Positions 1 through 38,040 of a stretch of 38,040 nt of DNA are shown in pieces; position 1 is the first letter of the stretch, and every line of letters starts with the position of its first letter. The stretch is taken from contig CAVRXN010000001.1 of NCBI GenBank assembly GCA_963725235.1, positions 1-38,040 of the forward strand, given 5' to 3'. The stretch is from an uncultured bacterium. Its GTDB lineage: Bacteria; Patescibacteriota; Minisyncoccia; UBA6257; 2-01-FULL-56-20. Both the position numbers and the translations under genes were made by a program. The notes under the pieces were generated by a model. It saw only the letters and a program-made list of their open reading frames with translations, was not told the DNA's origin and did no database searches.

Positions 1-2
1 GG

Positions 3-179
3 AATAGGCAGATGACCTTAATGGTCGAGCAGTTGAGGGACACAGGCAGAATACGATTGAATGGCACGAAGGAGGATTGGACTGACTTCGCATCCCACTT
101 CGGAAACATCTATCGCGAGAAGATTCTTACCAAGGACACGCCGCACAAAGACGACAAGACGCTCTACGGACAGGAGTAG
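3..179 (+). CDS. 3' end of an unidentified gene entering from the left edge
   Basis: Frame 3 is open from the window edge to TAG 177-179. The translation ..NGTKEDWTDFASHFGNIYREKILTKDTPHKDDKTLYGQE looks protein-like. It is below the ORF-track length cut-off and no family is recognised. Confidence 0.3.
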   Translation, partial: NRQMTLMVEQLRDTGRIRLNGTKEDWTDFASHFGNIYREKILTKDTPHKDDKTLYGQE

Positions 180-393
180 TTGGAAAAGAAATTCCGAGGA
201 CCACTATTGTTTCGCGCTGTTGTACGCCATCGTAGGATTCCAAAGATATGAGGGGCAACAGGCGATAGTTTTCTCAACGAACAACGTTTGGACAGGAATA
301 CCGAAAGCGCCGATAGTCGAAGAGGGCGGGGTGATATTGATGTGGCCTCCCGACGGCATCAGCACGTTCGACAGCGTTTTCGAAGGACGGTAA
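61..393 (+). CDS. hypothetical protein, start unresolved
   Basis: Track ORF. Only the C-terminal part (..AIVFSTNNVWTGIPKAPIVEEGGVILMWPPDGISTFDSVFEGR) looks coding. The 5' third overlaps the better frame-3 reading that stops at 179, so the true start is probably downstream (for example TTG 220), or this is a shifted continuation of the previous gene. Confidence 0.25.
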   Translation: MARRRIGLTSHPTSETSIARRFLPRTRRTKTTRRSTDRSSWKRNSEDHYCFALLYAIVGFQRYEGQQAIVFSTNNVWTGIPKAPIVEEGGVILMWPPDGISTFDSVFEGR

Positions 394-526
394 CAGCCAT
401 CGCACTCTATTTTGCTTTTCGGATAAAAAGCATTACATTAAATGGCAAATGCGAGTCCCAGCAAAACTGCGCGACAACGCGCATTATTTCGGGCTGATTC
501 AACGCTCAATCGTGGAGTTATTTACG

Positions 527-832
527 ATGCCTGATCAGAAAATTATACTCAAGAAGTTAAAAACAAAATTGAGCACAGAATCCTATGAACTACTCACGAA
601 ATTTGGCGTGCTTCTTGCAACACGGAAGTGGATAAAGTCGGTTCAAGCCGATGCTTCAAATGCTACGGGCATAGCAGGCGATAGGAGCGTGTTCATTGCA
701 GCAACGCAATCTGCGCAAGAATGTGAAGCACAGATCACGCGCGTAGTAGAGGATATCAGACCTATCATTTTTTTGATCTTTGCCGCAGAGTTAACCACTT
801 CCCTAGCCCTAGTCGTAGTGAACATTCCTTGA
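527..832 (+). CDS. hypothetical protein (mobile-element early region)
   Basis: Track ORF 449-832 trimmed to ATG 527, which is preceded by GGAG. The C-terminus is hydrophobic. No family recognised. Confidence 0.4.
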   Translation: MPDQKIILKKLKTKLSTESYELLTKFGVLLATRKWIKSVQADASNATGIAGDRSVFIAATQSAQECEAQITRVVEDIRPIIFLIFAAELTTSLALVVVNIP

Positions 833-1089
833 GTCAATTATCGACACTCCATCGTACTTGGCGTTCAGAAGTCAGGCAAGCTGTTAGAAAGACGAAATAC
901 ATGAACAAGCAGGAGCAAGCAAGAGAGCTTATCAAAATCATCCTCGGCGATAAATTTGATGATGTCACCGATCTTATAAAAGACGAAGACAACGAAGTTG
1001 AACTGCTTGGTCACAGGGCAAGCGTACGCGCCATGGTCAATTTGGAAAAAGAGTTGGATATGAAGCGTTTAAAGATAGGACCGTACTAG
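829..1089 (+). CDS. hypothetical small protein (start may be ATG 901)
   Basis: Track ORF with a TTG start overlapping the previous stop. The charged helical sequence KQEQARELIKIILGDKFDDVTDLIKDEDNEVELLGHRASV looks protein-like. Confidence 0.4.
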   Translation: MSQLSTLHRTWRSEVRQAVRKTKYMNKQEQARELIKIILGDKFDDVTDLIKDEDNEVELLGHRASVRAMVNLEKELDMKRLKIGPY

Positions 1090-1098
1090 ATAGAAACG

Positions 1099-1236
1099 AT
1101 GGCAGACCATAGCGAAGGATTGCCACCCATCGTGACGGAAGACGAGGATTATCTCCATGTCGAAATTAACGGGAACGCGCAGCGGATATCACTCAAGGGA
1201 TTATTTCAGAGCGAAGATACCAACACTGACGCCTAA
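1099..1236 (+). CDS. small acidic ORF (45 aa)
   Basis: ATG 1099 to TAA 1234-1236 (MADHSEGLPPIVTEDEDYLHVEINGNAQRISLKGLFQSEDTNTDA), followed directly by a hairpin terminator. Below the track cut-off. Confidence 0.3.
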   Translation: MADHSEGLPPIVTEDEDYLHVEINGNAQRISLKGLFQSEDTNTDA

Positions 1237-1249
1237 GATATTCCGGAGC

Positions 1250-1280
1250 AAGGACATATTGGATAATGTCCTTATTGTTT
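1250..1280 (+). terminator. rho-independent terminator candidate
   Basis: 8-bp perfect stem AAGGACAT (1250-1257) / ATGTCCTT (1266-1273), 8-nt loop, then ATTGTTT. Confidence 0.5.
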
Positions 1281-1923
1281 ACATCATTAAAATTAGCGCA
1301 GGGCGGGAATAGAGAAAGCGTTCGATTTTCTGTTTAGATGTATAAAAAGAAGGCGGAGGCGAGAGGCGTTAGCTTCATAAAAATGAAAGCTGCCGACTTA
1401 GTAGGGACCAGAAAATTTCCCGTCCGGAGCGCTCGAGCAAGAAGGATGCGCGAGGCTCTCAAGCATTTTAAGATTGCTTTTGAAAGGTGATGATCCGCGT
1501 ATGATTTTACAATACCTTGCGAAGGGCGATCGGCCGGATGTTCCCATGATGCTTAATCGTCGGCTGCATCGGATTCTCCTGCATTCCTATAATATGGCAA
1601 TCGTCCGCCTAGAAGAGTCATCCAAACTATGAGTGAGGGTGACAAGAAATTCCGTAGAGATTTGAAGAGCCTTAAATATCGGGCCAAAAAATCGACCGAT
1701 GAGGCTCACCAACGGACGAACTGGACAAAGTTGCTTTCGATTGGACTCAAACGTATTTGGGCGGTAGAATTCAATCATCGTCGAGCACAGCGGGGATGGC
1801 CGTCAGCTCTAGTTTCGTATTCGCCATATTTTAATAAGGACCACTACAAGCCAAACAAGAGATCGAATCTCTACGTTTTGGCTCTTTGGCGGACAAGGTT
1901 TTAACGGCGTATTTGTCCGAAAA

Positions 1924-2067
1924 ATGAAAGATTGGTACAGCTCGAAAACCTACACCCAAGGCGGGAAACGCCTCGTGCGACAAGAAGACTTGGGAATGAA
2001 AGAATTCGAAGAGGATAAGCGTGGGCGCAACAGGCGAAATAGCGACGAAGAGGAGGAGGAAATCTGA
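1924..2067 (+). CDS. small ORF with acidic tail (47 aa)
   Basis: ATG 1924 to TGA 2065-2067 (MKDWYSSKTYTQGGKRLVRQEDLGMKEFEEDKRGRNRRNSDEEEEEI). A clean terminator lies 40 nt downstream. Confidence 0.35.
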   Translation: MKDWYSSKTYTQGGKRLVRQEDLGMKEFEEDKRGRNRRNSDEEEEEI

Positions 2068-2107
2068 AACTGCGACCGGACTCTGTTCCGACAATACAGG
2101 TTTTACC

Positions 2108-2129
2108 GGGGCTGTAACGCCCCTTTTTT
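2108..2129 (+). terminator. rho-independent terminator
   Basis: GGGGC (2108-2112), loop TGTAAC, GCCCC (2119-2123), then TTTTTT (2124-2129). Confidence 0.6.
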
Positions 2130-2225
2130 GGTTTTCCAAATATAAGGGGATGGGATACCGGTTCGGGAACGGATATCTCACCAACAATCATCCAGCGGTA
2201 ATCTCTTTCGCGCATCAGCCCATTT

Positions 2226-2272
2226 TTCGATAGGCGGGTCGTCGAAAGGCGAAAGAGAACCTACCTATCGAA
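2226..2272. promoter_or_regulatory. 9-bp perfect inverted repeat upstream of the rep-like gene
   Basis: TTCGATAGG (2226-2234) and CCTATCGAA (2264-2272) with a 29-nt spacer, 30 nt upstream of ATG 2303. Candidate operator or structured element. Confidence 0.4.
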
Positions 2273-2302
2273 TAGTGGGTTTTTAATTTCAAATAATCAG
2301 CC

Positions 2303-2834
2303 ATGATCCCAAACACGACACAGACGCCTAACATAATTTTCGACGAACTCGTGAAGCGGATGAAAGACGCGGAGTTAAAACTCGTGCTGGTTGTCGTTCG
2401 CGCGACGCTCGGTTGGATAGCCAACAAGAAGAGCGGCGCGAGGGAAGCTGAGGATTGGATTTCATCAAGCCAATTAAAGGAAAAAACCGGATTAGCATCC
2501 GCCGCGATCACGGAAGCGATTGACCGTTGCATCAGAAGAGGGATGGATAGAAGCGCGGAACAAGGACGGCGTTCTTCTCGATACGAAACAGAAACGACGG
2601 GGCAACAACCTCCACTTCCGACTCGGGAAATCCATACTACTCGACACCTCATTGGGGGGAGAACAAATCGTCGTGAAAGACATGAGAGATAGCGAACCTC
2701 TTCAGAAAGCGAAGACGTTATCGCTGTCGACATCTTCGGAAAGCGAAGTGCAACCTCTTCGAAAAGCGAAGACTACAAAAGAAACTCTTACAAAGAAAAG
2801 AATACCGCTGAAACGGGATTTCAGCGGTGCATGA
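2303..2834 (+). pseudogene. phage replication-organizer (lambda O / Phage_rep_O-like) winged-helix protein, one frame change near 2534
   Basis: The N-terminus TQTPNIIFDELVKRMKDAELKLVLVVVRATLGW..DWISSSQLKEKTGLASAAITEAIDRCI (track ORF 2303-) continues naturally as EEGWIEARNKDGVLLDTKQKRRGNNLHFRLGKS in track ORF 2520-2834. The literal frame after 2534 turns into an Arg/Thr-rich tail. Confidence 0.6.
2694..2773. repeat. three iteron-like direct repeats CTTC-RR-AAAGCGAAG inside the rep-like gene
   Basis: cttcagaaagcgaag (2699-2713), cttcggaaagcgaag (2734-2748) and cttcgaaaagcgaag (2757-2771). The first and third copies extend to (G/C)AACCTCTTC..AAAGCGAAGAC. Confidence 0.4.
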
Positions 2835-3073
2835 ATTTCTTCTTCAAAGAGGTCGAGCAGAGAAAAGGGTTCCGCCCCGCCCTCGACGGGGGCGATGGCA
2901 AGGCGTTGAAAGCCGCGCTCAAAGACCGCCCGCCCGACGAGGTGATGGAGATGATTGGGTTCTACCTCGATTCCGAGAAAGCGGATCGGTTCGGGATAAC
3001 ACTCAAGTCGGCCTTCAGCGTCCACAGCGTGAACCAGTGGCAGCAGAACGGGCATAAAAATAAATTTATCTAA
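2831..3073 (+). CDS. hypothetical protein (replication module)
   Basis: Track ORF. Its ATG overlaps the upstream TGA (ATGA). The sequence is soluble and protein-like (GFRPALDGGDGKALKAALKDRPPDEVMEMIGFYLDSEKADRFGITLKSAF). Confidence 0.5.
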   Translation: MNFFFKEVEQRKGFRPALDGGDGKALKAALKDRPPDEVMEMIGFYLDSEKADRFGITLKSAFSVHSVNQWQQNGHKNKFI

Positions 3074-3077
3074 CATC

Positions 3078-3957
3078 ATGGACTTATCACAAAAAATAAT
3101 TCGAAACGAGCAGGAGGCTGAAAGTTTGCGGGAGAGGACTGATTTTCTGAACGCCCTCGAACTCTACGACGGCGACGACAAGGTGATGCATTTTTCCGAT
3201 GTTATCGCCGAATTGCGGGAGAGGGAAACGGATCGGCCAGCCAAAAGGTGTATTCCAAAATTCCTACGCTCGACGCGATGACGGACGGGTTCCGACCCGG
3301 GCAACTCGTCATCCTTTCCGCGCCGACGGGAAACGGCAAGACGGCGTTCCTCCAATCCCTTACAAGAACGTTTTCGGAAGACAAAATCCCGTGTCTCTGG
3401 TTTTCGTACGAAGTGCCGACCTTGGAGCTTGCCGAGCGTTACGGTGACGACGTCCCTCAGTTCGAGATTCCGAGAAAAAACGTGATCTCAAGCTTCGAAT
3501 GGCTCAAACTCCGTTCGCTCGAAGGGATAGCGAAATTCAACACACGGGTCATTTTCATCGACCACCTGCATTACCTGCTCGACATGAAGATGCTCTCCGG
3601 CGCGAACACATCGCTCGTGATCGGCGGGCTGATGCGTGAGCTGAAAAAATTCGCCATCGAAACGGAAACGACCATATTCCTCGTTTCTCATCTGGCGAAA
3701 ACGAAAATCGATGAAGTCCCTTCCATCTCCGACTTGCGGGATTCTTCCTTCGTGGCGCAGGAGTCGGACATCGTGATGGTGATGTGGCGACACCGGGAGA
3801 AAGACAGGGAAAGCCCGGCTACCGCTTCACGGATGAATCGCGCCTCATCGTGGACAAGAACCGCTGGAACGGCAAGCTGGGCTACGTCAAGATGATTTTC
3901 CGTGACGGTCGATTCACGGAGATGGCAACCACTCCCGAAGGAGCTCCGGAACTCTAA
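3078..3957 (+). pseudogene. DnaB-like / RecA-fold replicative helicase, two frame changes (about 3244 and 3816)
   Basis: Walker A SAPTGNGKT, Walker B VIFIDHL, and FLVSHLAKTK..DLRDSSFVAQESDIVMVMWR. The N-terminal part (3078 frame, ..FSDVIAELRERETDRPAK) joins KVYSKIPTLDAMTDGFRPGQL if the A4 run at 3243-3246 were A5. After about 3816 the other register reads GYRFTDESRLIVDKNRWNGKLGYVKMIFRDGRFTEMATTPEGAPEL and stops at TAA 3955-3957, 2 nt before the next ATG. Confidence 0.65.
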
Positions 3958-3959
3958 CC

Positions 3960-4163
3960 ATGATGAACGACATCAAGGATAGTTTGGAATATCGGCGGGA
4001 ACTGTTGGCATGGGAAGCTTTATATTTCCGCCTCATGCGGCTCTTAGAAAACAAGACTGGCGAGCCGTGGGAAACGGAAAGGCAAAACGTCGAATTGTGG
4101 TGGGCGGGGATGCGAAAAACGCTCGCGCAACTTTATCACCAGCCGGAACGGCCGCAATCATGA
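3960..4163 (+). CDS. hypothetical protein
   Basis: Track ORF, tightly packed after the helicase. Helical sequence (DSLEYRRELLAWEALYFRLMRLLENKTGEPWETERQNVELWWAGMRKTLAQLY). Confidence 0.5.
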   Translation: MMNDIKDSLEYRRELLAWEALYFRLMRLLENKTGEPWETERQNVELWWAGMRKTLAQLYHQPERPQS

Positions 4164-4342
4164 AAAAACACCCATCGAATAAATATCAAGTTGAGGATTG
4201 TGTCTTGCACGAAAAGCGATGCTCAAAGACGGAGTGCGAGCTGTGCGGCATACATTACTGCGACGACGTTTTATTCCGACGACTGTCCCGGGATGAACAG
4301 CGACAAGCCTGGCATATATCATCCATTGAAGAAGGAAACTGA
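4160..4342 (+). CDS. small Cys-rich (zinc-binding-like) protein
   Basis: ATG 4160 overlaps the previous TGA (ATGA). MKKHPSNKYQVEDCVLHEKRCSKTECELCGIHYCDD.. carries 5 Cys in 22 residues. This is track ORF 4010-4342 trimmed. Confidence 0.45.
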   Translation: MKKHPSNKYQVEDCVLHEKRCSKTECELCGIHYCDDVLFRRLSRDEQRQAWHISSIEEGN

Positions 4343-4354
4343 CATCCAACTTCC

Positions 4355-4752
4355 ATGATTAACAAACTCGAAAACAAATGGGGTTCGCCCGACGCGTACC
4401 CGAACCTCCTCATCCGCAACATGAAGAGGCTTGGAATCGCCTCAGCCGAGTTGGTCTTCGTGGGATACCTGACTCCGGCGGTTTCTCGTGGGAAGGGAAT
4501 TGCGTCGTTGCGTCGTCGCTCAAGGAGATGCATCGGGCGACGGGCCTCGCGACCGGCACGATCCACAAGGCAAAAAGTGGATTGGTCAGAAAAGGACTGG
4601 TTCAAATTCTGAACACACGGAATAAGGAGAGGACGAATACCTACAACCTCCTCCCACTTAGAGAAAGATTGGCGGAATTTGCCGAATGGAAACTTCCAGC
4701 AACCCCCGAGCCAAAGGCCGACGAGGTAGAGATCTGTCACCCCAACGCATGA
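4355..4752 (+). pseudogene. second replication-organizer-like wHTH protein, frame change near 4465-4480
   Basis: MINKLENKWGSPDAYPNLLIRNMKRLGIASAELVFVGYL (frame of 4355) continues in the frame of 4378 as ..SGGFSWEGNCVVASSLKEMHRATGLATGTIHKAKSGLVRKGLVQILNTRNKERTNTYNLLPL. The overall pattern parallels the 2303 gene. Confidence 0.5.
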
Positions 4753-4869
4753 TCGCCACAAACTCAACAACCATAGGGCTTTTGAGGGGCAACCCGGCAT
4801 GGGCGCAACAGGGCTGGACTACCCCCGACACCTGCGGCTTGATTGACCTGTAGCGAAATTGAGAAAGAT

Positions 4870-5748
4870 ATGAAAATCAAGGAAACATTTGAAAATTACC
4901 TCGCCTATCGCAAGGGGATGGGCATGGACGAGAAGACGCTCGTGAGCGACACGAAGATGCTCTACGGCTCCTTTTCGCACTCCATCTCCGAGCGGGAGCT
5001 TTCGTCCCTCACGCTGACTGATATCGCCGACCTCATGGAAGCAGGCAGGAGCCACGGGGAATTCGGACCGCAGCGGTCGGTGTCGACGCTCCGGAAGCTT
5101 TTCAGATATCTCGATGACTCGGGGATTCCCACTCCATTCGACTGGCGCGACATCGAGGTGCCTCATGTCCCTCGGAAGCCCAATGAATATCTCACGCAAG
5201 ACGAACTGAACCGCGTCCTTGAATCATTCGATATTACGAAACTGCATGGCCTGCGCACTCGCGCCCTCTGCGAAGTCCTCTTCGCATCCGGCATGAGAAT
5301 CTCGGAAGCCCTCTCGCTCGACAAGAATGACATAAATTGGGAAACCCAAGAGGCGAGTGTCGTGAACGCGAAGAACGATGACGAGCAAATGGTGTTCTTT
5401 ACTGATCGGTCGCTCATGTGGCTCAGGAGATATCTTGACGCAAGGACTGATACCGAGCCGTATCTCTTCACGGCGGGCAAAGGCAGGATGCCGCCCGTGA
5501 CCGCGCGATTTTATCTGCGGGCGCATACGAAGCAATTAGGCATCAAAAAGCACATCAAGAACCATATCTTCAGAAAATCATTCGTCACGCATCTGATTGA
5601 AAAGGGAGCCGACCTCGCTATGGTGAGCGACGCGGCTCGGCACCGTGACGTGAAGACGACCCTCCGCTTTTATGCTGCGGTGAACAAAGAGAGGTCAAAG
5701 GATGTCCATCAGCGCGATCATGAACGAAACGCTCAGAAAAATCGGTGA
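4870..5748 (+). CDS. tyrosine recombinase / integrase (XerC/XerD-like), apparently intact
   Basis: N-terminal SAM-like domain plus catalytic domain with GMRISEA (Arg), HIFRKSFVTHL (His-x-x-Arg), ARHRDVKTTLRFY (His, Tyr). Start moved to ATG 4870 (MKIKE..) by analogy with the paralog, which starts MKIKD. Confidence 0.85.
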   Translation: MKIKETFENYLAYRKGMGMDEKTLVSDTKMLYGSFSHSISERELSSLTLTDIADLMEAGRSHGEFGPQRSVSTLRKLFRYLDDSGIPTPFDWRDIEVPHVPRKPNEYLTQDELNRVLESFDITKLHGLRTRALCEVLFASGMRISEALSLDKNDINWETQEASVVNAKNDDEQMVFFTDRSLMWLRRYLDARTDTEPYLFTAGKGRMPPVTARFYLRAHTKQLGIKKHIKNHIFRKSFVTHLIEKGADLAMVSDAARHRDVKTTLRFYAAVNKERSKDVHQRDHERNAQKNR

Positions 5749-5763
5749 ACAAAAAATACAGCC

Positions 5764-6645
5764 ATGAAAATAAAGGATTCATTCGAACCGTTCTTCCTCT
5801 GGCAGGAAAAGATGGGCATGACCCCGAAGACCATCAAAAACGACCGGTATTATCTGCGGACCATTGCCAATTCAATCCAAGACATCGAAGTCATGGATTT
5901 GAAGAAGACCGACATATCGAAGGTCATCGCGGCGGCGAGCAAATATCGGCAAGTACGGACCGCAACGGGGCGTCGTCATGATGCGGAAGCTCCTCCGGTA
6001 TCTGCAAGGAGTCCGGCCAGCCGATCCCGTTCCGCTGGCAGGATGTGAGGATTCCGAGCGTATCCCAAAAGAAGGTGGAGTACCTCACGGAGGACGAGCT
6101 CGAAGCGGGTGCTTGGAGCCATCGACCTCACGATCCCTTCGGGACTTCGCACGAGGGTCTTGCTTGAAGTCCTCTATGCGACCGGCATGAGGATCGGAGA
6201 GGCGATTGCAATGGACAAAAATGATATCGATTGGGCTAACAAGGAGGCCATCGTCGTGAACGTGAAGTCCAAGGAACCGCAGAAGGTCTTCTTCACCGAC
6301 CGGAGCATCCACTGGCTCAAGCGGTATCTTGCGGGCAGGGAAGATAAGAATCCGGCGCTCTTTGTTTCGGGTACGATCCGTCTCACGCGGAATGGCTCGC
6401 AGAACTGCATGCGGCGCCATCTCAGGGGCATCATGACATCCCTCGGCATCAAAAAGAAAATCACGCATCATATCTTCAGGAAGACTTTCGTGACACATCT
6501 CCTTCAAAGGAAAGCAGATATCATGGCCGTGAAGGACTTGGCGAGGCACCGGAGCGAACGGACGACCCTGCTCAATTACGCGGGCGTCGACAAGGAGCGG
6601 TCGAAGGCCATCCATCGGGACATCATGAACGACTTGCTCGGATGA
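5764..6645 (+). pseudogene. paralogous tyrosine recombinase broken by three frame changes (about 5946, 6008, 6108)
   Basis: Track ORFs 5764-, 5978- and 6109-6645 are pieces of one integrase. The segment between about 6009 and 6108 is read from the third register and is not in the track. Reconstructed: ..KYGPQRGVVMMRKLLRYLQ / ESGQPIPFRWQDVRIPSVSQKKVEYLTEDELEA / VLGAIDLTIPSGLRTRVLLEVLYATGMRIGEAI..HHIFRKTFVTHL..ARHRSERTTLLNY. It is collinear with the 4870 gene. Confidence 0.75.
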
Positions 6646-6652
6646 GGATATC

Positions 6653-6680
6653 TTGACACATCGTTGCGGCCTGCTAGACT
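6653..6680 (+). promoter_or_regulatory. sigma70-like promoter candidate
   Basis: TTGACA (6653-6658), 16-nt spacer, TAGACT (6675-6680), just after the integrase stop. Confidence 0.4.
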
Positions 6681-6814
6681 GGACTCACAACCGAATATAT
6701 CAAGAGCGTGGAGATGCTAAGGGATTTGGCCCGATGCTCCACCCGCAACCAGCTGACTCATCGGCACGGTGCGAAATCCAACCCTTCATTGGGGTAGATA
6801 TCAAGTTTCCATAT

Positions 6815-6843
6815 CGACCGCTCTGAAGGCGGTTGTTTTTGTT
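6815..6843 (+). terminator. rho-independent terminator
   Basis: CGACCGC (6815-6821), loop TCTGAAG, GCGGTTG (6829-6835), then TTTTTGTT. Confidence 0.6.
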
Positions 6844-6872
6844 CTTTGACAAAATATGAAAGGAGATGGAAT

Positions 6873-7436
6873 ATGAAAAAACCTTTGTCCGTCCTCGACA
6901 ACGTATGGGCATTCGTTGGCGCAACATGCAAAGAAGAAAAGGAGTACTCGTTTGCAAGGGAAGAAGTTTTCGCAAAACTTGAAGCGTGCGCCGAGATTCT
7001 CCTTCGGTCACGTCTGCCCAGAAGCTGGGTGATTTCTCATCTGCCCGAGCTAAGGAGATTAGGCTTCGCCGCGCAATACACTGGAACCTACCGGGTGCTT
7101 TTCGGCCTTTACGACAAACTCACAGAAAAATATAACATCGTTTTCGAAGAGCGGTATTGCCGAGCGGCGCAGGCATTCATTGCGAGCGTGCCACGATACG
7201 AAAAGGAAGATCCGAATGCTTTGAGTTATAAGATCCACATAGCATCGTACTCTACCGATGATTTTTCGTTGGGAACTGTTGCCAGGGAAAAAATGAGGGA
7301 TATTGAATTGTTTCGCGATCTGGAAGCCGCGGGATATAATCCCGTGGGAGAGGTGTTTGATAAGGGTTCGCTATTTGGAAAATCCCGCTACCTTCGGATT
7401 TACGCCCGTTGGGCAAAAAAACGAAAAAGTAGATAG
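6873..7436 (+). CDS. hypothetical protein
   Basis: Track ORF 6846-7436 trimmed to ATG 6873, preceded by AAAGGAG. Soluble protein, no family recognised. A terminator follows. Confidence 0.6.
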   Translation: MKKPLSVLDNVWAFVGATCKEEKEYSFAREEVFAKLEACAEILLRSRLPRSWVISHLPELRRLGFAAQYTGTYRVLFGLYDKLTEKYNIVFEERYCRAAQAFIASVPRYEKEDPNALSYKIHIASYSTDDFSLGTVAREKMRDIELFRDLEAAGYNPVGEVFDKGSLFGKSRYLRIYARWAKKRKSR

Positions 7437-7446
7437 CGGTAGATTC

Positions 7447-7477
7447 AGGGAGACTAACTATAGCCTCCCTTTTTATT
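7447..7477 (+). terminator. rho-independent terminator
   Basis: AGGGAG (7447-7452), 12-nt loop, CTCCCT (7465-7470), then TTTTATT. Confidence 0.6.
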
Positions 7478-7615
7478 AGCCTTGGCAAGCAGGCGTGGAA
7501 TCACAGTGAGCAGTGGATCAATTGGGATGAGGGTGCCTTGTAAGGGCATTTTGGGGGCTGTGTACGTCCCCCTCGATGGGAACGACAAGATCGAGAAAGG
7601 TGAAATTGTAGGGGC

Positions 7616-7644
7616 TTGCGTTGTTTTGAGAAAAAAGCTATAAT
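7616..7644 (+). promoter_or_regulatory. sigma70-like promoter candidate
   Basis: TTGCGT (7616-7621), 17-nt spacer, TATAAT (7639-7644). Confidence 0.5.
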
Positions 7645-7649
7645 ATCAA

Positions 7650-7798
7650 ATATAAATTAATATGAGTCCTAACCTGCGCAAGCAGCAGGGACGTGTAAAT
7701 TCGCTTCTACGTAAAAAGCCCCTCGTCAGGGCTACGTAGAAGCGTCACATCTCGAAAGGGGTGTGGGTCGAAAGGCAACCTGATTGGGGGCTTTTTGT
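7650..7798 (+). ncRNA. candidate structured RNA / 5' leader upstream of the glycan locus
   Basis: Three GNRA-capped hairpins downstream of the promoter. (a) GUCC-UAAC-CUGC[GCAA]GCAG-CAG-GGAC. (b) GCUUCUACGU..AGCCC[CUCGUCA]GGGCU-ACGUAGAAGC. (c) CACAUCUC[GAAA]GGGGUGUG. AAAAAGCCCC inside hairpin (b) is also complementary to GGGGGCUUUUU at 7782-7792, which allows mutually exclusive folds. No known class recognised. Confidence 0.35.
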
Positions 7799-7924
7799 AT
7801 GAGTAAAATAACAAGCTGGTTTCTCGTTAAAATAGGATGGCGTTGCCCCGAATGCGGCGGTACTCTTTTTACGTGGTCATATGGGAAGCGAAAGTGCAAT
7901 CGGGACGGGCGGAAAAGGGTGTAA
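7799..7924 (+). CDS. small zinc-ribbon-like ORF (41 aa)
   Basis: ATG 7799 to TAA 7922-7924: MSKITSWFLVKIGWRCPECGGTLFTWSYGKRKCNRDGRKRV, with CPEC plus one distal Cys. Below the track cut-off. Confidence 0.3.
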   Translation: MSKITSWFLVKIGWRCPECGGTLFTWSYGKRKCNRDGRKRV

Positions 7925-7937
7925 GGCATAAAATCTA

Positions 7938-9441
7938 TTGATATGTTGGGCCGCTGGACAAATTAACTCAAATAGTGTAGGATATGCCAGTTCATTGAAG
8001 GGGCGCATTTCGGGAATACGAGCTTCTAGCAGAAGCCGTTTTTTATTTTTATATAAAAGATATATCAACCATACATCAAGCCATCCTTTGCATAAACAGA
8101 GCGCAAAAAAGATACTCAACGCTTTAGAGGTCGTCATTTTGCTCGCCATATTGTGCTCGCTTATCGTCCTTTTCACCTTCAACTGGCATGCGGCGCTCGT
8201 CCTCATCATTAGCATAGTCACCATTCTTTATTTCCTAGACCTGATATTTAATCTGGCCATTATTTCAAAAGCTCTATCGTTCCTACGGAGATAACAGTTT
8301 CGAAAGAAGAAATCGCTGCAAGAAAATCCTGGCCTAGCTACACCATCTTTGCCCCCTCTATAAAGAAGCGCAGGTATTGCCCCAATTTATTGAGGCAATG
8401 AACAATTTGGATTATCCGAAGAACAAGCTTGAGATATTGCTTATTTTGGAAGAAGACGATGAGGAGACAATCGACGTGGCGCGGACAATGAACCTGCCCG
8501 ATTCATTCAGGACTATCGTCGTCCCACATTCGCTGCCGAAAACAAAGCCAAAAGCGTGCAATCACGCATTGATGCATACAACCGGAACTTATGCCGTCAT
8601 CTTCGATGCCGAAGATATCCCCGCGCCGGATCAGCTCAAGAAAGCGGTCGTGGCATTCGAGAAAACGGATGAGAAAACGATCTGTCTACAGGCAAAATTG
8701 AATTATTATAATCCGCATCAGAATTTGCTGACGCGACTTTTTACATTGGAGTATTCTCTTTGGTTTGAAGTGATATTGACGGGTTTGCAATCATTCAATG
8801 GGCCGATCCCACTCGGCGGCACCTCCAATCATTTCAGGGCGAAATATCTCCACGAACTGAAGGGTGGGATCCATTCAACGTTACCGAAGATGCCGACCTC
8901 GGCATGAGGATTTCGAAAGGGCGGCTACAAGACTGCCATTATTGATTCCGTAACGATGGAAGAGGCGAATAGCCAGCTGAAAAATTGGTTCAAGCAGCGG
9001 TCTCGGTGGATCAAGGGATACATGCAAACCTATCTTGTCCATATGCAGACCGCGTCGGATTTCTCATTTTCGGATTTTGCCATGTTCCAAGTCGTCGTCG
9101 GCGGGAAAATCGTGTCGGCTCTCATCAATCCGTTCATGTGGCTTATGACCATAGCATTTTTCGCGTCCCGCGCAACTTTCGGTGGATTCATCGGTTCACT
9201 CTATGTTGGCCCAATCCTTTACATTGGAGGATTCACACTCATCATCGGCAATTTTATCTACGCATATATTTTAATGATCGGCGTTGCGGAGCGGAAACAA
9301 TGGAGTTTGGTGAAGTACGGATTACTGTCGCCATTTTATTGGCTGATTATCAGTTTCGCCGCATACTACGGTTTGCGCGGAGCTATTGGTACGTCCGTTC
9401 CATTGGAACAAAACACAACATGGCCTGCATTTCAAAACTAA
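7938..9441 (+). pseudogene. membrane-embedded processive GT2 synthase (BcsA/PgaC/IcaA-type, COG1215-like) broken by four frame changes
   Basis: Track ORFs 7938-, 8377- and 8956-9441 are one gene. The segments 8267-8356 and 8865-8921 are read from other registers. Reconstructed: ..IISK/SSIVPTEITVSKEEIAARKSWPSYTIFAP/LYKEAQVLPQFIEAMNNLDYP..IFDAEDIP..QAKLNYYN..GGTSNHFR..LKG/WDPFNVTEDADLGMRISKG/GYKTAIIDSVTMEEA..QRSRWIKG, plus C-terminal TM helices. Motifs DxD, TED and QxxRW are present. Shifts lie at the A-run 8267-8270, the C5 run 8352-8356, the G-run near 8864, and an extra base near 8922. The N-terminal start is unresolved. Confidence 0.75.
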
Positions 9442-9453
9442 GCCGATATCGAC

Positions 9454-12400
9454 ATGATATCAGAAGCAAAAAAACAATTGATCGATAAGAAGATCAAAAT
9501 ATTGTCCATCGTCGCTCTGGTCGCGGCGAGCATCGTCACGTGGTGGTTCTCGTATCGAACATGGCTTGGTGACCACCTACAACGACGCGATGTCACATTT
9601 GAATATCGCGCGATCCGTGGTCGATGGCAAGCAGCCGGGCCTCGCGCAGCTTGGCAGTGTTTGGTTGCCCCTCAATCATATCTTGAGCTGACGCTGATTT
9701 GGAACAACTGGGCGTGGCACTCCGGTTTTGCAGGTAGTTTTTTCTCAATGCTCGCCTATATCTTTTCCGCGATAGGAGTTTATAAGATAGTGAAAGAACT
9801 GACGAATAATTCATGGGCTTCCTTTCTCGGAGGATTGGTCTTCGCCCTGAATCCGAATATCCTTTATCTACAAACAACCCCGCTTACCGAACCGCTGTAT
9901 CTAGTGCTTGTTATCACTTCGATTTTCTTTTTGGTGAGATTCATGAAGACTGACAATCTCAAATACCTTCTCATTTCAGGTGTATTTGGTTTCCTGCAAG
10001 TGCTCGCTCGATATGATGGCTGGTTCGTGGTGTTCGTCGAGGGGCTGGTCATTATTTATCATCTGTGGTTTGCGAAAAAGGCTTCGCTGCAGGAAACAAT
10101 TGCGAAGTTTATGCTTTTCGCGATGCCCGTCATATTCGCGGCGGCATTATGGTTGGTATGGAACGCCTTGATTTTCGGAAGCCCTCTCTATTTCTTGCTC
10201 GGCCCCTATTCCGCGCACGCCCAACAAGCCACTATCCAAAGTGCCAGTGGTCTCATCACTAAGGGTAGTTGGCATTTCTCGCTGCTGGCTTTTTGGTACG
10301 CCGCCGTAGCGAACGTAGGACTCTTCGCAATTATACTGGCCGTCATCGGAACCGCCGCGTTCTTTTTTATAAAAAATAAAGACGCGAATTTCACGATGAA
10401 GCTCCTCGTTTTCATCCTGCTTATATCTCCAATCCTGTTCAACATCATCGCTCTCTATTTGGGTTTTTCCATATTAAATCTTCCGCAGTTGCATTGGAAT
10501 CCCTCACAAACGGCTGCGGGCCAATGGTTCAATGTCCGTTATGGAATCATGGCGCTCCCGCTCGTCGCCGTGTTCATTGGCCTCCTCGCTGATCTCCTCA
10601 AGAAAAAGATGTTTATCGTGCTTCTTGCGGTTCTCGTCGTCGCGCAATCATTCTTGATCTATCATCAAGGCCTCATCACCATCACCGACGGAACCATCGG
10701 TTCGAGCGCGTTCGTGGACAATGATGTCGCGCAGGTGCTACAAGACAATGTCCAGCCCGGGCAAAATGTCCTGATCTCCCTCTCGTTCTTCAATGCGGTG
10801 ATTTTCAAGAGCAATCTCCCGCTCGATGATTTCATTTACGAAGGCGTGAGCAACGAGTGGGATGCGGCCTTGGCGCAACCGCAGAAATACGCTACATGGC
10901 TTGTAATGGCGAACGGCAACGTGGGAGATCCCCTCTATACACAATTTCATGAAAATCAAGACGATGCGTTCCTCAAGAATTATAAACTTTTCTTTGCCGG
11001 TGCCAACGCGAATATTTATGAGCTCAGAAATACAGACGAGCTTTTTGTTTATGCCAATGGAACGGGCCTCACGCTAGGAGGAAGCGACCAGCCGTTTGTC
11101 GTAAAAGGCGTCAATTCGTACGATCTGGCTTATAAATCGGAAGACGCTATCGATGCCACATTAAAGAATTTGAGCAGCATCGGCGTGAATACGGTGCGTT
11201 TTTGGATGTTTGGGGACGGCAATTCCAACGGATTCCAACCGGCGGCGGGCATTATGAACGAGACGAGGTTCGAGAACGCCGATTATCTTATCGCCGACGC
11301 AAAGAAATATAACATCCGTCTCATCCCGGTTCTCGTGAATAATTGGACCGATTACGGAGGGGAACAGCAGTATCTGAAATGGGTCGGCCAAAACCCGAGC
11401 AACCAGGACGCCTTCTATACCAATCCGCAGGCCATCGCGCTTTTCGAAAATTACATCAATCATGTCATCACGCGGAAAAACACGATAACCGGCATAGCCT
11501 ACAACGACGATCCGACGATCATGGCGTGGGAAGTCGTAAACGAGCCGCGCTGGTCGGCTGACGACACCGGAGCGTTTGAGCAATGGTTTTCCACGATTGC
11601 CAATTACATCAGGCAGAAGGATTCCAATCACATTATTACCATGGAAACCGATACGACCTCCTTAAATCAAAACGGGACTTTTGCGGTCAATGACCTCTGC
11701 GCCACTTTATCCGTCGATTTGTGCACCGCCCATCTTTATCTTTACGATGGCAACGGAAATCTCATGTATGCCACACCGAATGAAATCACGAGCAATGTAC
11801 AGCAATATCTCAAGGACGCCGATGCGGATGGCAAGCCTTTTATTATGGGTGAAGTCGGAATTTCGAAAACAACTTCGCCATTCGGAGAGGCACCGCTCAC
11901 GATGCTAAAAAATATCGTGGATACCAATAGTAGTAGTTCAGGGATATTGATTTGGAACTGGTCTGATACCCCAGACGCTTCTTATGGTTTTTCACCGGAT
12001 GGCACGAACGGGCAATACACCCTCGCGGATTTGAGCAATGTGCTTGGGGGGATAGAACCGTCCACCGTTTATCTTGTACCGGAAAATTCAAACGAAGGAG
12101 GTTATGATGTCAGCGTTCCGGGAATGGGGCCAACCACAACCTCGACCATAGCGACGAGCAGCGATGAGACCGCGCCACTGTCCGTAGCCACTGCGACAAC
12201 CATTGCCATCACTCCCACGATAACGGCGACTACGACAATCGTTCTTCCGACGGTTACTTCTGAGGCGACGAAGACCGCAACAGTGGCTCCAGTGCCCACC
12301 GAACTTTCACTCCCATATTCGACAAGTGATTTTAATGCGGCTGATTGGGGAGATGGATGGGGCGCTTCGGGTGTAACGAACGGCGTCTTGACCGTCGGTT

Positions 12401-12873
12401 CAAATGCGCAAAACACGAGCGGTGGCATATTCTTGAACGACTCGAATTCTTGGCAGGATTATCTCATTACGGCGAACATCGACTGGGTCAAGGGAGAATT
12501 GTTTACCCTGATTGCGCGGCGAAGCGACAGCAATAATTATCTTGAATGCGTGTTCTCGTACAACGATAATGTATCCGAACATGTCGATATCAATCGGGTA
12601 TGGAACAACCAGAGCGAATCCATGGCCGAGGAGGGAACTATGTCAAATAATGAAAGCAATCCTATTTCAACCAATGATATGGAAGTTTCCATGCAGGTGC
12701 ATGGGAATGTAGTCGAATGCGGTATCAACAATGCCATGATTACCAACAACATCAGCATTGGCATGCCACCCATATTATTGAGCGGTGGCATTGGTTTCAG
12801 TACGTGGGATCCACAGGAAAACAATAGTGAGATCATCGTAAAAAATCTCTCTGTCACATATCCGCAATCATGA
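9454..12873 (+). CDS. tripartite protein: GT-C (PMT/ArnT-like, about 12 TM) + GH5 mannanase-like domain + Thr-rich linker + ConA/LamG-like C-terminal domain
   Basis: The N-terminal roughly 530 aa is polytopic membrane. The GH5 signatures are GVNTVRFWMFGDG, NNWTDYGG, IMAWEVVNEPR (acid/base Glu) and PFIMGEVG (nucleophile Glu). The linker is TTTSTIATSS..TPTITATTTIVLPTVTSEATKTATVAP. The C-terminal domain ends GGIGFSTWDPQENNSEIIVKNL. Codons about 40-78 appear to be read out of register (see findings). Confidence 0.8.
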   Translation: MISEAKKQLIDKKIKILSIVALVAASIVTWWFSYRTWLGDHLQRRDVTFEYRAIRGRWQAAGPRAAWQCLVAPQSYLELTLIWNNWAWHSGFAGSFFSMLAYIFSAIGVYKIVKELTNNSWASFLGGLVFALNPNILYLQTTPLTEPLYLVLVITSIFFLVRFMKTDNLKYLLISGVFGFLQVLARYDGWFVVFVEGLVIIYHLWFAKKASLQETIAKFMLFAMPVIFAAALWLVWNALIFGSPLYFLLGPYSAHAQQATIQSASGLITKGSWHFSLLAFWYAAVANVGLFAIILAVIGTAAFFFIKNKDANFTMKLLVFILLISPILFNIIALYLGFSILNLPQLHWNPSQTAAGQWFNVRYGIMALPLVAVFIGLLADLLKKKMFIVLLAVLVVAQSFLIYHQGLITITDGTIGSSAFVDNDVAQVLQDNVQPGQNVLISLSFFNAVIFKSNLPLDDFIYEGVSNEWDAALAQPQKYATWLVMANGNVGDPLYTQFHENQDDAFLKNYKLFFAGANANIYELRNTDELFVYANGTGLTLGGSDQPFVVKGVNSYDLAYKSEDAIDATLKNLSSIGVNTVRFWMFGDGNSNGFQPAAGIMNETRFENADYLIADAKKYNIRLIPVLVNNWTDYGGEQQYLKWVGQNPSNQDAFYTNPQAIALFENYINHVITRKNTITGIAYNDDPTIMAWEVVNEPRWSADDTGAFEQWFSTIANYIRQKDSNHIITMETDTTSLNQNGTFAVNDLCATLSVDLCTAHLYLYDGNGNLMYATPNEITSNVQQYLKDADADGKPFIMGEVGISKTTSPFGEAPLTMLKNIVDTNSSSSGILIWNWSDTPDASYGFSPDGTNGQYTLADLSNVLGGIEPSTVYLVPENSNEGGYDVSVPGMGPTTTSTIATSSDETAPLSVATATTIAITPTITATTTIVLPTVTSEATKTATVAPVPTELSLPYSTSDFNAADWGDGWGASGVTNGVLTVGSNAQNTSGGIFLNDSNSWQDYLITANIDWVKGELFTLIARRSDSNNYLECVFSYNDNVSEHVDINRVWNNQSESMAEEGTMSNNESNPISTNDMEVSMQVHGNVVECGINNAMITNNISIGMPPILLSGGIGFSTWDPQENNSEIIVKNLSVTYPQS

Positions 12874-13625
12874 GCAATCCATATCTTTCAATCGTCGTCC
12901 CAGCCTACAACGAAGCGGAGCGCATTCCTACTGCTTTGCTCGATATGGACAAGCACTTGCGGGCCGTCGATTTTTCATACGAAATAATCGTCGTCAATGA
13001 CGGGTCGAGCGACAAGACCGTTGAAGTCGTCCGTGGCTTCATAGGCCGCGTTCAAAATCTCAAGATTTTAGATCTCGGCAAGAATCAGGGCAAGGGCGCT
13101 GCCGTTCGTGCCGGTATGCTCGATGCGAGGGGAGCCATCCGCATTTTCACTGATGCCGATAATTCAACATCCATCGATCAATTTGAAAAAATGATGCCGT
13201 TTTTTGAGAAAGGATATGACGTTGTTATTGGTTCACGCACTATTAAAGGAGCTATCCTTGAGCCAGCGGAACCATGGTATCGAAGAATCGCTGGAAGAGG
13301 ATTAAACCTCGTCGTGCAGATGCTTTTGCTTCCCGGCATTTGGGATACGCAATGCGGCTTCAAGGCGTTCACGGCTGAAGCTGCCGAGCGCATATTCTCG
13401 AATTCAAAAATCATCGGTTGGGGATTCGATGTCGAGGCGTTGTCGCTTGCAAGAATTATGGGATACCGCATTAAAGAGATTCCCGTACGTTGGGTAAATG
13501 ATGAACGTACCCATGTGACGTCTTCGGCGGGATTCAAATTCTTACGCGATGTCAGTAAGGTGCGATGGCGGCTATGGACAGGTAATTATCCCAAAACCAA
13601 TTATGAAAAAAGAAACGCACAGTAA
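12870..13625 (+). CDS. polyprenyl-phosphate glycosyltransferase (GT2; DPM1 / ALG5 / GtrB-like)
   Basis: LSIVVPAYNEAERI, YEIIVVNDGSSDKT, KNQGKGAAVRAG, FTDADNS, VVIGSR, DTQCGFKAF and WGFDVEAL. The start overlaps the upstream stop (ATGA). Confidence 0.85.
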   Translation: MSNPYLSIVVPAYNEAERIPTALLDMDKHLRAVDFSYEIIVVNDGSSDKTVEVVRGFIGRVQNLKILDLGKNQGKGAAVRAGMLDARGAIRIFTDADNSTSIDQFEKMMPFFEKGYDVVIGSRTIKGAILEPAEPWYRRIAGRGLNLVVQMLLLPGIWDTQCGFKAFTAEAAERIFSNSKIIGWGFDVEALSLARIMGYRIKEIPVRWVNDERTHVTSSAGFKFLRDVSKVRWRLWTGNYPKTNYEKRNAQ

Positions 13626-14088
13626 GAAGAAGATTGTGGTTGCCGTAAGCGGGGGATTCGATCCGATCCATGTCGGCCATGTCCGTATGTTCGAGCGAGC
13701 CAAGGCGATGGGCGACACGCTCATCGTGATTTTGAACAATGACAACTGGCTTCGTGCGAAAAAGCAGCATATTTTCATGCCGGAAGATCAGCGTAAGGAA
13801 GTCATAGAAGCGCTTCGCGTCGTGGATGAGGTGGTGCTCACGAAGCATGGCGTGAACCCGACAGATATGAGCGTGTGTGCCGAACTCGCCGAGATCAAGC
13901 CCGACATTTTTGCGAACGGTGGTGATCGAAAGCTAGACAATATTCCCGAAGTGCCGGTCTGCGAGGAGATCGGCTGTCAGATGATCTTCAATATGGGCGA
14001 CGGGGGAAAGGTACAGTCGAGTTCGTGGCTGCTCAAAAAATATGTGGAAGCCGTGACGGAGAAACATTCTCATAAAAATCGAGAGTAA
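13603..14088 (+). CDS. cytidylyltransferase-family nucleotidyltransferase (RfaE domain II / TagD-like)
   Basis: VAVSGGFDPIHVGHV (HxGH-type motif), GDTLIVILNNDNWL, RVVDEVV, KPDIFANGGDR and KVQSSSWLLKK. Track ORF trimmed to ATG 13603. Confidence 0.75.
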   Translation: MKKETHSKKKIVVAVSGGFDPIHVGHVRMFERAKAMGDTLIVILNNDNWLRAKKQHIFMPEDQRKEVIEALRVVDEVVLTKHGVNPTDMSVCAELAEIKPDIFANGGDRKLDNIPEVPVCEEIGCQMIFNMGDGGKVQSSSWLLKKYVEAVTEKHSHKNRE

Positions 14089-14092
14089 AATA

Positions 14093-15376
14093 ATGAAGAA
14101 AAATAAATCACAAGGAGTTGCTATTATTGGCCTTGGTTACGTCGGCTTGCCGTTGGCTCTTTTGGCTAGCCGCAAAGGATACAGCGTCATCGGCATCGAT
14201 TTAGATAAGCGGAAGGTTGCCGCTATTAACGCCAAGGAGTCGTTACTTAGCGATGCAGCGATTGCCAAGCAACTCAAAAAGTCATCACTCACAGCGACCG
14301 ACGATTTCGATGTCCTCGAAAATGTCGAAACGATCATCGTATGCGTTCCGACGCCGGTCGACGAAAAACACCATCCCGACCTTCGTGCCATAGAAGGAGC
14401 AAGTTCAGCAATTGCAAAAAATTTGAAACGCGGTCAACTTATCATACTCGAATCAACGGTGAATCCAGGCGTATGCGATGAGATTGTTATCCCAATCCTT
14501 GAAAAGTCCGGCCTCACGGCGGGAAAAGATTTTTATGTCGCGCATTGTCCGGAGCGCATCAATCCTGGCGACTCGAAGTGGAACGTGGAAAATATCCCGC
14601 GCGTCGTCGGGGGATTGAATAAGGAGAGCTTGAAGCGAGCGGCGAAGTTCTATCGTTCAATTATTAACGCTCCCGTAAAGGAGATGGGTTCACTCAAGGA
14701 AGCGGAAGCCGTAAAGATTGTCGAGAATTCGTTCCGCGATGTGAATATTGCATTCGTGAACGAACTCGCGATGTCATTCGCAAAGCTTGGCATCGATGTT
14801 GTGAACGTAATTGATGGCGCGGCGACCAAACCTTTCGCTTTTATGCCGCATTATCCAGGCGCGGGAGTTGGCGGCCACTGCATCCCGGTCGATCCGTATT
14901 ATTTGATCGACTACGCAAAAAAGAACGGCTTCCACCATGAATTGATGAAGATTTCTCGGCATGTGAATGAAGGGATGCCGCAGTTCACTGTGAAGATTTT
15001 AGAAAAAGCATTGAAGGCGAAAGGCAAGAAGCTCAAAGGATCGAAAATCGCCGTCCTTGGCATTTCATACAAGCCCAACGTGGGGGATTGCCGCGAGAGT
15101 CCGTCACTCAAGATCATTGGACTCTTGCAAAAGAAAGGCGTTATAGTCCATGCCTATGATCCCTATGTCCCTGAGAAATCCAATGTAGCGAATTTAAACG
15201 CGGCACTCTCCGGCGCAGATGCCGCGATCATCGCAACTGCGCATCGAGAATTCAGCACGTTGATGCCGAAAGATTTTCTCAAAAACAATGTTCCTATCGT
15301 GATCGACGGGAGAAATTGTTTACCGAAGGATAACTTCCGAAAAGCCGGAATGACCTATTGGGGCATCGGAAGATAA
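14093..15376 (+). CDS. NDP-sugar 6-dehydrogenase (UDP-glucose/GDP-mannose dehydrogenase family; resembles the UDP-N-acetylhexosamine branch WbpA/TviB/WecC)
   Basis: Rossmann N-terminus VAIIGLGYVGLPLA, the catalytic Cys motif GGHCIPVDPYYL, and the C-terminal UDP-binding domain ISYKPNVGDCRESP. Confidence 0.9.
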   Translation: MKKNKSQGVAIIGLGYVGLPLALLASRKGYSVIGIDLDKRKVAAINAKESLLSDAAIAKQLKKSSLTATDDFDVLENVETIIVCVPTPVDEKHHPDLRAIEGASSAIAKNLKRGQLIILESTVNPGVCDEIVIPILEKSGLTAGKDFYVAHCPERINPGDSKWNVENIPRVVGGLNKESLKRAAKFYRSIINAPVKEMGSLKEAEAVKIVENSFRDVNIAFVNELAMSFAKLGIDVVNVIDGAATKPFAFMPHYPGAGVGGHCIPVDPYYLIDYAKKNGFHHELMKISRHVNEGMPQFTVKILEKALKAKGKKLKGSKIAVLGISYKPNVGDCRESPSLKIIGLLQKKGVIVHAYDPYVPEKSNVANLNAALSGADAAIIATAHREFSTLMPKDFLKNNVPIVIDGRNCLPKDNFRKAGMTYWGIGR

Positions 15377-15400
15377 GACTTCACGATTGCAACTTATGAG

Positions 15401-16747
15401 ATGACCAACAAATCTGACCTTCGTCGATTCGCAGAGCTGGCAGTATTGATGGCGATACTCTTGGTTTTGCTAGGAAAGATATTTTTCGGACAGGAGAACG
15501 GACTGACTGCTTTATTTATCTATGGACTTTTGGTTACGTCGATCGTTTTGCTTACGTTCATTTGTGCATTTTTGTATTATGTAGACCCCTATGAAACGGC
15601 GGTTATTAAAGATGTCCCTGGGGGAAAGTATTTTGTGAGTTGTATGGTTGCCGTAAAAGACGAAGAAGAGAATATTGCGCGTTGCATTGATTCAATGCTC
15701 AATCAAACATATCAGAGGAAAGAGGTGATTGTTGTTAATGATGCAAGCACTGATGGTACGCTCGCGATTCTGAAAGAATATGAGCGAGCTGGAAAGATCA
15801 TCCTGATCGATCTCAAAGTAAATGGCGGCAAAAAGCGGGCATTATCGCGTGCTATGGAGATTGCCAAAGGCGATATTTTTGCCCACACCGATAGCGATTC
15901 CGTATGGGCTCCAGACGCTATTGAAAAAATTGAAAAGATATTCGAATCAGATCCAGATATCGGTGCTGTGAGCGGTCATGGCCGGGCGTTGAACGGCGAC
16001 CATAATTTTTTGACAAAAATTCAGGATTCTTGGATGGAGGGCCAATTTTCCATGCGAAAAGCTTTCGAAAGCGTGTTCAATTCAGTCACGTGCGTATCCG
16101 GTCCGCTCGCCGTTTTTAGGAAGGAAGCCATCTTTAACCTTATTCCGGCATGGGAGAATGATTATTTCTTGGGTCAAGAATTTAAGTTTGCCACCGATCG
16201 GACGATGACGGGATTTGTCTTGGGGCATAAAACCGTTAGCGATAAATTAAAGAAGAAACACAGCGATTCTCATTTCGTCAAGCTCGTGGATTATCCTGCG
16301 AGAGATTGGAAGGTGGTCTATTCGAAGGCGGCGCGTTCGTGGACAATCGTGCCCGATACATTTGCGCGTCTGATGAAGCAACAAGTAAGGTGGAAAAAAA
16401 GTTTTATCAGGAACGTTTTTTTCACTGGATTTTTCTATTGGAAAAAACCACTCCCCGTCGCTTTCGTTTATTATGCACATATTCTGTTCGTCGTATGCGG
16501 CCCATTCATCGTCATCCGTCATTTGATCTACCTGCCACTCCAGGGAGATTTCCTTGCCGCAGTCCTTTATATAGCGGGTATTTGTTTCATCGGCTATATG
16601 TTCGGTCTGGCGTATAAGTTGGAAAATCCCGATAGCGATCGTTGGATCTATCGTCCATTCATGAGCCTCATGTCCACGTTCGTATTCTCGTGGTTATTAT
16701 ACTATTCCGCCGCAACCATCAAAAAAATGACATGGCACCGAGGATAA
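15401..16747 (+). CDS. class I hyaluronan-synthase (HasA)-like processive GT2
   Basis: Collinear with my recollection of streptococcal HasA over the whole length. Matching blocks: VKDEEENIARCIDSMLNQTY..VIVVNDASTDGT, NGGKKRAL, HTDSDSVW, SGHGRALN, CVSGPLAVFRKEA, ATDRTMT (HasA has GDDRCLT), QQVRWKKSF (QxxRW), C-terminal TM helices, and ATIKKMTWHRG (HasA has TIKNTEWGTR). Confidence 0.8.
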   Translation: MTNKSDLRRFAELAVLMAILLVLLGKIFFGQENGLTALFIYGLLVTSIVLLTFICAFLYYVDPYETAVIKDVPGGKYFVSCMVAVKDEEENIARCIDSMLNQTYQRKEVIVVNDASTDGTLAILKEYERAGKIILIDLKVNGGKKRALSRAMEIAKGDIFAHTDSDSVWAPDAIEKIEKIFESDPDIGAVSGHGRALNGDHNFLTKIQDSWMEGQFSMRKAFESVFNSVTCVSGPLAVFRKEAIFNLIPAWENDYFLGQEFKFATDRTMTGFVLGHKTVSDKLKKKHSDSHFVKLVDYPARDWKVVYSKAARSWTIVPDTFARLMKQQVRWKKSFIRNVFFTGFFYWKKPLPVAFVYYAHILFVVCGPFIVIRHLIYLPLQGDFLAAVLYIAGICFIGYMFGLAYKLENPDSDRWIYRPFMSLMSTFVFSWLLYYSAATIKKMTWHRG

Positions 16748-19700
16748 AATTTACGTTCAAAGAGGGCGTTGTTCTTGCACTTGTGATTGCATCGTTCTTT
16801 TTGGTTCTCGGTAAGTACTTATTTCCATCGATAGCTAACTATCTGGTTATTCGAAAAACCGAGGCTGCGTTATCCGTAAAGTTGCAACCAGCGCAAAATT
16901 GTCCGAGCGATGAGGTTACTATTAAGTTAAGCGGTGGAGTTATTTGCAGGGATCAGGCTGCTTCTTCAACACTCCTAACAATATTTGATACTTATCAGCT
17001 CGATCCCAATGGGAAGGAGCAAATGTTCTCCTTTATAAAGACCGACGATGCCTCTCAGACGTTGATGATAGCGAATGATTACTTGAATAACGAATATTAT
17101 GTGGATCGGTATAATCCCGTGGCAATTACTAATTTAACGTGGGATGAGGATCCCTATAATCAGGAATATTGGCGCTTTATCTTTTATAGCTTACGTGACG
17201 AAGAGTATCTCCTTCAAGCGTGGCAAGAGACGGGCAATCCGGCATATGAGCAGAAATTCACGGAGATTCTACAAAGTTTTTTAACGACGGGGACAAACCA
17301 ACCGTTGGCATGGAGTGATCCGCATGCGGTTGCTTTTCGGACCATGGTTCTCGTGGATGCATGGTGGGAATTGCGGGAATATAATTCATTGCCTGTTGAA
17401 TTAAGCAACCAGATATTGCAATCGCTTGAACAAAACGGCCAGTATCTCGCTGACCCCAGTAATTATGAGCCAGCTTATAATCATGCCATCAATGAAGCGG
17501 GCGCCTTGTTTTTGCTTTCCGTTAATTTTCCGGACTTGCCAAACGCCAATCAATGGCAAACGATATCCGAAGATAGGTTGACGAGCAGCTTGGACACTGC
17601 CGTGGATAGCGATGGTGTTTTGCTCGAGAATTCATCGTATTACCATTTTTATGCTCTCGAAAAATATTGGGAGATTTTTCAATACGCAAAAGCGCAGGGC
17701 ATCATATTCGCTGCCGATGTTCAGGATAAACTTCAAAAAATGATAGCATATGCAACGTATGTTCTGCAGCCCGACGATCAAGTCCCGTTGTTAGGAGCTT
17801 CTATAGAAAGGAAGGTTAATTTTGCAGGCGTCGATAGAGATATCGCATTGGCGAATCCGAATTTCGAATATGTTTTGACGCAAGGAAAAAAAGGAACACA
17901 ACCGTCGCAATTAAGTGTTCATTATCAGACCGCCGGAGAGACCATTATGCGTTCGGGATGGGGAAGTGGCACCGATTTTGCAAATCAAACCCAATTGATT
18001 TTTAATGTTGGGCCATTTCGGACCAATCACAGCCAACTCGACGGACTCGCATTTAGCTTATACGGCCAAGGAATTGCCTTAATGCCGGGATCAGGATTAT
18101 ATACTTACGTTTCGAGTACGGCCAAAGATTATTTCTGGGGAACATCTTCCCATAATACGGTCGTTGTTGACGGAGGCAACCAAAGTGAAGGTAGTCCGAC
18201 TGAGGGAACATTTAAAGAGGGCGATGGATACACCTATGAAACTGGCGAATCCAATCTTTATAATGGCGTGACGCATGACCGTGCGATAGCCCTGCTCGGA
18301 CAAAACCTCGTTCTCGTCGTCGATAATTTGAAATCCTTGAATGCTCATACCTATGACCAAATGTTCCATCTTTTTCCGGGCGCGCAGATAGGGCAGAATG
18401 GTCTGGACATCACCGGCTACAGTGCAAGTAGCAGTAATGAGCAGATAACGATACATCAGCTTATTACAAATGGCGTAAACGTTAGCACGACCATCAATCA
18501 AATGAATCCGCTCGATGGCGTTTGCTCCGAACAATATGGAGTGCTCGTTCCGTGCTATTCTGTCGATTATCGACAGATAGGGGAAAATGCAGAATTCGTA
18601 ACGCTTTTGGAAATTGGTAAGCCAAATTCTGATCTAAAGGTGCAACTATCATCGGATGGCAGTCAGGTTAATATCTCCGAAGGCGGAGAAAGTTATAATG
18701 TCGCTATTGGAGATATTCCTCAGAACGAACAGCCCGTGAAGGTTTTAAATAACCAAACGATGACCCAGACGGGAGATGAGGCGATTTCTGAGTTCGCCGA
18801 TCCGAGTTCGTGGGAAAAAATAAGTCAGAGAATTAATAACGAAGGAACGATAGCATCGATAAACGCTTCCAGCGGTCCTATTCTGGCTCTAACAAGCCCC
18901 AGAAACGGATCTTGGGTCGAAGCAGTAAAAGAAATTCCGTTGAATCTGACAGATCAGAATATCAATCTTGAAATGAATATTCAGAATTTTTCAAACCTTA
19001 AAAACGCTGAACTGCTTTTGTCCACCAATGACTGGACGGGATCTGCAGCTATACGTTTGAATGATTTTTATTCTGAATCTAGTTCTAATCAGTGGACTGA
19101 TATTAGCCTTGGAAAAGGTCAATTAAGAGACGTAGGAGGAGAGTGGGTCATAAGTGGCACAGGTTTTGACTGGTCGAATATCGATCAAGTGGCATTTAAG
19201 ATCAACTCATCCCCAGGCGCTGCTTCAACTTTGCAAGTGAATGATTTTTCATTAATCCCTGGGCAATCGCAGGGAACGGTTGTCGTCGTCTTTGATAACG
19301 GTTATTCGTCGATTTTGCCAGCCGCAAAAATTATGCAGAACCTCGGACTTAAAGGTAACGTCGGCGCGATTAGTGGTTATCTCTCAAGGGATGCCGCCGG
19401 GCGTCTTAGTGTGTCAGATTTGCAGGATCTTCAGAATAACTATGGATGGGATGTAATCAATGAATCATGGTATCATTACGACCCTATCACCGAATATTAC
19501 GATACAAATAATCTGGCCGGTTTGAGTCAGGATATTTTGAAAGGGGCGGAGTATTTAACAGAGAATGGTATCAATACAGACCAGAATTGGTATATCTATC
19601 CCGACGGTGTTACGAATTCATCCATTGAAGCAGTGGTTGGTCAATATTATAAATTTGCCCGTACGACTTCTGCTGCTCCTGAAGTGTATCCTTTCGGAGA

Positions 19701-20055
19701 CCCCCTAGCGGTGAAAACATTTCCTACGATTTCCGATACTACTCCTCCCGAAACCGTAATAAAGGCGATTTACGATGCGCAAAAATATGGCCTCGCTTTA
19801 TTTTTAACTTTCCGCCAGATTCAGACCTCGCCCAGCGATCCTGCGGGATATCCACTGTCTAATTTTCAGGAAATTATGCAGTATATCGCGCAAAATAAAG
19901 TGAACGTAGAAACCTTTAGCGGGCTTGATGCATCAGATGGAATTAGCCAAAATACTTTAGTATTAGCTGAGCATCAACCAGAGCAAATAGGCTTGCAAGT
20001 AACCCCAAAAAGCACTATTTTTGAACGATTGCTGGCTTTTGCTGGAATCTTTTAA
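16732..20055 (+). CDS. membrane-anchored polysaccharide lyase (heparinase II/III-like toroid + beta-sandwich) + CBM-like domain + degenerate NodB (CE4)-like domain
   Basis: Track ORF trimmed to ATG 16732 (MAPRIKF.. then one TM). Lyase signatures are YNHAINEAGAL, NSSYYHFYALE and NHSQLDGLAFSLYGQGIALMPGSGLYTY..GTSSHNTVVVDGGNQ (Hepar_II_III pattern). The C-terminal part, VVVVFDNGYSS..LQDLQNNYGWDVINESWYH.., aligns with the NodB-like domain of the next gene. Confidence 0.8.
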   Translation: MAPRIKFTFKEGVVLALVIASFFLVLGKYLFPSIANYLVIRKTEAALSVKLQPAQNCPSDEVTIKLSGGVICRDQAASSTLLTIFDTYQLDPNGKEQMFSFIKTDDASQTLMIANDYLNNEYYVDRYNPVAITNLTWDEDPYNQEYWRFIFYSLRDEEYLLQAWQETGNPAYEQKFTEILQSFLTTGTNQPLAWSDPHAVAFRTMVLVDAWWELREYNSLPVELSNQILQSLEQNGQYLADPSNYEPAYNHAINEAGALFLLSVNFPDLPNANQWQTISEDRLTSSLDTAVDSDGVLLENSSYYHFYALEKYWEIFQYAKAQGIIFAADVQDKLQKMIAYATYVLQPDDQVPLLGASIERKVNFAGVDRDIALANPNFEYVLTQGKKGTQPSQLSVHYQTAGETIMRSGWGSGTDFANQTQLIFNVGPFRTNHSQLDGLAFSLYGQGIALMPGSGLYTYVSSTAKDYFWGTSSHNTVVVDGGNQSEGSPTEGTFKEGDGYTYETGESNLYNGVTHDRAIALLGQNLVLVVDNLKSLNAHTYDQMFHLFPGAQIGQNGLDITGYSASSSNEQITIHQLITNGVNVSTTINQMNPLDGVCSEQYGVLVPCYSVDYRQIGENAEFVTLLEIGKPNSDLKVQLSSDGSQVNISEGGESYNVAIGDIPQNEQPVKVLNNQTMTQTGDEAISEFADPSSWEKISQRINNEGTIASINASSGPILALTSPRNGSWVEAVKEIPLNLTDQNINLEMNIQNFSNLKNAELLLSTNDWTGSAAIRLNDFYSESSSNQWTDISLGKGQLRDVGGEWVISGTGFDWSNIDQVAFKINSSPGAASTLQVNDFSLIPGQSQGTVVVVFDNGYSSILPAAKIMQNLGLKGNVGAISGYLSRDAAGRLSVSDLQDLQNNYGWDVINESWYHYDPITEYYDTNNLAGLSQDILKGAEYLTENGINTDQNWYIYPDGVTNSSIEAVVGQYYKFARTTSAAPEVYPFGDPLAVKTFPTISDTTPPETVIKAIYDAQKYGLALFLTFRQIQTSPSDPAGYPLSNFQEIMQYIAQNKVNVETFSGLDASDGISQNTLVLAEHQPEQIGLQVTPKSTIFERLLAFAGIF

Positions 20056-20063
20056 TACATCCA

Positions 20064-22283
20064 ATGGATAAGATACGAAAACATTTCTTAGCAGTTATCT
20101 TCGCTACAACTAGCATTGTGTTGTTAGTTATTTTTGCTGCAGGGGCTTTATATATAAAGAACTATGAGGAAAACTTTTCACAAGGTAATGCGCCTTCTGC
20201 TGGATGGAATATGCTCGCCGATGTTGCATCAATATTTGTTCAGCCACAAACAACAGTCACCGGCAGTACGACTGCTGTTGCAAGTAATCCTGGTATCTTC
20301 GCCGACCTGTTTTTGCCGTCGTCGAATAATGTCATTTCTGCGATGCTTAAAAAAATGAACCTATCTTCCTTGTTTGCACAGAATTCATCCACCGCTTCCT
20401 CATCTGGTTATTCCTCGCCGATATTGACAGGACCACTCCCAGCGCCTTCTGCAACCTCAATACAAAATCTCGGTTCTCAATCGGTCTTCTCGAATTGGAT
20501 TGTGGGACCTTATTCAACTTCAACTCTTGTCGCCGATACTTCCTTATATACCGAAGGGGATCAATCGTTGTCGTTAACGACCGATGGCATGGGCGATCCT
20601 GCGGATGCGAGAGTCGTCAATCAGGGATCCTATAATCTTACGGATAAATATCTCGAAATTTGGATGCGCGTGAGTACGACGACAAATATTGATGATTTGT
20701 GGTTTTTGGCGAGTTCAGATAATTTGCACGCTAATTATTACACATGGAGGCTTAACAGGCAGATAGTGAGCAGTCCTGACGAATCGGAGATTCAGCCCGG
20801 CGAATGGGTGCCGATCGTGCTCACGTTTGATTCTGATGACTTGAACATGGTTGCGACGGGCGAACCTAATATAACGGCCTTGAATTCTTTCGAGCTGCAC
20901 ATAAGCGACAGGGGACAAGGACCACTTACGGTATGGCTTGGGGGTATTTCGGCGGTCGCCGAACCATCGCAGGGTGCACTCACTATCGTCCTTGATAATG
21001 GTTGGAATTCGGAATATACACTCGCCATGCCTACATTGACGAAATATGGATTTCCGGCGGTTATTGCGGAAATTCCGGAAACGGCGAATGATCCAGCATT
21101 TATGACCACCCAACAGCTTCAAGATCTGCAGAATAACTTAGGGTGGGATATCGCATGCCACACATGGGATCACGTTTATCAGCTCGGATTATCGAGTGCG
21201 ACGATACCAATCATGGATAGCGAATTTACACAGTGCAAAAACTGGCTTACGCAAAATGGATTAGCTAAAGCAGGGAACATTCTTGTGTGGCCTGACGGCA
21301 GCAATTCACCTGCGGCGATAGCAGAGGCAAGCAAATATTTCGTTGCAGCGCGTGGCATTATTGGTACCATATTCAATACGCTTCCAGTTGCAAATCCGAT
21401 GCTTCTTTACGCCACGGAATTCGGTGGTTCGACTCCGACCTCGACCTTGGATGCCGACGTTGATCGCTGCATGGCAAACCACGAATGGTGCATATTTTAC
21501 GGACATATCATTACGACTTCAACTCCGGAAAATCAAAATCAGTATTCGAGTGCGAGCTTCAACGACTTCGTCGCGCATATCGCGCAGGTCGGCATACCTG
21601 TAAAAACCATTACCCAAGTCCTTGGAAATGAGCCGCAGCTGCCTGCGCCATCGGAGGCATCCCTGCAGTCGCCACCCGGTGCGCCGAGTATCATTACGTC
21701 GAGCGTCCCGACGTCAACACTCACCTTGCCACTTCCATACAGCGAAAGTAATTTTACGAACGATCCGAATTGGCAAAATAATTGGGGAACGATGACTATT
21801 GACTCATCTGGCGTTATGGATCTGGGAGCGAACGCCTCGACTACCGGCGGATCTATAGTTCTTCAGAATTCAGAAGGCTGGACTGATTATAAATTCAACA
21901 TGACGTTTGATTGGATTAAGGGGCAAGCCGTGAATCTCAATGCTCGGTATACCGATGATAACGACTATGCGACGTGCGAGTTCAGCGCTTCAACTCCGGG
22001 TAGTGTGAATATCGAACTTGAACAATACATGAATGGCGTTCGTTATAATCTTACGATTGGGAGTATCTCCAATGACAACGGAATCGGTGATACAAATATA
22101 GACGCGTACATCAAAGTGCAGGGGACAACGGAAACTTGTTCATTCAATAATCATGTCGTATCGAGTGCCGGTTATACTTTGAACCCTCCATTCAGGGGTG
22201 GCATCGGCTTCTCAACCTGGGATCCGACGATCAACAACAGCCAGATTGTTGTTAAGAGCGTTGCGGCGAGCGAAAATTATTGA
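20064..22283 (+). CDS. membrane-anchored Ser/Thr-rich stalk + CBM-like + NodB (CE4)-like deacetylase domain + ConA/LamG-like C-terminal domain
   Basis: N-terminal TM helix. NodB-like blocks are TIVLDNGWNS, LQDLQNNLGWDIACHTWDH (HxxxH), VWPDGS and IFYGHI. The C-terminal domain (LPYSESNF..WTDYKFNMTFDWIKG..GGIGFSTWDPTINNSQIVVKS) is paralogous to the C-terminus of the 9454 gene. Confidence 0.75.
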   Translation: MDKIRKHFLAVIFATTSIVLLVIFAAGALYIKNYEENFSQGNAPSAGWNMLADVASIFVQPQTTVTGSTTAVASNPGIFADLFLPSSNNVISAMLKKMNLSSLFAQNSSTASSSGYSSPILTGPLPAPSATSIQNLGSQSVFSNWIVGPYSTSTLVADTSLYTEGDQSLSLTTDGMGDPADARVVNQGSYNLTDKYLEIWMRVSTTTNIDDLWFLASSDNLHANYYTWRLNRQIVSSPDESEIQPGEWVPIVLTFDSDDLNMVATGEPNITALNSFELHISDRGQGPLTVWLGGISAVAEPSQGALTIVLDNGWNSEYTLAMPTLTKYGFPAVIAEIPETANDPAFMTTQQLQDLQNNLGWDIACHTWDHVYQLGLSSATIPIMDSEFTQCKNWLTQNGLAKAGNILVWPDGSNSPAAIAEASKYFVAARGIIGTIFNTLPVANPMLLYATEFGGSTPTSTLDADVDRCMANHEWCIFYGHIITTSTPENQNQYSSASFNDFVAHIAQVGIPVKTITQVLGNEPQLPAPSEASLQSPPGAPSIITSSVPTSTLTLPLPYSESNFTNDPNWQNNWGTMTIDSSGVMDLGANASTTGGSIVLQNSEGWTDYKFNMTFDWIKGQAVNLNARYTDDNDYATCEFSASTPGSVNIELEQYMNGVRYNLTIGSISNDNGIGDTNIDAYIKVQGTTETCSFNNHVVSSAGYTLNPPFRGGIGFSTWDPTINNSQIVVKSVAASENY

Positions 22284-22340
22284 TGAGGCCAGCATCCTCA
22301 TACGTCATGTTAATAGCCGATTTTGTAATATAATTAGGGG

Positions 22341-22964
22341 ATGCTGGATCCAACAAATTTCCTTGGGATGGGGACAAAGGTTAGGCGATACTTCAAGAGG
22401 AGGTATTCAAAAAATCTTGTGAGTCCAGAAGGAAATGGGGCGAAAATTTTTGATTTTTGTTTCGATATTGTTGTAATCGGCGTACTTTTGATTGTATTAT
22501 GGCGCACTATATTTCCTACATCGCTCTCAACCAAAATAAGCATAACTATGCCGTCCTCAATACCATCTATTGTTACGACAACTTCTCAAACAATGGCTAG
22601 TTCTCCCTGCTCTACCCAAATTGCAGGAAGTAATAGCGGAAATATATACCCATGCTCGCCCATAACTCAATACATAGGTGAACCAGAAAGCATTATCGTT
22701 TGGAACACTCTTGGAAACGAAAATGTTCCCAGTGGGACGCTATATATGCAAGATTATCAAGTTGAGATTGCCAATTACAATCCAAATGAAGCAATAATTC
22801 CAGAAGTTGCAAACGCCAATATCATTGGAACACCAACGAATAGTACGGATACTGAAAGCGGAACATATTACCCTACGGGTCAAGCATTTACTAGCCGTGA
22901 TTTATTATTTTATACCGATAAGTCAGTTACCTATAATGATATAAATTTCATACTCAAACCATGA
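22341..22964 (+). CDS. membrane-anchored secreted protein with Ser/Thr-rich stalk, unknown function
   Basis: Track ORF with the TM helix IFDFCFDIVVIGVLLIVLW, then SLSTKISITMPSSIPSIVTTTSQTMASSP. No family recognised. The start codon is uncertain. Confidence 0.5.
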   Translation: MLDPTNFLGMGTKVRRYFKRRYSKNLVSPEGNGAKIFDFCFDIVVIGVLLIVLWRTIFPTSLSTKISITMPSSIPSIVTTTSQTMASSPCSTQIAGSNSGNIYPCSPITQYIGEPESIIVWNTLGNENVPSGTLYMQDYQVEIANYNPNEAIIPEVANANIIGTPTNSTDTESGTYYPTGQAFTSRDLLFYTDKSVTYNDINFILKP

Positions 22965-23059
22965 ACAACAACGATAACTTCCACAAACTTCTCGGTGCGG
23001 TTATATCCTCACCATCATTATCGCAAGTATCAAAGGCGCAAGATTCTGGTAGAAAAACT

Positions 23060-24079
23060 TTATTGATACGTGCAGGTAGATTCGCAGCTTCCGATTGGCG
23101 GCATGAGACCGGTCATTGATCGATAATGATCGTCAATCTGGGTCTGACTGAGAAGATAGTTGTAGATGGCCACCTTACCAATTCCACCTTTGAACCAAGT
23201 ATCGAGCGCCATCGTACCGATATTGAGAGGGCTGTCTCCTTTTTGAGGGATGATTTTGTACTGGCTCATACAGCCGGTTGGATTGTGATGTATTTGACTC
23301 CATTCAACGCCATTCACCCAAATGTTTATTGAACCAGGATAGGCCTCGGCGTTTGCGCAGTCGGAAGGTTGGGTTTGGGTTGTATATTCACCCACAACAT
23401 AAATCCACTGGCCTGCTTTTATTAAGCCGCTTGCCGGTTGCCAATCCGCAGCAGAACCCAACTCCGCCGTAGGATTGAATACATATGCGGATATTCGGTC
23501 GCTTCGACCAGCTTGTTCGGTAGTCAAGTCATACATACGTCCTTCCCATTCGCAACTTGGATTATAGGTATCGCATTTGCCCATGAAGTCCACATAGCTA
23601 CTATGGCTTCCATTTGGAAATTGGAGCGTATCCGGGCGTATCCACGCTTCCCAGGTTAGGTTGCCGGTGGTCGGAATAGAGAAGGAGGGGCTTGATGAGA
23701 CAGTGAGATATTGTGAGATACCGTCGAAGTCGGCAGCTATGTTGCCATTTGGCATCGTGTCCGTTGTTGGCAGCCCGTTCTCATACGTTCCCGTGTTTCC
23801 ATTGCCACTAATGTCCATTTCGTCGCTGCTTTTGGGATTAACATTCCAGAAGGCAACTGGGTGATCCGCAAGGACGATTTGGTCATAGGATCTAGTAGCC
23901 AATATGTTCGATGGCGTCGTAGTGGCACGCGATGGCGTGGATGTAGTAAGAACTACGATTTGAACTTGTTGGGGATTTTCATGCGACGTGCGGTTTAAAT
24001 AAAGCGCCGCGACGCCGATGGCGATCAGTATGAGTACACAAACTATTAAAACTATGGATTGAACCTTTTGCTTTCTCAC
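23060..24079 (-). CDS. membrane-anchored LamG / concanavalin-A-like lectin domain protein (Laminin_G_3-like)
   Basis: GTG start, TM helix IVLIVCVLILIAIGVAALY, and a Thr-rich stalk. It then reads VLADHPVAFW..DISGNGNTGTY..FDG..QYLTV..NLTWEAWIRP..WIYVVGEY..IWVNGV..FKGGIGKVAIYNYLLSQTQIDDHY, the typical LamG_3 layout. Confidence 0.75.
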   Translation of the reverse strand: MRKQKVQSIVLIVCVLILIAIGVAALYLNRTSHENPQQVQIVVLTTSTPSRATTTPSNILATRSYDQIVLADHPVAFWNVNPKSSDEMDISGNGNTGTYENGLPTTDTMPNGNIAADFDGISQYLTVSSSPSFSIPTTGNLTWEAWIRPDTLQFPNGSHSSYVDFMGKCDTYNPSCEWEGRMYDLTTEQAGRSDRISAYVFNPTAELGSAADWQPASGLIKAGQWIYVVGEYTTQTQPSDCANAEAYPGSINIWVNGVEWSQIHHNPTGCMSQYKIIPQKGDSPLNIGTMALDTWFKGGIGKVAIYNYLLSQTQIDDHYRSMTGLMPPIGSCESTCTYQ

Positions 24080-24244
24080 GGCATTTGTTGGATTGAGACT
24101 TCGGAAGGAAGCGGATTATTCTCCATTCTTCGGGTAACGACCATGTTACCACATTATTAATCATTTTTCAATCTATCGGAAATGATCACCACCGCGGCGA
24201 TATGGAGATGCTCACGGAGCAGGTAAGGGACTTTCTTTTATGAG

Positions 24245-24745
24245 TGGAAAAACAAAAATCCCCGCCATGCGAGGATCTTTGCGGGAGTAGCGAACGGGAG
24301 GAAAATCCTCTTGCGCCCTCCAGCCCTCAACGTACTCTCGTAATGCTCGGCTGAACTCTTGGTGGACCCGTAAGCCAGCGATTGCTTTTCACCGCTACCC
24401 TCTGTCCTTGCGGACAAATCCACCGCACGAAGGCGGATGACGGCCTTAATTCACAAAAGTTGTCGTCGGTAAAATACCGGCGAACACCAATTCCCACTAC
24501 TCCGATATAGTTATAGCAAATTCCGCTTCACGACGCCATTCGCGTTATGGATACTTTGACGCCATAAGCGAAGCGGTTTACGCTCTCACTACGTCCATGT
24601 GGGACGCTTCCTCGCGAAAGTATTTTCATAAAAGTGTCGGCCTTGACGGAGTGGAGGTTCTTGAGCTGACATATGGGAAAACAAGTAAAGTTATCGCTTT
24701 GGCGCTGAAAAGCAATGACACGTACGTCCCCAGTGGGCGAAGCGC
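24245..24745 (-). ncRNA. candidate structured non-coding RNA or long leader (class unknown)
   Basis: No credible ORF between the MOSC terminator and the LamG gene. On the minus strand there is a three-way junction GGUGGA..UGUCC[GCAA]GGACA..AGCG[..]CGCU..UCCACC (plus coordinates 24361-24424). Nested inverted repeats are CCGCTTC/GAAGCGG (24523-24529 / 24570-24576) and TTATGG/CCATAA. There is a hairpin GAGGA[UUUU]CCUC, and the region ends with CCCGC..GCGGGGAUUUUUGUUUUU (plus coordinates about 24245-24285). Confidence 0.3.
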
Positions 24746-24750
24746 TAGAC

Positions 24751-24782
24751 AAAAAAGGCCCGGATCGCTTTCGCGTTTCGGG
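24751..24782 (-). terminator. rho-independent terminator after the MOSC gene
   Basis: Minus-strand hairpin CCCGAAACGC[GAAA]GCGAUCCGGG (9 of 10 pairs), followed by CCUUUUUU. Confidence 0.6.
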
Positions 24783-24817
24783 TCGTGGCTTTTAAAGTAT
24801 CGAGCCATTAATTCTCC

Positions 24818-25312
24818 TTAGTAATCCTTTGAGGGTGGAATAACGATATCACCCTCGCAAATGGTTCCACCTTCAATAACTTCAAGGATGATACCCCCAC
24901 GATCGAAGAATGCTTCCTTGAAGACTCGTTTCTTGCCAAGCAGCTTGCTCGGTTGCGGACATGGATCACAGTATTTCACGCCTTGTAGCCGTGCGGCGCC
25001 CACTTGGAGTTCGCGTCCGAAGGCGATCCAGTTGAGTTCCACGCCTTCGATAACGAGGTTGCGCCTAGTTTCGTCGTACTCGAATCCGCTGTTGGGAAAG
25101 AATATGGAATTGATGGCCGTCACTTGACGTTTCATCCGTCCGTCTTCTTCTCGCCCTCGCGGTCCCTGATTGAAGCTGCCAACACCCTCTGCGTATCGGT
25201 CTCCTTCGAGGCCCTGCCCTGCGATCGCAAGCACCTCTTTTACCCGTTGCATTGGCGCGCCCGCAGTCGGCGCGATGCAAATTGCGACAACTCTCCCGTT
25301 TGTACTCGGCAT
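24818..25312 (-). CDS. MOSC domain protein
   Basis: GRVVAICIAPTAGAPMQRV..GQGLEGDRYAEG..RQVTAI..RRNLVIEGVELN..GAARLQGVKYCDPC..GGIILEVIEGGTICEGD is the typical MOSC beta-barrel pattern with the conserved Cys. Confidence 0.85.
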   Translation of the reverse strand: MPSTNGRVVAICIAPTAGAPMQRVKEVLAIAGQGLEGDRYAEGVGSFNQGPRGREEDGRMKRQVTAINSIFFPNSGFEYDETRRNLVIEGVELNWIAFGRELQVGAARLQGVKYCDPCPQPSKLLGKKRVFKEAFFDRGGIILEVIEGGTICEGDIVIPPSKDY

Positions 25313-25493
25313 ATATAATCCTTTCTGGGTCTGGGTTCTGTGGAAAGTTAAGCAGAAAAAGATTGAGCAGTCAATCGAATGACGGCGGAGGGCGATCCAA
25401 ATGCTTGCTTTCAGCGGAAATTAATGCTAAAATAAAATCTCATGTAAGGTAGCGAGCGGCAGGATTGTATATAATAATAAGTAGACTAAAACC

Positions 25494-25694
25494 ATGAAAG
25501 AAATCAGGAATATCAACAAACTCATACAGGCAAAACGGGTCGCTGACGAGCGGATCGAAAAGATGACCCCGAAGGAAAAAGAAAAGCTTGAAATCAAGCT
25601 CGACATTGAACACGCCTATTATTCGAGCGCTCTTGAAGGGAGTCGTTTGGATCGGAAGACATTCGAAGAACTCGGCAAGAAAGTGGCTGCATAA
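25494..25694 (+). CDS. small protein carrying a Fic inhibitory-helix motif (FicA/VbhA-like antitoxin candidate)
   Basis: 66 aa, with YYSSALEGSRL matching the [ST]xxxE[GN] alpha-inh motif. It ends 17 nt before the Fic gene, in a different frame, with several stops between. Confidence 0.6.
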   Translation: MKEIRNINKLIQAKRVADERIEKMTPKEKEKLEIKLDIEHAYYSSALEGSRLDRKTFEELGKKVAA

Positions 25695-25710
25695 ATAATT
25701 TAATACGGCA

Positions 25711-26349
25711 GTGTACTACGAGCGCCCGAAGGATGAAGAAGAATTACAGAAACGGGAGGCGATTGGAACCATCCGCGCCTCGCGTTTCGTAAGAGAGTTC
25801 GCAAAATCAGATAAGCCGATTGATAGCGGTGTGGTTTATGACATCCACAGACAAATTTTCAAGGACGCATGGCCTGAAATTGCGGGTGTGTTACGGACAG
25901 AGGAAGCGATGATTACCGATTCGTCGCATCTTCCGCCGCACTACTCCCAAGTGCCCGGCTCGATGATCGAGCTGGGGCGCGAACTCCAAGAGCGGATGGA
26001 AGCGTTGAAAAAGCTGCCGACAATGAACCATCCCGGTATTGATCTCAATGAAAACGAAATGACAATGATCGAAAAGATCATTGAGGTAACGGCATGGGTG
26101 CATCATAAAGTTGTTTATATCCATCCCTTCGTGGACGGCAACGGACGAACTGCGCGGCTCATGGCAAACCTCGTCCTTGAACGGTGCCGCTTGATCGGCA
26201 TTTCCATTAAAGTGGAACGGGAAAACAAAAACCGCTACCGGCAGGCGTTGCAGCAGATTGACCAGCACGGAGACTATGGACCGCTGGAAGACATCATTGC
26301 GGAAGGCTTGATTGACCGCTACAACGGTATTCATGATCGGATTGTTTAA
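25711..26349 (+). CDS. Fic domain protein (AMPylase-type, FicT-like)
   Basis: Canonical active-site motif HPFVDGNGRTARLMANL. GTG start. This polypeptide has no inhibitory motif of its own. Confidence 0.85.
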   Translation: MYYERPKDEEELQKREAIGTIRASRFVREFAKSDKPIDSGVVYDIHRQIFKDAWPEIAGVLRTEEAMITDSSHLPPHYSQVPGSMIELGRELQERMEALKKLPTMNHPGIDLNENEMTMIEKIIEVTAWVHHKVVYIHPFVDGNGRTARLMANLVLERCRLIGISIKVERENKNRYRQALQQIDQHGDYGPLEDIIAEGLIDRYNGIHDRIV

Positions 26350-26370
26350 TCGTACAAAAGCCCACACAAA

Positions 26371-26823
26371 ATGAACAACATCATACCTCCCGACATTTTG
26401 AATTATCTCCACTCCCAAGATTTGTGCGTTTTCGCGATCGAAATGATGGATGGCTCGCCGCATGCGGCAACGGTTCATTTCGCGAATTCTGAAGATCCTT
26501 TCCTGTTCTTTTTTGAAACCGATCGCACCTATCACAAGAGCGAGGCACTTTTCGGCAGGCCCATGAGCCGGGCGTCGGTGGTCATCGGCGTTGACGGAGT
26601 GAATAAGAGAACATTGCAAATGGATGGCGAAGCCCGCCTTCTTCAAGACGAAGAAAAAGAATTATTTCAAAAAGTTTATTACGCAAAATTCCCGAAGAAA
26701 GTCGAAAAGCCCGCGAGCCCTAGCCCCGTATTCTTCGTGTTCACGCCGACGTGGTGGCGGTTCACTGACTACATGGATCCGGCGGGCAGGCGCATCCTTT
26801 CTTCGGATAAGATGGCCAACTAA
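26371..26823 (+). CDS. pyridoxamine 5'-phosphate oxidase-like FMN-binding split-barrel protein
   Basis: CVFAIEMMDGSPHAATVHFANSEDPFLFFFETDRTYHKSEAL..LQMDGEARLLQDEE..FFVFTPTWWRFTDY is the typical PNPOx-like layout. Confidence 0.7.
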   Translation: MNNIIPPDILNYLHSQDLCVFAIEMMDGSPHAATVHFANSEDPFLFFFETDRTYHKSEALFGRPMSRASVVIGVDGVNKRTLQMDGEARLLQDEEKELFQKVYYAKFPKKVEKPASPSPVFFVFTPTWWRFTDYMDPAGRRILSSDKMAN

Positions 26824-26859
26824 CAAAAAAGCTCGCCACCGGAATTACGATAGCGAGCT
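26824..26859 (-). terminator. terminator candidate for the minus-strand membrane-protein operon
   Basis: 7-bp stem AGCTCGC (26830-26836) / GCGAGCT (26853-26859). On the minus strand a T6 run follows it. Confidence 0.45.
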
Positions 26860-26880
26860 GAGGTATGATGCGCAGTCATG

Positions 26881-27249
26881 TCATCGCCGCCTGAAAAGCG
26901 GTCGAAGCATGATGCGATAGGCGAGGATGATGATGCCGATCATCAGGAGTCCGCCGAGGATCCCTTGATGCGTCAGCACGAAGATCGCAACGGCTGCGGC
27001 CGCGATCCACCCGAACACGCGCGGGTGACTCATGAAGCCACGGCATGATGCCCAGAGTTCGGGGCCGAGGAAGCCGACTACGGATGCGGCGAGCGTCCAC
27101 AAGAATGCGGAACTGAAGTCGCCAGCGATCCACAGTGCGATGAGGGCGAGCAAGCTGCATCCGCCCCAGATGGCCCACGCCTGCCAAAGTTGGTGGCGCA
27201 GTCGGGCGGTGAGTGCACCGCCGAAAGGTAACATGAGAATGAAAAGCAT
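26881..27249 (-). CDS. small polytopic membrane protein, unknown function
   Basis: Track ORF preceded by GGAAGGGAG. About 4 hydrophobic helices. Confidence 0.6.
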   Translation of the reverse strand: MLFILMLPFGGALTARLRHQLWQAWAIWGGCSLLALIALWIAGDFSSAFLWTLAASVVGFLGPELWASCRGFMSHPRVFGWIAAAAVAIFVLTHQGILGGLLMIGIIILAYRIMLRPLFRRR

Positions 27250-27269
27250 TGAGGTCTCCCTTCCTCTGG

Positions 27270-27470
27270 TTAGCGGTTCAGCACTTTCCTCGTCGTGAAG
27301 AAGAGCGCCTTAGCCGCGAATCCGAATCCGTGGACGACGAACTTCGCCGTCGGCACGAACAGTTTGAACGGGTCGTGGATTTTCACCAACGACCTCGCCC
27401 AATTCTTCGCCGGTTTACGGAACTGATTTGCAGCTCTCCGCATGTCCCGACCGTACGTCAGATACGGCAT
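27270..27470 (-). CDS. small basic protein, unknown function
   Basis: Track ORF preceded by a strong GGAAGGAG. It lies 20 nt upstream of the membrane-protein gene, so the two look like an operon. Confidence 0.5.
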   Translation of the reverse strand: MPYLTYGRDMRRAANQFRKPAKNWARSLVKIHDPFKLFVPTAKFVVHGFGFAAKALFFTTRKVLNR

Positions 27471-27499
27471 GGTATTCTCCTTCCTATTGAATTTTCAAA

Positions 27500-27542
27500 C
27501 ATCATCTGAAATCGCTATCGCTTATAACGAACTCAGATGATG
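27500..27542. promoter_or_regulatory. 10-bp perfect inverted repeat (operator candidate)
   Basis: CATCATCTGA (27500-27509) and TCAGATGATG (27533-27542) with a 23-nt spacer, 30-70 nt upstream of the 27470 start. Confidence 0.35.
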
Positions 27543-27600
27543 TGGGGAAGCAGCGTTTTACGGCTGCCTCCCCGGGTTTGTGTTTGTCGGTTTCTCCCCC

Positions 27601-28185
27601 TCAGAAATCGAAGCTATCAAAATCTTTCGGTGGCTTGTAGGGAGCGCGCTTGTTTTTTGAACGCGCGCGATAGTTGTACATGGTGAAGAATGGACGAGGA
27701 TCGTGGCAACGTTCCCAACCTTCGGGAGTTTGCCGTTCGAACTCCGACCATTCGTCAAAGTCGCCGCAAGAGAAATTTTCTTCCCTGAACCCTTCACGCG
27801 GAAACCACGTTGCGAGCTCAATGAAGTCATTTCCCTCCCAGACGACTTCGCCATGCCGTTCCCGATCGAAATGCGCTCCGGGAACGTGCAGGAACTTAAT
27901 GAATCGGCACCGGACATCTTTCCGAAGAAGTCCGACCGGCGTGATCCACCACGGTCTGGCCTTGAGGCCTCTGCTTTCTTTTTCCTCTACAAAAAGAAGC
28001 GTGTCTCCGGGCTTTGGCTCCTCTGAGCCTTCACCGAGAGCGAACGTAAGAGTGGGATACTCTCCGGCTGTCGTTTCTGTCCGACCGCCGTCGTTCAGGT
28101 GGAAGAATACTCGTCCACCATCTTCTTTCACGAGAAAACCGAACTTTTTGGTTTTGTCGAAGAACTGTACTGTACCTGTTTTCAT
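27601..28185 (-). CDS. cold-shock-domain (CspA-like) N-terminus fused to an unknown roughly 130-aa C-terminal domain
   Basis: Track ORF trimmed to ATG 28185, preceded by AAAGGAGAAGG. MKTGTVQFFDKTKKFGFLVKEDGGRVFFHL matches the CSD RNP1-like core (KGFGFI type). The C-terminal part is Trp/Glu/Arg-rich with no recognised family. Confidence 0.65.
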   Translation of the reverse strand: MKTGTVQFFDKTKKFGFLVKEDGGRVFFHLNDGGRTETTAGEYPTLTFALGEGSEEPKPGDTLLFVEEKESRGLKARPWWITPVGLLRKDVRCRFIKFLHVPGAHFDRERHGEVVWEGNDFIELATWFPREGFREENFSCGDFDEWSEFERQTPEGWERCHDPRPFFTMYNYRARSKNKRAPYKPPKDFDSFDF

Positions 28186-28416
28186 CTTGCCTTCTCCTTT
28201 CAAGAGAGAAAGCGTTGATCTGGCTTGCTTCTTTCTCTTGCGAGAATGGGGAAGCCTCTTGGCTCGATCCGCCGCTGTACCCCGTAATCGGCAGATTGTG
28301 ACCCTCTTACGCAGGGTGTGCCACTGGGAGATATGATACCATGGCGCTATTGACTTTGTCAAGCTCGGATGTTATTCTTATCCGCAGCACATACAGGTGC
28401 TAGAAAGAGAGGCTAC

Positions 28417-28830
28417 ATGGTAGCAGAACGGATAAACAAAGCTGAACTCGCCGAGCGTTTGGTGAGATCAGAGCGGCGGCTCGTAGAGTTTGAAAACGAC
28501 ACCACGGGCAAGTACGGCTTTCTCATCGAAAACGAGAAGGATGTGCTCCGTCGCACGCTTGACCGGCTTCCCGAGAACGAGGAGACGTACGCGCTGCTTT
28601 CACACGCGGCTCGCTATGTCGATCTCTGCGACGCTCGCAAGGCAGCCTTGGATCATTCGATCCTCGGTCGTCTCGGCGATCGCGCCATGATGTTGAGCTA
28701 TGTCCGCGATACGGGCGACCAGCAAAACCTGACCTTGGGTGGCGACGATTCAGTGCTCGAAGAGGCATGGGCGAAGCTCGCGAAGGCGTTGCCGACCGAG
28801 GCTAGAAACGATTTCTTTCCCGGCTCCTGA
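28417..28830 (+). CDS. hypothetical soluble protein
   Basis: Track ORF trimmed to ATG 28417. Helical sequence that looks protein-like to the end (..SVLEEAWAKLAKALPTEARNDFF). Confidence 0.55.
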   Translation: MVAERINKAELAERLVRSERRLVEFENDTTGKYGFLIENEKDVLRRTLDRLPENEETYALLSHAARYVDLCDARKAALDHSILGRLGDRAMMLSYVRDTGDQQNLTLGGDDSVLEEAWAKLAKALPTEARNDFFPGS

Positions 28831-29270
28831 TAGCATTCGAGGATGAGCGGGCCAGAGGCGATGATAACCGCGATCGTACTTGCGATAATCGCATTGTATG
28901 CTCCTGAGCGTGCCCACACGATTATGCAAGCGACGATTAGAGCCACGATCATGGTTTCGAACCATGTCCACGTGAAGTTTTTCGACCTCAAGATGAAGGC
29001 AGAAGCCACGGCCGAACTTATCGCATAGCTGAGCGGGATAAGATAATTCCCGTGTTGGTAGATCGTGCTTGCCGCATTGATACTATCAAGTGCGGCCCAC
29101 AGAATCCATGTTGCGAAACTTTCATGAACTTTACCTCGATAAACACCGCGGCAAAGCTGGATATAGATGGGGATACTGACAGCAAAACTTGCGAGCGTAA
29201 ATGGGCTCACGGTTCGCCTCCTTTCCGTTGTGGTGTGATGTACTGTTGAGATCTGGGAAGAGTATATCAA
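28698..29270 (-). CDS. polytopic membrane protein, both ends uncertain
   Basis: The hydrophobic core is FATWILWAALDSINAASTIY..IVALIVACIIVWARSGAYNAIIASTIAVIIASGPLILECYQEP. The last roughly 40 codons run antisense through the end of the 28417 gene and look non-coding. Confidence 0.45.
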   Translation of the reverse strand: MIYSSQISTVHHTTTERRRTVSPFTLASFAVSIPIYIQLCRGVYRGKVHESFATWILWAALDSINAASTIYQHGNYLIPLSYAISSAVASAFILRSKNFTWTWFETMIVALIVACIIVWARSGAYNAIIASTIAVIIASGPLILECYQEPGKKSFLASVGNAFASFAHASSSTESSPPKVRFCWSPVSRT

Positions 29271-29329
29271 AATTTTTTGACAAAGTAAAGCTAATGTGAT
29301 AAATTACGGGCAGAGAAGGAGACAATACA

Positions 29330-30217
29330 ATGGAATATGGTGAATTGAATGGACATTCCGTCGGAATCATCATGAAAGAGATGATCCGGCGCGCGATCAC
29401 GGCAATTCGGCGAGAGCGATTTCTCTTCGAGGCGACTCACAAGGAAAATGCCTATAAGGCTGGTGGCAAGGAAGATTTTGTCACCACGGCCGACAAGGCG
29501 GCTCAGCGGATTTATGTAAAGACGATTCAAGAGTGTTTTCCGCAGTATGGCATCGTCGCCGAGGAGGATGAGTTGAAAGTGGCCTGTACGCATCCGCTTC
29601 TGAACATCTTTTTCACTATCGATCCGCTCGATGGCACGAAGGCTTTCATGCGGCGTCAGTCTCATGGCGTTGGTACTATGATATCGCTCGTCTGCAATGG
29701 GAAGGTTATTGCGGCGGGCGTTGGCGATGTCATGACGGAAGAGATTTACTACTTTCGGCCAGGATCGGATAAGGTGCATCGGTTGAGTGAATTCAACCAA
29801 GCAGAGGTGCTTACCATCGATCCGGATTGGTCGCTTCGCGAGCAGTATGTGCTCTTGGGAGATGACCCTCAGATCCATTCGCCATTTGTCGTCGATTTAA
29901 TTCACCCAACAGGATCGGCGTTCAAAGATATCGAGGTGAGTGGCGGGAGTATCGGCATCCGCATGGCACGGCTTTGGAAGGGGGAAGTTGGTGCAGTGAT
30001 CCTCCGACCGGGCTACGAGATGCCTTGGGACGTCAATCCCATCATCGGTATTTCGCAGCAGCTGGGATTTGATTTCTGGGCACTGCCTCCCGTGAAGAGT
30101 ATCGTGGATGCAGAAGTGTTTAATCCTTTGGTGACAGGAGATGTCCAGAAGTGGCGATTCGAAACGCTCATCACCCATTCCAGTCATCGCTCCGAAGTTG
30201 TATCGATTCTTTCGTAA
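29330..30217 (+). CDS. inositol monophosphatase / CysQ-family phosphatase
   Basis: DFVTTADKAAQ, GIVAEED, the metal-binding motif FTIDPLDGTKAF, and a distal WDVNP block. GAAGGAGA lies upstream. Confidence 0.8.
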   Translation: MEYGELNGHSVGIIMKEMIRRAITAIRRERFLFEATHKENAYKAGGKEDFVTTADKAAQRIYVKTIQECFPQYGIVAEEDELKVACTHPLLNIFFTIDPLDGTKAFMRRQSHGVGTMISLVCNGKVIAAGVGDVMTEEIYYFRPGSDKVHRLSEFNQAEVLTIDPDWSLREQYVLLGDDPQIHSPFVVDLIHPTGSAFKDIEVSGGSIGIRMARLWKGEVGAVILRPGYEMPWDVNPIIGISQQLGFDFWALPPVKSIVDAEVFNPLVTGDVQKWRFETLITHSSHRSEVVSILS

Positions 30218-30224
30218 ACACACG

Positions 30225-30260
30225 GCGGCCTGCTCTCACTAAGCGGGCCGCTTTTTCTTT
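30225..30260 (+). terminator. rho-independent terminator
   Basis: 9-bp stem GCGGCCUGC (30225-30233) / GCGGGCCGC (30243-30251) with one G-U pair, 9-nt loop, then TTTTTCTTTT. Confidence 0.7.
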
Positions 30261-30358
30261 TCCAGAGGGAATTATCTAGACACGAGGGTTCAGGGAGAGG
30301 TCTAGTGGGCGAAGCGTTAACCGTTCCCAATCTGAACAATATCTAAAAAACGTAATCG

Positions 30359-30410
30359 TTGCGCGATTTCTTGCGCGATTCTTGCGCGATTATCTGATTG
30401 GGGGTATAGT
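30359..30410 (+). promoter_or_regulatory. three tandem TTGCGCGATT repeats overlapping a promoter that predicts a leaderless fic transcript
   Basis: Copies at 30359-30368, 30371-30380 and 30382-30391 (periods of 12 and 11 nt). TTGCGC of copy 3 can serve as the -35 box, then a 17-nt spacer and TATAGT (30405-30410). The ATG lies only 6 nt further, at 30417. Confidence 0.5.
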
Positions 30411-30416
30411 GTAGAT

Positions 30417-31475
30417 ATGTTCGCCCCGAAGTATAAATTGAGCAATAGGATCGTTAGCATGCTTACCGCCATCGCCGAGGCGCGGTCAATCATTAGCCGT
30501 GCCAAGCTTTTGCCGAAGCAGGAGCTCCGTTTACGGAAGCAAGCTTTGATTCGCATGACGCACGCCTCGACGGGAATTGAAGGTAACATCCTCAATCTCC
30601 GCCAGGTTGAAGCGATCGTCGAGCGTAAAAAAGTGGATGCGCCGGTTCGTGATGTTTACGAGGTGCAAAATTATCTGAAAGCGATCCGTTATATCACGCG
30701 CATTGTCGAAGAGAAGGATCTTATCACCGAACGGACTATCCTTGCGATCCATCATCTCGTGACTGACAAAACGCTCCCGGCAGAGCAGTCCGGCCATTAT
30801 CGAAAAGGGCCGGTCTATGTCGTTCGTCGTCGAGCGGGGATGCCGCAGGAAATTCTCTACACCGCTCCTGATGCAAAGCGAGTTCCGCAGTTGATGAAAG
30901 ACCTGGTCGCGTGGCTGCGCGAGAGTGAGCGAGAAGATATTCATCCCATCATCGTCGCAGGGGTCGTGCATGCCGAGATTGCCGCAATCCATCCCTTCAC
31001 GGATGGCAACGGCCGTACCGCCCGTGCGCTCGCTACGCTGGTGCTTTACGCCCGTGGCTATGACTTTCGGCACCTCTTCGCCCTTGAGGATTACTATAAC
31101 CAAGAGCGTCCGAAGTACTACGCCGCGATTAACATGGGCAAAACCTATGAAGAGCGAAAAGTAGCCGATCTCACCCGATGGATCGAGTATTTCGTAAAGG
31201 GATTCAGGGTGGAGATCGATAACGTGAAAACACGGGTTATTGCGCTCTCGAAAAGGAAAGTCGGCGATAGCATCCACTCGCAGATTTATCTCGATAAAGA
31301 TCAGTCGATGGTTCTCGATTTCCTCGATCAAATGGGAAGGATTACCGTACAGGACCTAATAGATATTTTGCAATGCCCAAAACGCACCGCGCAGTTGCAC
31401 CTGCAGAAACTGAAGAAAATAAATATGATCAAGCAAGTCGGCAAAGGGCCATCGTCGGCGTATATAGCCGCCTAA
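30417..31475 (+). CDS. class II-type Fic protein with N-terminal inhibitory helix and C-terminal winged-helix domain
   Basis: HASTGIEGN matches [ST]xxxE[GN]. The active site is HPFTDGNGRTARALATL. The C-terminal wHTH is LDFLDQMGRITVQDLIDILQCPKRTAQLHLQKLKKINMIKQVGKG. Confidence 0.85.
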   Translation: MFAPKYKLSNRIVSMLTAIAEARSIISRAKLLPKQELRLRKQALIRMTHASTGIEGNILNLRQVEAIVERKKVDAPVRDVYEVQNYLKAIRYITRIVEEKDLITERTILAIHHLVTDKTLPAEQSGHYRKGPVYVVRRRAGMPQEILYTAPDAKRVPQLMKDLVAWLRESEREDIHPIIVAGVVHAEIAAIHPFTDGNGRTARALATLVLYARGYDFRHLFALEDYYNQERPKYYAAINMGKTYEERKVADLTRWIEYFVKGFRVEIDNVKTRVIALSKRKVGDSIHSQIYLDKDQSMVLDFLDQMGRITVQDLIDILQCPKRTAQLHLQKLKKINMIKQVGKGPSSAYIAA

Positions 31476-31783
31476 GTACACTTAACCCATGCTCAAGAAA
31501 ATTTCCGGTGGCACGGCGGCGCACGCTATGCCGGCAGACCTAAAAAAAGCTCTCACGTCCGATCCCAAAGCCCTTGCGAAATGGGAGGATATTACGCCGC
31601 TCGCGCGCAATGAGTGGATCTGTTGGACCATCTCCGTCAAATCGCCGGAGAAACGCCAGGAACATATTAAGCGCGTGTGCTCGGAACTGAAAGAGGGGAT
31701 GCGGCGGCCATGTTGCTGGGCGGGTTGCATGCATCGCAAGGATAAGGCATTAAGTCGTTCGCAGAAGTTCGTGTTGGGGAGGC
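31476..31783 (+). repeat. direct repeat copy A (YdeI/OmdA gene plus 13 nt of upstream sequence)
   Basis: Aligns by eye with 35230-35539. It includes a 59-nt identical core gcccttgcgaaatgggaggatattacgccgctcgcgcgcaatgagtggatctgttggac. Confidence 0.8.
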
Positions 31784-31812
31784 GGACTAACGAGAAGCCG
31801 ACTAAAAAATAA
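31489..31812 (+). CDS. YdeI/OmpD-associated (OmdA) family protein, copy A
   Basis: PADLKKALTSDPKALAKWEDITPLARNEWICWTISVKSPEKRQEHIKRVCSELKEGMRRPCCWAGCMHR is the typical OmdA layout. Confidence 0.7.
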   Translation: MLKKISGGTAAHAMPADLKKALTSDPKALAKWEDITPLARNEWICWTISVKSPEKRQEHIKRVCSELKEGMRRPCCWAGCMHRKDKALSRSQKFVLGRRTNEKPTKK

Positions 31813-31829
31813 ATTGTGGGCGAAGCGAT

Positions 31830-31865
31830 AAGAAATAAATAAAAGGAGGCGAATTACTTCGCCTC
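31830..31865 (-). terminator. rho-independent terminator after the XRE gene
   Basis: GAGGCGAA (31846-31853), loop TTAC, TTCGCCTC (31858-31865). On the minus strand CUUUUAUUUAUUU follows. Confidence 0.6.
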
Positions 31866-32276
31866 TCATATCGGTTCTTTTATCGCGTTGCGCAGTGTCG
31901 CGCAAAGCTCAGGGATGCTTTTAGTCAACTTTTCTTGAAGGATCTTGTTTTCAAGGAAAAGATCGATGTCCTCTTCAGAAACATTGTCGAGCATCTTCCG
32001 AAAAAACTTCGCCAACATGTTTCTTTTCTCCGTCGGCGGATCTTCGGGTATATGAGTACCGTCTATAATTACACTGAATTCTTGTACTGTCATCCCGAAG
32101 ATGTCTGCAGCGAGGACTCTATGCTCATAAGACATCACGGCTTCACCCGTTTCCCAACGAGACACCATCTTTTGGGCGTAGGTCTCACCCCTATGCTTGT
32201 CTTTTAGAACGGCATCGCCGAACTGTTGTTGGCTCATCTGATGCTTCTTACGTAAAGCTCTCAATCCATCGTTCAT
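31866..32276 (-). CDS. XRE-family helix-turn-helix regulator with C-terminal extension
   Basis: LRALRKKHQMSQQQFGDAV..QKMVSRWETGEAVMSYEHRVLAADIFGMTVQEF. Track ORF trimmed to ATG 32276, preceded by AGGAGAAA. Confidence 0.75.
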   Translation of the reverse strand: MNDGLRALRKKHQMSQQQFGDAVLKDKHRGETYAQKMVSRWETGEAVMSYEHRVLAADIFGMTVQEFSVIIDGTHIPEDPPTEKRNMLAKFFRKMLDNVSEEDIDLFLENKILQEKLTKSIPELCATLRNAIKEPI

Positions 32277-32357
32277 TGCTCGTTTCTCCTGCTGGGCGCA
32301 TTTTATCATGAATTAAAAAATCTGTCGACTTATAGTCTATTTTGTTATAATTAACCC

Positions 32358-32960
32358 ATGCGCAAAATTATCACGACAACATTTCTAACCCTCGACGGCG
32401 TCATGCAAGCGCCGGGCGGTGCGGAGGAGGATACGACGGGTGGTTTCAAGTATGGCGGCTGGCAAATGTCCTTTCCGCGCGACGAGATGACGGGTTCCAT
32501 GCTGATGGAATTTATGAACCTTCCGTTCGAGCTGCTCCTCGGCAAAACGACCTATGATATTTTTGCCTCGTTTTGGCCTCAGCATGATGAAGGTCCGGTC
32601 GGCATCCCGTTCAACAAAGCGAAAAAATATGTCGTGTCGCATGAATCGTTCGAGCCCGCGTGGAGTAACTCGGTTTGCATCACCGGCGATGTCGTGGCGC
32701 AGATCGCGAAACTCAAGCAAGAGGATGGGCCGGATCTCTGGGTGTGGGGCAGTGGGAATCTTATTCAGACGTTGCTCAAAAATCATCTGATCGATCGGAT
32801 GCATCTCTGGATATTTCCGCTTACACTCGGGAGTGGAAAACGATTATTTGCCGAGGGTACGCAGGCGGAAGGTTTCAAACTTGTTGAGTCGAAAATTTCT
32901 GGGACTGGGGTGATCGTTGCGACGTATGAGCCGGATGGGGCGGTGAAGGTTGGGGGCTAG
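32358..32960 (+). CDS. dihydrofolate-reductase-like (RibD C-terminal domain) family protein
   Basis: MRKIITTTFLTLDGVMQAPGG..GGW..LLLGKTTYDIF..WP..KYVVS..LWVWGSGNLIQTLL..LIDRMHLWIFPLTLGSGKRLF is the typical RibD_C/YyaP pattern. Confidence 0.8.
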   Translation: MRKIITTTFLTLDGVMQAPGGAEEDTTGGFKYGGWQMSFPRDEMTGSMLMEFMNLPFELLLGKTTYDIFASFWPQHDEGPVGIPFNKAKKYVVSHESFEPAWSNSVCITGDVVAQIAKLKQEDGPDLWVWGSGNLIQTLLKNHLIDRMHLWIFPLTLGSGKRLFAEGTQAEGFKLVESKISGTGVIVATYEPDGAVKVGG

Positions 32961-33022
32961 GGTGAAGAGATTGAAGGAGGAGGTGTATAAATTTGTCAAT
33001 AAAATGGCCATATTTCTGATTA

Positions 33023-33056
33023 TGTATAGATTTAAGACAATCTTGTATAGATTTAA
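33023..33056. promoter_or_regulatory. two direct TGTATAGATTTAA repeats upstream of the MerR-GHKL gene
   Basis: Copies at 33023-33035 and 33044-33056 (21-nt period), 40-70 nt upstream of ATG 33095. Confidence 0.4.
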
Positions 33057-33094
33057 ATAATCTGCTAAAATAGGACTGGGGCGATAAAAATAAT

Positions 33095-33826
33095 ATGGAT
33101 GAAGAAAAAGATTTAGTTCCAATAGGAGAAGCGGCACAGCTTCTTGGGGTTTCTATTATGACGCTTCGTCGTTGGGACGAAAGCGGTCGTTTTCCTGCTA
33201 TCAGAAAACAGGAGGGCGGCGACCGCTATTACAAGAGGAAAGATATCGAGATTTTTATGAATGACCTTTTTAGATTGGCGCAAGAATGGGTGGCAACTAA
33301 TGCAGAATTTCCTCAAACCTTTTATTGCCAGACGAGTGCTGTTTTCCAAACGCGCCTTATAAGGATGCAAGACGACATGATTCGCAGCGGCACCGTGCCC
33401 GAACTGTTTTCATTACTTGTTTCTGTTGCGGGCGAGATAGGAAACAATTCTTACGACCACAATCTTGGGCTGTGGCCGGATGCTCCGGGCATTTTCTTTG
33501 GATATGATCTTAACAAAAAACAGATTGTACTTGCTGACCGGGGCGTTGGAATTTTAGAAACGCTGAAGCGAGTAAGGCCCGGACTTACCAAGGACTTTGA
33601 CGCGTTGGACGTGGCGTTCACGGAAGTTCTTTCTGGTCGCGCTCCCGAAAGCAGAGGCAATGGGCTGAAATATGTAAAAGAGGTGGTTTCCGAAAACAAG
33701 CTCAATCTATTTTTTCAAAGTGGCGATGCGATACTTACGATGCCGGCTAAAGGGAAAGAATTCGAGTATGCGCTTACGACCACCAGCCAGAGTTTACGTG
33801 GATGTCTTGTGCTGATATCATATTAA
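33095..33826 (+). CDS. MerR-type HTH fused to a GHKL (RsbW/SpoIIAB-like) ATPase/kinase domain
   Basis: The HTH is PIGEAAQLLGVSIMTLRRWDESGRFPAIRKQEGGDRYYKRKDI. GHKL boxes are GEIGNNSYDHN (N box), DRGVGI (G1) and GNGLKYV (G2). Confidence 0.7.
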   Translation: MDEEKDLVPIGEAAQLLGVSIMTLRRWDESGRFPAIRKQEGGDRYYKRKDIEIFMNDLFRLAQEWVATNAEFPQTFYCQTSAVFQTRLIRMQDDMIRSGTVPELFSLLVSVAGEIGNNSYDHNLGLWPDAPGIFFGYDLNKKQIVLADRGVGILETLKRVRPGLTKDFDALDVAFTEVLSGRAPESRGNGLKYVKEVVSENKLNLFFQSGDAILTMPAKGKEFEYALTTTSQSLRGCLVLISY

Positions 33827-33842
33827 CTATTACAACTAACAA

Positions 33843-34133
33843 ATGACTATTGAACTCAAAAAATTTGGCACAACGCTTATTTCACGCCAGGCGGGACGAG
33901 AGTCCTTTGGGGCTCTGCAGCCAACCTTACGTGACGTGAAAGAAGGCGAAACTCTCGATATAGATTTCGCGGGGGTTTTGACGTTCTCGCCGTCGTGGGG
34001 CGACGAGTTTCTGACGCCACTTGGAAAAGTTTATGGCGAAAAAGTTGTATTACAAAATACAAATAACCCGTCGGTTCGGGCAACGTTGGAGTTGCTACAA
34101 AAAACGACCGGAATTATTTTTAAGGAGCGATAA
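33843..34133 (+). CDS. STAS-like small protein (DUF4325-like)
   Basis: 96 aa. LISRQAGRESF..GETLDIDFAGVLTFSPSWGDEFL fits my recollection of the DUF4325/STAS-like pattern. It starts 16 nt after the GHKL gene. Confidence 0.55.
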   Translation: MTIELKKFGTTLISRQAGRESFGALQPTLRDVKEGETLDIDFAGVLTFSPSWGDEFLTPLGKVYGEKVVLQNTNNPSVRATLELLQKTTGIIFKER

Positions 34134-34192
34134 AATTTTATGCCGATCATCCTGACGCTGATTCCGATGAATTGGAAGATTGAGATTGGGAT

Positions 34193-34672
34193 ATGAAAGA
34201 TCTTATCGATCAAATCGAAAAGCGTTTTGAGCTCGTACTTACCATATCAATATTTTTCCCCGTGCTTATGATGACCTATTTTCAGGTTACTCATGGCTCA
34301 GAATCACAACAGAATTCTACGTTTATATATTTTACTTTAGCAGGTTGTTATATTTTGGCATACGCAATATTTCAGCTCCATAAAATTTTGCCACCGATTC
34401 CAATGCTGGCGCTTCAGATGCTTGATTGGGGATTGTGGTTGAGTATCGCTTGTTTCGCCATCCCTATTCTGTTTTTCGCCGGAGTCTCTCAAGGGGACAT
34501 AACTTTTCCGTCATGGTGGTCTTACTGGATCAGCTTGCTGTCGTTCCAGGGTTCGATGTGGGGAATTGTCGGTCTCGGTTTTGTCATTCTTTATTTTGTT
34601 ACAGCTATTTTACTTATTGCAATTCTTCAGGCAACCATTTTACGAAAATTGTCAGATAAGAAAATATTTTAA
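34193..34672 (+). CDS. four-helix membrane protein, unknown function
   Basis: Track ORF with four long hydrophobic segments. Its stop abuts the next ATG. Confidence 0.6.
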   Translation: MKDLIDQIEKRFELVLTISIFFPVLMMTYFQVTHGSESQQNSTFIYFTLAGCYILAYAIFQLHKILPPIPMLALQMLDWGLWLSIACFAIPILFFAGVSQGDITFPSWWSYWISLLSFQGSMWGIVGLGFVILYFVTAILLIAILQATILRKLSDKKIF

Positions 34673-35230
34673 ATGAAAAACGTAATCATCATCCACGGCT
34701 GCTCATCCACCCCAGAAGAGAGCAAAGCATATCCTGAAAACAAGCACTGGATGCCATGGCTGCGCGAACAATTGATCGCTCGCGGTATACCTACGACAAC
34801 GCCGATGATGCCTGAGTCGTGGTCGCCGGATTATGAAAGATGGAAAGTAGAGCTCGAGAAGCAAGAGATAAACGAAGGGACGACACTTATCGGGCATAGC
34901 TGCGGATGCGCGTTTCTGGTTCACTGGCTTGGTGATTCAAAGCGCAAAATCGATAAGCTCATTCTGGTTGCTCCTTGGAAGATCGGCACGAGCAGCGATG
35001 CGAAGAAGAAATTTTATGGCTATCAGATAGATGAAACTATCAAGCAGCGCGTGAATAAGATTTTCATGTTCACTGCTAACAACGAACATCCAGACGGTAA
35101 GAGAAGCTTGGAGATATTCAAAAATGCTTTGGGCGGCACCGTTATCGAACTCGATGGACGAGAGCATTATACTTATGAGGATATAAAGACGGAGGAATTT
35201 CCGGAGTTATTGGCGGAAGTTATTTTGTAG
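34673..35230 (+). CDS. alpha/beta serine hydrolase (YdeN / RBBP9-like, Ser_hydrolase family)
   Basis: VIIIHGCSSTPEE, HWMPWL, the nucleophile elbow LIGHSCGC (GxSxG), LILVAPW and a distal His region. Confidence 0.7.
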   Translation: MKNVIIIHGCSSTPEESKAYPENKHWMPWLREQLIARGIPTTTPMMPESWSPDYERWKVELEKQEINEGTTLIGHSCGCAFLVHWLGDSKRKIDKLILVAPWKIGTSSDAKKKFYGYQIDETIKQRVNKIFMFTANNEHPDGKRSLEIFKNALGGTVIELDGREHYTYEDIKTEEFPELLAEVIL

Positions 35231-35539
35231 TACACTTAACTCATGCCAAAGAAAATTTCAGGCGGTGTGGCGGCGGTACATCCACTGCCGGCAGATCTAA
35301 AAAAAGCTCTCACATCCGATCCGAAGGCCCTTGCGAAATGGGAGGATATTACGCCGCTCGCGCGCAATGAGTGGATCTGTTGGACTATCTCGGTCAAGAC
35401 GCCGGCGAAGCGGCAGGAACATATTAACCGGGTGCGCTCGGAACTGAAAGAGGGGATGCGGCGCCCTTGTTGTTGGGCGGGCTGTATGCATCGAAAGGAT
35501 AAGCCGTTAAGTGCTTCGCAGAAATGGGTGCTGGGGAGG
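35230..35539 (+). repeat. direct repeat copy B (YdeI/OmdA gene plus upstream 13 nt)
   Basis: See copy A. Differences are scattered substitutions plus one extra codon, so this is a diverged duplication. Confidence 0.8.
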
Positions 35540-35554
35540 AGGGGGAAGAAATGA
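35243..35554 (+). CDS. YdeI/OmpD-associated (OmdA) family protein, copy B
   Basis: PADLKKALTSDPKALAKWEDITPLARNEWICWTISVKTPAKRQEHINRVRSELKEGMRRPCCWAGCMHR. Confidence 0.7.
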   Translation: MPKKISGGVAAVHPLPADLKKALTSDPKALAKWEDITPLARNEWICWTISVKTPAKRQEHINRVRSELKEGMRRPCCWAGCMHRKDKPLSASQKWVLGRRGKK

Positions 35555-35659
35555 AATCTCCAGTTCCCTACGGGATCGCAGACTAAACGATAACTTTTCA
35601 TTATATAATGGTATAATCATAGGGATGGTCGAATAAGCCTGTTAAATAAAAATTAAATT

Positions 35660-36190
35660 ATGAAAAAATCTTCCGTTATTTGGTTGGTGGTGATCGTCGT
35701 TGTTATTGTTATTGCGGGTTATTTCTGGTGGGCGTCGATGTCTTCGTATCAATCGCCGGTTACAACAACGCAAACGCCTACGTCTACCGGTGCGACGAAT
35801 CCGACGACGAATCCAGCAGGGACGCAGCAAACGTTTCCAGTCAATACGCTTACGCTGAATAATTCTGGCGGTGGACAGTTTGGAGCTTACCTCAGCGGAT
35901 CAAACGGCATGACATTGTACCAATCCACGAAGGATACGACTAACGTCAGCAACTGCACGGGTGCATGCGCAACCGCTTGGCCGCCTTACACTGTTTCCGC
36001 TGCAGCTGCAGCTTCCGCTGCATTCACTGCGGATCCAGGTATCGTTGGTAAGATCGGCACCATCACACGTGCCGACGGCTCGATCCAGCTGACGTACCGT
36101 GGCTTGCCGCTCTATTTCTTTGCGGGCGACACAAAGCCGGGCGACACGAACGGTGAAGCCGTTAATGGGTTTACGGAGGTGGCACCGTAA
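35660..36190 (+). CDS. membrane-anchored secreted protein of the COG4315 / Lipoprotein_15 repeat family
   Basis: TM anchor and Thr/Pro-rich stalk. Then GMTLYQSTKDTTNVSNCTGACATAWPP and ..ADGSIQLTYRGLPLYFFAGDTKPGDTNGEAVNGF, the two halves typical of this family. Confidence 0.7.
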   Translation: MKKSSVIWLVVIVVVIVIAGYFWWASMSSYQSPVTTTQTPTSTGATNPTTNPAGTQQTFPVNTLTLNNSGGGQFGAYLSGSNGMTLYQSTKDTTNVSNCTGACATAWPPYTVSAAAAASAAFTADPGIVGKIGTITRADGSIQLTYRGLPLYFFAGDTKPGDTNGEAVNGFTEVAP

Positions 36191-36215
36191 GAGAGCAAAC
36201 TGGCCAGTCAAGAAA

Positions 36216-36243
36216 ACAGCTCCAGGGACGGGGCTGTTTTTGT
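36216..36243 (+). terminator. rho-independent terminator
   Basis: ACAGCUCC (36216-36223), loop AGGGAC, GGGGCUGU (36230-36237), then TTTTTGTT. Confidence 0.65.
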
Positions 36244-36269
36244 TATACTGACGTCGATTTAACAATTGA

Positions 36270-36683
36270 TTGCAGATTTCAAAAAGTAATATTCCTGCCC
36301 TCGCCGCCGTACTATATAGTGCTATGGACTCCACCATTTCACCGACAACAAAGCCGCTGTATCGCGGCGTGCAGATTGTTAAATATCTTTTTGGACTGCT
36401 TGAGATCCTGCTGGCTTTTCGGTTTTTCCTGAAGCTTGCGGGCGCGAATCCGGCGGCCGGCTTTACCGCACTTATCTACGGCGCGACTTATCCGTTTGCC
36501 GAACCGTTTCTTGCCGTGTTTCGAATCACGGTCGTCGAAGGCAAAATTTTCGAATGGACAACTTTACTTGCGCTCCTGGTCTATGCACTCATCGAGTGGG
36601 GTATCATCCGCTTGTTGTTGATGGGTAAAGATGTTTCGACGCCGGAAGCTGCCGCCAAGTTGGAGCGGGAGGAGCGATCATAG
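36270..36683 (+). CDS. YggT-like small membrane protein (start may be ATG 36324)
   Basis: VKYLFGLLEILLAFRFFLKLAGANPAAGFTALIYGATYPFAEPFLAVF..TLLALLVYALIEWGIIRLL resembles the YggT pattern. This assignment is tentative. Confidence 0.5.
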   Translation: MQISKSNIPALAAVLYSAMDSTISPTTKPLYRGVQIVKYLFGLLEILLAFRFFLKLAGANPAAGFTALIYGATYPFAEPFLAVFRITVVEGKIFEWTTLLALLVYALIEWGIIRLLLMGKDVSTPEAAAKLEREERS

Positions 36684-36730
36684 GTTTGGCGCACCGGCTC
36701 CGTTATTGTTTTTGATGTATACTATGCCTG

Positions 36731-37648
36731 ATGGCTACACAATCATCCACATCATCCATTCCAGCCGTCGATATACAATCCTTCGCAATGCGCTTTGGCG
36801 ATAAAGAGGTCGTGCGCGACCTGTCTTTTAGCGTCCAGCAAGGCGAGGTTTTTGGTTTGCTTGGTTCGAATGGCGCGGGCAAGACGACGACGATTCGGAC
36901 GCTGTTAGCGCTTCTCGAGCCGACGAGCGGCACGTTGCTTGTCAATGGCAAACGTTATAGCCCGGCGATGGCGGCGACGGTTGGGTATTTGCCGGAAGAG
37001 CGGGGATTGTATCGCAATGAGCCGGTGCTCGATACGATGGTTTATTTTGGCGTCATGCATGGGCTGAGCCGGAGCGATGCGCGCCAACGTGTTTTGGCAT
37101 ATTTGGATCGCGTCGGTCTCGGCGACAAGGCGAACGCGCGACTCGTCGAACTTTCGAATGGGCAACAGCAAAAGATCCAGCTTGGCGTTACGATTTTGCA
37201 CGAACCGTCGCTTATGATCCTTGATGAACCGACCGAAGCGCTCGATCCGGTTAACCGGTCGCTCTTGATGAGCATCATCAACGAGCAGCGGACGAATGGA
37301 GCGACGGTCATTCTCGTCACGCATCGCATGGAAGAAGTGGAGCAGCTTTGCGATCGGATTGTTTTGCTGAAAGATGGTACGCGTGCGTTGTATGGGACGA
37401 TTGACGAGGTGAAAAATAAATTTGGCTCGACTGTTATAGCGCTTGCCTATACCGGAACGTTGCCGGTCAATGAAAAATTGTACGCGATCACGAAGCAGTT
37501 GCCGCATTATGCGGAGCTCGCGTGGCGCGAAGGCGTGACGGCGGATGAGATACTGCGGTTTTTGGCTGTCGCTCCTAATTTGCATCTTACGACGTTCGAT
37601 GTTCGCCGGCCGACGCTCAATGAAATTTTCTTGTCGCTCTATAAATAA
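36731..37648 (+). CDS. ABC transporter ATP-binding protein (ABC-2 / NatA-like)
   Basis: Walker A LLGSNGAGKTTT, Q-loop, signature LSNGQQQK, Walker B LMILDEPTEALD and H-loop VTHRM. Confidence 0.9.
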   Translation: MATQSSTSSIPAVDIQSFAMRFGDKEVVRDLSFSVQQGEVFGLLGSNGAGKTTTIRTLLALLEPTSGTLLVNGKRYSPAMAATVGYLPEERGLYRNEPVLDTMVYFGVMHGLSRSDARQRVLAYLDRVGLGDKANARLVELSNGQQQKIQLGVTILHEPSLMILDEPTEALDPVNRSLLMSIINEQRTNGATVILVTHRMEEVEQLCDRIVLLKDGTRALYGTIDEVKNKFGSTVIALAYTGTLPVNEKLYAITKQLPHYAELAWREGVTADEILRFLAVAPNLHLTTFDVRRPTLNEIFLSLYK

Positions 37649-37672
37649 GTTCAAGTAAGCCCCATAAATAAC

Positions 37673-37999
37673 ATGTGGAACATTATTAATTTCGAAACGT
37701 TGCGAGCACTCAAAAAGAAAAGTTTTTGGATCGCTTCGATCGCGCCGCTTATTCTTATTCTCATTGTTGTTGGCATCGAATATCTTTCCGCCAAGAACGC
37801 GGCGAGCCAGGCGGCGCAGCAGGCGCAAGCATTTTCGGCGACTGCGAAAATCGGAGAGTTTGATGATTCGGGCTTGATAAGCCAGCAGCTGGTTGCGACG
37901 CAACATATCATCGTCGAGCCGAGCAAAGATGCGGGCATCGCGGCTGTACAGAGTGGCCAGCTCGATGCGTTCTTTTATTACCCAACGGATCCGAGCTAA
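37673..37999 (+). CDS. N-terminal part of an ABC-2 (NatB-like) permease; the reading frame breaks at about 37996 and continues to the window edge in another register
   Basis: The first TM is SFWIASIAPLILILIVVGIEYL, followed by an extracytoplasmic domain ending ..SGQLDAFFYYPTDPS. After the TAA the next register reads KMDIEVYAKDTGIS, the expected continuation. Confidence 0.6.
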   Translation: MWNIINFETLRALKKKSFWIASIAPLILILIVVGIEYLSAKNAASQAAQQAQAFSATAKIGEFDDSGLISQQLVATQHIIVEPSKDAGIAAVQSGQLDAFFYYPTDPS

Positions 38000-38040
38000 A
38001 ATGGACATCGAAGTTTATGCGAAAGATACCGGCATCAGTT

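Follow-up and report, generated by a model that had tools for sequence, protein, structure and literature searches.

Among the closest described systems are synthase-dependent exopolysaccharide ones (BcsA-BcsB/BcsZ, PgaCD/PgaB, Pel/PelA, Psl/PslG and alginate/AlgL), in which a processive inverting GT2 adjoins an extracytoplasmic beta-glycan hydrolase. The same arrangement is found at the locus analysed here, which lies in a stretch of 38,040 nucleotides ('the window'): the GT2 motifs D, D, TED and QxxRW are shared, and BcsA is the best PDB match. The hydrolase, however, is of type GH5_7 (or GH113) rather than GH8 and is covalently fused to a GT-C glycosyltransferase, and a GT2 of the polyprenyl-phosphate sugar type belongs to the unit as a fourth, integral module. 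Neither BcsB nor PilZ components were identified with the cassette.

In a second set of systems, those of lipid-linked extracytoplasmic glycosylation (GtrA/GtrB/Gtr-GT-C, CsbB/GtcA/YfhO, ArnC/ArnT, Ppm1/Pmt and GacI/GacL), a GT-C works together with a DPM1/GtrB/ArnC-like GT2. This pairing recurs here, as does the conserved GT-C Asp at the start of the first outer loop; unlike in those systems, the GT-C carries a glycoside hydrolase, and a processive synthase is linked or fused to both. A GtrA/GtcA-like flippase was not identified with the cassette. The cyclic beta-1,2-glucan synthase Cgs is also a single membrane polypeptide, whose glycan-building and cleaving/transglycosylating domains set product length, but its families are unrelated (GT84, GH94-like), it acts in the cytoplasm, and it has neither a GT-C nor a lipid-linked donor. 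The first-pass annotation knew of no characterised GT-C::GH5 fusion, and our literature search likewise found none.

The product of the Xanthomonas xag cluster is an uncharacterised polysaccharide of the biofilm, whose dispersal has been linked to a beta-1,4-mannanase (PMC3528676). The logic of synthase plus mannanase (xagABCD and ManA) is the same; there, however, the mannanase is secreted as an enzyme of its own under opposite regulation, and no GT-C is described. Some homologues of our processive GT2 bear the JGI name 'glycosyltransferase XagB', which is a pipeline label.

Domains and topology of the fusion protein

The 1139-aa open reading frame and its ATGA overlap with the next one, both described in the first-pass annotation, are real, and all three domains that it named (GT-C, GH5 mannanase and ConA-like) were recovered (Table 1). 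The GT-C identity follows from a Pfam PMT_2 match above cut-off (33.6 bits against 26.1) and from Foldseek: with the AF2 model of an orthologue (P0002; pLDDT 82, pTM 0.83), the top 41 matches were all GT-C enzymes, and the matches include STT3, ArnT, ALG12, DPY19, PglB, Pmt4, AftB and Emb, as well as Pmt1/2. The topology has 11 transmembrane helices with the N-terminus inside; all short K/R-rich loops face one side, and all conserved GT-C motifs the opposite one. The GT-C active-site loops, the GH5 domain and the ConA-like domain are outside the membrane, and the extracytoplasmic GH5 for which the first-pass annotation sought confirmation is what the topology predicts. The juxtamembrane domain also occurs in GT-C-only paralogues, whose matches reach query residue ~525-530.

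Table 1. Features of the locus, in positions of the window
Feature	Position	Strand	Basis
Processive BcsA/'XagB'-like GT2 synthase gene, frame-broken	8085..9445	+	tblastn
Fusion ORF, 1139 aa: GT-C :: GH5_7 :: Thr/Pro-rich linker :: ConA-like domain	9454..12873	+	
GT-C transmembrane core, aa 1 to ~410, 11 TM helices	9454..10683	+	PMT_2, AF2, Foldseek, topology
Out-of-frame segment within fusion ORF, codons ~37-78	9562..9687	+	low identity; +1 frame = family loop
Conserved extracytoplasmic GT-C motif LQTTPLTE	9868-9891	+	
Conserved extracytoplasmic GT-C motif RYDGW	10009-10023	+	
Conserved extracytoplasmic GT-C motif GPYSAHAQQ	10201-10227	+	
Juxtamembrane soluble alpha/beta domain of the GT-C module, aa ~411-530	10684..11043	+	DSSP of AF2 model
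GH5 subfamily-7-type retaining endo-beta-mannanase domain, aa ~535-870	11056..12063	+	
Acid/base E697 in WEVVNEPR, aa 692-699	11527-11550	+	
Nucleophile E800 in MGEVG, aa 798-802	11845-11859	+	
Ser/Thr/Pro-rich linker, 46% S+T+P	12064..12303	+	
C-terminal ConA-like beta-sandwich domain (CTD)	12304..12870	+	AF2 pLDDT 91.5
Small soluble GT2, polyprenyl-phosphate sugar synthase type (DPM1/ArnC/GtrB-like), 251 aa	12870..13625	+	
Paralogous ConA-like CTD copy, 36% identity	21705..22271	+	tblastn, alignment

When the whole protein was scanned with Pfam, PMT_2 was the only match; GH5 (PF00150; 58 bits, E 1.4e-15) was detected only when aa 521-915 were scanned alone. The whole catalytic domain matches GH5_7 mannanases with E-values of 1e-24 to 3.5e-48: tomato LeMAN4 (1RH9, 3.5e-48), soybean GmMAN19-1 (9M20, 1.5e-46), and the enzymes of Thermotoga petrophila (3PZ9) and Trichoderma reesei (1QNO). 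The nearest two belong to GH5_7 (PMC12512182), and the domain is accordingly assigned to the GH5_7 type, a subfamily assignment that the first-pass annotation had proposed to make. The domain shares its NEP acid/base and its Glu nucleophile with these enzymes. Both catalytic Glu residues are present and, together with R582, N696, H760, Y762 and W834, invariant across 32 sequences; the mannanase identity given in the first-pass annotation therefore holds, as do its positions for WEVVNEPR, MGEVG and NNWTDYGG (aa 629-636). The four enzymes named are soluble and secreted, whereas here the domain extends an 11-TM glycosyltransferase at its C-terminal side.

Degradation is the classic role of GH5_7 mannanases, and NCBI labels the relatives merely 'cellulase family glycosylhydrolase'. 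The GH5 domain might accordingly degrade exogenous plant, fungal or host beta-mannan, for nutrition or for access to a host surface, with the GT-C serving mainly as an anchor. We consider this very unlikely: the GT-C catalytic motifs do not vary among 32 sequences whose identity to the window protein goes down to 32%, which is unexpected for a mere anchor, the GH5 comes consistently in linkage or fusion with biosynthetic GT2s, and no sugar-uptake or catabolic genes lie beside the cassette in the loci inspected.

The small GT2 downstream matches PF00535 (94 bits), carries a DAD motif at aa 95-97 and has no transmembrane helix (maximum 19-aa hydropathy 1.31). Its closest PDB matches are Dol-P-Man synthase (5mlz, E 1.4e-18), ArnC and GtrB, in keeping with the DPM1/Ppm1/GtrB type first assigned to it; the best NCBIfam matches, PgfS, Dol-P-hexose transferase, ArnC and PpgS, are all under their cut-offs. 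Translational coupling to the fusion gene had also been claimed. The ATGA overlap stands for the window, but it is not kept in orthologous loci, where a 10-nt gap (L001) or an intervening ORF (L004) separates the two genes.

Reading frames in this copy

Two features of the locus had been overlooked. The first is a processive GT2 gene directly upstream, the most conserved partner of the fusion and broken in the window. An intact orthologue of 471 aa (L001 8579-9991) aligns to it by tblastn with 76% identity over frames 2>1>3>2>3>1, and at least five frame changes were located (~8270, ~8350, ~8840, ~8915 and ~9360). DAED (8605) and QRSRW (8995) are in the same frame, TED (8883) in another. Its best PDB matches are BcsA and its best NCBIfam match is CelA; these are cellulose synthases, and the sequence does not by itself specify the substrate.

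The second is a pair of frameshifts within the fusion ORF that scrambles a conserved catalytic loop. Over aa ~37-78 the window protein has 17-21% identity to its five closest homologues, which are themselves near-identical to each other there, and the +1 frame of ~9562-9687 encodes GLVTTYNDAMSHLNIARSVVDGKQPGLAQLGSVWLPLNHIL, the family's conserved first extracytoplasmic loop. The invariant Asp sits in this loop, within YNDAMSH, and is readable only in the +1 frame. A 1-nt insertion at ~9561/9562 and a 1-nt deletion at ~9685-9687 account for the segment; as written, the GT-C therefore comes without the loop of the invariant Asp, and the 1139-aa frame stays open only by luck, through this compensating +1/-1 pair. 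With both the synthase and the GT-C loop broken, the copy in the window may not work at all.

Assembly errors appear a good deal likelier than real decay as the source of these single-base indels. It is possible, with less conviction on our part, that the indels are real and that, in this copy only, synthase and GT-C have recently become pseudogenes beside an integrated mobile element; function could then persist only in the membrane-tethered part with the GH5 and ConA-like domains. Directly upstream there are two integrases and replication genes, and at least 11 frame changes within 3.2-9.7 kb, a stretch covered by no independent contig, hit a DnaB-like gene, the second integrase, the GT2 and the 5' end of the GT-C. 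Against decay, the synthase read within its frames is still 76% identical to its orthologue, above the figure for the intact domains, and so many indels with zero in-frame nonsense codons are atypical of natural decay. Moreover, the adjoining 12.5 kb agree with an independent short-read contig (L003, Logan ERR11523662): positions 10363-22872 match it with 99.992% identity and one indel, and that the contig stops at 10363 suggests poor support for the stretch upstream. Because of this match, the GH5, the linker, the C-terminal domain and the small GT2 are independently supported.

Distribution and gene linkage

The survey of databases that had been proposed revealed that the fusion is not rare: the GT-C::GH5 architecture occurs in ~76 protein clusters from Patescibacteria, Dormibacterota and Actinomycetota. 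Since these come from independent assemblies, the artefact envisaged in the first-pass annotation is excluded. A processive GT2 is the next gene upstream of the GT-C in most of the loci having flanking sequence (for example L001, L002, L004, L005, L007, L010, L011, L016, L021, L030, L061, L086 and L089-L092) and is the most conserved component, with 52-59% identity across phyla; none was found within the available flanks of the GT-C::GH5 loci L008, L009 and L047. No GDP-mannose pathway genes adjoin the cassette in the loci examined.

Many of these genes are fused. The processive GT2 is joined to the GT-C in P0087 and P0095, with the small GT2 in front of both in P0088 and P0090; the small GT2 is joined to GT-C::GH5 in P0078 and at L016, L021, L030 and L061, and to the processive GT2 beside a GT-C::GH5 gene at L007 and L011. 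In P0115 the order is processive GT2, GT-C and GH113. As CAZy counts GH113, too, among its beta-mannanase families (PMC9032380), the place of the mannanase is held by two different families. Fused in so many combinations, the small GT2, processive GT2, GT-C and mannanase therefore probably form one functional unit.

A candidate four-module envelope machine

We propose, with middling confidence, that the fusion protein works as a subunit in a conserved four-module machine of the envelope, made up of processive GT2, small GT2, GT-C and beta-mannanase. The grounds are the domain identities, the 11-TM N-in topology and the tight cross-phylum linkage, gene fusions included. This widespread machine probably builds and trims a surface polysaccharide; we infer the polymer, the sugar carried on the lipid and the acceptor of the GT-C. 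From a nucleotide sugar, the BcsA-like GT2 would polymerise and export a chain of the beta-1,4-mannan type. At the cytoplasmic face, the small GT2 would load a sugar onto polyprenyl phosphate; once flipped, this sugar would be moved by the GT-C, outside the membrane, onto the nascent chain or its anchor, as in glycosylation of the Gtr/CsbB-YfhO type. Tethered beside the exit site, the GH5_7 domain might cleave, release or transglycosylate the chain, a role like that of BcsZ, PslG, PgaB and AlgL in other synthase-dependent systems; transglycosylation is also known for GH5_7 enzymes (PMC12512182). The ConA-like module may fasten the enzyme to the glycan or to the cell surface. The Xanthomonas parallel lends the proposal further support, whereas three observations speak against it: the best matches of the processive GT2 are cellulose synthases, GDP-mannose pathway genes do not adjoin the cassette in the loci examined, and L008, L009 and L047 have no processive GT2 in the available flanks.

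The first-pass annotation had instead paired the two halves of the fusion: the GT-C would polymerise or extend a mannan-type glycan or lipoglycan from the polyprenyl-phosphate sugar of the downstream GT2, and the GH5 would set its length. The GT-C and the small GT2 are indeed adjacent, some lineages fuse both with GH5 (P0078, L030), and polymerisation from lipid-linked donors is established for mycobacterial GT-Cs of the Mpt/Emb type. Known GT-C enzymes, however, invert the beta-linked lipid donors of Dpm1-type synthases and so give alpha-linkages, whereas GH5_7 and GH113 cleave beta-1,4-mannosidic bonds. That the GT-C makes the substrate of the GH5 is therefore decidedly unlikely on stereochemical grounds, and this pairing leaves the strongly conserved, often fused processive GT2 unexplained. 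As a partner for the GH5, the processive inverting GT2 directly upstream is better than the GT-C.

The linker, poorly conserved among orthologues, figures in another reading. The GT-C and the Ppm1-like GT2 could mannosylate Ser/Thr-rich linkers of surface proteins, the fusion's own included, with the GH5 as a membrane-anchored enzyme of separate role. The PMT_2 match, the presence of Pmt4 and Pmt1/2 among the fold matches, and the composition of the linker are consistent with such protein O-glycosylation, as is the build of many CTD-carrying proteins, in which a TM anchor is followed by a long Thr/Pro-rich linker. Most of the family, at ~860 aa, lacks a Ser/Thr/Pro-rich linker, however, and fusion to a processive synthase, and to mannanases of two families, argues for a polysaccharide as substrate; we regard this reading as unlikely.

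The CTD itself gave no match in the Pfam scan. Its ConA-like fold was borne out by AF2 and by Foldseek, with the GH43 C-terminal domain, GH16 lichenases, VIP36, CBM66 and legume lectins as matches (TMq 0.6-0.68), and a profile search places it in a family of 777 representative proteins. The paralogous copy in the window is located C-terminally in a CE4 polysaccharide deacetylase protein (20064-22283, Pfam Polysacc_deac_1) of the same gene cluster.

Module identities in the fusion protein and its partners

Four module identities were established, those of a processive GT2, a small GT2, a GT-C and a beta-mannanase (GH5 or GH113), together with their linkage and the location, outside the membrane, of the GT-C active-site loops and of the GH5 and lectin-like domains. 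The family of each part was known already, as were the synthase-plus-hydrolase and GT2-plus-GT-C logics; the novelty lies in bringing them together as one four-module unit in which the GT-C carries the hydrolase as a fusion. The fusion ORF and the small GT2 gene, overlapping by ATGA, were found as the first-pass annotation had described them, and the motifs it had singled out were located at aa 629-636 (NNWTDYGG), 692-699 (WEVVNEPR) and 798-802 (MGEVG).

Features of the window and domains of the fusion protein (nucleotide positions unless marked aa)
Feature	Position	Strand	Details
Phage RepO-like ORF	2303-2692		sub-threshold
DnaB_C helicase	3248-3895		DnaB-like; frame change 2>1 near 3870-3900
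Frame-change cluster	3248-9690		at least 11 single-base changes
Tyrosine recombinase	4843-5748		
Second recombinase (integrase), frame-broken	5764-6048 + 6109-6645		frames 0>1>2>0 over 5764-6645
LOOT RNA (Rfam RF03000)	7666-7780	+	62.3 bits vs gathering score 46.4
Processive GT2	8085-9445	+	BcsA-like; frame-broken, 5 changes
Fusion ORF	9454-12873	+	1139 aa; 2 frame changes at 5' end, ~9561 and ~9686
GT-C core	aa 1 to ~410		PMT_2, AF2, Foldseek
Small alpha/beta domain	aa ~411-530		also in GT-C-only paralogues
GH5 domain	aa ~535-870		PF00150, PDB sequence matches
C-terminal domain (CTD)	aa ~951-1139		ConA-like beta-sandwich; AF2 + Foldseek
Small GT2	12870-13625	+	251 aa; PF00535 94 bits
Cytidylyltransferase-like protein	13549-14088	+	overlaps 3' end of small GT2
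Nucleotide-sugar dehydrogenase	14093-15376	+	
Hyaluronan/chitin/NodC-type GT2 synthase	15401-16747	+	
Heparinase II/III-like protein	16642-20055	+	1137 aa
CE4 deacetylase with ConA-like CTD	20064-22283	+	
CTD paralogue	21705-22271		on CE4 protein of same cluster
TM + Thr-rich + Laminin_G_3 (ConA-like) protein	23060-24079	-	339 aa; N-terminal TM segment
Fic-motif ORFs	25711-26349, 30417-31475	+	HPFxDGNGRTAR, read from translations

Sequence searches of the PDB were uninformative for both the GT-C part and the CTD, which were therefore compared with known folds by structure prediction and Foldseek. Residues 1-531 of P0002, an intact orthologue of the fusion protein, were modelled with AF2 (pLDDT 82, pTM 0.83, 11 long helices) and compared with the PDB. 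The top 41 matches were all GT-C enzymes (TMq up to 0.58), including STT3, ArnT, ALG12, DPY19, PglB, AglB, Pmt4, ALG9, AftA/B and EmbA/B. Pfam PMT_2 scored 33.6 bits on the window protein (cut-off 26.1), and both results uphold the GT-C identity proposed for the N-terminal part. The Asp of the YNDAMSH motif (Asp44 in P0002), placed where the first extracytoplasmic loop begins, was invariant in 17/17 sequences, and its conservation across 32 relatives was at least 90%. The short K/R-rich loops all fall on one side of the membrane, and YNDAMSH, LQxTPLTE, RYDGW and GPYSAHAQQ all on the opposite side. The result is an N-in, C-out topology in which everything beyond TM11 is extracytoplasmic, the GH5 domain included, as the first-pass annotation had supposed. 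The outward motifs, and the adjacency or fusion of a DPM1/GtrB-like GT2, point to a putative polyprenyl-phosphate-linked donor used by the GT-C on the outward face of the membrane.

For the small GT2, with its DAD motif at aa 95-97, the best PDB matches were Pyrococcus Dol-P-Man synthase (5mlz, 1.4e-18, aa 6-229), ArnC and GtrB, in line with the earlier DPM1/Ppm1/GtrB-type call. The top NCBIfam models (PgfS, Dol-P-hexose transferase, ArnC and PpgS) reached 52-70 bits against cut-offs of 370-529; by sequence the protein is thus placed in the DPM1/GtrB/ArnC class as a class, and not by specific orthology or sugar. No C-terminal TM helices were detected in it (maximum 19-aa hydropathy 1.31). In this it resembles the catalytic domains of DPM1/Ppm1 and differs from GtrB, ArnC and archaeal DPMS, which have such helices. 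In relatives, the domain is joined to membrane partners by fusion.

When all 1139 aa were scanned, neither Pfam nor NCBIfam reported the GH5 domain; when it was scanned by itself, Pfam recovered PF00150 at 58 bits (cut-off 23.5). The seven residues of the GH5 catalytic set (R582, N696, E697, H760, Y762, E800 and W834) showed no variation among 32 sequences, down to 32% identity with the window protein. Both catalytic Glu, the acid/base E697 and the nucleophile E800, are among them, and the mannanase identity first proposed from the motifs holds. All 16 PDB sequence matches were beta-mannanases, beta-mannosidases or a chain also named Man5A, the best being tomato LeMAN4 (1RH9, 3.5e-48) and soybean GmMAN19-1 (9M20, 1.5e-46). 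In the 1RH9 alignment, WEVVNEPR matches WELINEPR and MGEVG matches IAEFG. GmMAN19-1 is described as a GH5_7 enzyme, LeMAN4 having served as search model, and GH5_7 enzymes are known transglycosylases (PMC12512182). The nearest kin of the domain, judged by closest PDB sequence matches, are therefore GH5_7 members, and hydrolysis or transglycosylation of beta-1,4-mannan is its predicted activity.

After the GH5 domain comes a linker that is 46% Ser/Thr/Pro, and then the CTD, for which neither Pfam nor a PDB sequence search gave a match. Its AF2 model (pLDDT 91.5) gave 477 Foldseek matches at E<=1e-3, among them VIP36, CBM66, legume lectins and GH16 with TMq 0.6-0.68, and resembles L-type lectins, CBM66, GH16 and the GH43 C-terminal domain. 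The ConA-like fold assigned at first reading is thus confirmed, with a predicted lectin-like role. Catalysis of the GH16 kind was considered and rejected on inspection, no ExDxxE motif being visible in the CTD alignment. A word-indexed homologue search with the CTD gave no match; an exhaustive profile search yielded a family of 777 representative proteins, in which scans found no Pfam model above threshold, one relative having a sub-threshold match to 3keto-disac_hyd. The CTD is usually C-terminal on CE4 deacetylases, in one or two copies, often in tandem. Its other typical places, among the proteins surveyed (P0121-P0269), are behind a PMT_2 GT-C (P0222) and behind a TM anchor with a Thr/Pro-rich linker.

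Distribution of the cassette and a proposed division of labour

The GT-C::GH5 architecture is shared by about 76 clusters of proteins ~820-915 aa long, and five relatives of 1116-1129 aa additionally bear the CTD. The fusion is therefore genuine, and the earlier worry that it might be an artefact was not borne out. The GT-C family as a whole occupies at least 562 loci in species-representative genomes, mostly Patescibacteria, and GT-C::GH5 is also found in Dormibacterota (loci L007 and L061), Actinomycetota (L016 and L021) and the cultured Symbioplanes lichenis TISTR 2343 (L030). The first-pass annotation knew of no characterised fusion of this type. Literature searches likewise found no characterised GT-C::GH5 protein or GT2/GT-C/mannanase system; the architecture itself is common.

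In most loci with flanking sequence, a processive GT2 lies directly upstream of the GT-C gene. It is the most conserved component (52-59% identity) and has thousands of homologues. From its sequence this GT2 is assigned the BcsA-type processive motifs D, D, TED and QxxRW flanked by TM helices: in the intact 471-aa orthologue of locus L001, the motifs stand at 191 (DAED), 284 (TED) and 321 (QRSRW), and hydrophobic stretches cover 22-78 and 346-453. The same modules recur in varied fusions. A smallGT2::GT2proc protein (GT2proc being the processive GT2) adjoins GT-C::GH5 in L007 and L011, and GT2proc adjoins smallGT2::GT-C::GH5 in L016, L021, L030 and L061. Single proteins show GT2proc::GT-C (P0087, P0095), smallGT2::GT2proc::GT-C (P0088, P0090), smallGT2::GT-C::GH5 (P0078) and GT2proc::GT-C::GH113 (P0115). 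GH113 is a separate family, listed among the beta-mannanases in CAZy (PMC9032380). Of the arguments from sequence for beta-mannosidic bonds in the glycan of the system, the strongest is that GH5 and GH113 share one slot. Some genomes have a pair of GT-C paralogues, or of GT-C::GH5 genes, side by side at one processive GT2 (L005, 3052-4650 and 5929-8547; L077, 5653-8866; L047), which hints at several decorating activities on one polymer.

Processive GT2s are inverting enzymes that turn alpha-linked nucleotide sugars into beta-linked chains, and are thus the natural source of a GH5_7/GH113 substrate. DPM1-type GT2s make beta-linked polyprenyl-phosphate sugars, which GT-Cs invert to alpha-linkages; the arm formed by the small GT2 and the GT-C is therefore more likely to add a side sugar, or to prime or anchor the chain, than to make the bond cut by GH5. 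The first-pass annotation had paired the GT-C with the GH5, the former building what the latter cuts; this clashes with the alpha/beta stereochemistry and ignores the synthase. In the scheme we propose, the processive GT2 would make the beta-linked chain, the small GT2 and GT-C would place a side sugar on it or prime or anchor it, and the tethered GH5 would act on chains at the exit site by trimming, release or transglycosylation, a role like that played elsewhere, in synthase-dependent systems, by BcsZ, PslG, PgaB, PelA and AlgL.

Two other readings were weighed. The GT-C, being PMT-like, might O-glycosylate proteins, and the Thr-rich linkers are compatible with this; however, the ~860-aa majority of the family does not have them, and the synthase fusions fit poorly. 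If the protein were instead a purely degradative, membrane-anchored mannanase, the invariant GT-C motifs and the biosynthetic linkage would be left unexplained. A bolder version of the synthase-based scheme, which we regard as rather improbable, would make the four modules a synthase-dependent pathway of a new kind. The lipid-linked-sugar GT-C would then be the obligatory extracytoplasmic partner of the processive GT2, and the tethered retaining GH5_7/GH113 mainly a transglycosylase, grafting, branching or anchoring nascent beta-mannan on the envelope and so defining the surface coat in many Patescibacteria.

The genomes of Patescibacteria (CPR) are tiny, and their envelopes are poorly understood. 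The cassette offers a testable candidate for a surface glycan that the episymbiotic members may use for host attachment, and its presence in the cultured actinomycete S. lichenis makes genetics and biochemistry feasible. If the proposed scheme is true, this would be a rare instance of beta-mannan made by bacteria, and one in which a glycosyltransferase and a glycoside hydrolase naturally work as one membrane polypeptide. A suggestive parallel is the Xanthomonas xag cluster, for an uncharacterised biofilm polysaccharide, with the beta-1,4-mannanase ManA implicated in biofilm dispersal (PMC3528676, PMC3609779). The likeness comes through a database name, the JGI label 'XagB' on some processive GT2 homologues.

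Reading-frame state of the window copy

The window's own copy of the cassette is compromised by frame errors. Its processive GT2 has 76% identity to the L001 orthologue, spread over frames 2>1>3>2>3>1, with TED in another frame than DAED and QRSRW. In an alignment with 31 homologues, residues ~41-80 of the fusion protein matched its five closest relatives at only 17-21% identity; the relatives are nearly identical among themselves across this region. The +1 frame of ~9562-9687 translates to GLVTTYNDAMSHLNIARSVVDGKQPGLAQLGSVWLPLNHIL, which is how the loop following TM1 reads in the family consensus, and register with the homologues P0002 and P0006 is perfectly restored when one base is deleted at 9561/9562 and one inserted at 9685-9687. 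The ORF is uninterrupted because the 41 out-of-frame codons happen to hold no stop. Owing to this indel pair, the Asp of YNDAMSH is encoded in the +1 frame only, and the product as written is devoid of the invariant Asp-bearing loop.

Between 10363 and 22872, the window agrees with the short-read contig L003 (Logan ERR11523662) at 99.992% identity, with one indel, and the GH5 domain, linker, CTD and small GT2 are thus independently supported. At least 11 indels fall within 3.2-9.7 kb, compared to this one difference in the 12.5 kb covered by L003, which suggests that segment 3248-9690 is either unpolished or poorly supported assembly, or a site of local decay. We consider the indels to be probably assembly errors, since protein-level conservation inside each frame is still high, and since the lesions are indels only, with no in-frame nonsense codons. 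True pseudogenisation of the synthase and GT-C, by decay beside a mobile element, is a somewhat unlikely alternative. No independent contig was found over the frameshifted stretch, nor any match in an exact-protein look-up of the 1139-aa product or an exact 39-mer scan of metagenome contigs. A protein-guided metagenome scan returned relatives at 62% identity or less over the full-length match, and one 33-residue fragment at 91%.

Neighbouring genes

Mobile-element-type genes lie just upstream of the glycan cluster (2303-6645), and a LOOT RNA sits between them and the processive GT2. That this RNA might be a conserved operon leader was rejected, since it is absent from 10 related loci. The best NCBIfam models for the protein that follows the small GT2 were RfaE domain II and glycerol-3-phosphate cytidylyltransferase, both below cut-offs.

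A second glycan 'builder plus cutter' set lies downstream (14093-22283, +), and its content points to an acidic polysaccharide served by a dedicated lyase and deacetylase. The lone difference between the window and L003 is an indel in the CE4 gene of this set (9702-11922 in L003): the CE4 and CTD form one 739-aa ORF in the window, and are split into 572 and 163 aa in L003. The Fic motif, read by eye only, appears as HPFVDGNGRTARL and HPFTDGNGRTARAL in ORFs 25711-26349 and 30417-31475, respectively. Another surface lectin-like protein is predicted nearby, as the product of the minus-strand Laminin_G_3 gene.

What the first reader, a model, noticed from the sequence alone, without database searches (positions are those of the whole stretch)
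13603..20055. HasA-like synthase, uronate-forming dehydrogenase and a heparinase-II/III-type lyase in one transcription unit: a self-contained glycosaminoglycan-like make-and-trim module
The 448-aa GT2 is collinear with my recollection of class I hyaluronan synthase from the N-terminal TM helices to the C-terminal TIKKMTW tail. Shared blocks include the DSD, GPLAVFRKE and QQVRWKKSF motifs.

It sits directly after an NDP-sugar 6-dehydrogenase. That enzyme's GLGYVGLPLA and GGHCIPVDPYYL motifs look more like the UDP-GlcNAc/ManNAc dehydrogenase branch (WbpA/TviB/WecC) than like HasB/Ugd. This hints at an N-acetyl-hexosaminuronic acid rather than plain glucuronic acid.

The next gene overlaps the synthase by 16 nt. 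It encodes a membrane-anchored lyase with the Hepar_II_III signature NHSQLDG..GSGLYTY..SSHNTVVVDG. Polysaccharide lyases act only on uronate-containing polymers, so the dehydrogenase and the lyase corroborate each other.

The lyase carries a CBM-like domain and a NodB-like domain in which expected CE4 residues are replaced: FDNG instead of FDDG, NESWYH instead of HxxxH, and FR instead of the distal His. That domain may be a non-catalytic binding module.
Basis: partly seen in the sequence, partly recalled or inferred. Interest (0 to 1): 0.75.

Follow-up and report, generated by a model that had tools for sequence, protein, structure and literature searches.

The report
Acidic chitin-like polymer synthase, lyase module
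This is a real, tightly packed gene set for making, exporting, cutting and de-acetylating an acidic amino-sugar surface polymer, and the same uncharacterised set recurs in many tiny symbiotic bacteria, archaea and actinobacteria.

Summary
All quoted motifs, gene limits and the 16-nt synthase/lyase overlap are in the sequence.

- **Synthase (15401-16747).** It is a membrane GT2 whose closest solved relatives, by sequence and by predicted fold, are class I hyaluronan synthases. It reaches no curated family cut-off.
- **Dehydrogenase (14093-15376).** It lies in the UDP-HexNAc branch, not the HasB/Ugd branch.
- **Lyase-like protein (16732-20055).** It is membrane-anchored and PL12 heparinase-III-like. 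It keeps the Asn/Tyr/His catalytic set (N250, Y304, H433). It also carries a beta-sandwich domain and a CE4 domain that has lost three of five catalytic residues.

In 59 related loci with both flanks readable, 53 have a CE4 domain downstream, 39 have the dehydrogenase upstream and 28 have the lyase-CE4 fusion. These loci come from CPR bacteria, DPANN and other archaea, Actinomycetota and Chloroflexota. Most relatives have an intact CE4 domain. Some synthases are fused to a GlmU-type UDP-GlcNAc pyrophosphorylase.

The best reading is a synthase-dependent system for a GlcNAc/HexNAc-uronate polymer, processed outside the cell by a PgaB/PelA-like bifunctional enzyme. The product is unknown, and a lyase cannot be told from an epimerase here. 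I found no paper on the prokaryotic module. The closest described analogue is the fungal and algal-virus cluster of a chitin-synthase-like gene, a UDP-GlcNAc dehydrogenase and a deacetylase.

The parts
14093..15376 (+). NDP-sugar 6-dehydrogenase of the UDP-HexNAc branch (WecC/Cap5O/TviB-like). It has the GxGxxG NAD motif and the catalytic Cys in GGHCIPVDP.
   Evidence: Pfam detects all three domains. TIGR03026 scores 429 bits. Archaeal UDP-ManNAc DH scores 321, WecC 249 and TviB 248, all above the Ugd-type models and all below their equivalog cut-offs. PDB: 4r16 272 bits, HasB 1dli 61 bits. A homologue lies directly upstream of the synthase in 44 of 75 loci where the upstream flank is readable.
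15401..16747 (+). Membrane-embedded processive GT2 synthase with class I hyaluronan-synthase-like architecture: two N-terminal TM helices, a GT-A domain, then an interface helix and three long C-terminal helices (predicted TM).
   Evidence: Pfam Glycos_transf_2 and Chitin_synth_2. The DSD, GPLAVF, TDR and QQVRW motifs align to CvHAS DSD, GPLGAY, DDR and QQTRW. AF2 model pLDDT 82. Foldseek top 13 hits are all HAS. The family has 1178 hits, 55-83% identical across CPR, DPANN and Actinomycetota.
16732..20055 (+). Type-II membrane-anchored multidomain processing enzyme. Its start overlaps the synthase stop by 16 nt.
   Evidence: ORF and overlap. 301 homologues, most of 1030-1450 aa, carry Hepar_II_III, and most also carry Polysacc_deac_1. 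AF2 model pLDDT 84 with an N-terminal helix at residues 9-30.
17059..18651 (+). PL12 heparinase-III-like lyase domain (about aa 110-640) with N250, Y304 and H433.
   Evidence: Pfam PF16889 and PF07940. PDB 5jmd 2e-21 and 4mmh 8e-20. Foldseek top 5 hits are all HepIII, E 1e-28 to 1e-25. Y304 and H433 are invariant and N250 is at least 90% conserved in 20 homologues. Reference residues are from PMC12088678.
18829..19266 (+). Beta-sandwich middle domain (about aa 700-845), possibly carbohydrate-binding.
   Evidence: The AF2 model shows only beta strands at 706-843. The region is conserved in the family alignment, for example W805, F812 and W814. No Pfam match. A binding function is inferred.
19267..19956 (+). 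Degenerate CE4 (NodB-fold) domain: FDNG for FDDG, NESWYH for NHSxxH, TFRQI for TFHRI.
   Evidence: Family alignments. Fold match to S. lividans CE4 2cc0, TMt 0.74. No Pfam hit in this copy, but PF01522 is present in most homologues.
20064..22283 (+). Second membrane-anchored CE4 protein plus a C-terminal ConA-like domain. It keeps the catalytic Asp, HxxxH, Arg and the distal His, but has Asn in place of the metal-binding Asp (LDNG).
   Evidence: Pfam Polysacc_deac_1 3.4e-9. Motif alignment. A CE4-family domain lies downstream of the synthase in 57 of 63 loci where the downstream flank is readable.
23060..24079 (-). Membrane-anchored LamG/ConA-like protein. It is a recurrent partner of the module, here convergent on the opposite strand.
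   Evidence: Pfam Laminin_G_3 2.4e-10. 31-55% identical homologues occur in 17 loci, and the corresponding ORF cluster c3 usually lies just after the lyase. LamG is fused to the C-terminus of lyase homologues of about 1440 aa.
13603..14088 (+). Cytidylyltransferase-like protein (RfaE domain II / TagD-like). It is in the same gene string but is not a conserved partner.
   Evidence: Pfam CTP_transf_like 5.5e-14. TIGR02199 scores 81 bits, below its cut-off. No homologue in 80 related loci at 1e-8.
9454..13625 (+). Upstream genes of the same string: a PMT_2 (GT-C) + GH5 mannanase-like + ConA-like fusion (9454-12873) and a Dpm1-like GT2 (12870-13625). Probably a separate mannose-based module.
   Evidence: Pfam PMT_2 and GT2. 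PDB 1rh9 endo-beta-mannanase 4e-48. PMT-like homologues lie upstream of the synthase in several loci, and L018 has a PMT+GH8 fusion.

Best explanation
This is a synthase-dependent surface or exopolysaccharide system. The steps below are marked as shown or inferred.

1. **Precursor supply (inferred from family).** The dehydrogenase oxidises a UDP-N-acetylhexosamine at C6. The substrate is most simply UDP-GlcNAc, because no 2-epimerase is conserved nearby. The product would be UDP-GlcNAcA.
2. **Polymerisation and export (architecture shown, chemistry inferred).** The HAS-like GT2 synthase polymerises UDP-GlcNAc and/or the UDP-HexNAc-uronate at the membrane. It pushes the chain out through its own channel, as class I hyaluronan synthases do.
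3. **Cleavage outside the cell (residues shown, activity inferred).** A membrane-anchored enzyme, translationally coupled to the synthase, cleaves the chain at 4-linked uronate residues by beta-elimination using Tyr304, His433 and Asn250. This would set chain length or release the polymer.
4. **De-N-acetylation (inferred).** In most relatives the fused CE4 domain would de-N-acetylate the chain. This is the same division of labour as PgaB or PelA, with a lyase in place of a hydrolase. In this window the fused CE4 domain is catalytically dead, so it may only bind the polymer. The neighbouring CE4 gene is the likelier deacetylase.

The closest relatives are CPR bacteria, which are commonly held (my background knowledge, not tested here) to lack an outer membrane. 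No outer-membrane export component was seen in the gene string.
For: - **Gene string.** Gaps are 4, 24 and 8 nt, and the synthase and lyase overlap by 16 nt.
- **Synthase.** It resembles HAS by sequence and by fold: the top 13 hits have TMq 0.65-0.77, against about 0.5 for chitin and cellulose synthases. The D, DxD, xDR and QxxRW motifs are kept.
- **Link to UDP-GlcNAc.** Synthase homologues of about 700 aa carry an N-terminal GlmU-type uridylyltransferase domain (TIGR01173, 129 bits).
- **Dehydrogenase.** Those tested (this window plus eight synthase-adjacent ones from CPR/Saccharibacteria, an archaeon (Bathyarchaeia), Actinomycetota and Chloroflexota) all rank UDP-ManNAc/GlcNAc dehydrogenase models above Ugd models.
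- **Lyase domain.** The best sequence and fold matches are PL12 HepIII, and the published catalytic Tyr/His/Asn are conserved in the family.
- **Extracytoplasmic location.** The lyase has an N-terminal TM helix; CE4b has a hydrophobic N-terminal stretch in its sequence.
- **Conserved synteny in 59 two-sided loci.** CE4 occurs in 53, the dehydrogenase in 39 and HepIII-like in 28, always with CE4. Fusion of HepIII and CE4 is the rule.
- **CE4 motifs.** Most homologues have canonical motifs. The window's fused copy is degenerate, and CE4b keeps four of five.
- **Closest described analogue.** A chitin-synthase-like gene, a UDP-GlcNAc 6-dehydrogenase and a deacetylase cluster together in fungi and algal viruses (PMC4059230, PMC5122149, PMC7053769). 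The phaeovirus member ESV-1-84 is Foldseek hit 3 in the viral library.
Against: - No product chemistry is known for any member of the family.
- The synthase and the dehydrogenase are far below every curated equivalog cut-off.
- 20 of 59 loci lack an adjacent dehydrogenase, and 31 of 59 lack the lyase. A uronate may therefore be optional, or its genes may lie elsewhere.
- The dehydrogenase-lyase association is not significant (p = 0.10).
- No NodC or PgaC structure was among the Foldseek hits listed, so 'closest to HAS' is relative to what is solved.
- The fold cannot separate a lyase from a C5-epimerase. Human DS-epimerase 1 is also hit, at 3e-14.
- CE4b has Asn at the metal-binding Asp position, so its activity is uncertain.
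- The organism is not identified. No marker genes are in the window.
Confidence: 0.6

Rival explanations
1. The system makes chitin or chitosan only, in the manner of NodC/NodB. The synthase makes a pure beta-1,4-GlcNAc chain or oligomer that CE4 enzymes de-acetylate. The dehydrogenase feeds another pathway, and the HepIII-like domain has a non-lyase or unrelated role.
For: - CE4 is the most conserved neighbour, in 53 of 59 loci.
- GlmU fusions point to UDP-GlcNAc.
- The best NCBIfam models are PgaC (123 bits) and NodC (109 bits), and Pfam detects Chitin_synth_2.
- 14 of 59 loci have neither a dehydrogenase nor a lyase nearby.
Against: - A UDP-HexNAc-type dehydrogenase lies immediately upstream in 44 of 75 loci, in bacteria and archaea alike.
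- The HepIII-like domain is fused to CE4, translationally coupled to the synthase, and keeps the lyase catalytic residues.
- The fold is closer to HAS than to chitin synthases.
Confidence: 0.15
2. The HepIII-like domain is a polymer-level C5-epimerase rather than a lyase. It would work like dermatan-sulfate or heparosan epimerases, for example converting ManNAcA to L-GulNAcA in an N-acetylated, alginate-like chain.
For: - Lyases and C5-epimerases of this fold share C5 proton abstraction by Tyr/His (established knowledge).
- Human DS-epimerase 1 (6hzn) is a Foldseek hit at 2.7e-14.
- The gene sits in a biosynthetic context rather than a catabolic one.
Against: - HepIII lyases match far better, at 1e-28, and at sequence level at 2e-21.
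- All three HepIII lyase residues, including the Asn neutraliser, are kept.
- Dedicated cleaving enzymes are normal parts of synthase-dependent systems such as AlgL, BcsZ, PgaB and PelA (established knowledge).
Confidence: 0.1
3. The lyase is an attack or foraging enzyme aimed at a host's or neighbour's uronate-containing polymer. It would be relevant to an episymbiotic lifestyle and would not trim the cell's own product.
For: - The family is common in episymbiotic CPR and DPANN lineages.
- The lyase is surface-anchored with a putative binding domain.
Against: - The 16-nt overlap with the synthase, and the constant position directly after it across phyla.
- The same arrangement occurs in free-living Actinomycetota.
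- None of the recurrent neighbour gene clusters I annotated is an unsaturated-uronate hydrolase or a sugar-uptake gene.
Confidence: 0.07
4. The module is a true hyaluronan (GlcA-GlcNAc) operon, with the synthase a HasA orthologue.
For: - HAS is the closest solved structure.
- JGI automatically names distant relatives, about 35% identical, 'hyaluronan synthase'.
Against: - The dehydrogenase is not of the HasB/Ugd type: 61 bits to HasB against 272 to a UDP-ManNAcA dehydrogenase.
- Identity to HAS is only 16-20%.
- CE4 deacetylases and a PL12-type lyase, rather than PL8, are not part of has operons (established knowledge).
Confidence: 0.05

Closest known systems
Class I hyaluronan synthases and the hasABC operon (Streptococcus HasA; Chlorella-virus and vertebrate HAS)
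   Same: - A single membrane GT2 polymerises and translocates the chain.
- The overall fold is the same (TMq 0.65-0.77), and the DxD, GPLxxY/F, xDR and QQxRW(S/K)KS motifs are shared.
- A sugar-nucleotide 6-dehydrogenase is encoded next to the synthase.
   Different: - Identity is only 16-20%.
- The dehydrogenase belongs to the UDP-HexNAc branch, not the UDP-glucose (HasB) branch.
- A lyase and CE4 deacetylases are encoded in the unit.
- The product is unknown.
Fungal and algal-virus cluster of a chitin-synthase-like gene (CHS8, CV/ESV class), a UDP-GlcNAc 6-dehydrogenase (UNGD) and a polysaccharide deacetylase
   Same: - The same three enzyme types are clustered, and a HAS-like character of the synthase has been noted (PMC4059230, PMC5122149, PMC7053769).
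- ESV-1-84 is a top structural match in the viral library.
   Different: - Those clusters are eukaryotic or viral, and no lyase is described in them.
- This module is prokaryotic, and in about half the loci it carries a PL12-like lyase fused to the CE4 domain.
- Sequence-level kinship between the two synthase groups was not tested here.
- The product is unknown in both.
Bifunctional modifying enzymes of synthase-dependent exopolysaccharides: PgaB (PNAG) and PelA (Pel)
   Same: - An extracytoplasmic two-domain enzyme joins a CE4-type deacetylase to a chain-cleaving domain.
- It is encoded next to the GT2 (Pga) or other synthase (established knowledge; PMC12022489 for PelA).
   Different: - The cleaving domain here is a polysaccharide lyase (PL12-like) rather than a glycoside hydrolase. 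This implies a uronate-containing chain.
- The domain order is lyase first, then CE4.
- The protein has a single N-terminal membrane anchor.
Alginate system (AlgD dehydrogenase, Alg8 GT2 synthase, AlgL lyase)
   Same: The logic is the same: a sugar-nucleotide 6-dehydrogenase, a membrane GT2 synthase and a dedicated lyase in one cluster (established knowledge).
   Different: - Alginate uses GDP-mannose chemistry, a PL5 lyase, a beta-helix epimerase, and outer-membrane export with c-di-GMP control.
- None of these is seen here.
PL12 heparinase III (Pedobacter HepC, Bacteroides BT4657)
   Same: - Pfam domains, fold and the catalytic Asn/Tyr/His are shared.
   Different: - Identity is about 17-18%.
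- The score is far below the HepC equivalog cut-off: 96 against 700 bits.
- The protein is membrane-anchored, fused to a beta-sandwich and a CE4 domain, and sits in a biosynthetic rather than a catabolic context.

Membership tests
Class I hyaluronan synthase (HasA/HAS) | GT2 GT-A domain with the D, DxD, catalytic xDD/xED and QxxRW motifs | tested here: met
   DSD, TDR and QQVRW align to CvHAS DSD, DDR and QQTRW. They are invariant in 23 family members.
Class I hyaluronan synthase (HasA/HAS) | Membrane architecture: N-terminal TM pair plus C-terminal interface and TM helices forming the channel | tested here: met
   AF2 model (pLDDT 82). The top 13 Foldseek PDB hits are all HAS, with TMq up to 0.77 and rmsd about 3 A over about 445 columns.
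Class I hyaluronan synthase (HasA/HAS) | Partner UDP-glucose 6-dehydrogenase (HasB/Ugd) supplying UDP-GlcA | tested here: not met
   The adjacent dehydrogenase scores 61 bits to HasB (1dli), against 272 to a UDP-ManNAcA dehydrogenase. Ugd-type NCBIfam models rank lowest.
Class I hyaluronan synthase (HasA/HAS) | Alternating transfer of GlcNAc and GlcA to give hyaluronan | not testable with these tools
   This needs an enzyme assay and product analysis.
NodC / PgaC (curated NCBIfam equivalogs) | Score above the curated equivalog cut-off | tested here: not met
   PgaC_IcaA scores 123 bits against a cut-off of 422. NodC scores 109 against 550.
PL12 heparinase III | Hepar_II_III_N and Hepar_II_III_C domains above the Pfam gathering scores | tested here: met
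   65.2 bits against 22, and 83.8 bits against 24.
PL12 heparinase III | Catalytic Tyr and His with the Asn neutraliser (Tyr294, His424, Asn240 in 4MMH) | tested here: met
   Y304, H433 and N250 align to them with identical spacing. They are invariant or at least 90% conserved in the family. Reference residues are from PMC12088678.
PL12 heparinase III | Alpha-toroid plus beta-sandwich fold | tested here: met
   The Foldseek top 5 hits are all HepIII, with TMt 0.69-0.72 and E 1e-28 to 1e-25.
PL12 heparinase III | HepC equivalog score and heparan-sulfate lyase activity | tested here: not met
   NF045573 scores 96 bits against a cut-off of 700. Activity is not testable here.
CE4 / NodB polysaccharide deacetylase (fused domain, 19267-19956) | Asp-His-His metal triad with the catalytic Asp and His (motifs TFDDG, HSxxH, LxH) | tested here: not met
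   The domain has FDNG, NESWYH and TFRQI where homologues have FDDG, NHSxxH and TFHRI. There is no Pfam PF01522 hit. The fold is retained (2cc0, TMt 0.74).
CE4 / NodB polysaccharide deacetylase (gene 20064-22283) | Pfam PF01522 above its cut-off, plus the catalytic motifs | tested here: inconclusive
   PF01522 scores 37.1 bits against 23.1. The catalytic Asp, HxxxH, Arg and distal His are present, but the metal-binding Asp is Asn (LDNG).
UDP-N-acetylhexosamine 6-dehydrogenase (WbpA/TviB/WecC/Cap5O) | Three-domain UDPG_MGDP_dh enzyme with the catalytic Cys, closer to HexNAc than to Glc dehydrogenases | tested here: met
   Pfam detects all three domains. The Cys lies in GGHCIPVDP. The ranking of models and PDB hits agrees.
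UDP-N-acetylhexosamine 6-dehydrogenase (WbpA/TviB/WecC/Cap5O) | Equivalog-level assignment (GlcNAc or ManNAc substrate) | tested here: not met
   321 bits against 750, 249 against 459, and 248 against 592. The substrate is undetermined. None of the recurrent neighbour clusters I annotated is a 2-epimerase.
Synthase-dependent exopolysaccharide systems (PNAG, Pel, alginate, cellulose type) | A membrane synthase encoded with a dedicated extracytoplasmic chain-cleaving and/or deacetylating enzyme | tested here: met
   Gene order and overlaps. Conservation in 53 of 59 loci for CE4 and 28 of 59 for the lyase.
Synthase-dependent exopolysaccharide systems (PNAG, Pel, alginate, cellulose type) | c-di-GMP receptor, and a TPR or beta-barrel outer-membrane export component | tested here: not met
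   No such domains were found in the window's gene string or in the recurrent neighbours. This fits a cell without an outer membrane (inference).

The most novel reading that the evidence does not exclude
The module makes a natural polymer that has not been described. It would be an acidic analogue of chitin or hyaluronan, built wholly or partly of beta-linked N-acetylglucosaminuronic (or mannosaminuronic) acid. A fused lyase/deacetylase would tune its chain length and charge. It would serve as a surface coat shared by episymbiotic CPR bacteria, DPANN archaea and some actinobacteria through inter-domain gene transfer. It would also be the prokaryotic counterpart of the unexplained fungal and algal-virus CHS-like/UNGD/deacetylase cluster.
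Probability: 0.3. Interest if true: 0.8.

Novelty: new variant of a known kind. Interest (0 to 1): 0.62.

Why it matters
CPR bacteria and DPANN archaea live attached to other cells, and almost nothing is known about their surface polymers. This synthase is highly conserved, at 55-70% identity between bacteria and archaea. It comes with a compact precursor and processing toolkit that predicts a defined, testable product.

If the product contains N-acetylhexosaminuronic acid, three things would follow:
- It would be a new class of biopolymer with an enzyme set ready for biotechnology: a synthase, a lyase and a deacetylase for charged chitin-like materials.
- It would suggest a function for the unexplained fungal and chlorovirus CHS8/UNGD/CDA cluster.
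- It would add a lyase-based member to the PgaB/PelA type of bifunctional polymer-processing enzymes.

Tried and rejected
- **Viral relatives.** A scan of viral contigs with the synthase profile found no relative.
- **Source of the window.** An exact look-up of the window's synthase found no record, so the sample and organism could not be named. The window has no tRNA genes and no taxonomic marker genes.
- **Promoters and terminators.** The promoter scan (36 sites against 31 expected) was at chance level and the terminator scan (31 against 20) only modestly above it, with no site that separates the genes. They say nothing about the transcription unit.
- **Synteny by tblastn.** The lyase C-terminal half gave no hits at 1e-8, and a CE4 profile built from the fused family missed the stand-alone CE4 genes. 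A second profile was needed.
- **Dehydrogenase-lyase co-occurrence.** I expected it to be significant. It is only a trend, at p = 0.10.
- **Actinobacterial dehydrogenases.** I considered that these (37-43% identical) might be Ugd-type. They are not; they rank with the UDP-HexNAc dehydrogenases.
- **Literature.** Five searches found no paper on a prokaryotic dehydrogenase-synthase-HepIII/CE4 module. The Actinoplanes EPS paper concerns unrelated clusters.
- **True hyaluronan operon.** Rejected because of the dehydrogenase type.
- **CE4b in the PDB.** A sequence search with CE4b gave nothing.

Full report
**1. What is in the sequence**

ORF listing shows a string of co-directional genes from 9454 to 22964 with very small gaps.

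| Coordinates | Product (Pfam, unless stated) | Junction with previous gene |
|---|---|---|
| 9454-12873 | PMT_2 + GH5 mannanase-like (PDB 1rh9, 4e-48) + ConA-like C-terminus | start of string |
| 12870-13625 | Dpm1-like GT2 | 4-nt overlap |
| 13603-14088 | cytidylyltransferase-like | 23-nt overlap |
| 14093-15376 | sugar-nucleotide 6-dehydrogenase | 4-nt gap |
| 15401-16747 | 448-aa GT2 synthase | 24-nt gap |
| 16732-20055 | 1107-aa Hepar_II_III protein | 16-nt overlap |
| 20064-22283 | 739-aa CE4 protein | 8-nt gap |
| 22341-22964 | 207-aa orphan | 57-nt gap |

- The raw sequence confirms the 16-nt overlap. The synthase ends ...ATG ACA TGG CAC CGA GGA TAA at 16747, and the lyase ATG is at 16732. 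The closest homologue, P0122, also starts MAPRI.
- Consensus scans for promoters and terminators neither support nor contradict a single transcription unit: promoters are at chance and no site separates the genes. The case for one unit rests on spacing and on synteny.

**2. The synthase**

- Pfam gives Glycos_transf_2 (3.7e-31) and Chitin_synth_2 (1.7e-15).
- The best curated NCBIfam models are PgaC (123 bits) and NodC (109 bits). Both are far below their cut-offs, so the protein belongs to no curated equivalog.
- Against all PDB sequences, the best hits are Chlorella-virus HAS (7e-17) and Xenopus HAS1. DSD, GPLAVF, ATDR and QQVRWKKS align to DSD, GPLGAY, GDDR and QQTRWSKS.
- An AlphaFold2 model built from 23 family members (pLDDT 82, pTM 0.80) has two N-terminal TM helices, a GT-A domain and four C-terminal helices.
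- The top 13 Foldseek PDB hits are all class I HAS (E 5e-19 to 3.5e-16, TM-score normalised to the query (TMq) 0.65-0.77). Chitin synthases (about 1e-11, TM about 0.5) and BcsA (about 0.48) follow.
- In the viral structure library the top hits include ESV-1-84, a phaeovirus chitin-synthase-like protein.
- 'HAS-like' is therefore supported as an architecture. 'HasA family member' is not.
- No NodC or PgaC structure was among the Foldseek hits listed, so HAS is closest only among solved structures.

**3. The dehydrogenase**

- It has three UDPG_MGDP_dh domains, the GxGxxG motif and the catalytic Cys in GGHCIPVDP.
- NCBIfam ranks the models in this order. No equivalog cut-off is reached.

| NCBIfam model | Bits |
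|---|---|
| archaeal UDP-ManNAc DH | 321 |
| WecC | 249 |
| TviB | 248 |
| AglM | 198 |
| TuaD | 174 |
| Ugd | 57 |

- PDB scores are 272 bits to 4r16 (UDP-ManNAcA DH), 234 to Cap5O and only 61 to HasB (1dli).
The choice between GlcNAc and ManNAc remains open.
- None of the recurrent neighbour clusters I annotated is a 2-epimerase. This mildly favours UDP-GlcNAc as the direct substrate (inference).

**4. The lyase-like protein**

- Hepar_II_III_N and Hepar_II_III_C score above their Pfam gathering cut-offs. PDB sequence hits are all heparinase III: 5jmd at 2e-21 and 4mmh at 8e-20.
- In the 4mmh alignment, the residues at chain positions 216, 270 and 400 pair with N250, Y304 and H433 of the window protein. 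Their spacing (54 and 130) equals that of Asn240, Tyr294 and His424. PMC12088678 lists these as the HepIII neutraliser and general base/acid.
- In 20 homologues, Y304 and H433 are invariant and N250 and H251 are at least 90% conserved.
- The AF2 model (pLDDT 84) shows an N-terminal helix (residues 9-30), an alpha-toroid plus beta-sandwich (to about 690), a further beta-sandwich (about 700-845) and an alpha/beta C-terminal domain.
- Foldseek gives HepIII as hits 1-5 (1e-28 to 1e-25). PL39, PL15, PL17, PL35 and PL33 lyases follow. Human dermatan-sulfate epimerase 1 appears at 2.7e-14. S. lividans CE4 (2cc0, TM-score normalised to the target (TMt) 0.74) matches the C-terminal domain.

**5. The CE4 domains**

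- The family consensus has the canonical motifs FDDG, NHSxxH, YKFAR and TFHRI.
- The window protein and its nearest relative P0122 have FDNG, NESW(Y/T)H and TFRQI (DFYDI in P0122). P0210 is similarly degenerate.
It is a derived state of a normally intact deacetylase domain, since PF01522 is detected in most of the 120 listed homologues.
- The next gene, 20064-22283, is a paralogous CE4 (PF01522, 3.4e-9). It keeps the catalytic Asp, HxxxH, Arg and the distal His, but has Asn for the metal-binding Asp. It is the likelier active deacetylase here (inference).

**6. Conservation**

- The synthase has 1178 hits at E <= 1e-5, and the best 120 are 58-83% identical. An all-against-library search finds 230 clusters at 50% identity with E <= 1e-30.
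- A scan of one genome per species gave 199 loci. The best 80 come from Saccharibacteria, Paceibacteria, Zambryskibacteria, Moraniibacteriota, Berkelbacteria, Nano-, Woese-, Pace- and Iainarchaeota, Bathyarchaeia, Methanoperedens, Actinomycetota (including cultured Williamsia and a Streptomyces), Chloroflexota and others.
- Of the 59 loci with both flanks readable, 53 have a CE4-family domain downstream, 39 have the dehydrogenase immediately upstream, and 28 have the HepIII-like domain, always together with CE4.
- Three architectures recur: dehydrogenase-synthase-lyase/CE4 (like the window), dehydrogenase-synthase-CE4, and synthase-CE4. They are patchy but clade-structured on a synthase tree, and the window's clade is lyase-positive throughout.
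- A LamG-like protein follows the lyase in many loci and is fused to it in homologues of about 1440 aa. The window has it at 23060-24079 on the other strand.
- The eight neighbouring dehydrogenases tested, from CPR/Saccharibacteria, an archaeon (Bathyarchaeia), Actinomycetota and Chloroflexota, are all of the UDP-HexNAc type.
- Synthase homologues of about 700 aa carry an N-terminal GlmU-type uridylyltransferase domain. This fusion ties the synthase to UDP-GlcNAc.
- The dehydrogenase-lyase association is only a trend: 22 of 28 against 17 of 31, p = 0.10.

**7. Mechanism**

- The best-supported model is a synthase-dependent system. A UDP-HexNAc is oxidised to the uronate. The HAS-like synthase polymerises and exports a GlcNAc/HexNAc-uronate chain.
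- Outside the cell, a membrane-anchored bifunctional enzyme cleaves at 4-linked uronates by beta-elimination. In most relatives it also de-N-acetylates.
- This is the design of PgaB and PelA, with a lyase in place of a hydrolase. It also follows the dehydrogenase + GT2 + lyase logic of alginate.
- Shown: domain identities, catalytic residues, architecture and synteny.
- Inferred: substrates, linkage, lyase (rather than epimerase) chemistry, and the role in chain-length control or release.

**8. Comparison with the literature**

- Fungal and algal-virus genomes hold a cluster of a chitin-synthase-like gene (CHS8, CV/ESV classes, noted to resemble HAS), a UDP-GlcNAc 6-dehydrogenase and often a polysaccharide deacetylase. 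Its product is unknown (PMC4059230, PMC5122149, PMC7053769).
- I found no paper on the prokaryotic module or on a HepIII-CE4 fusion next to a synthase.

**9. Verdict**

It needs these corrections:
- The system is HAS-like but is not HasA.
- The deacetylase is the core partner.
- The unit extends to 22283, and probably includes the LamG gene.
- The cytidylyltransferase is incidental.
- The product, and the choice between lyase and epimerase, are untested.

It is a new variant of a known kind of system, and it is widespread in poorly understood lineages.

Noticed in passing
window 7938-9441: A second processive-type GT2 (Glyco_tranf_2_3, with QRSRW) is split over three reading frames: 7938-8294, 8377-8907 and 8956-9441. 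It is either a pseudogene or an assembly frameshift. Intact counterparts of 489-706 aa lie upstream of the synthase in L005, L020 and L026.
   Followed up: partly
window 9454-13625: A PMT_2 (GT-C) membrane domain is fused to a GH5 endo-beta-mannanase-like domain (1rh9, 4e-48) and a ConA-like C-terminal domain. A Dpm1-like GT2 follows with a 4-nt overlap. This looks like a second, mannose-based 'make-and-trim' pair. At the same position L018 has PMT+GH8 fusions.
   Followed up: partly
window about 12300-12873 and about 21750-22283: The C-terminal ~180 aa of the PMT-GH5 protein and of the CE4 protein 20064-22283 are the same domain (..GGIGFSTWDP..NNS.I.VKN/S..). It also ends the stand-alone CE4 proteins of other loci, such as L020. 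It has no Pfam match.
   Followed up: no
window 3248-3895, 4843-5748, 6109-6645: A DnaB_C fragment, a tyrosine integrase and a second integrase-like ORF lie 5' of the polysaccharide genes. They look like mobile-element remnants. GC is 52-53% over 3-7 kb, against 43-50% in the cluster.
   Followed up: no
window 25711-26349 and 30417-31475: Two Fic/DOC-domain proteins lie downstream of the cluster.
   Followed up: no
P0024, P0026, P0038, P0041 (synthase homologues of about 700 aa): These have an N-terminal GlmU-type UDP-GlcNAc pyrophosphorylase domain fused to the synthase. A stand-alone NTP-transferase gene follows the module in L024, L048 and L068.
   Followed up: partly
P0151 (1327 aa); L017 12911-13912; L020 12903-13721: A conserved 270-330 aa domain (..LRVDGA.VIKKK...AGIRTDFMDVEF.N..) has no Pfam match. 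It is a separate gene after the CE4 gene in lyase-less loci, and it is fused to the C-terminus of the lyase-CE4 protein in Magasanikbacteria.
   Followed up: no
L001-L080: The synthase is 55-70% identical between CPR bacteria and DPANN, Bathyarchaeia and Methanoperedens archaea. This is much higher than expected for vertical descent and implies repeated inter-domain transfer of the module.
   Followed up: partly
P0244 (1107 aa): A synthase homologue (47% identity) has about 190 extra N-terminal and about 470 extra C-terminal residues of unknown nature.
   Followed up: no
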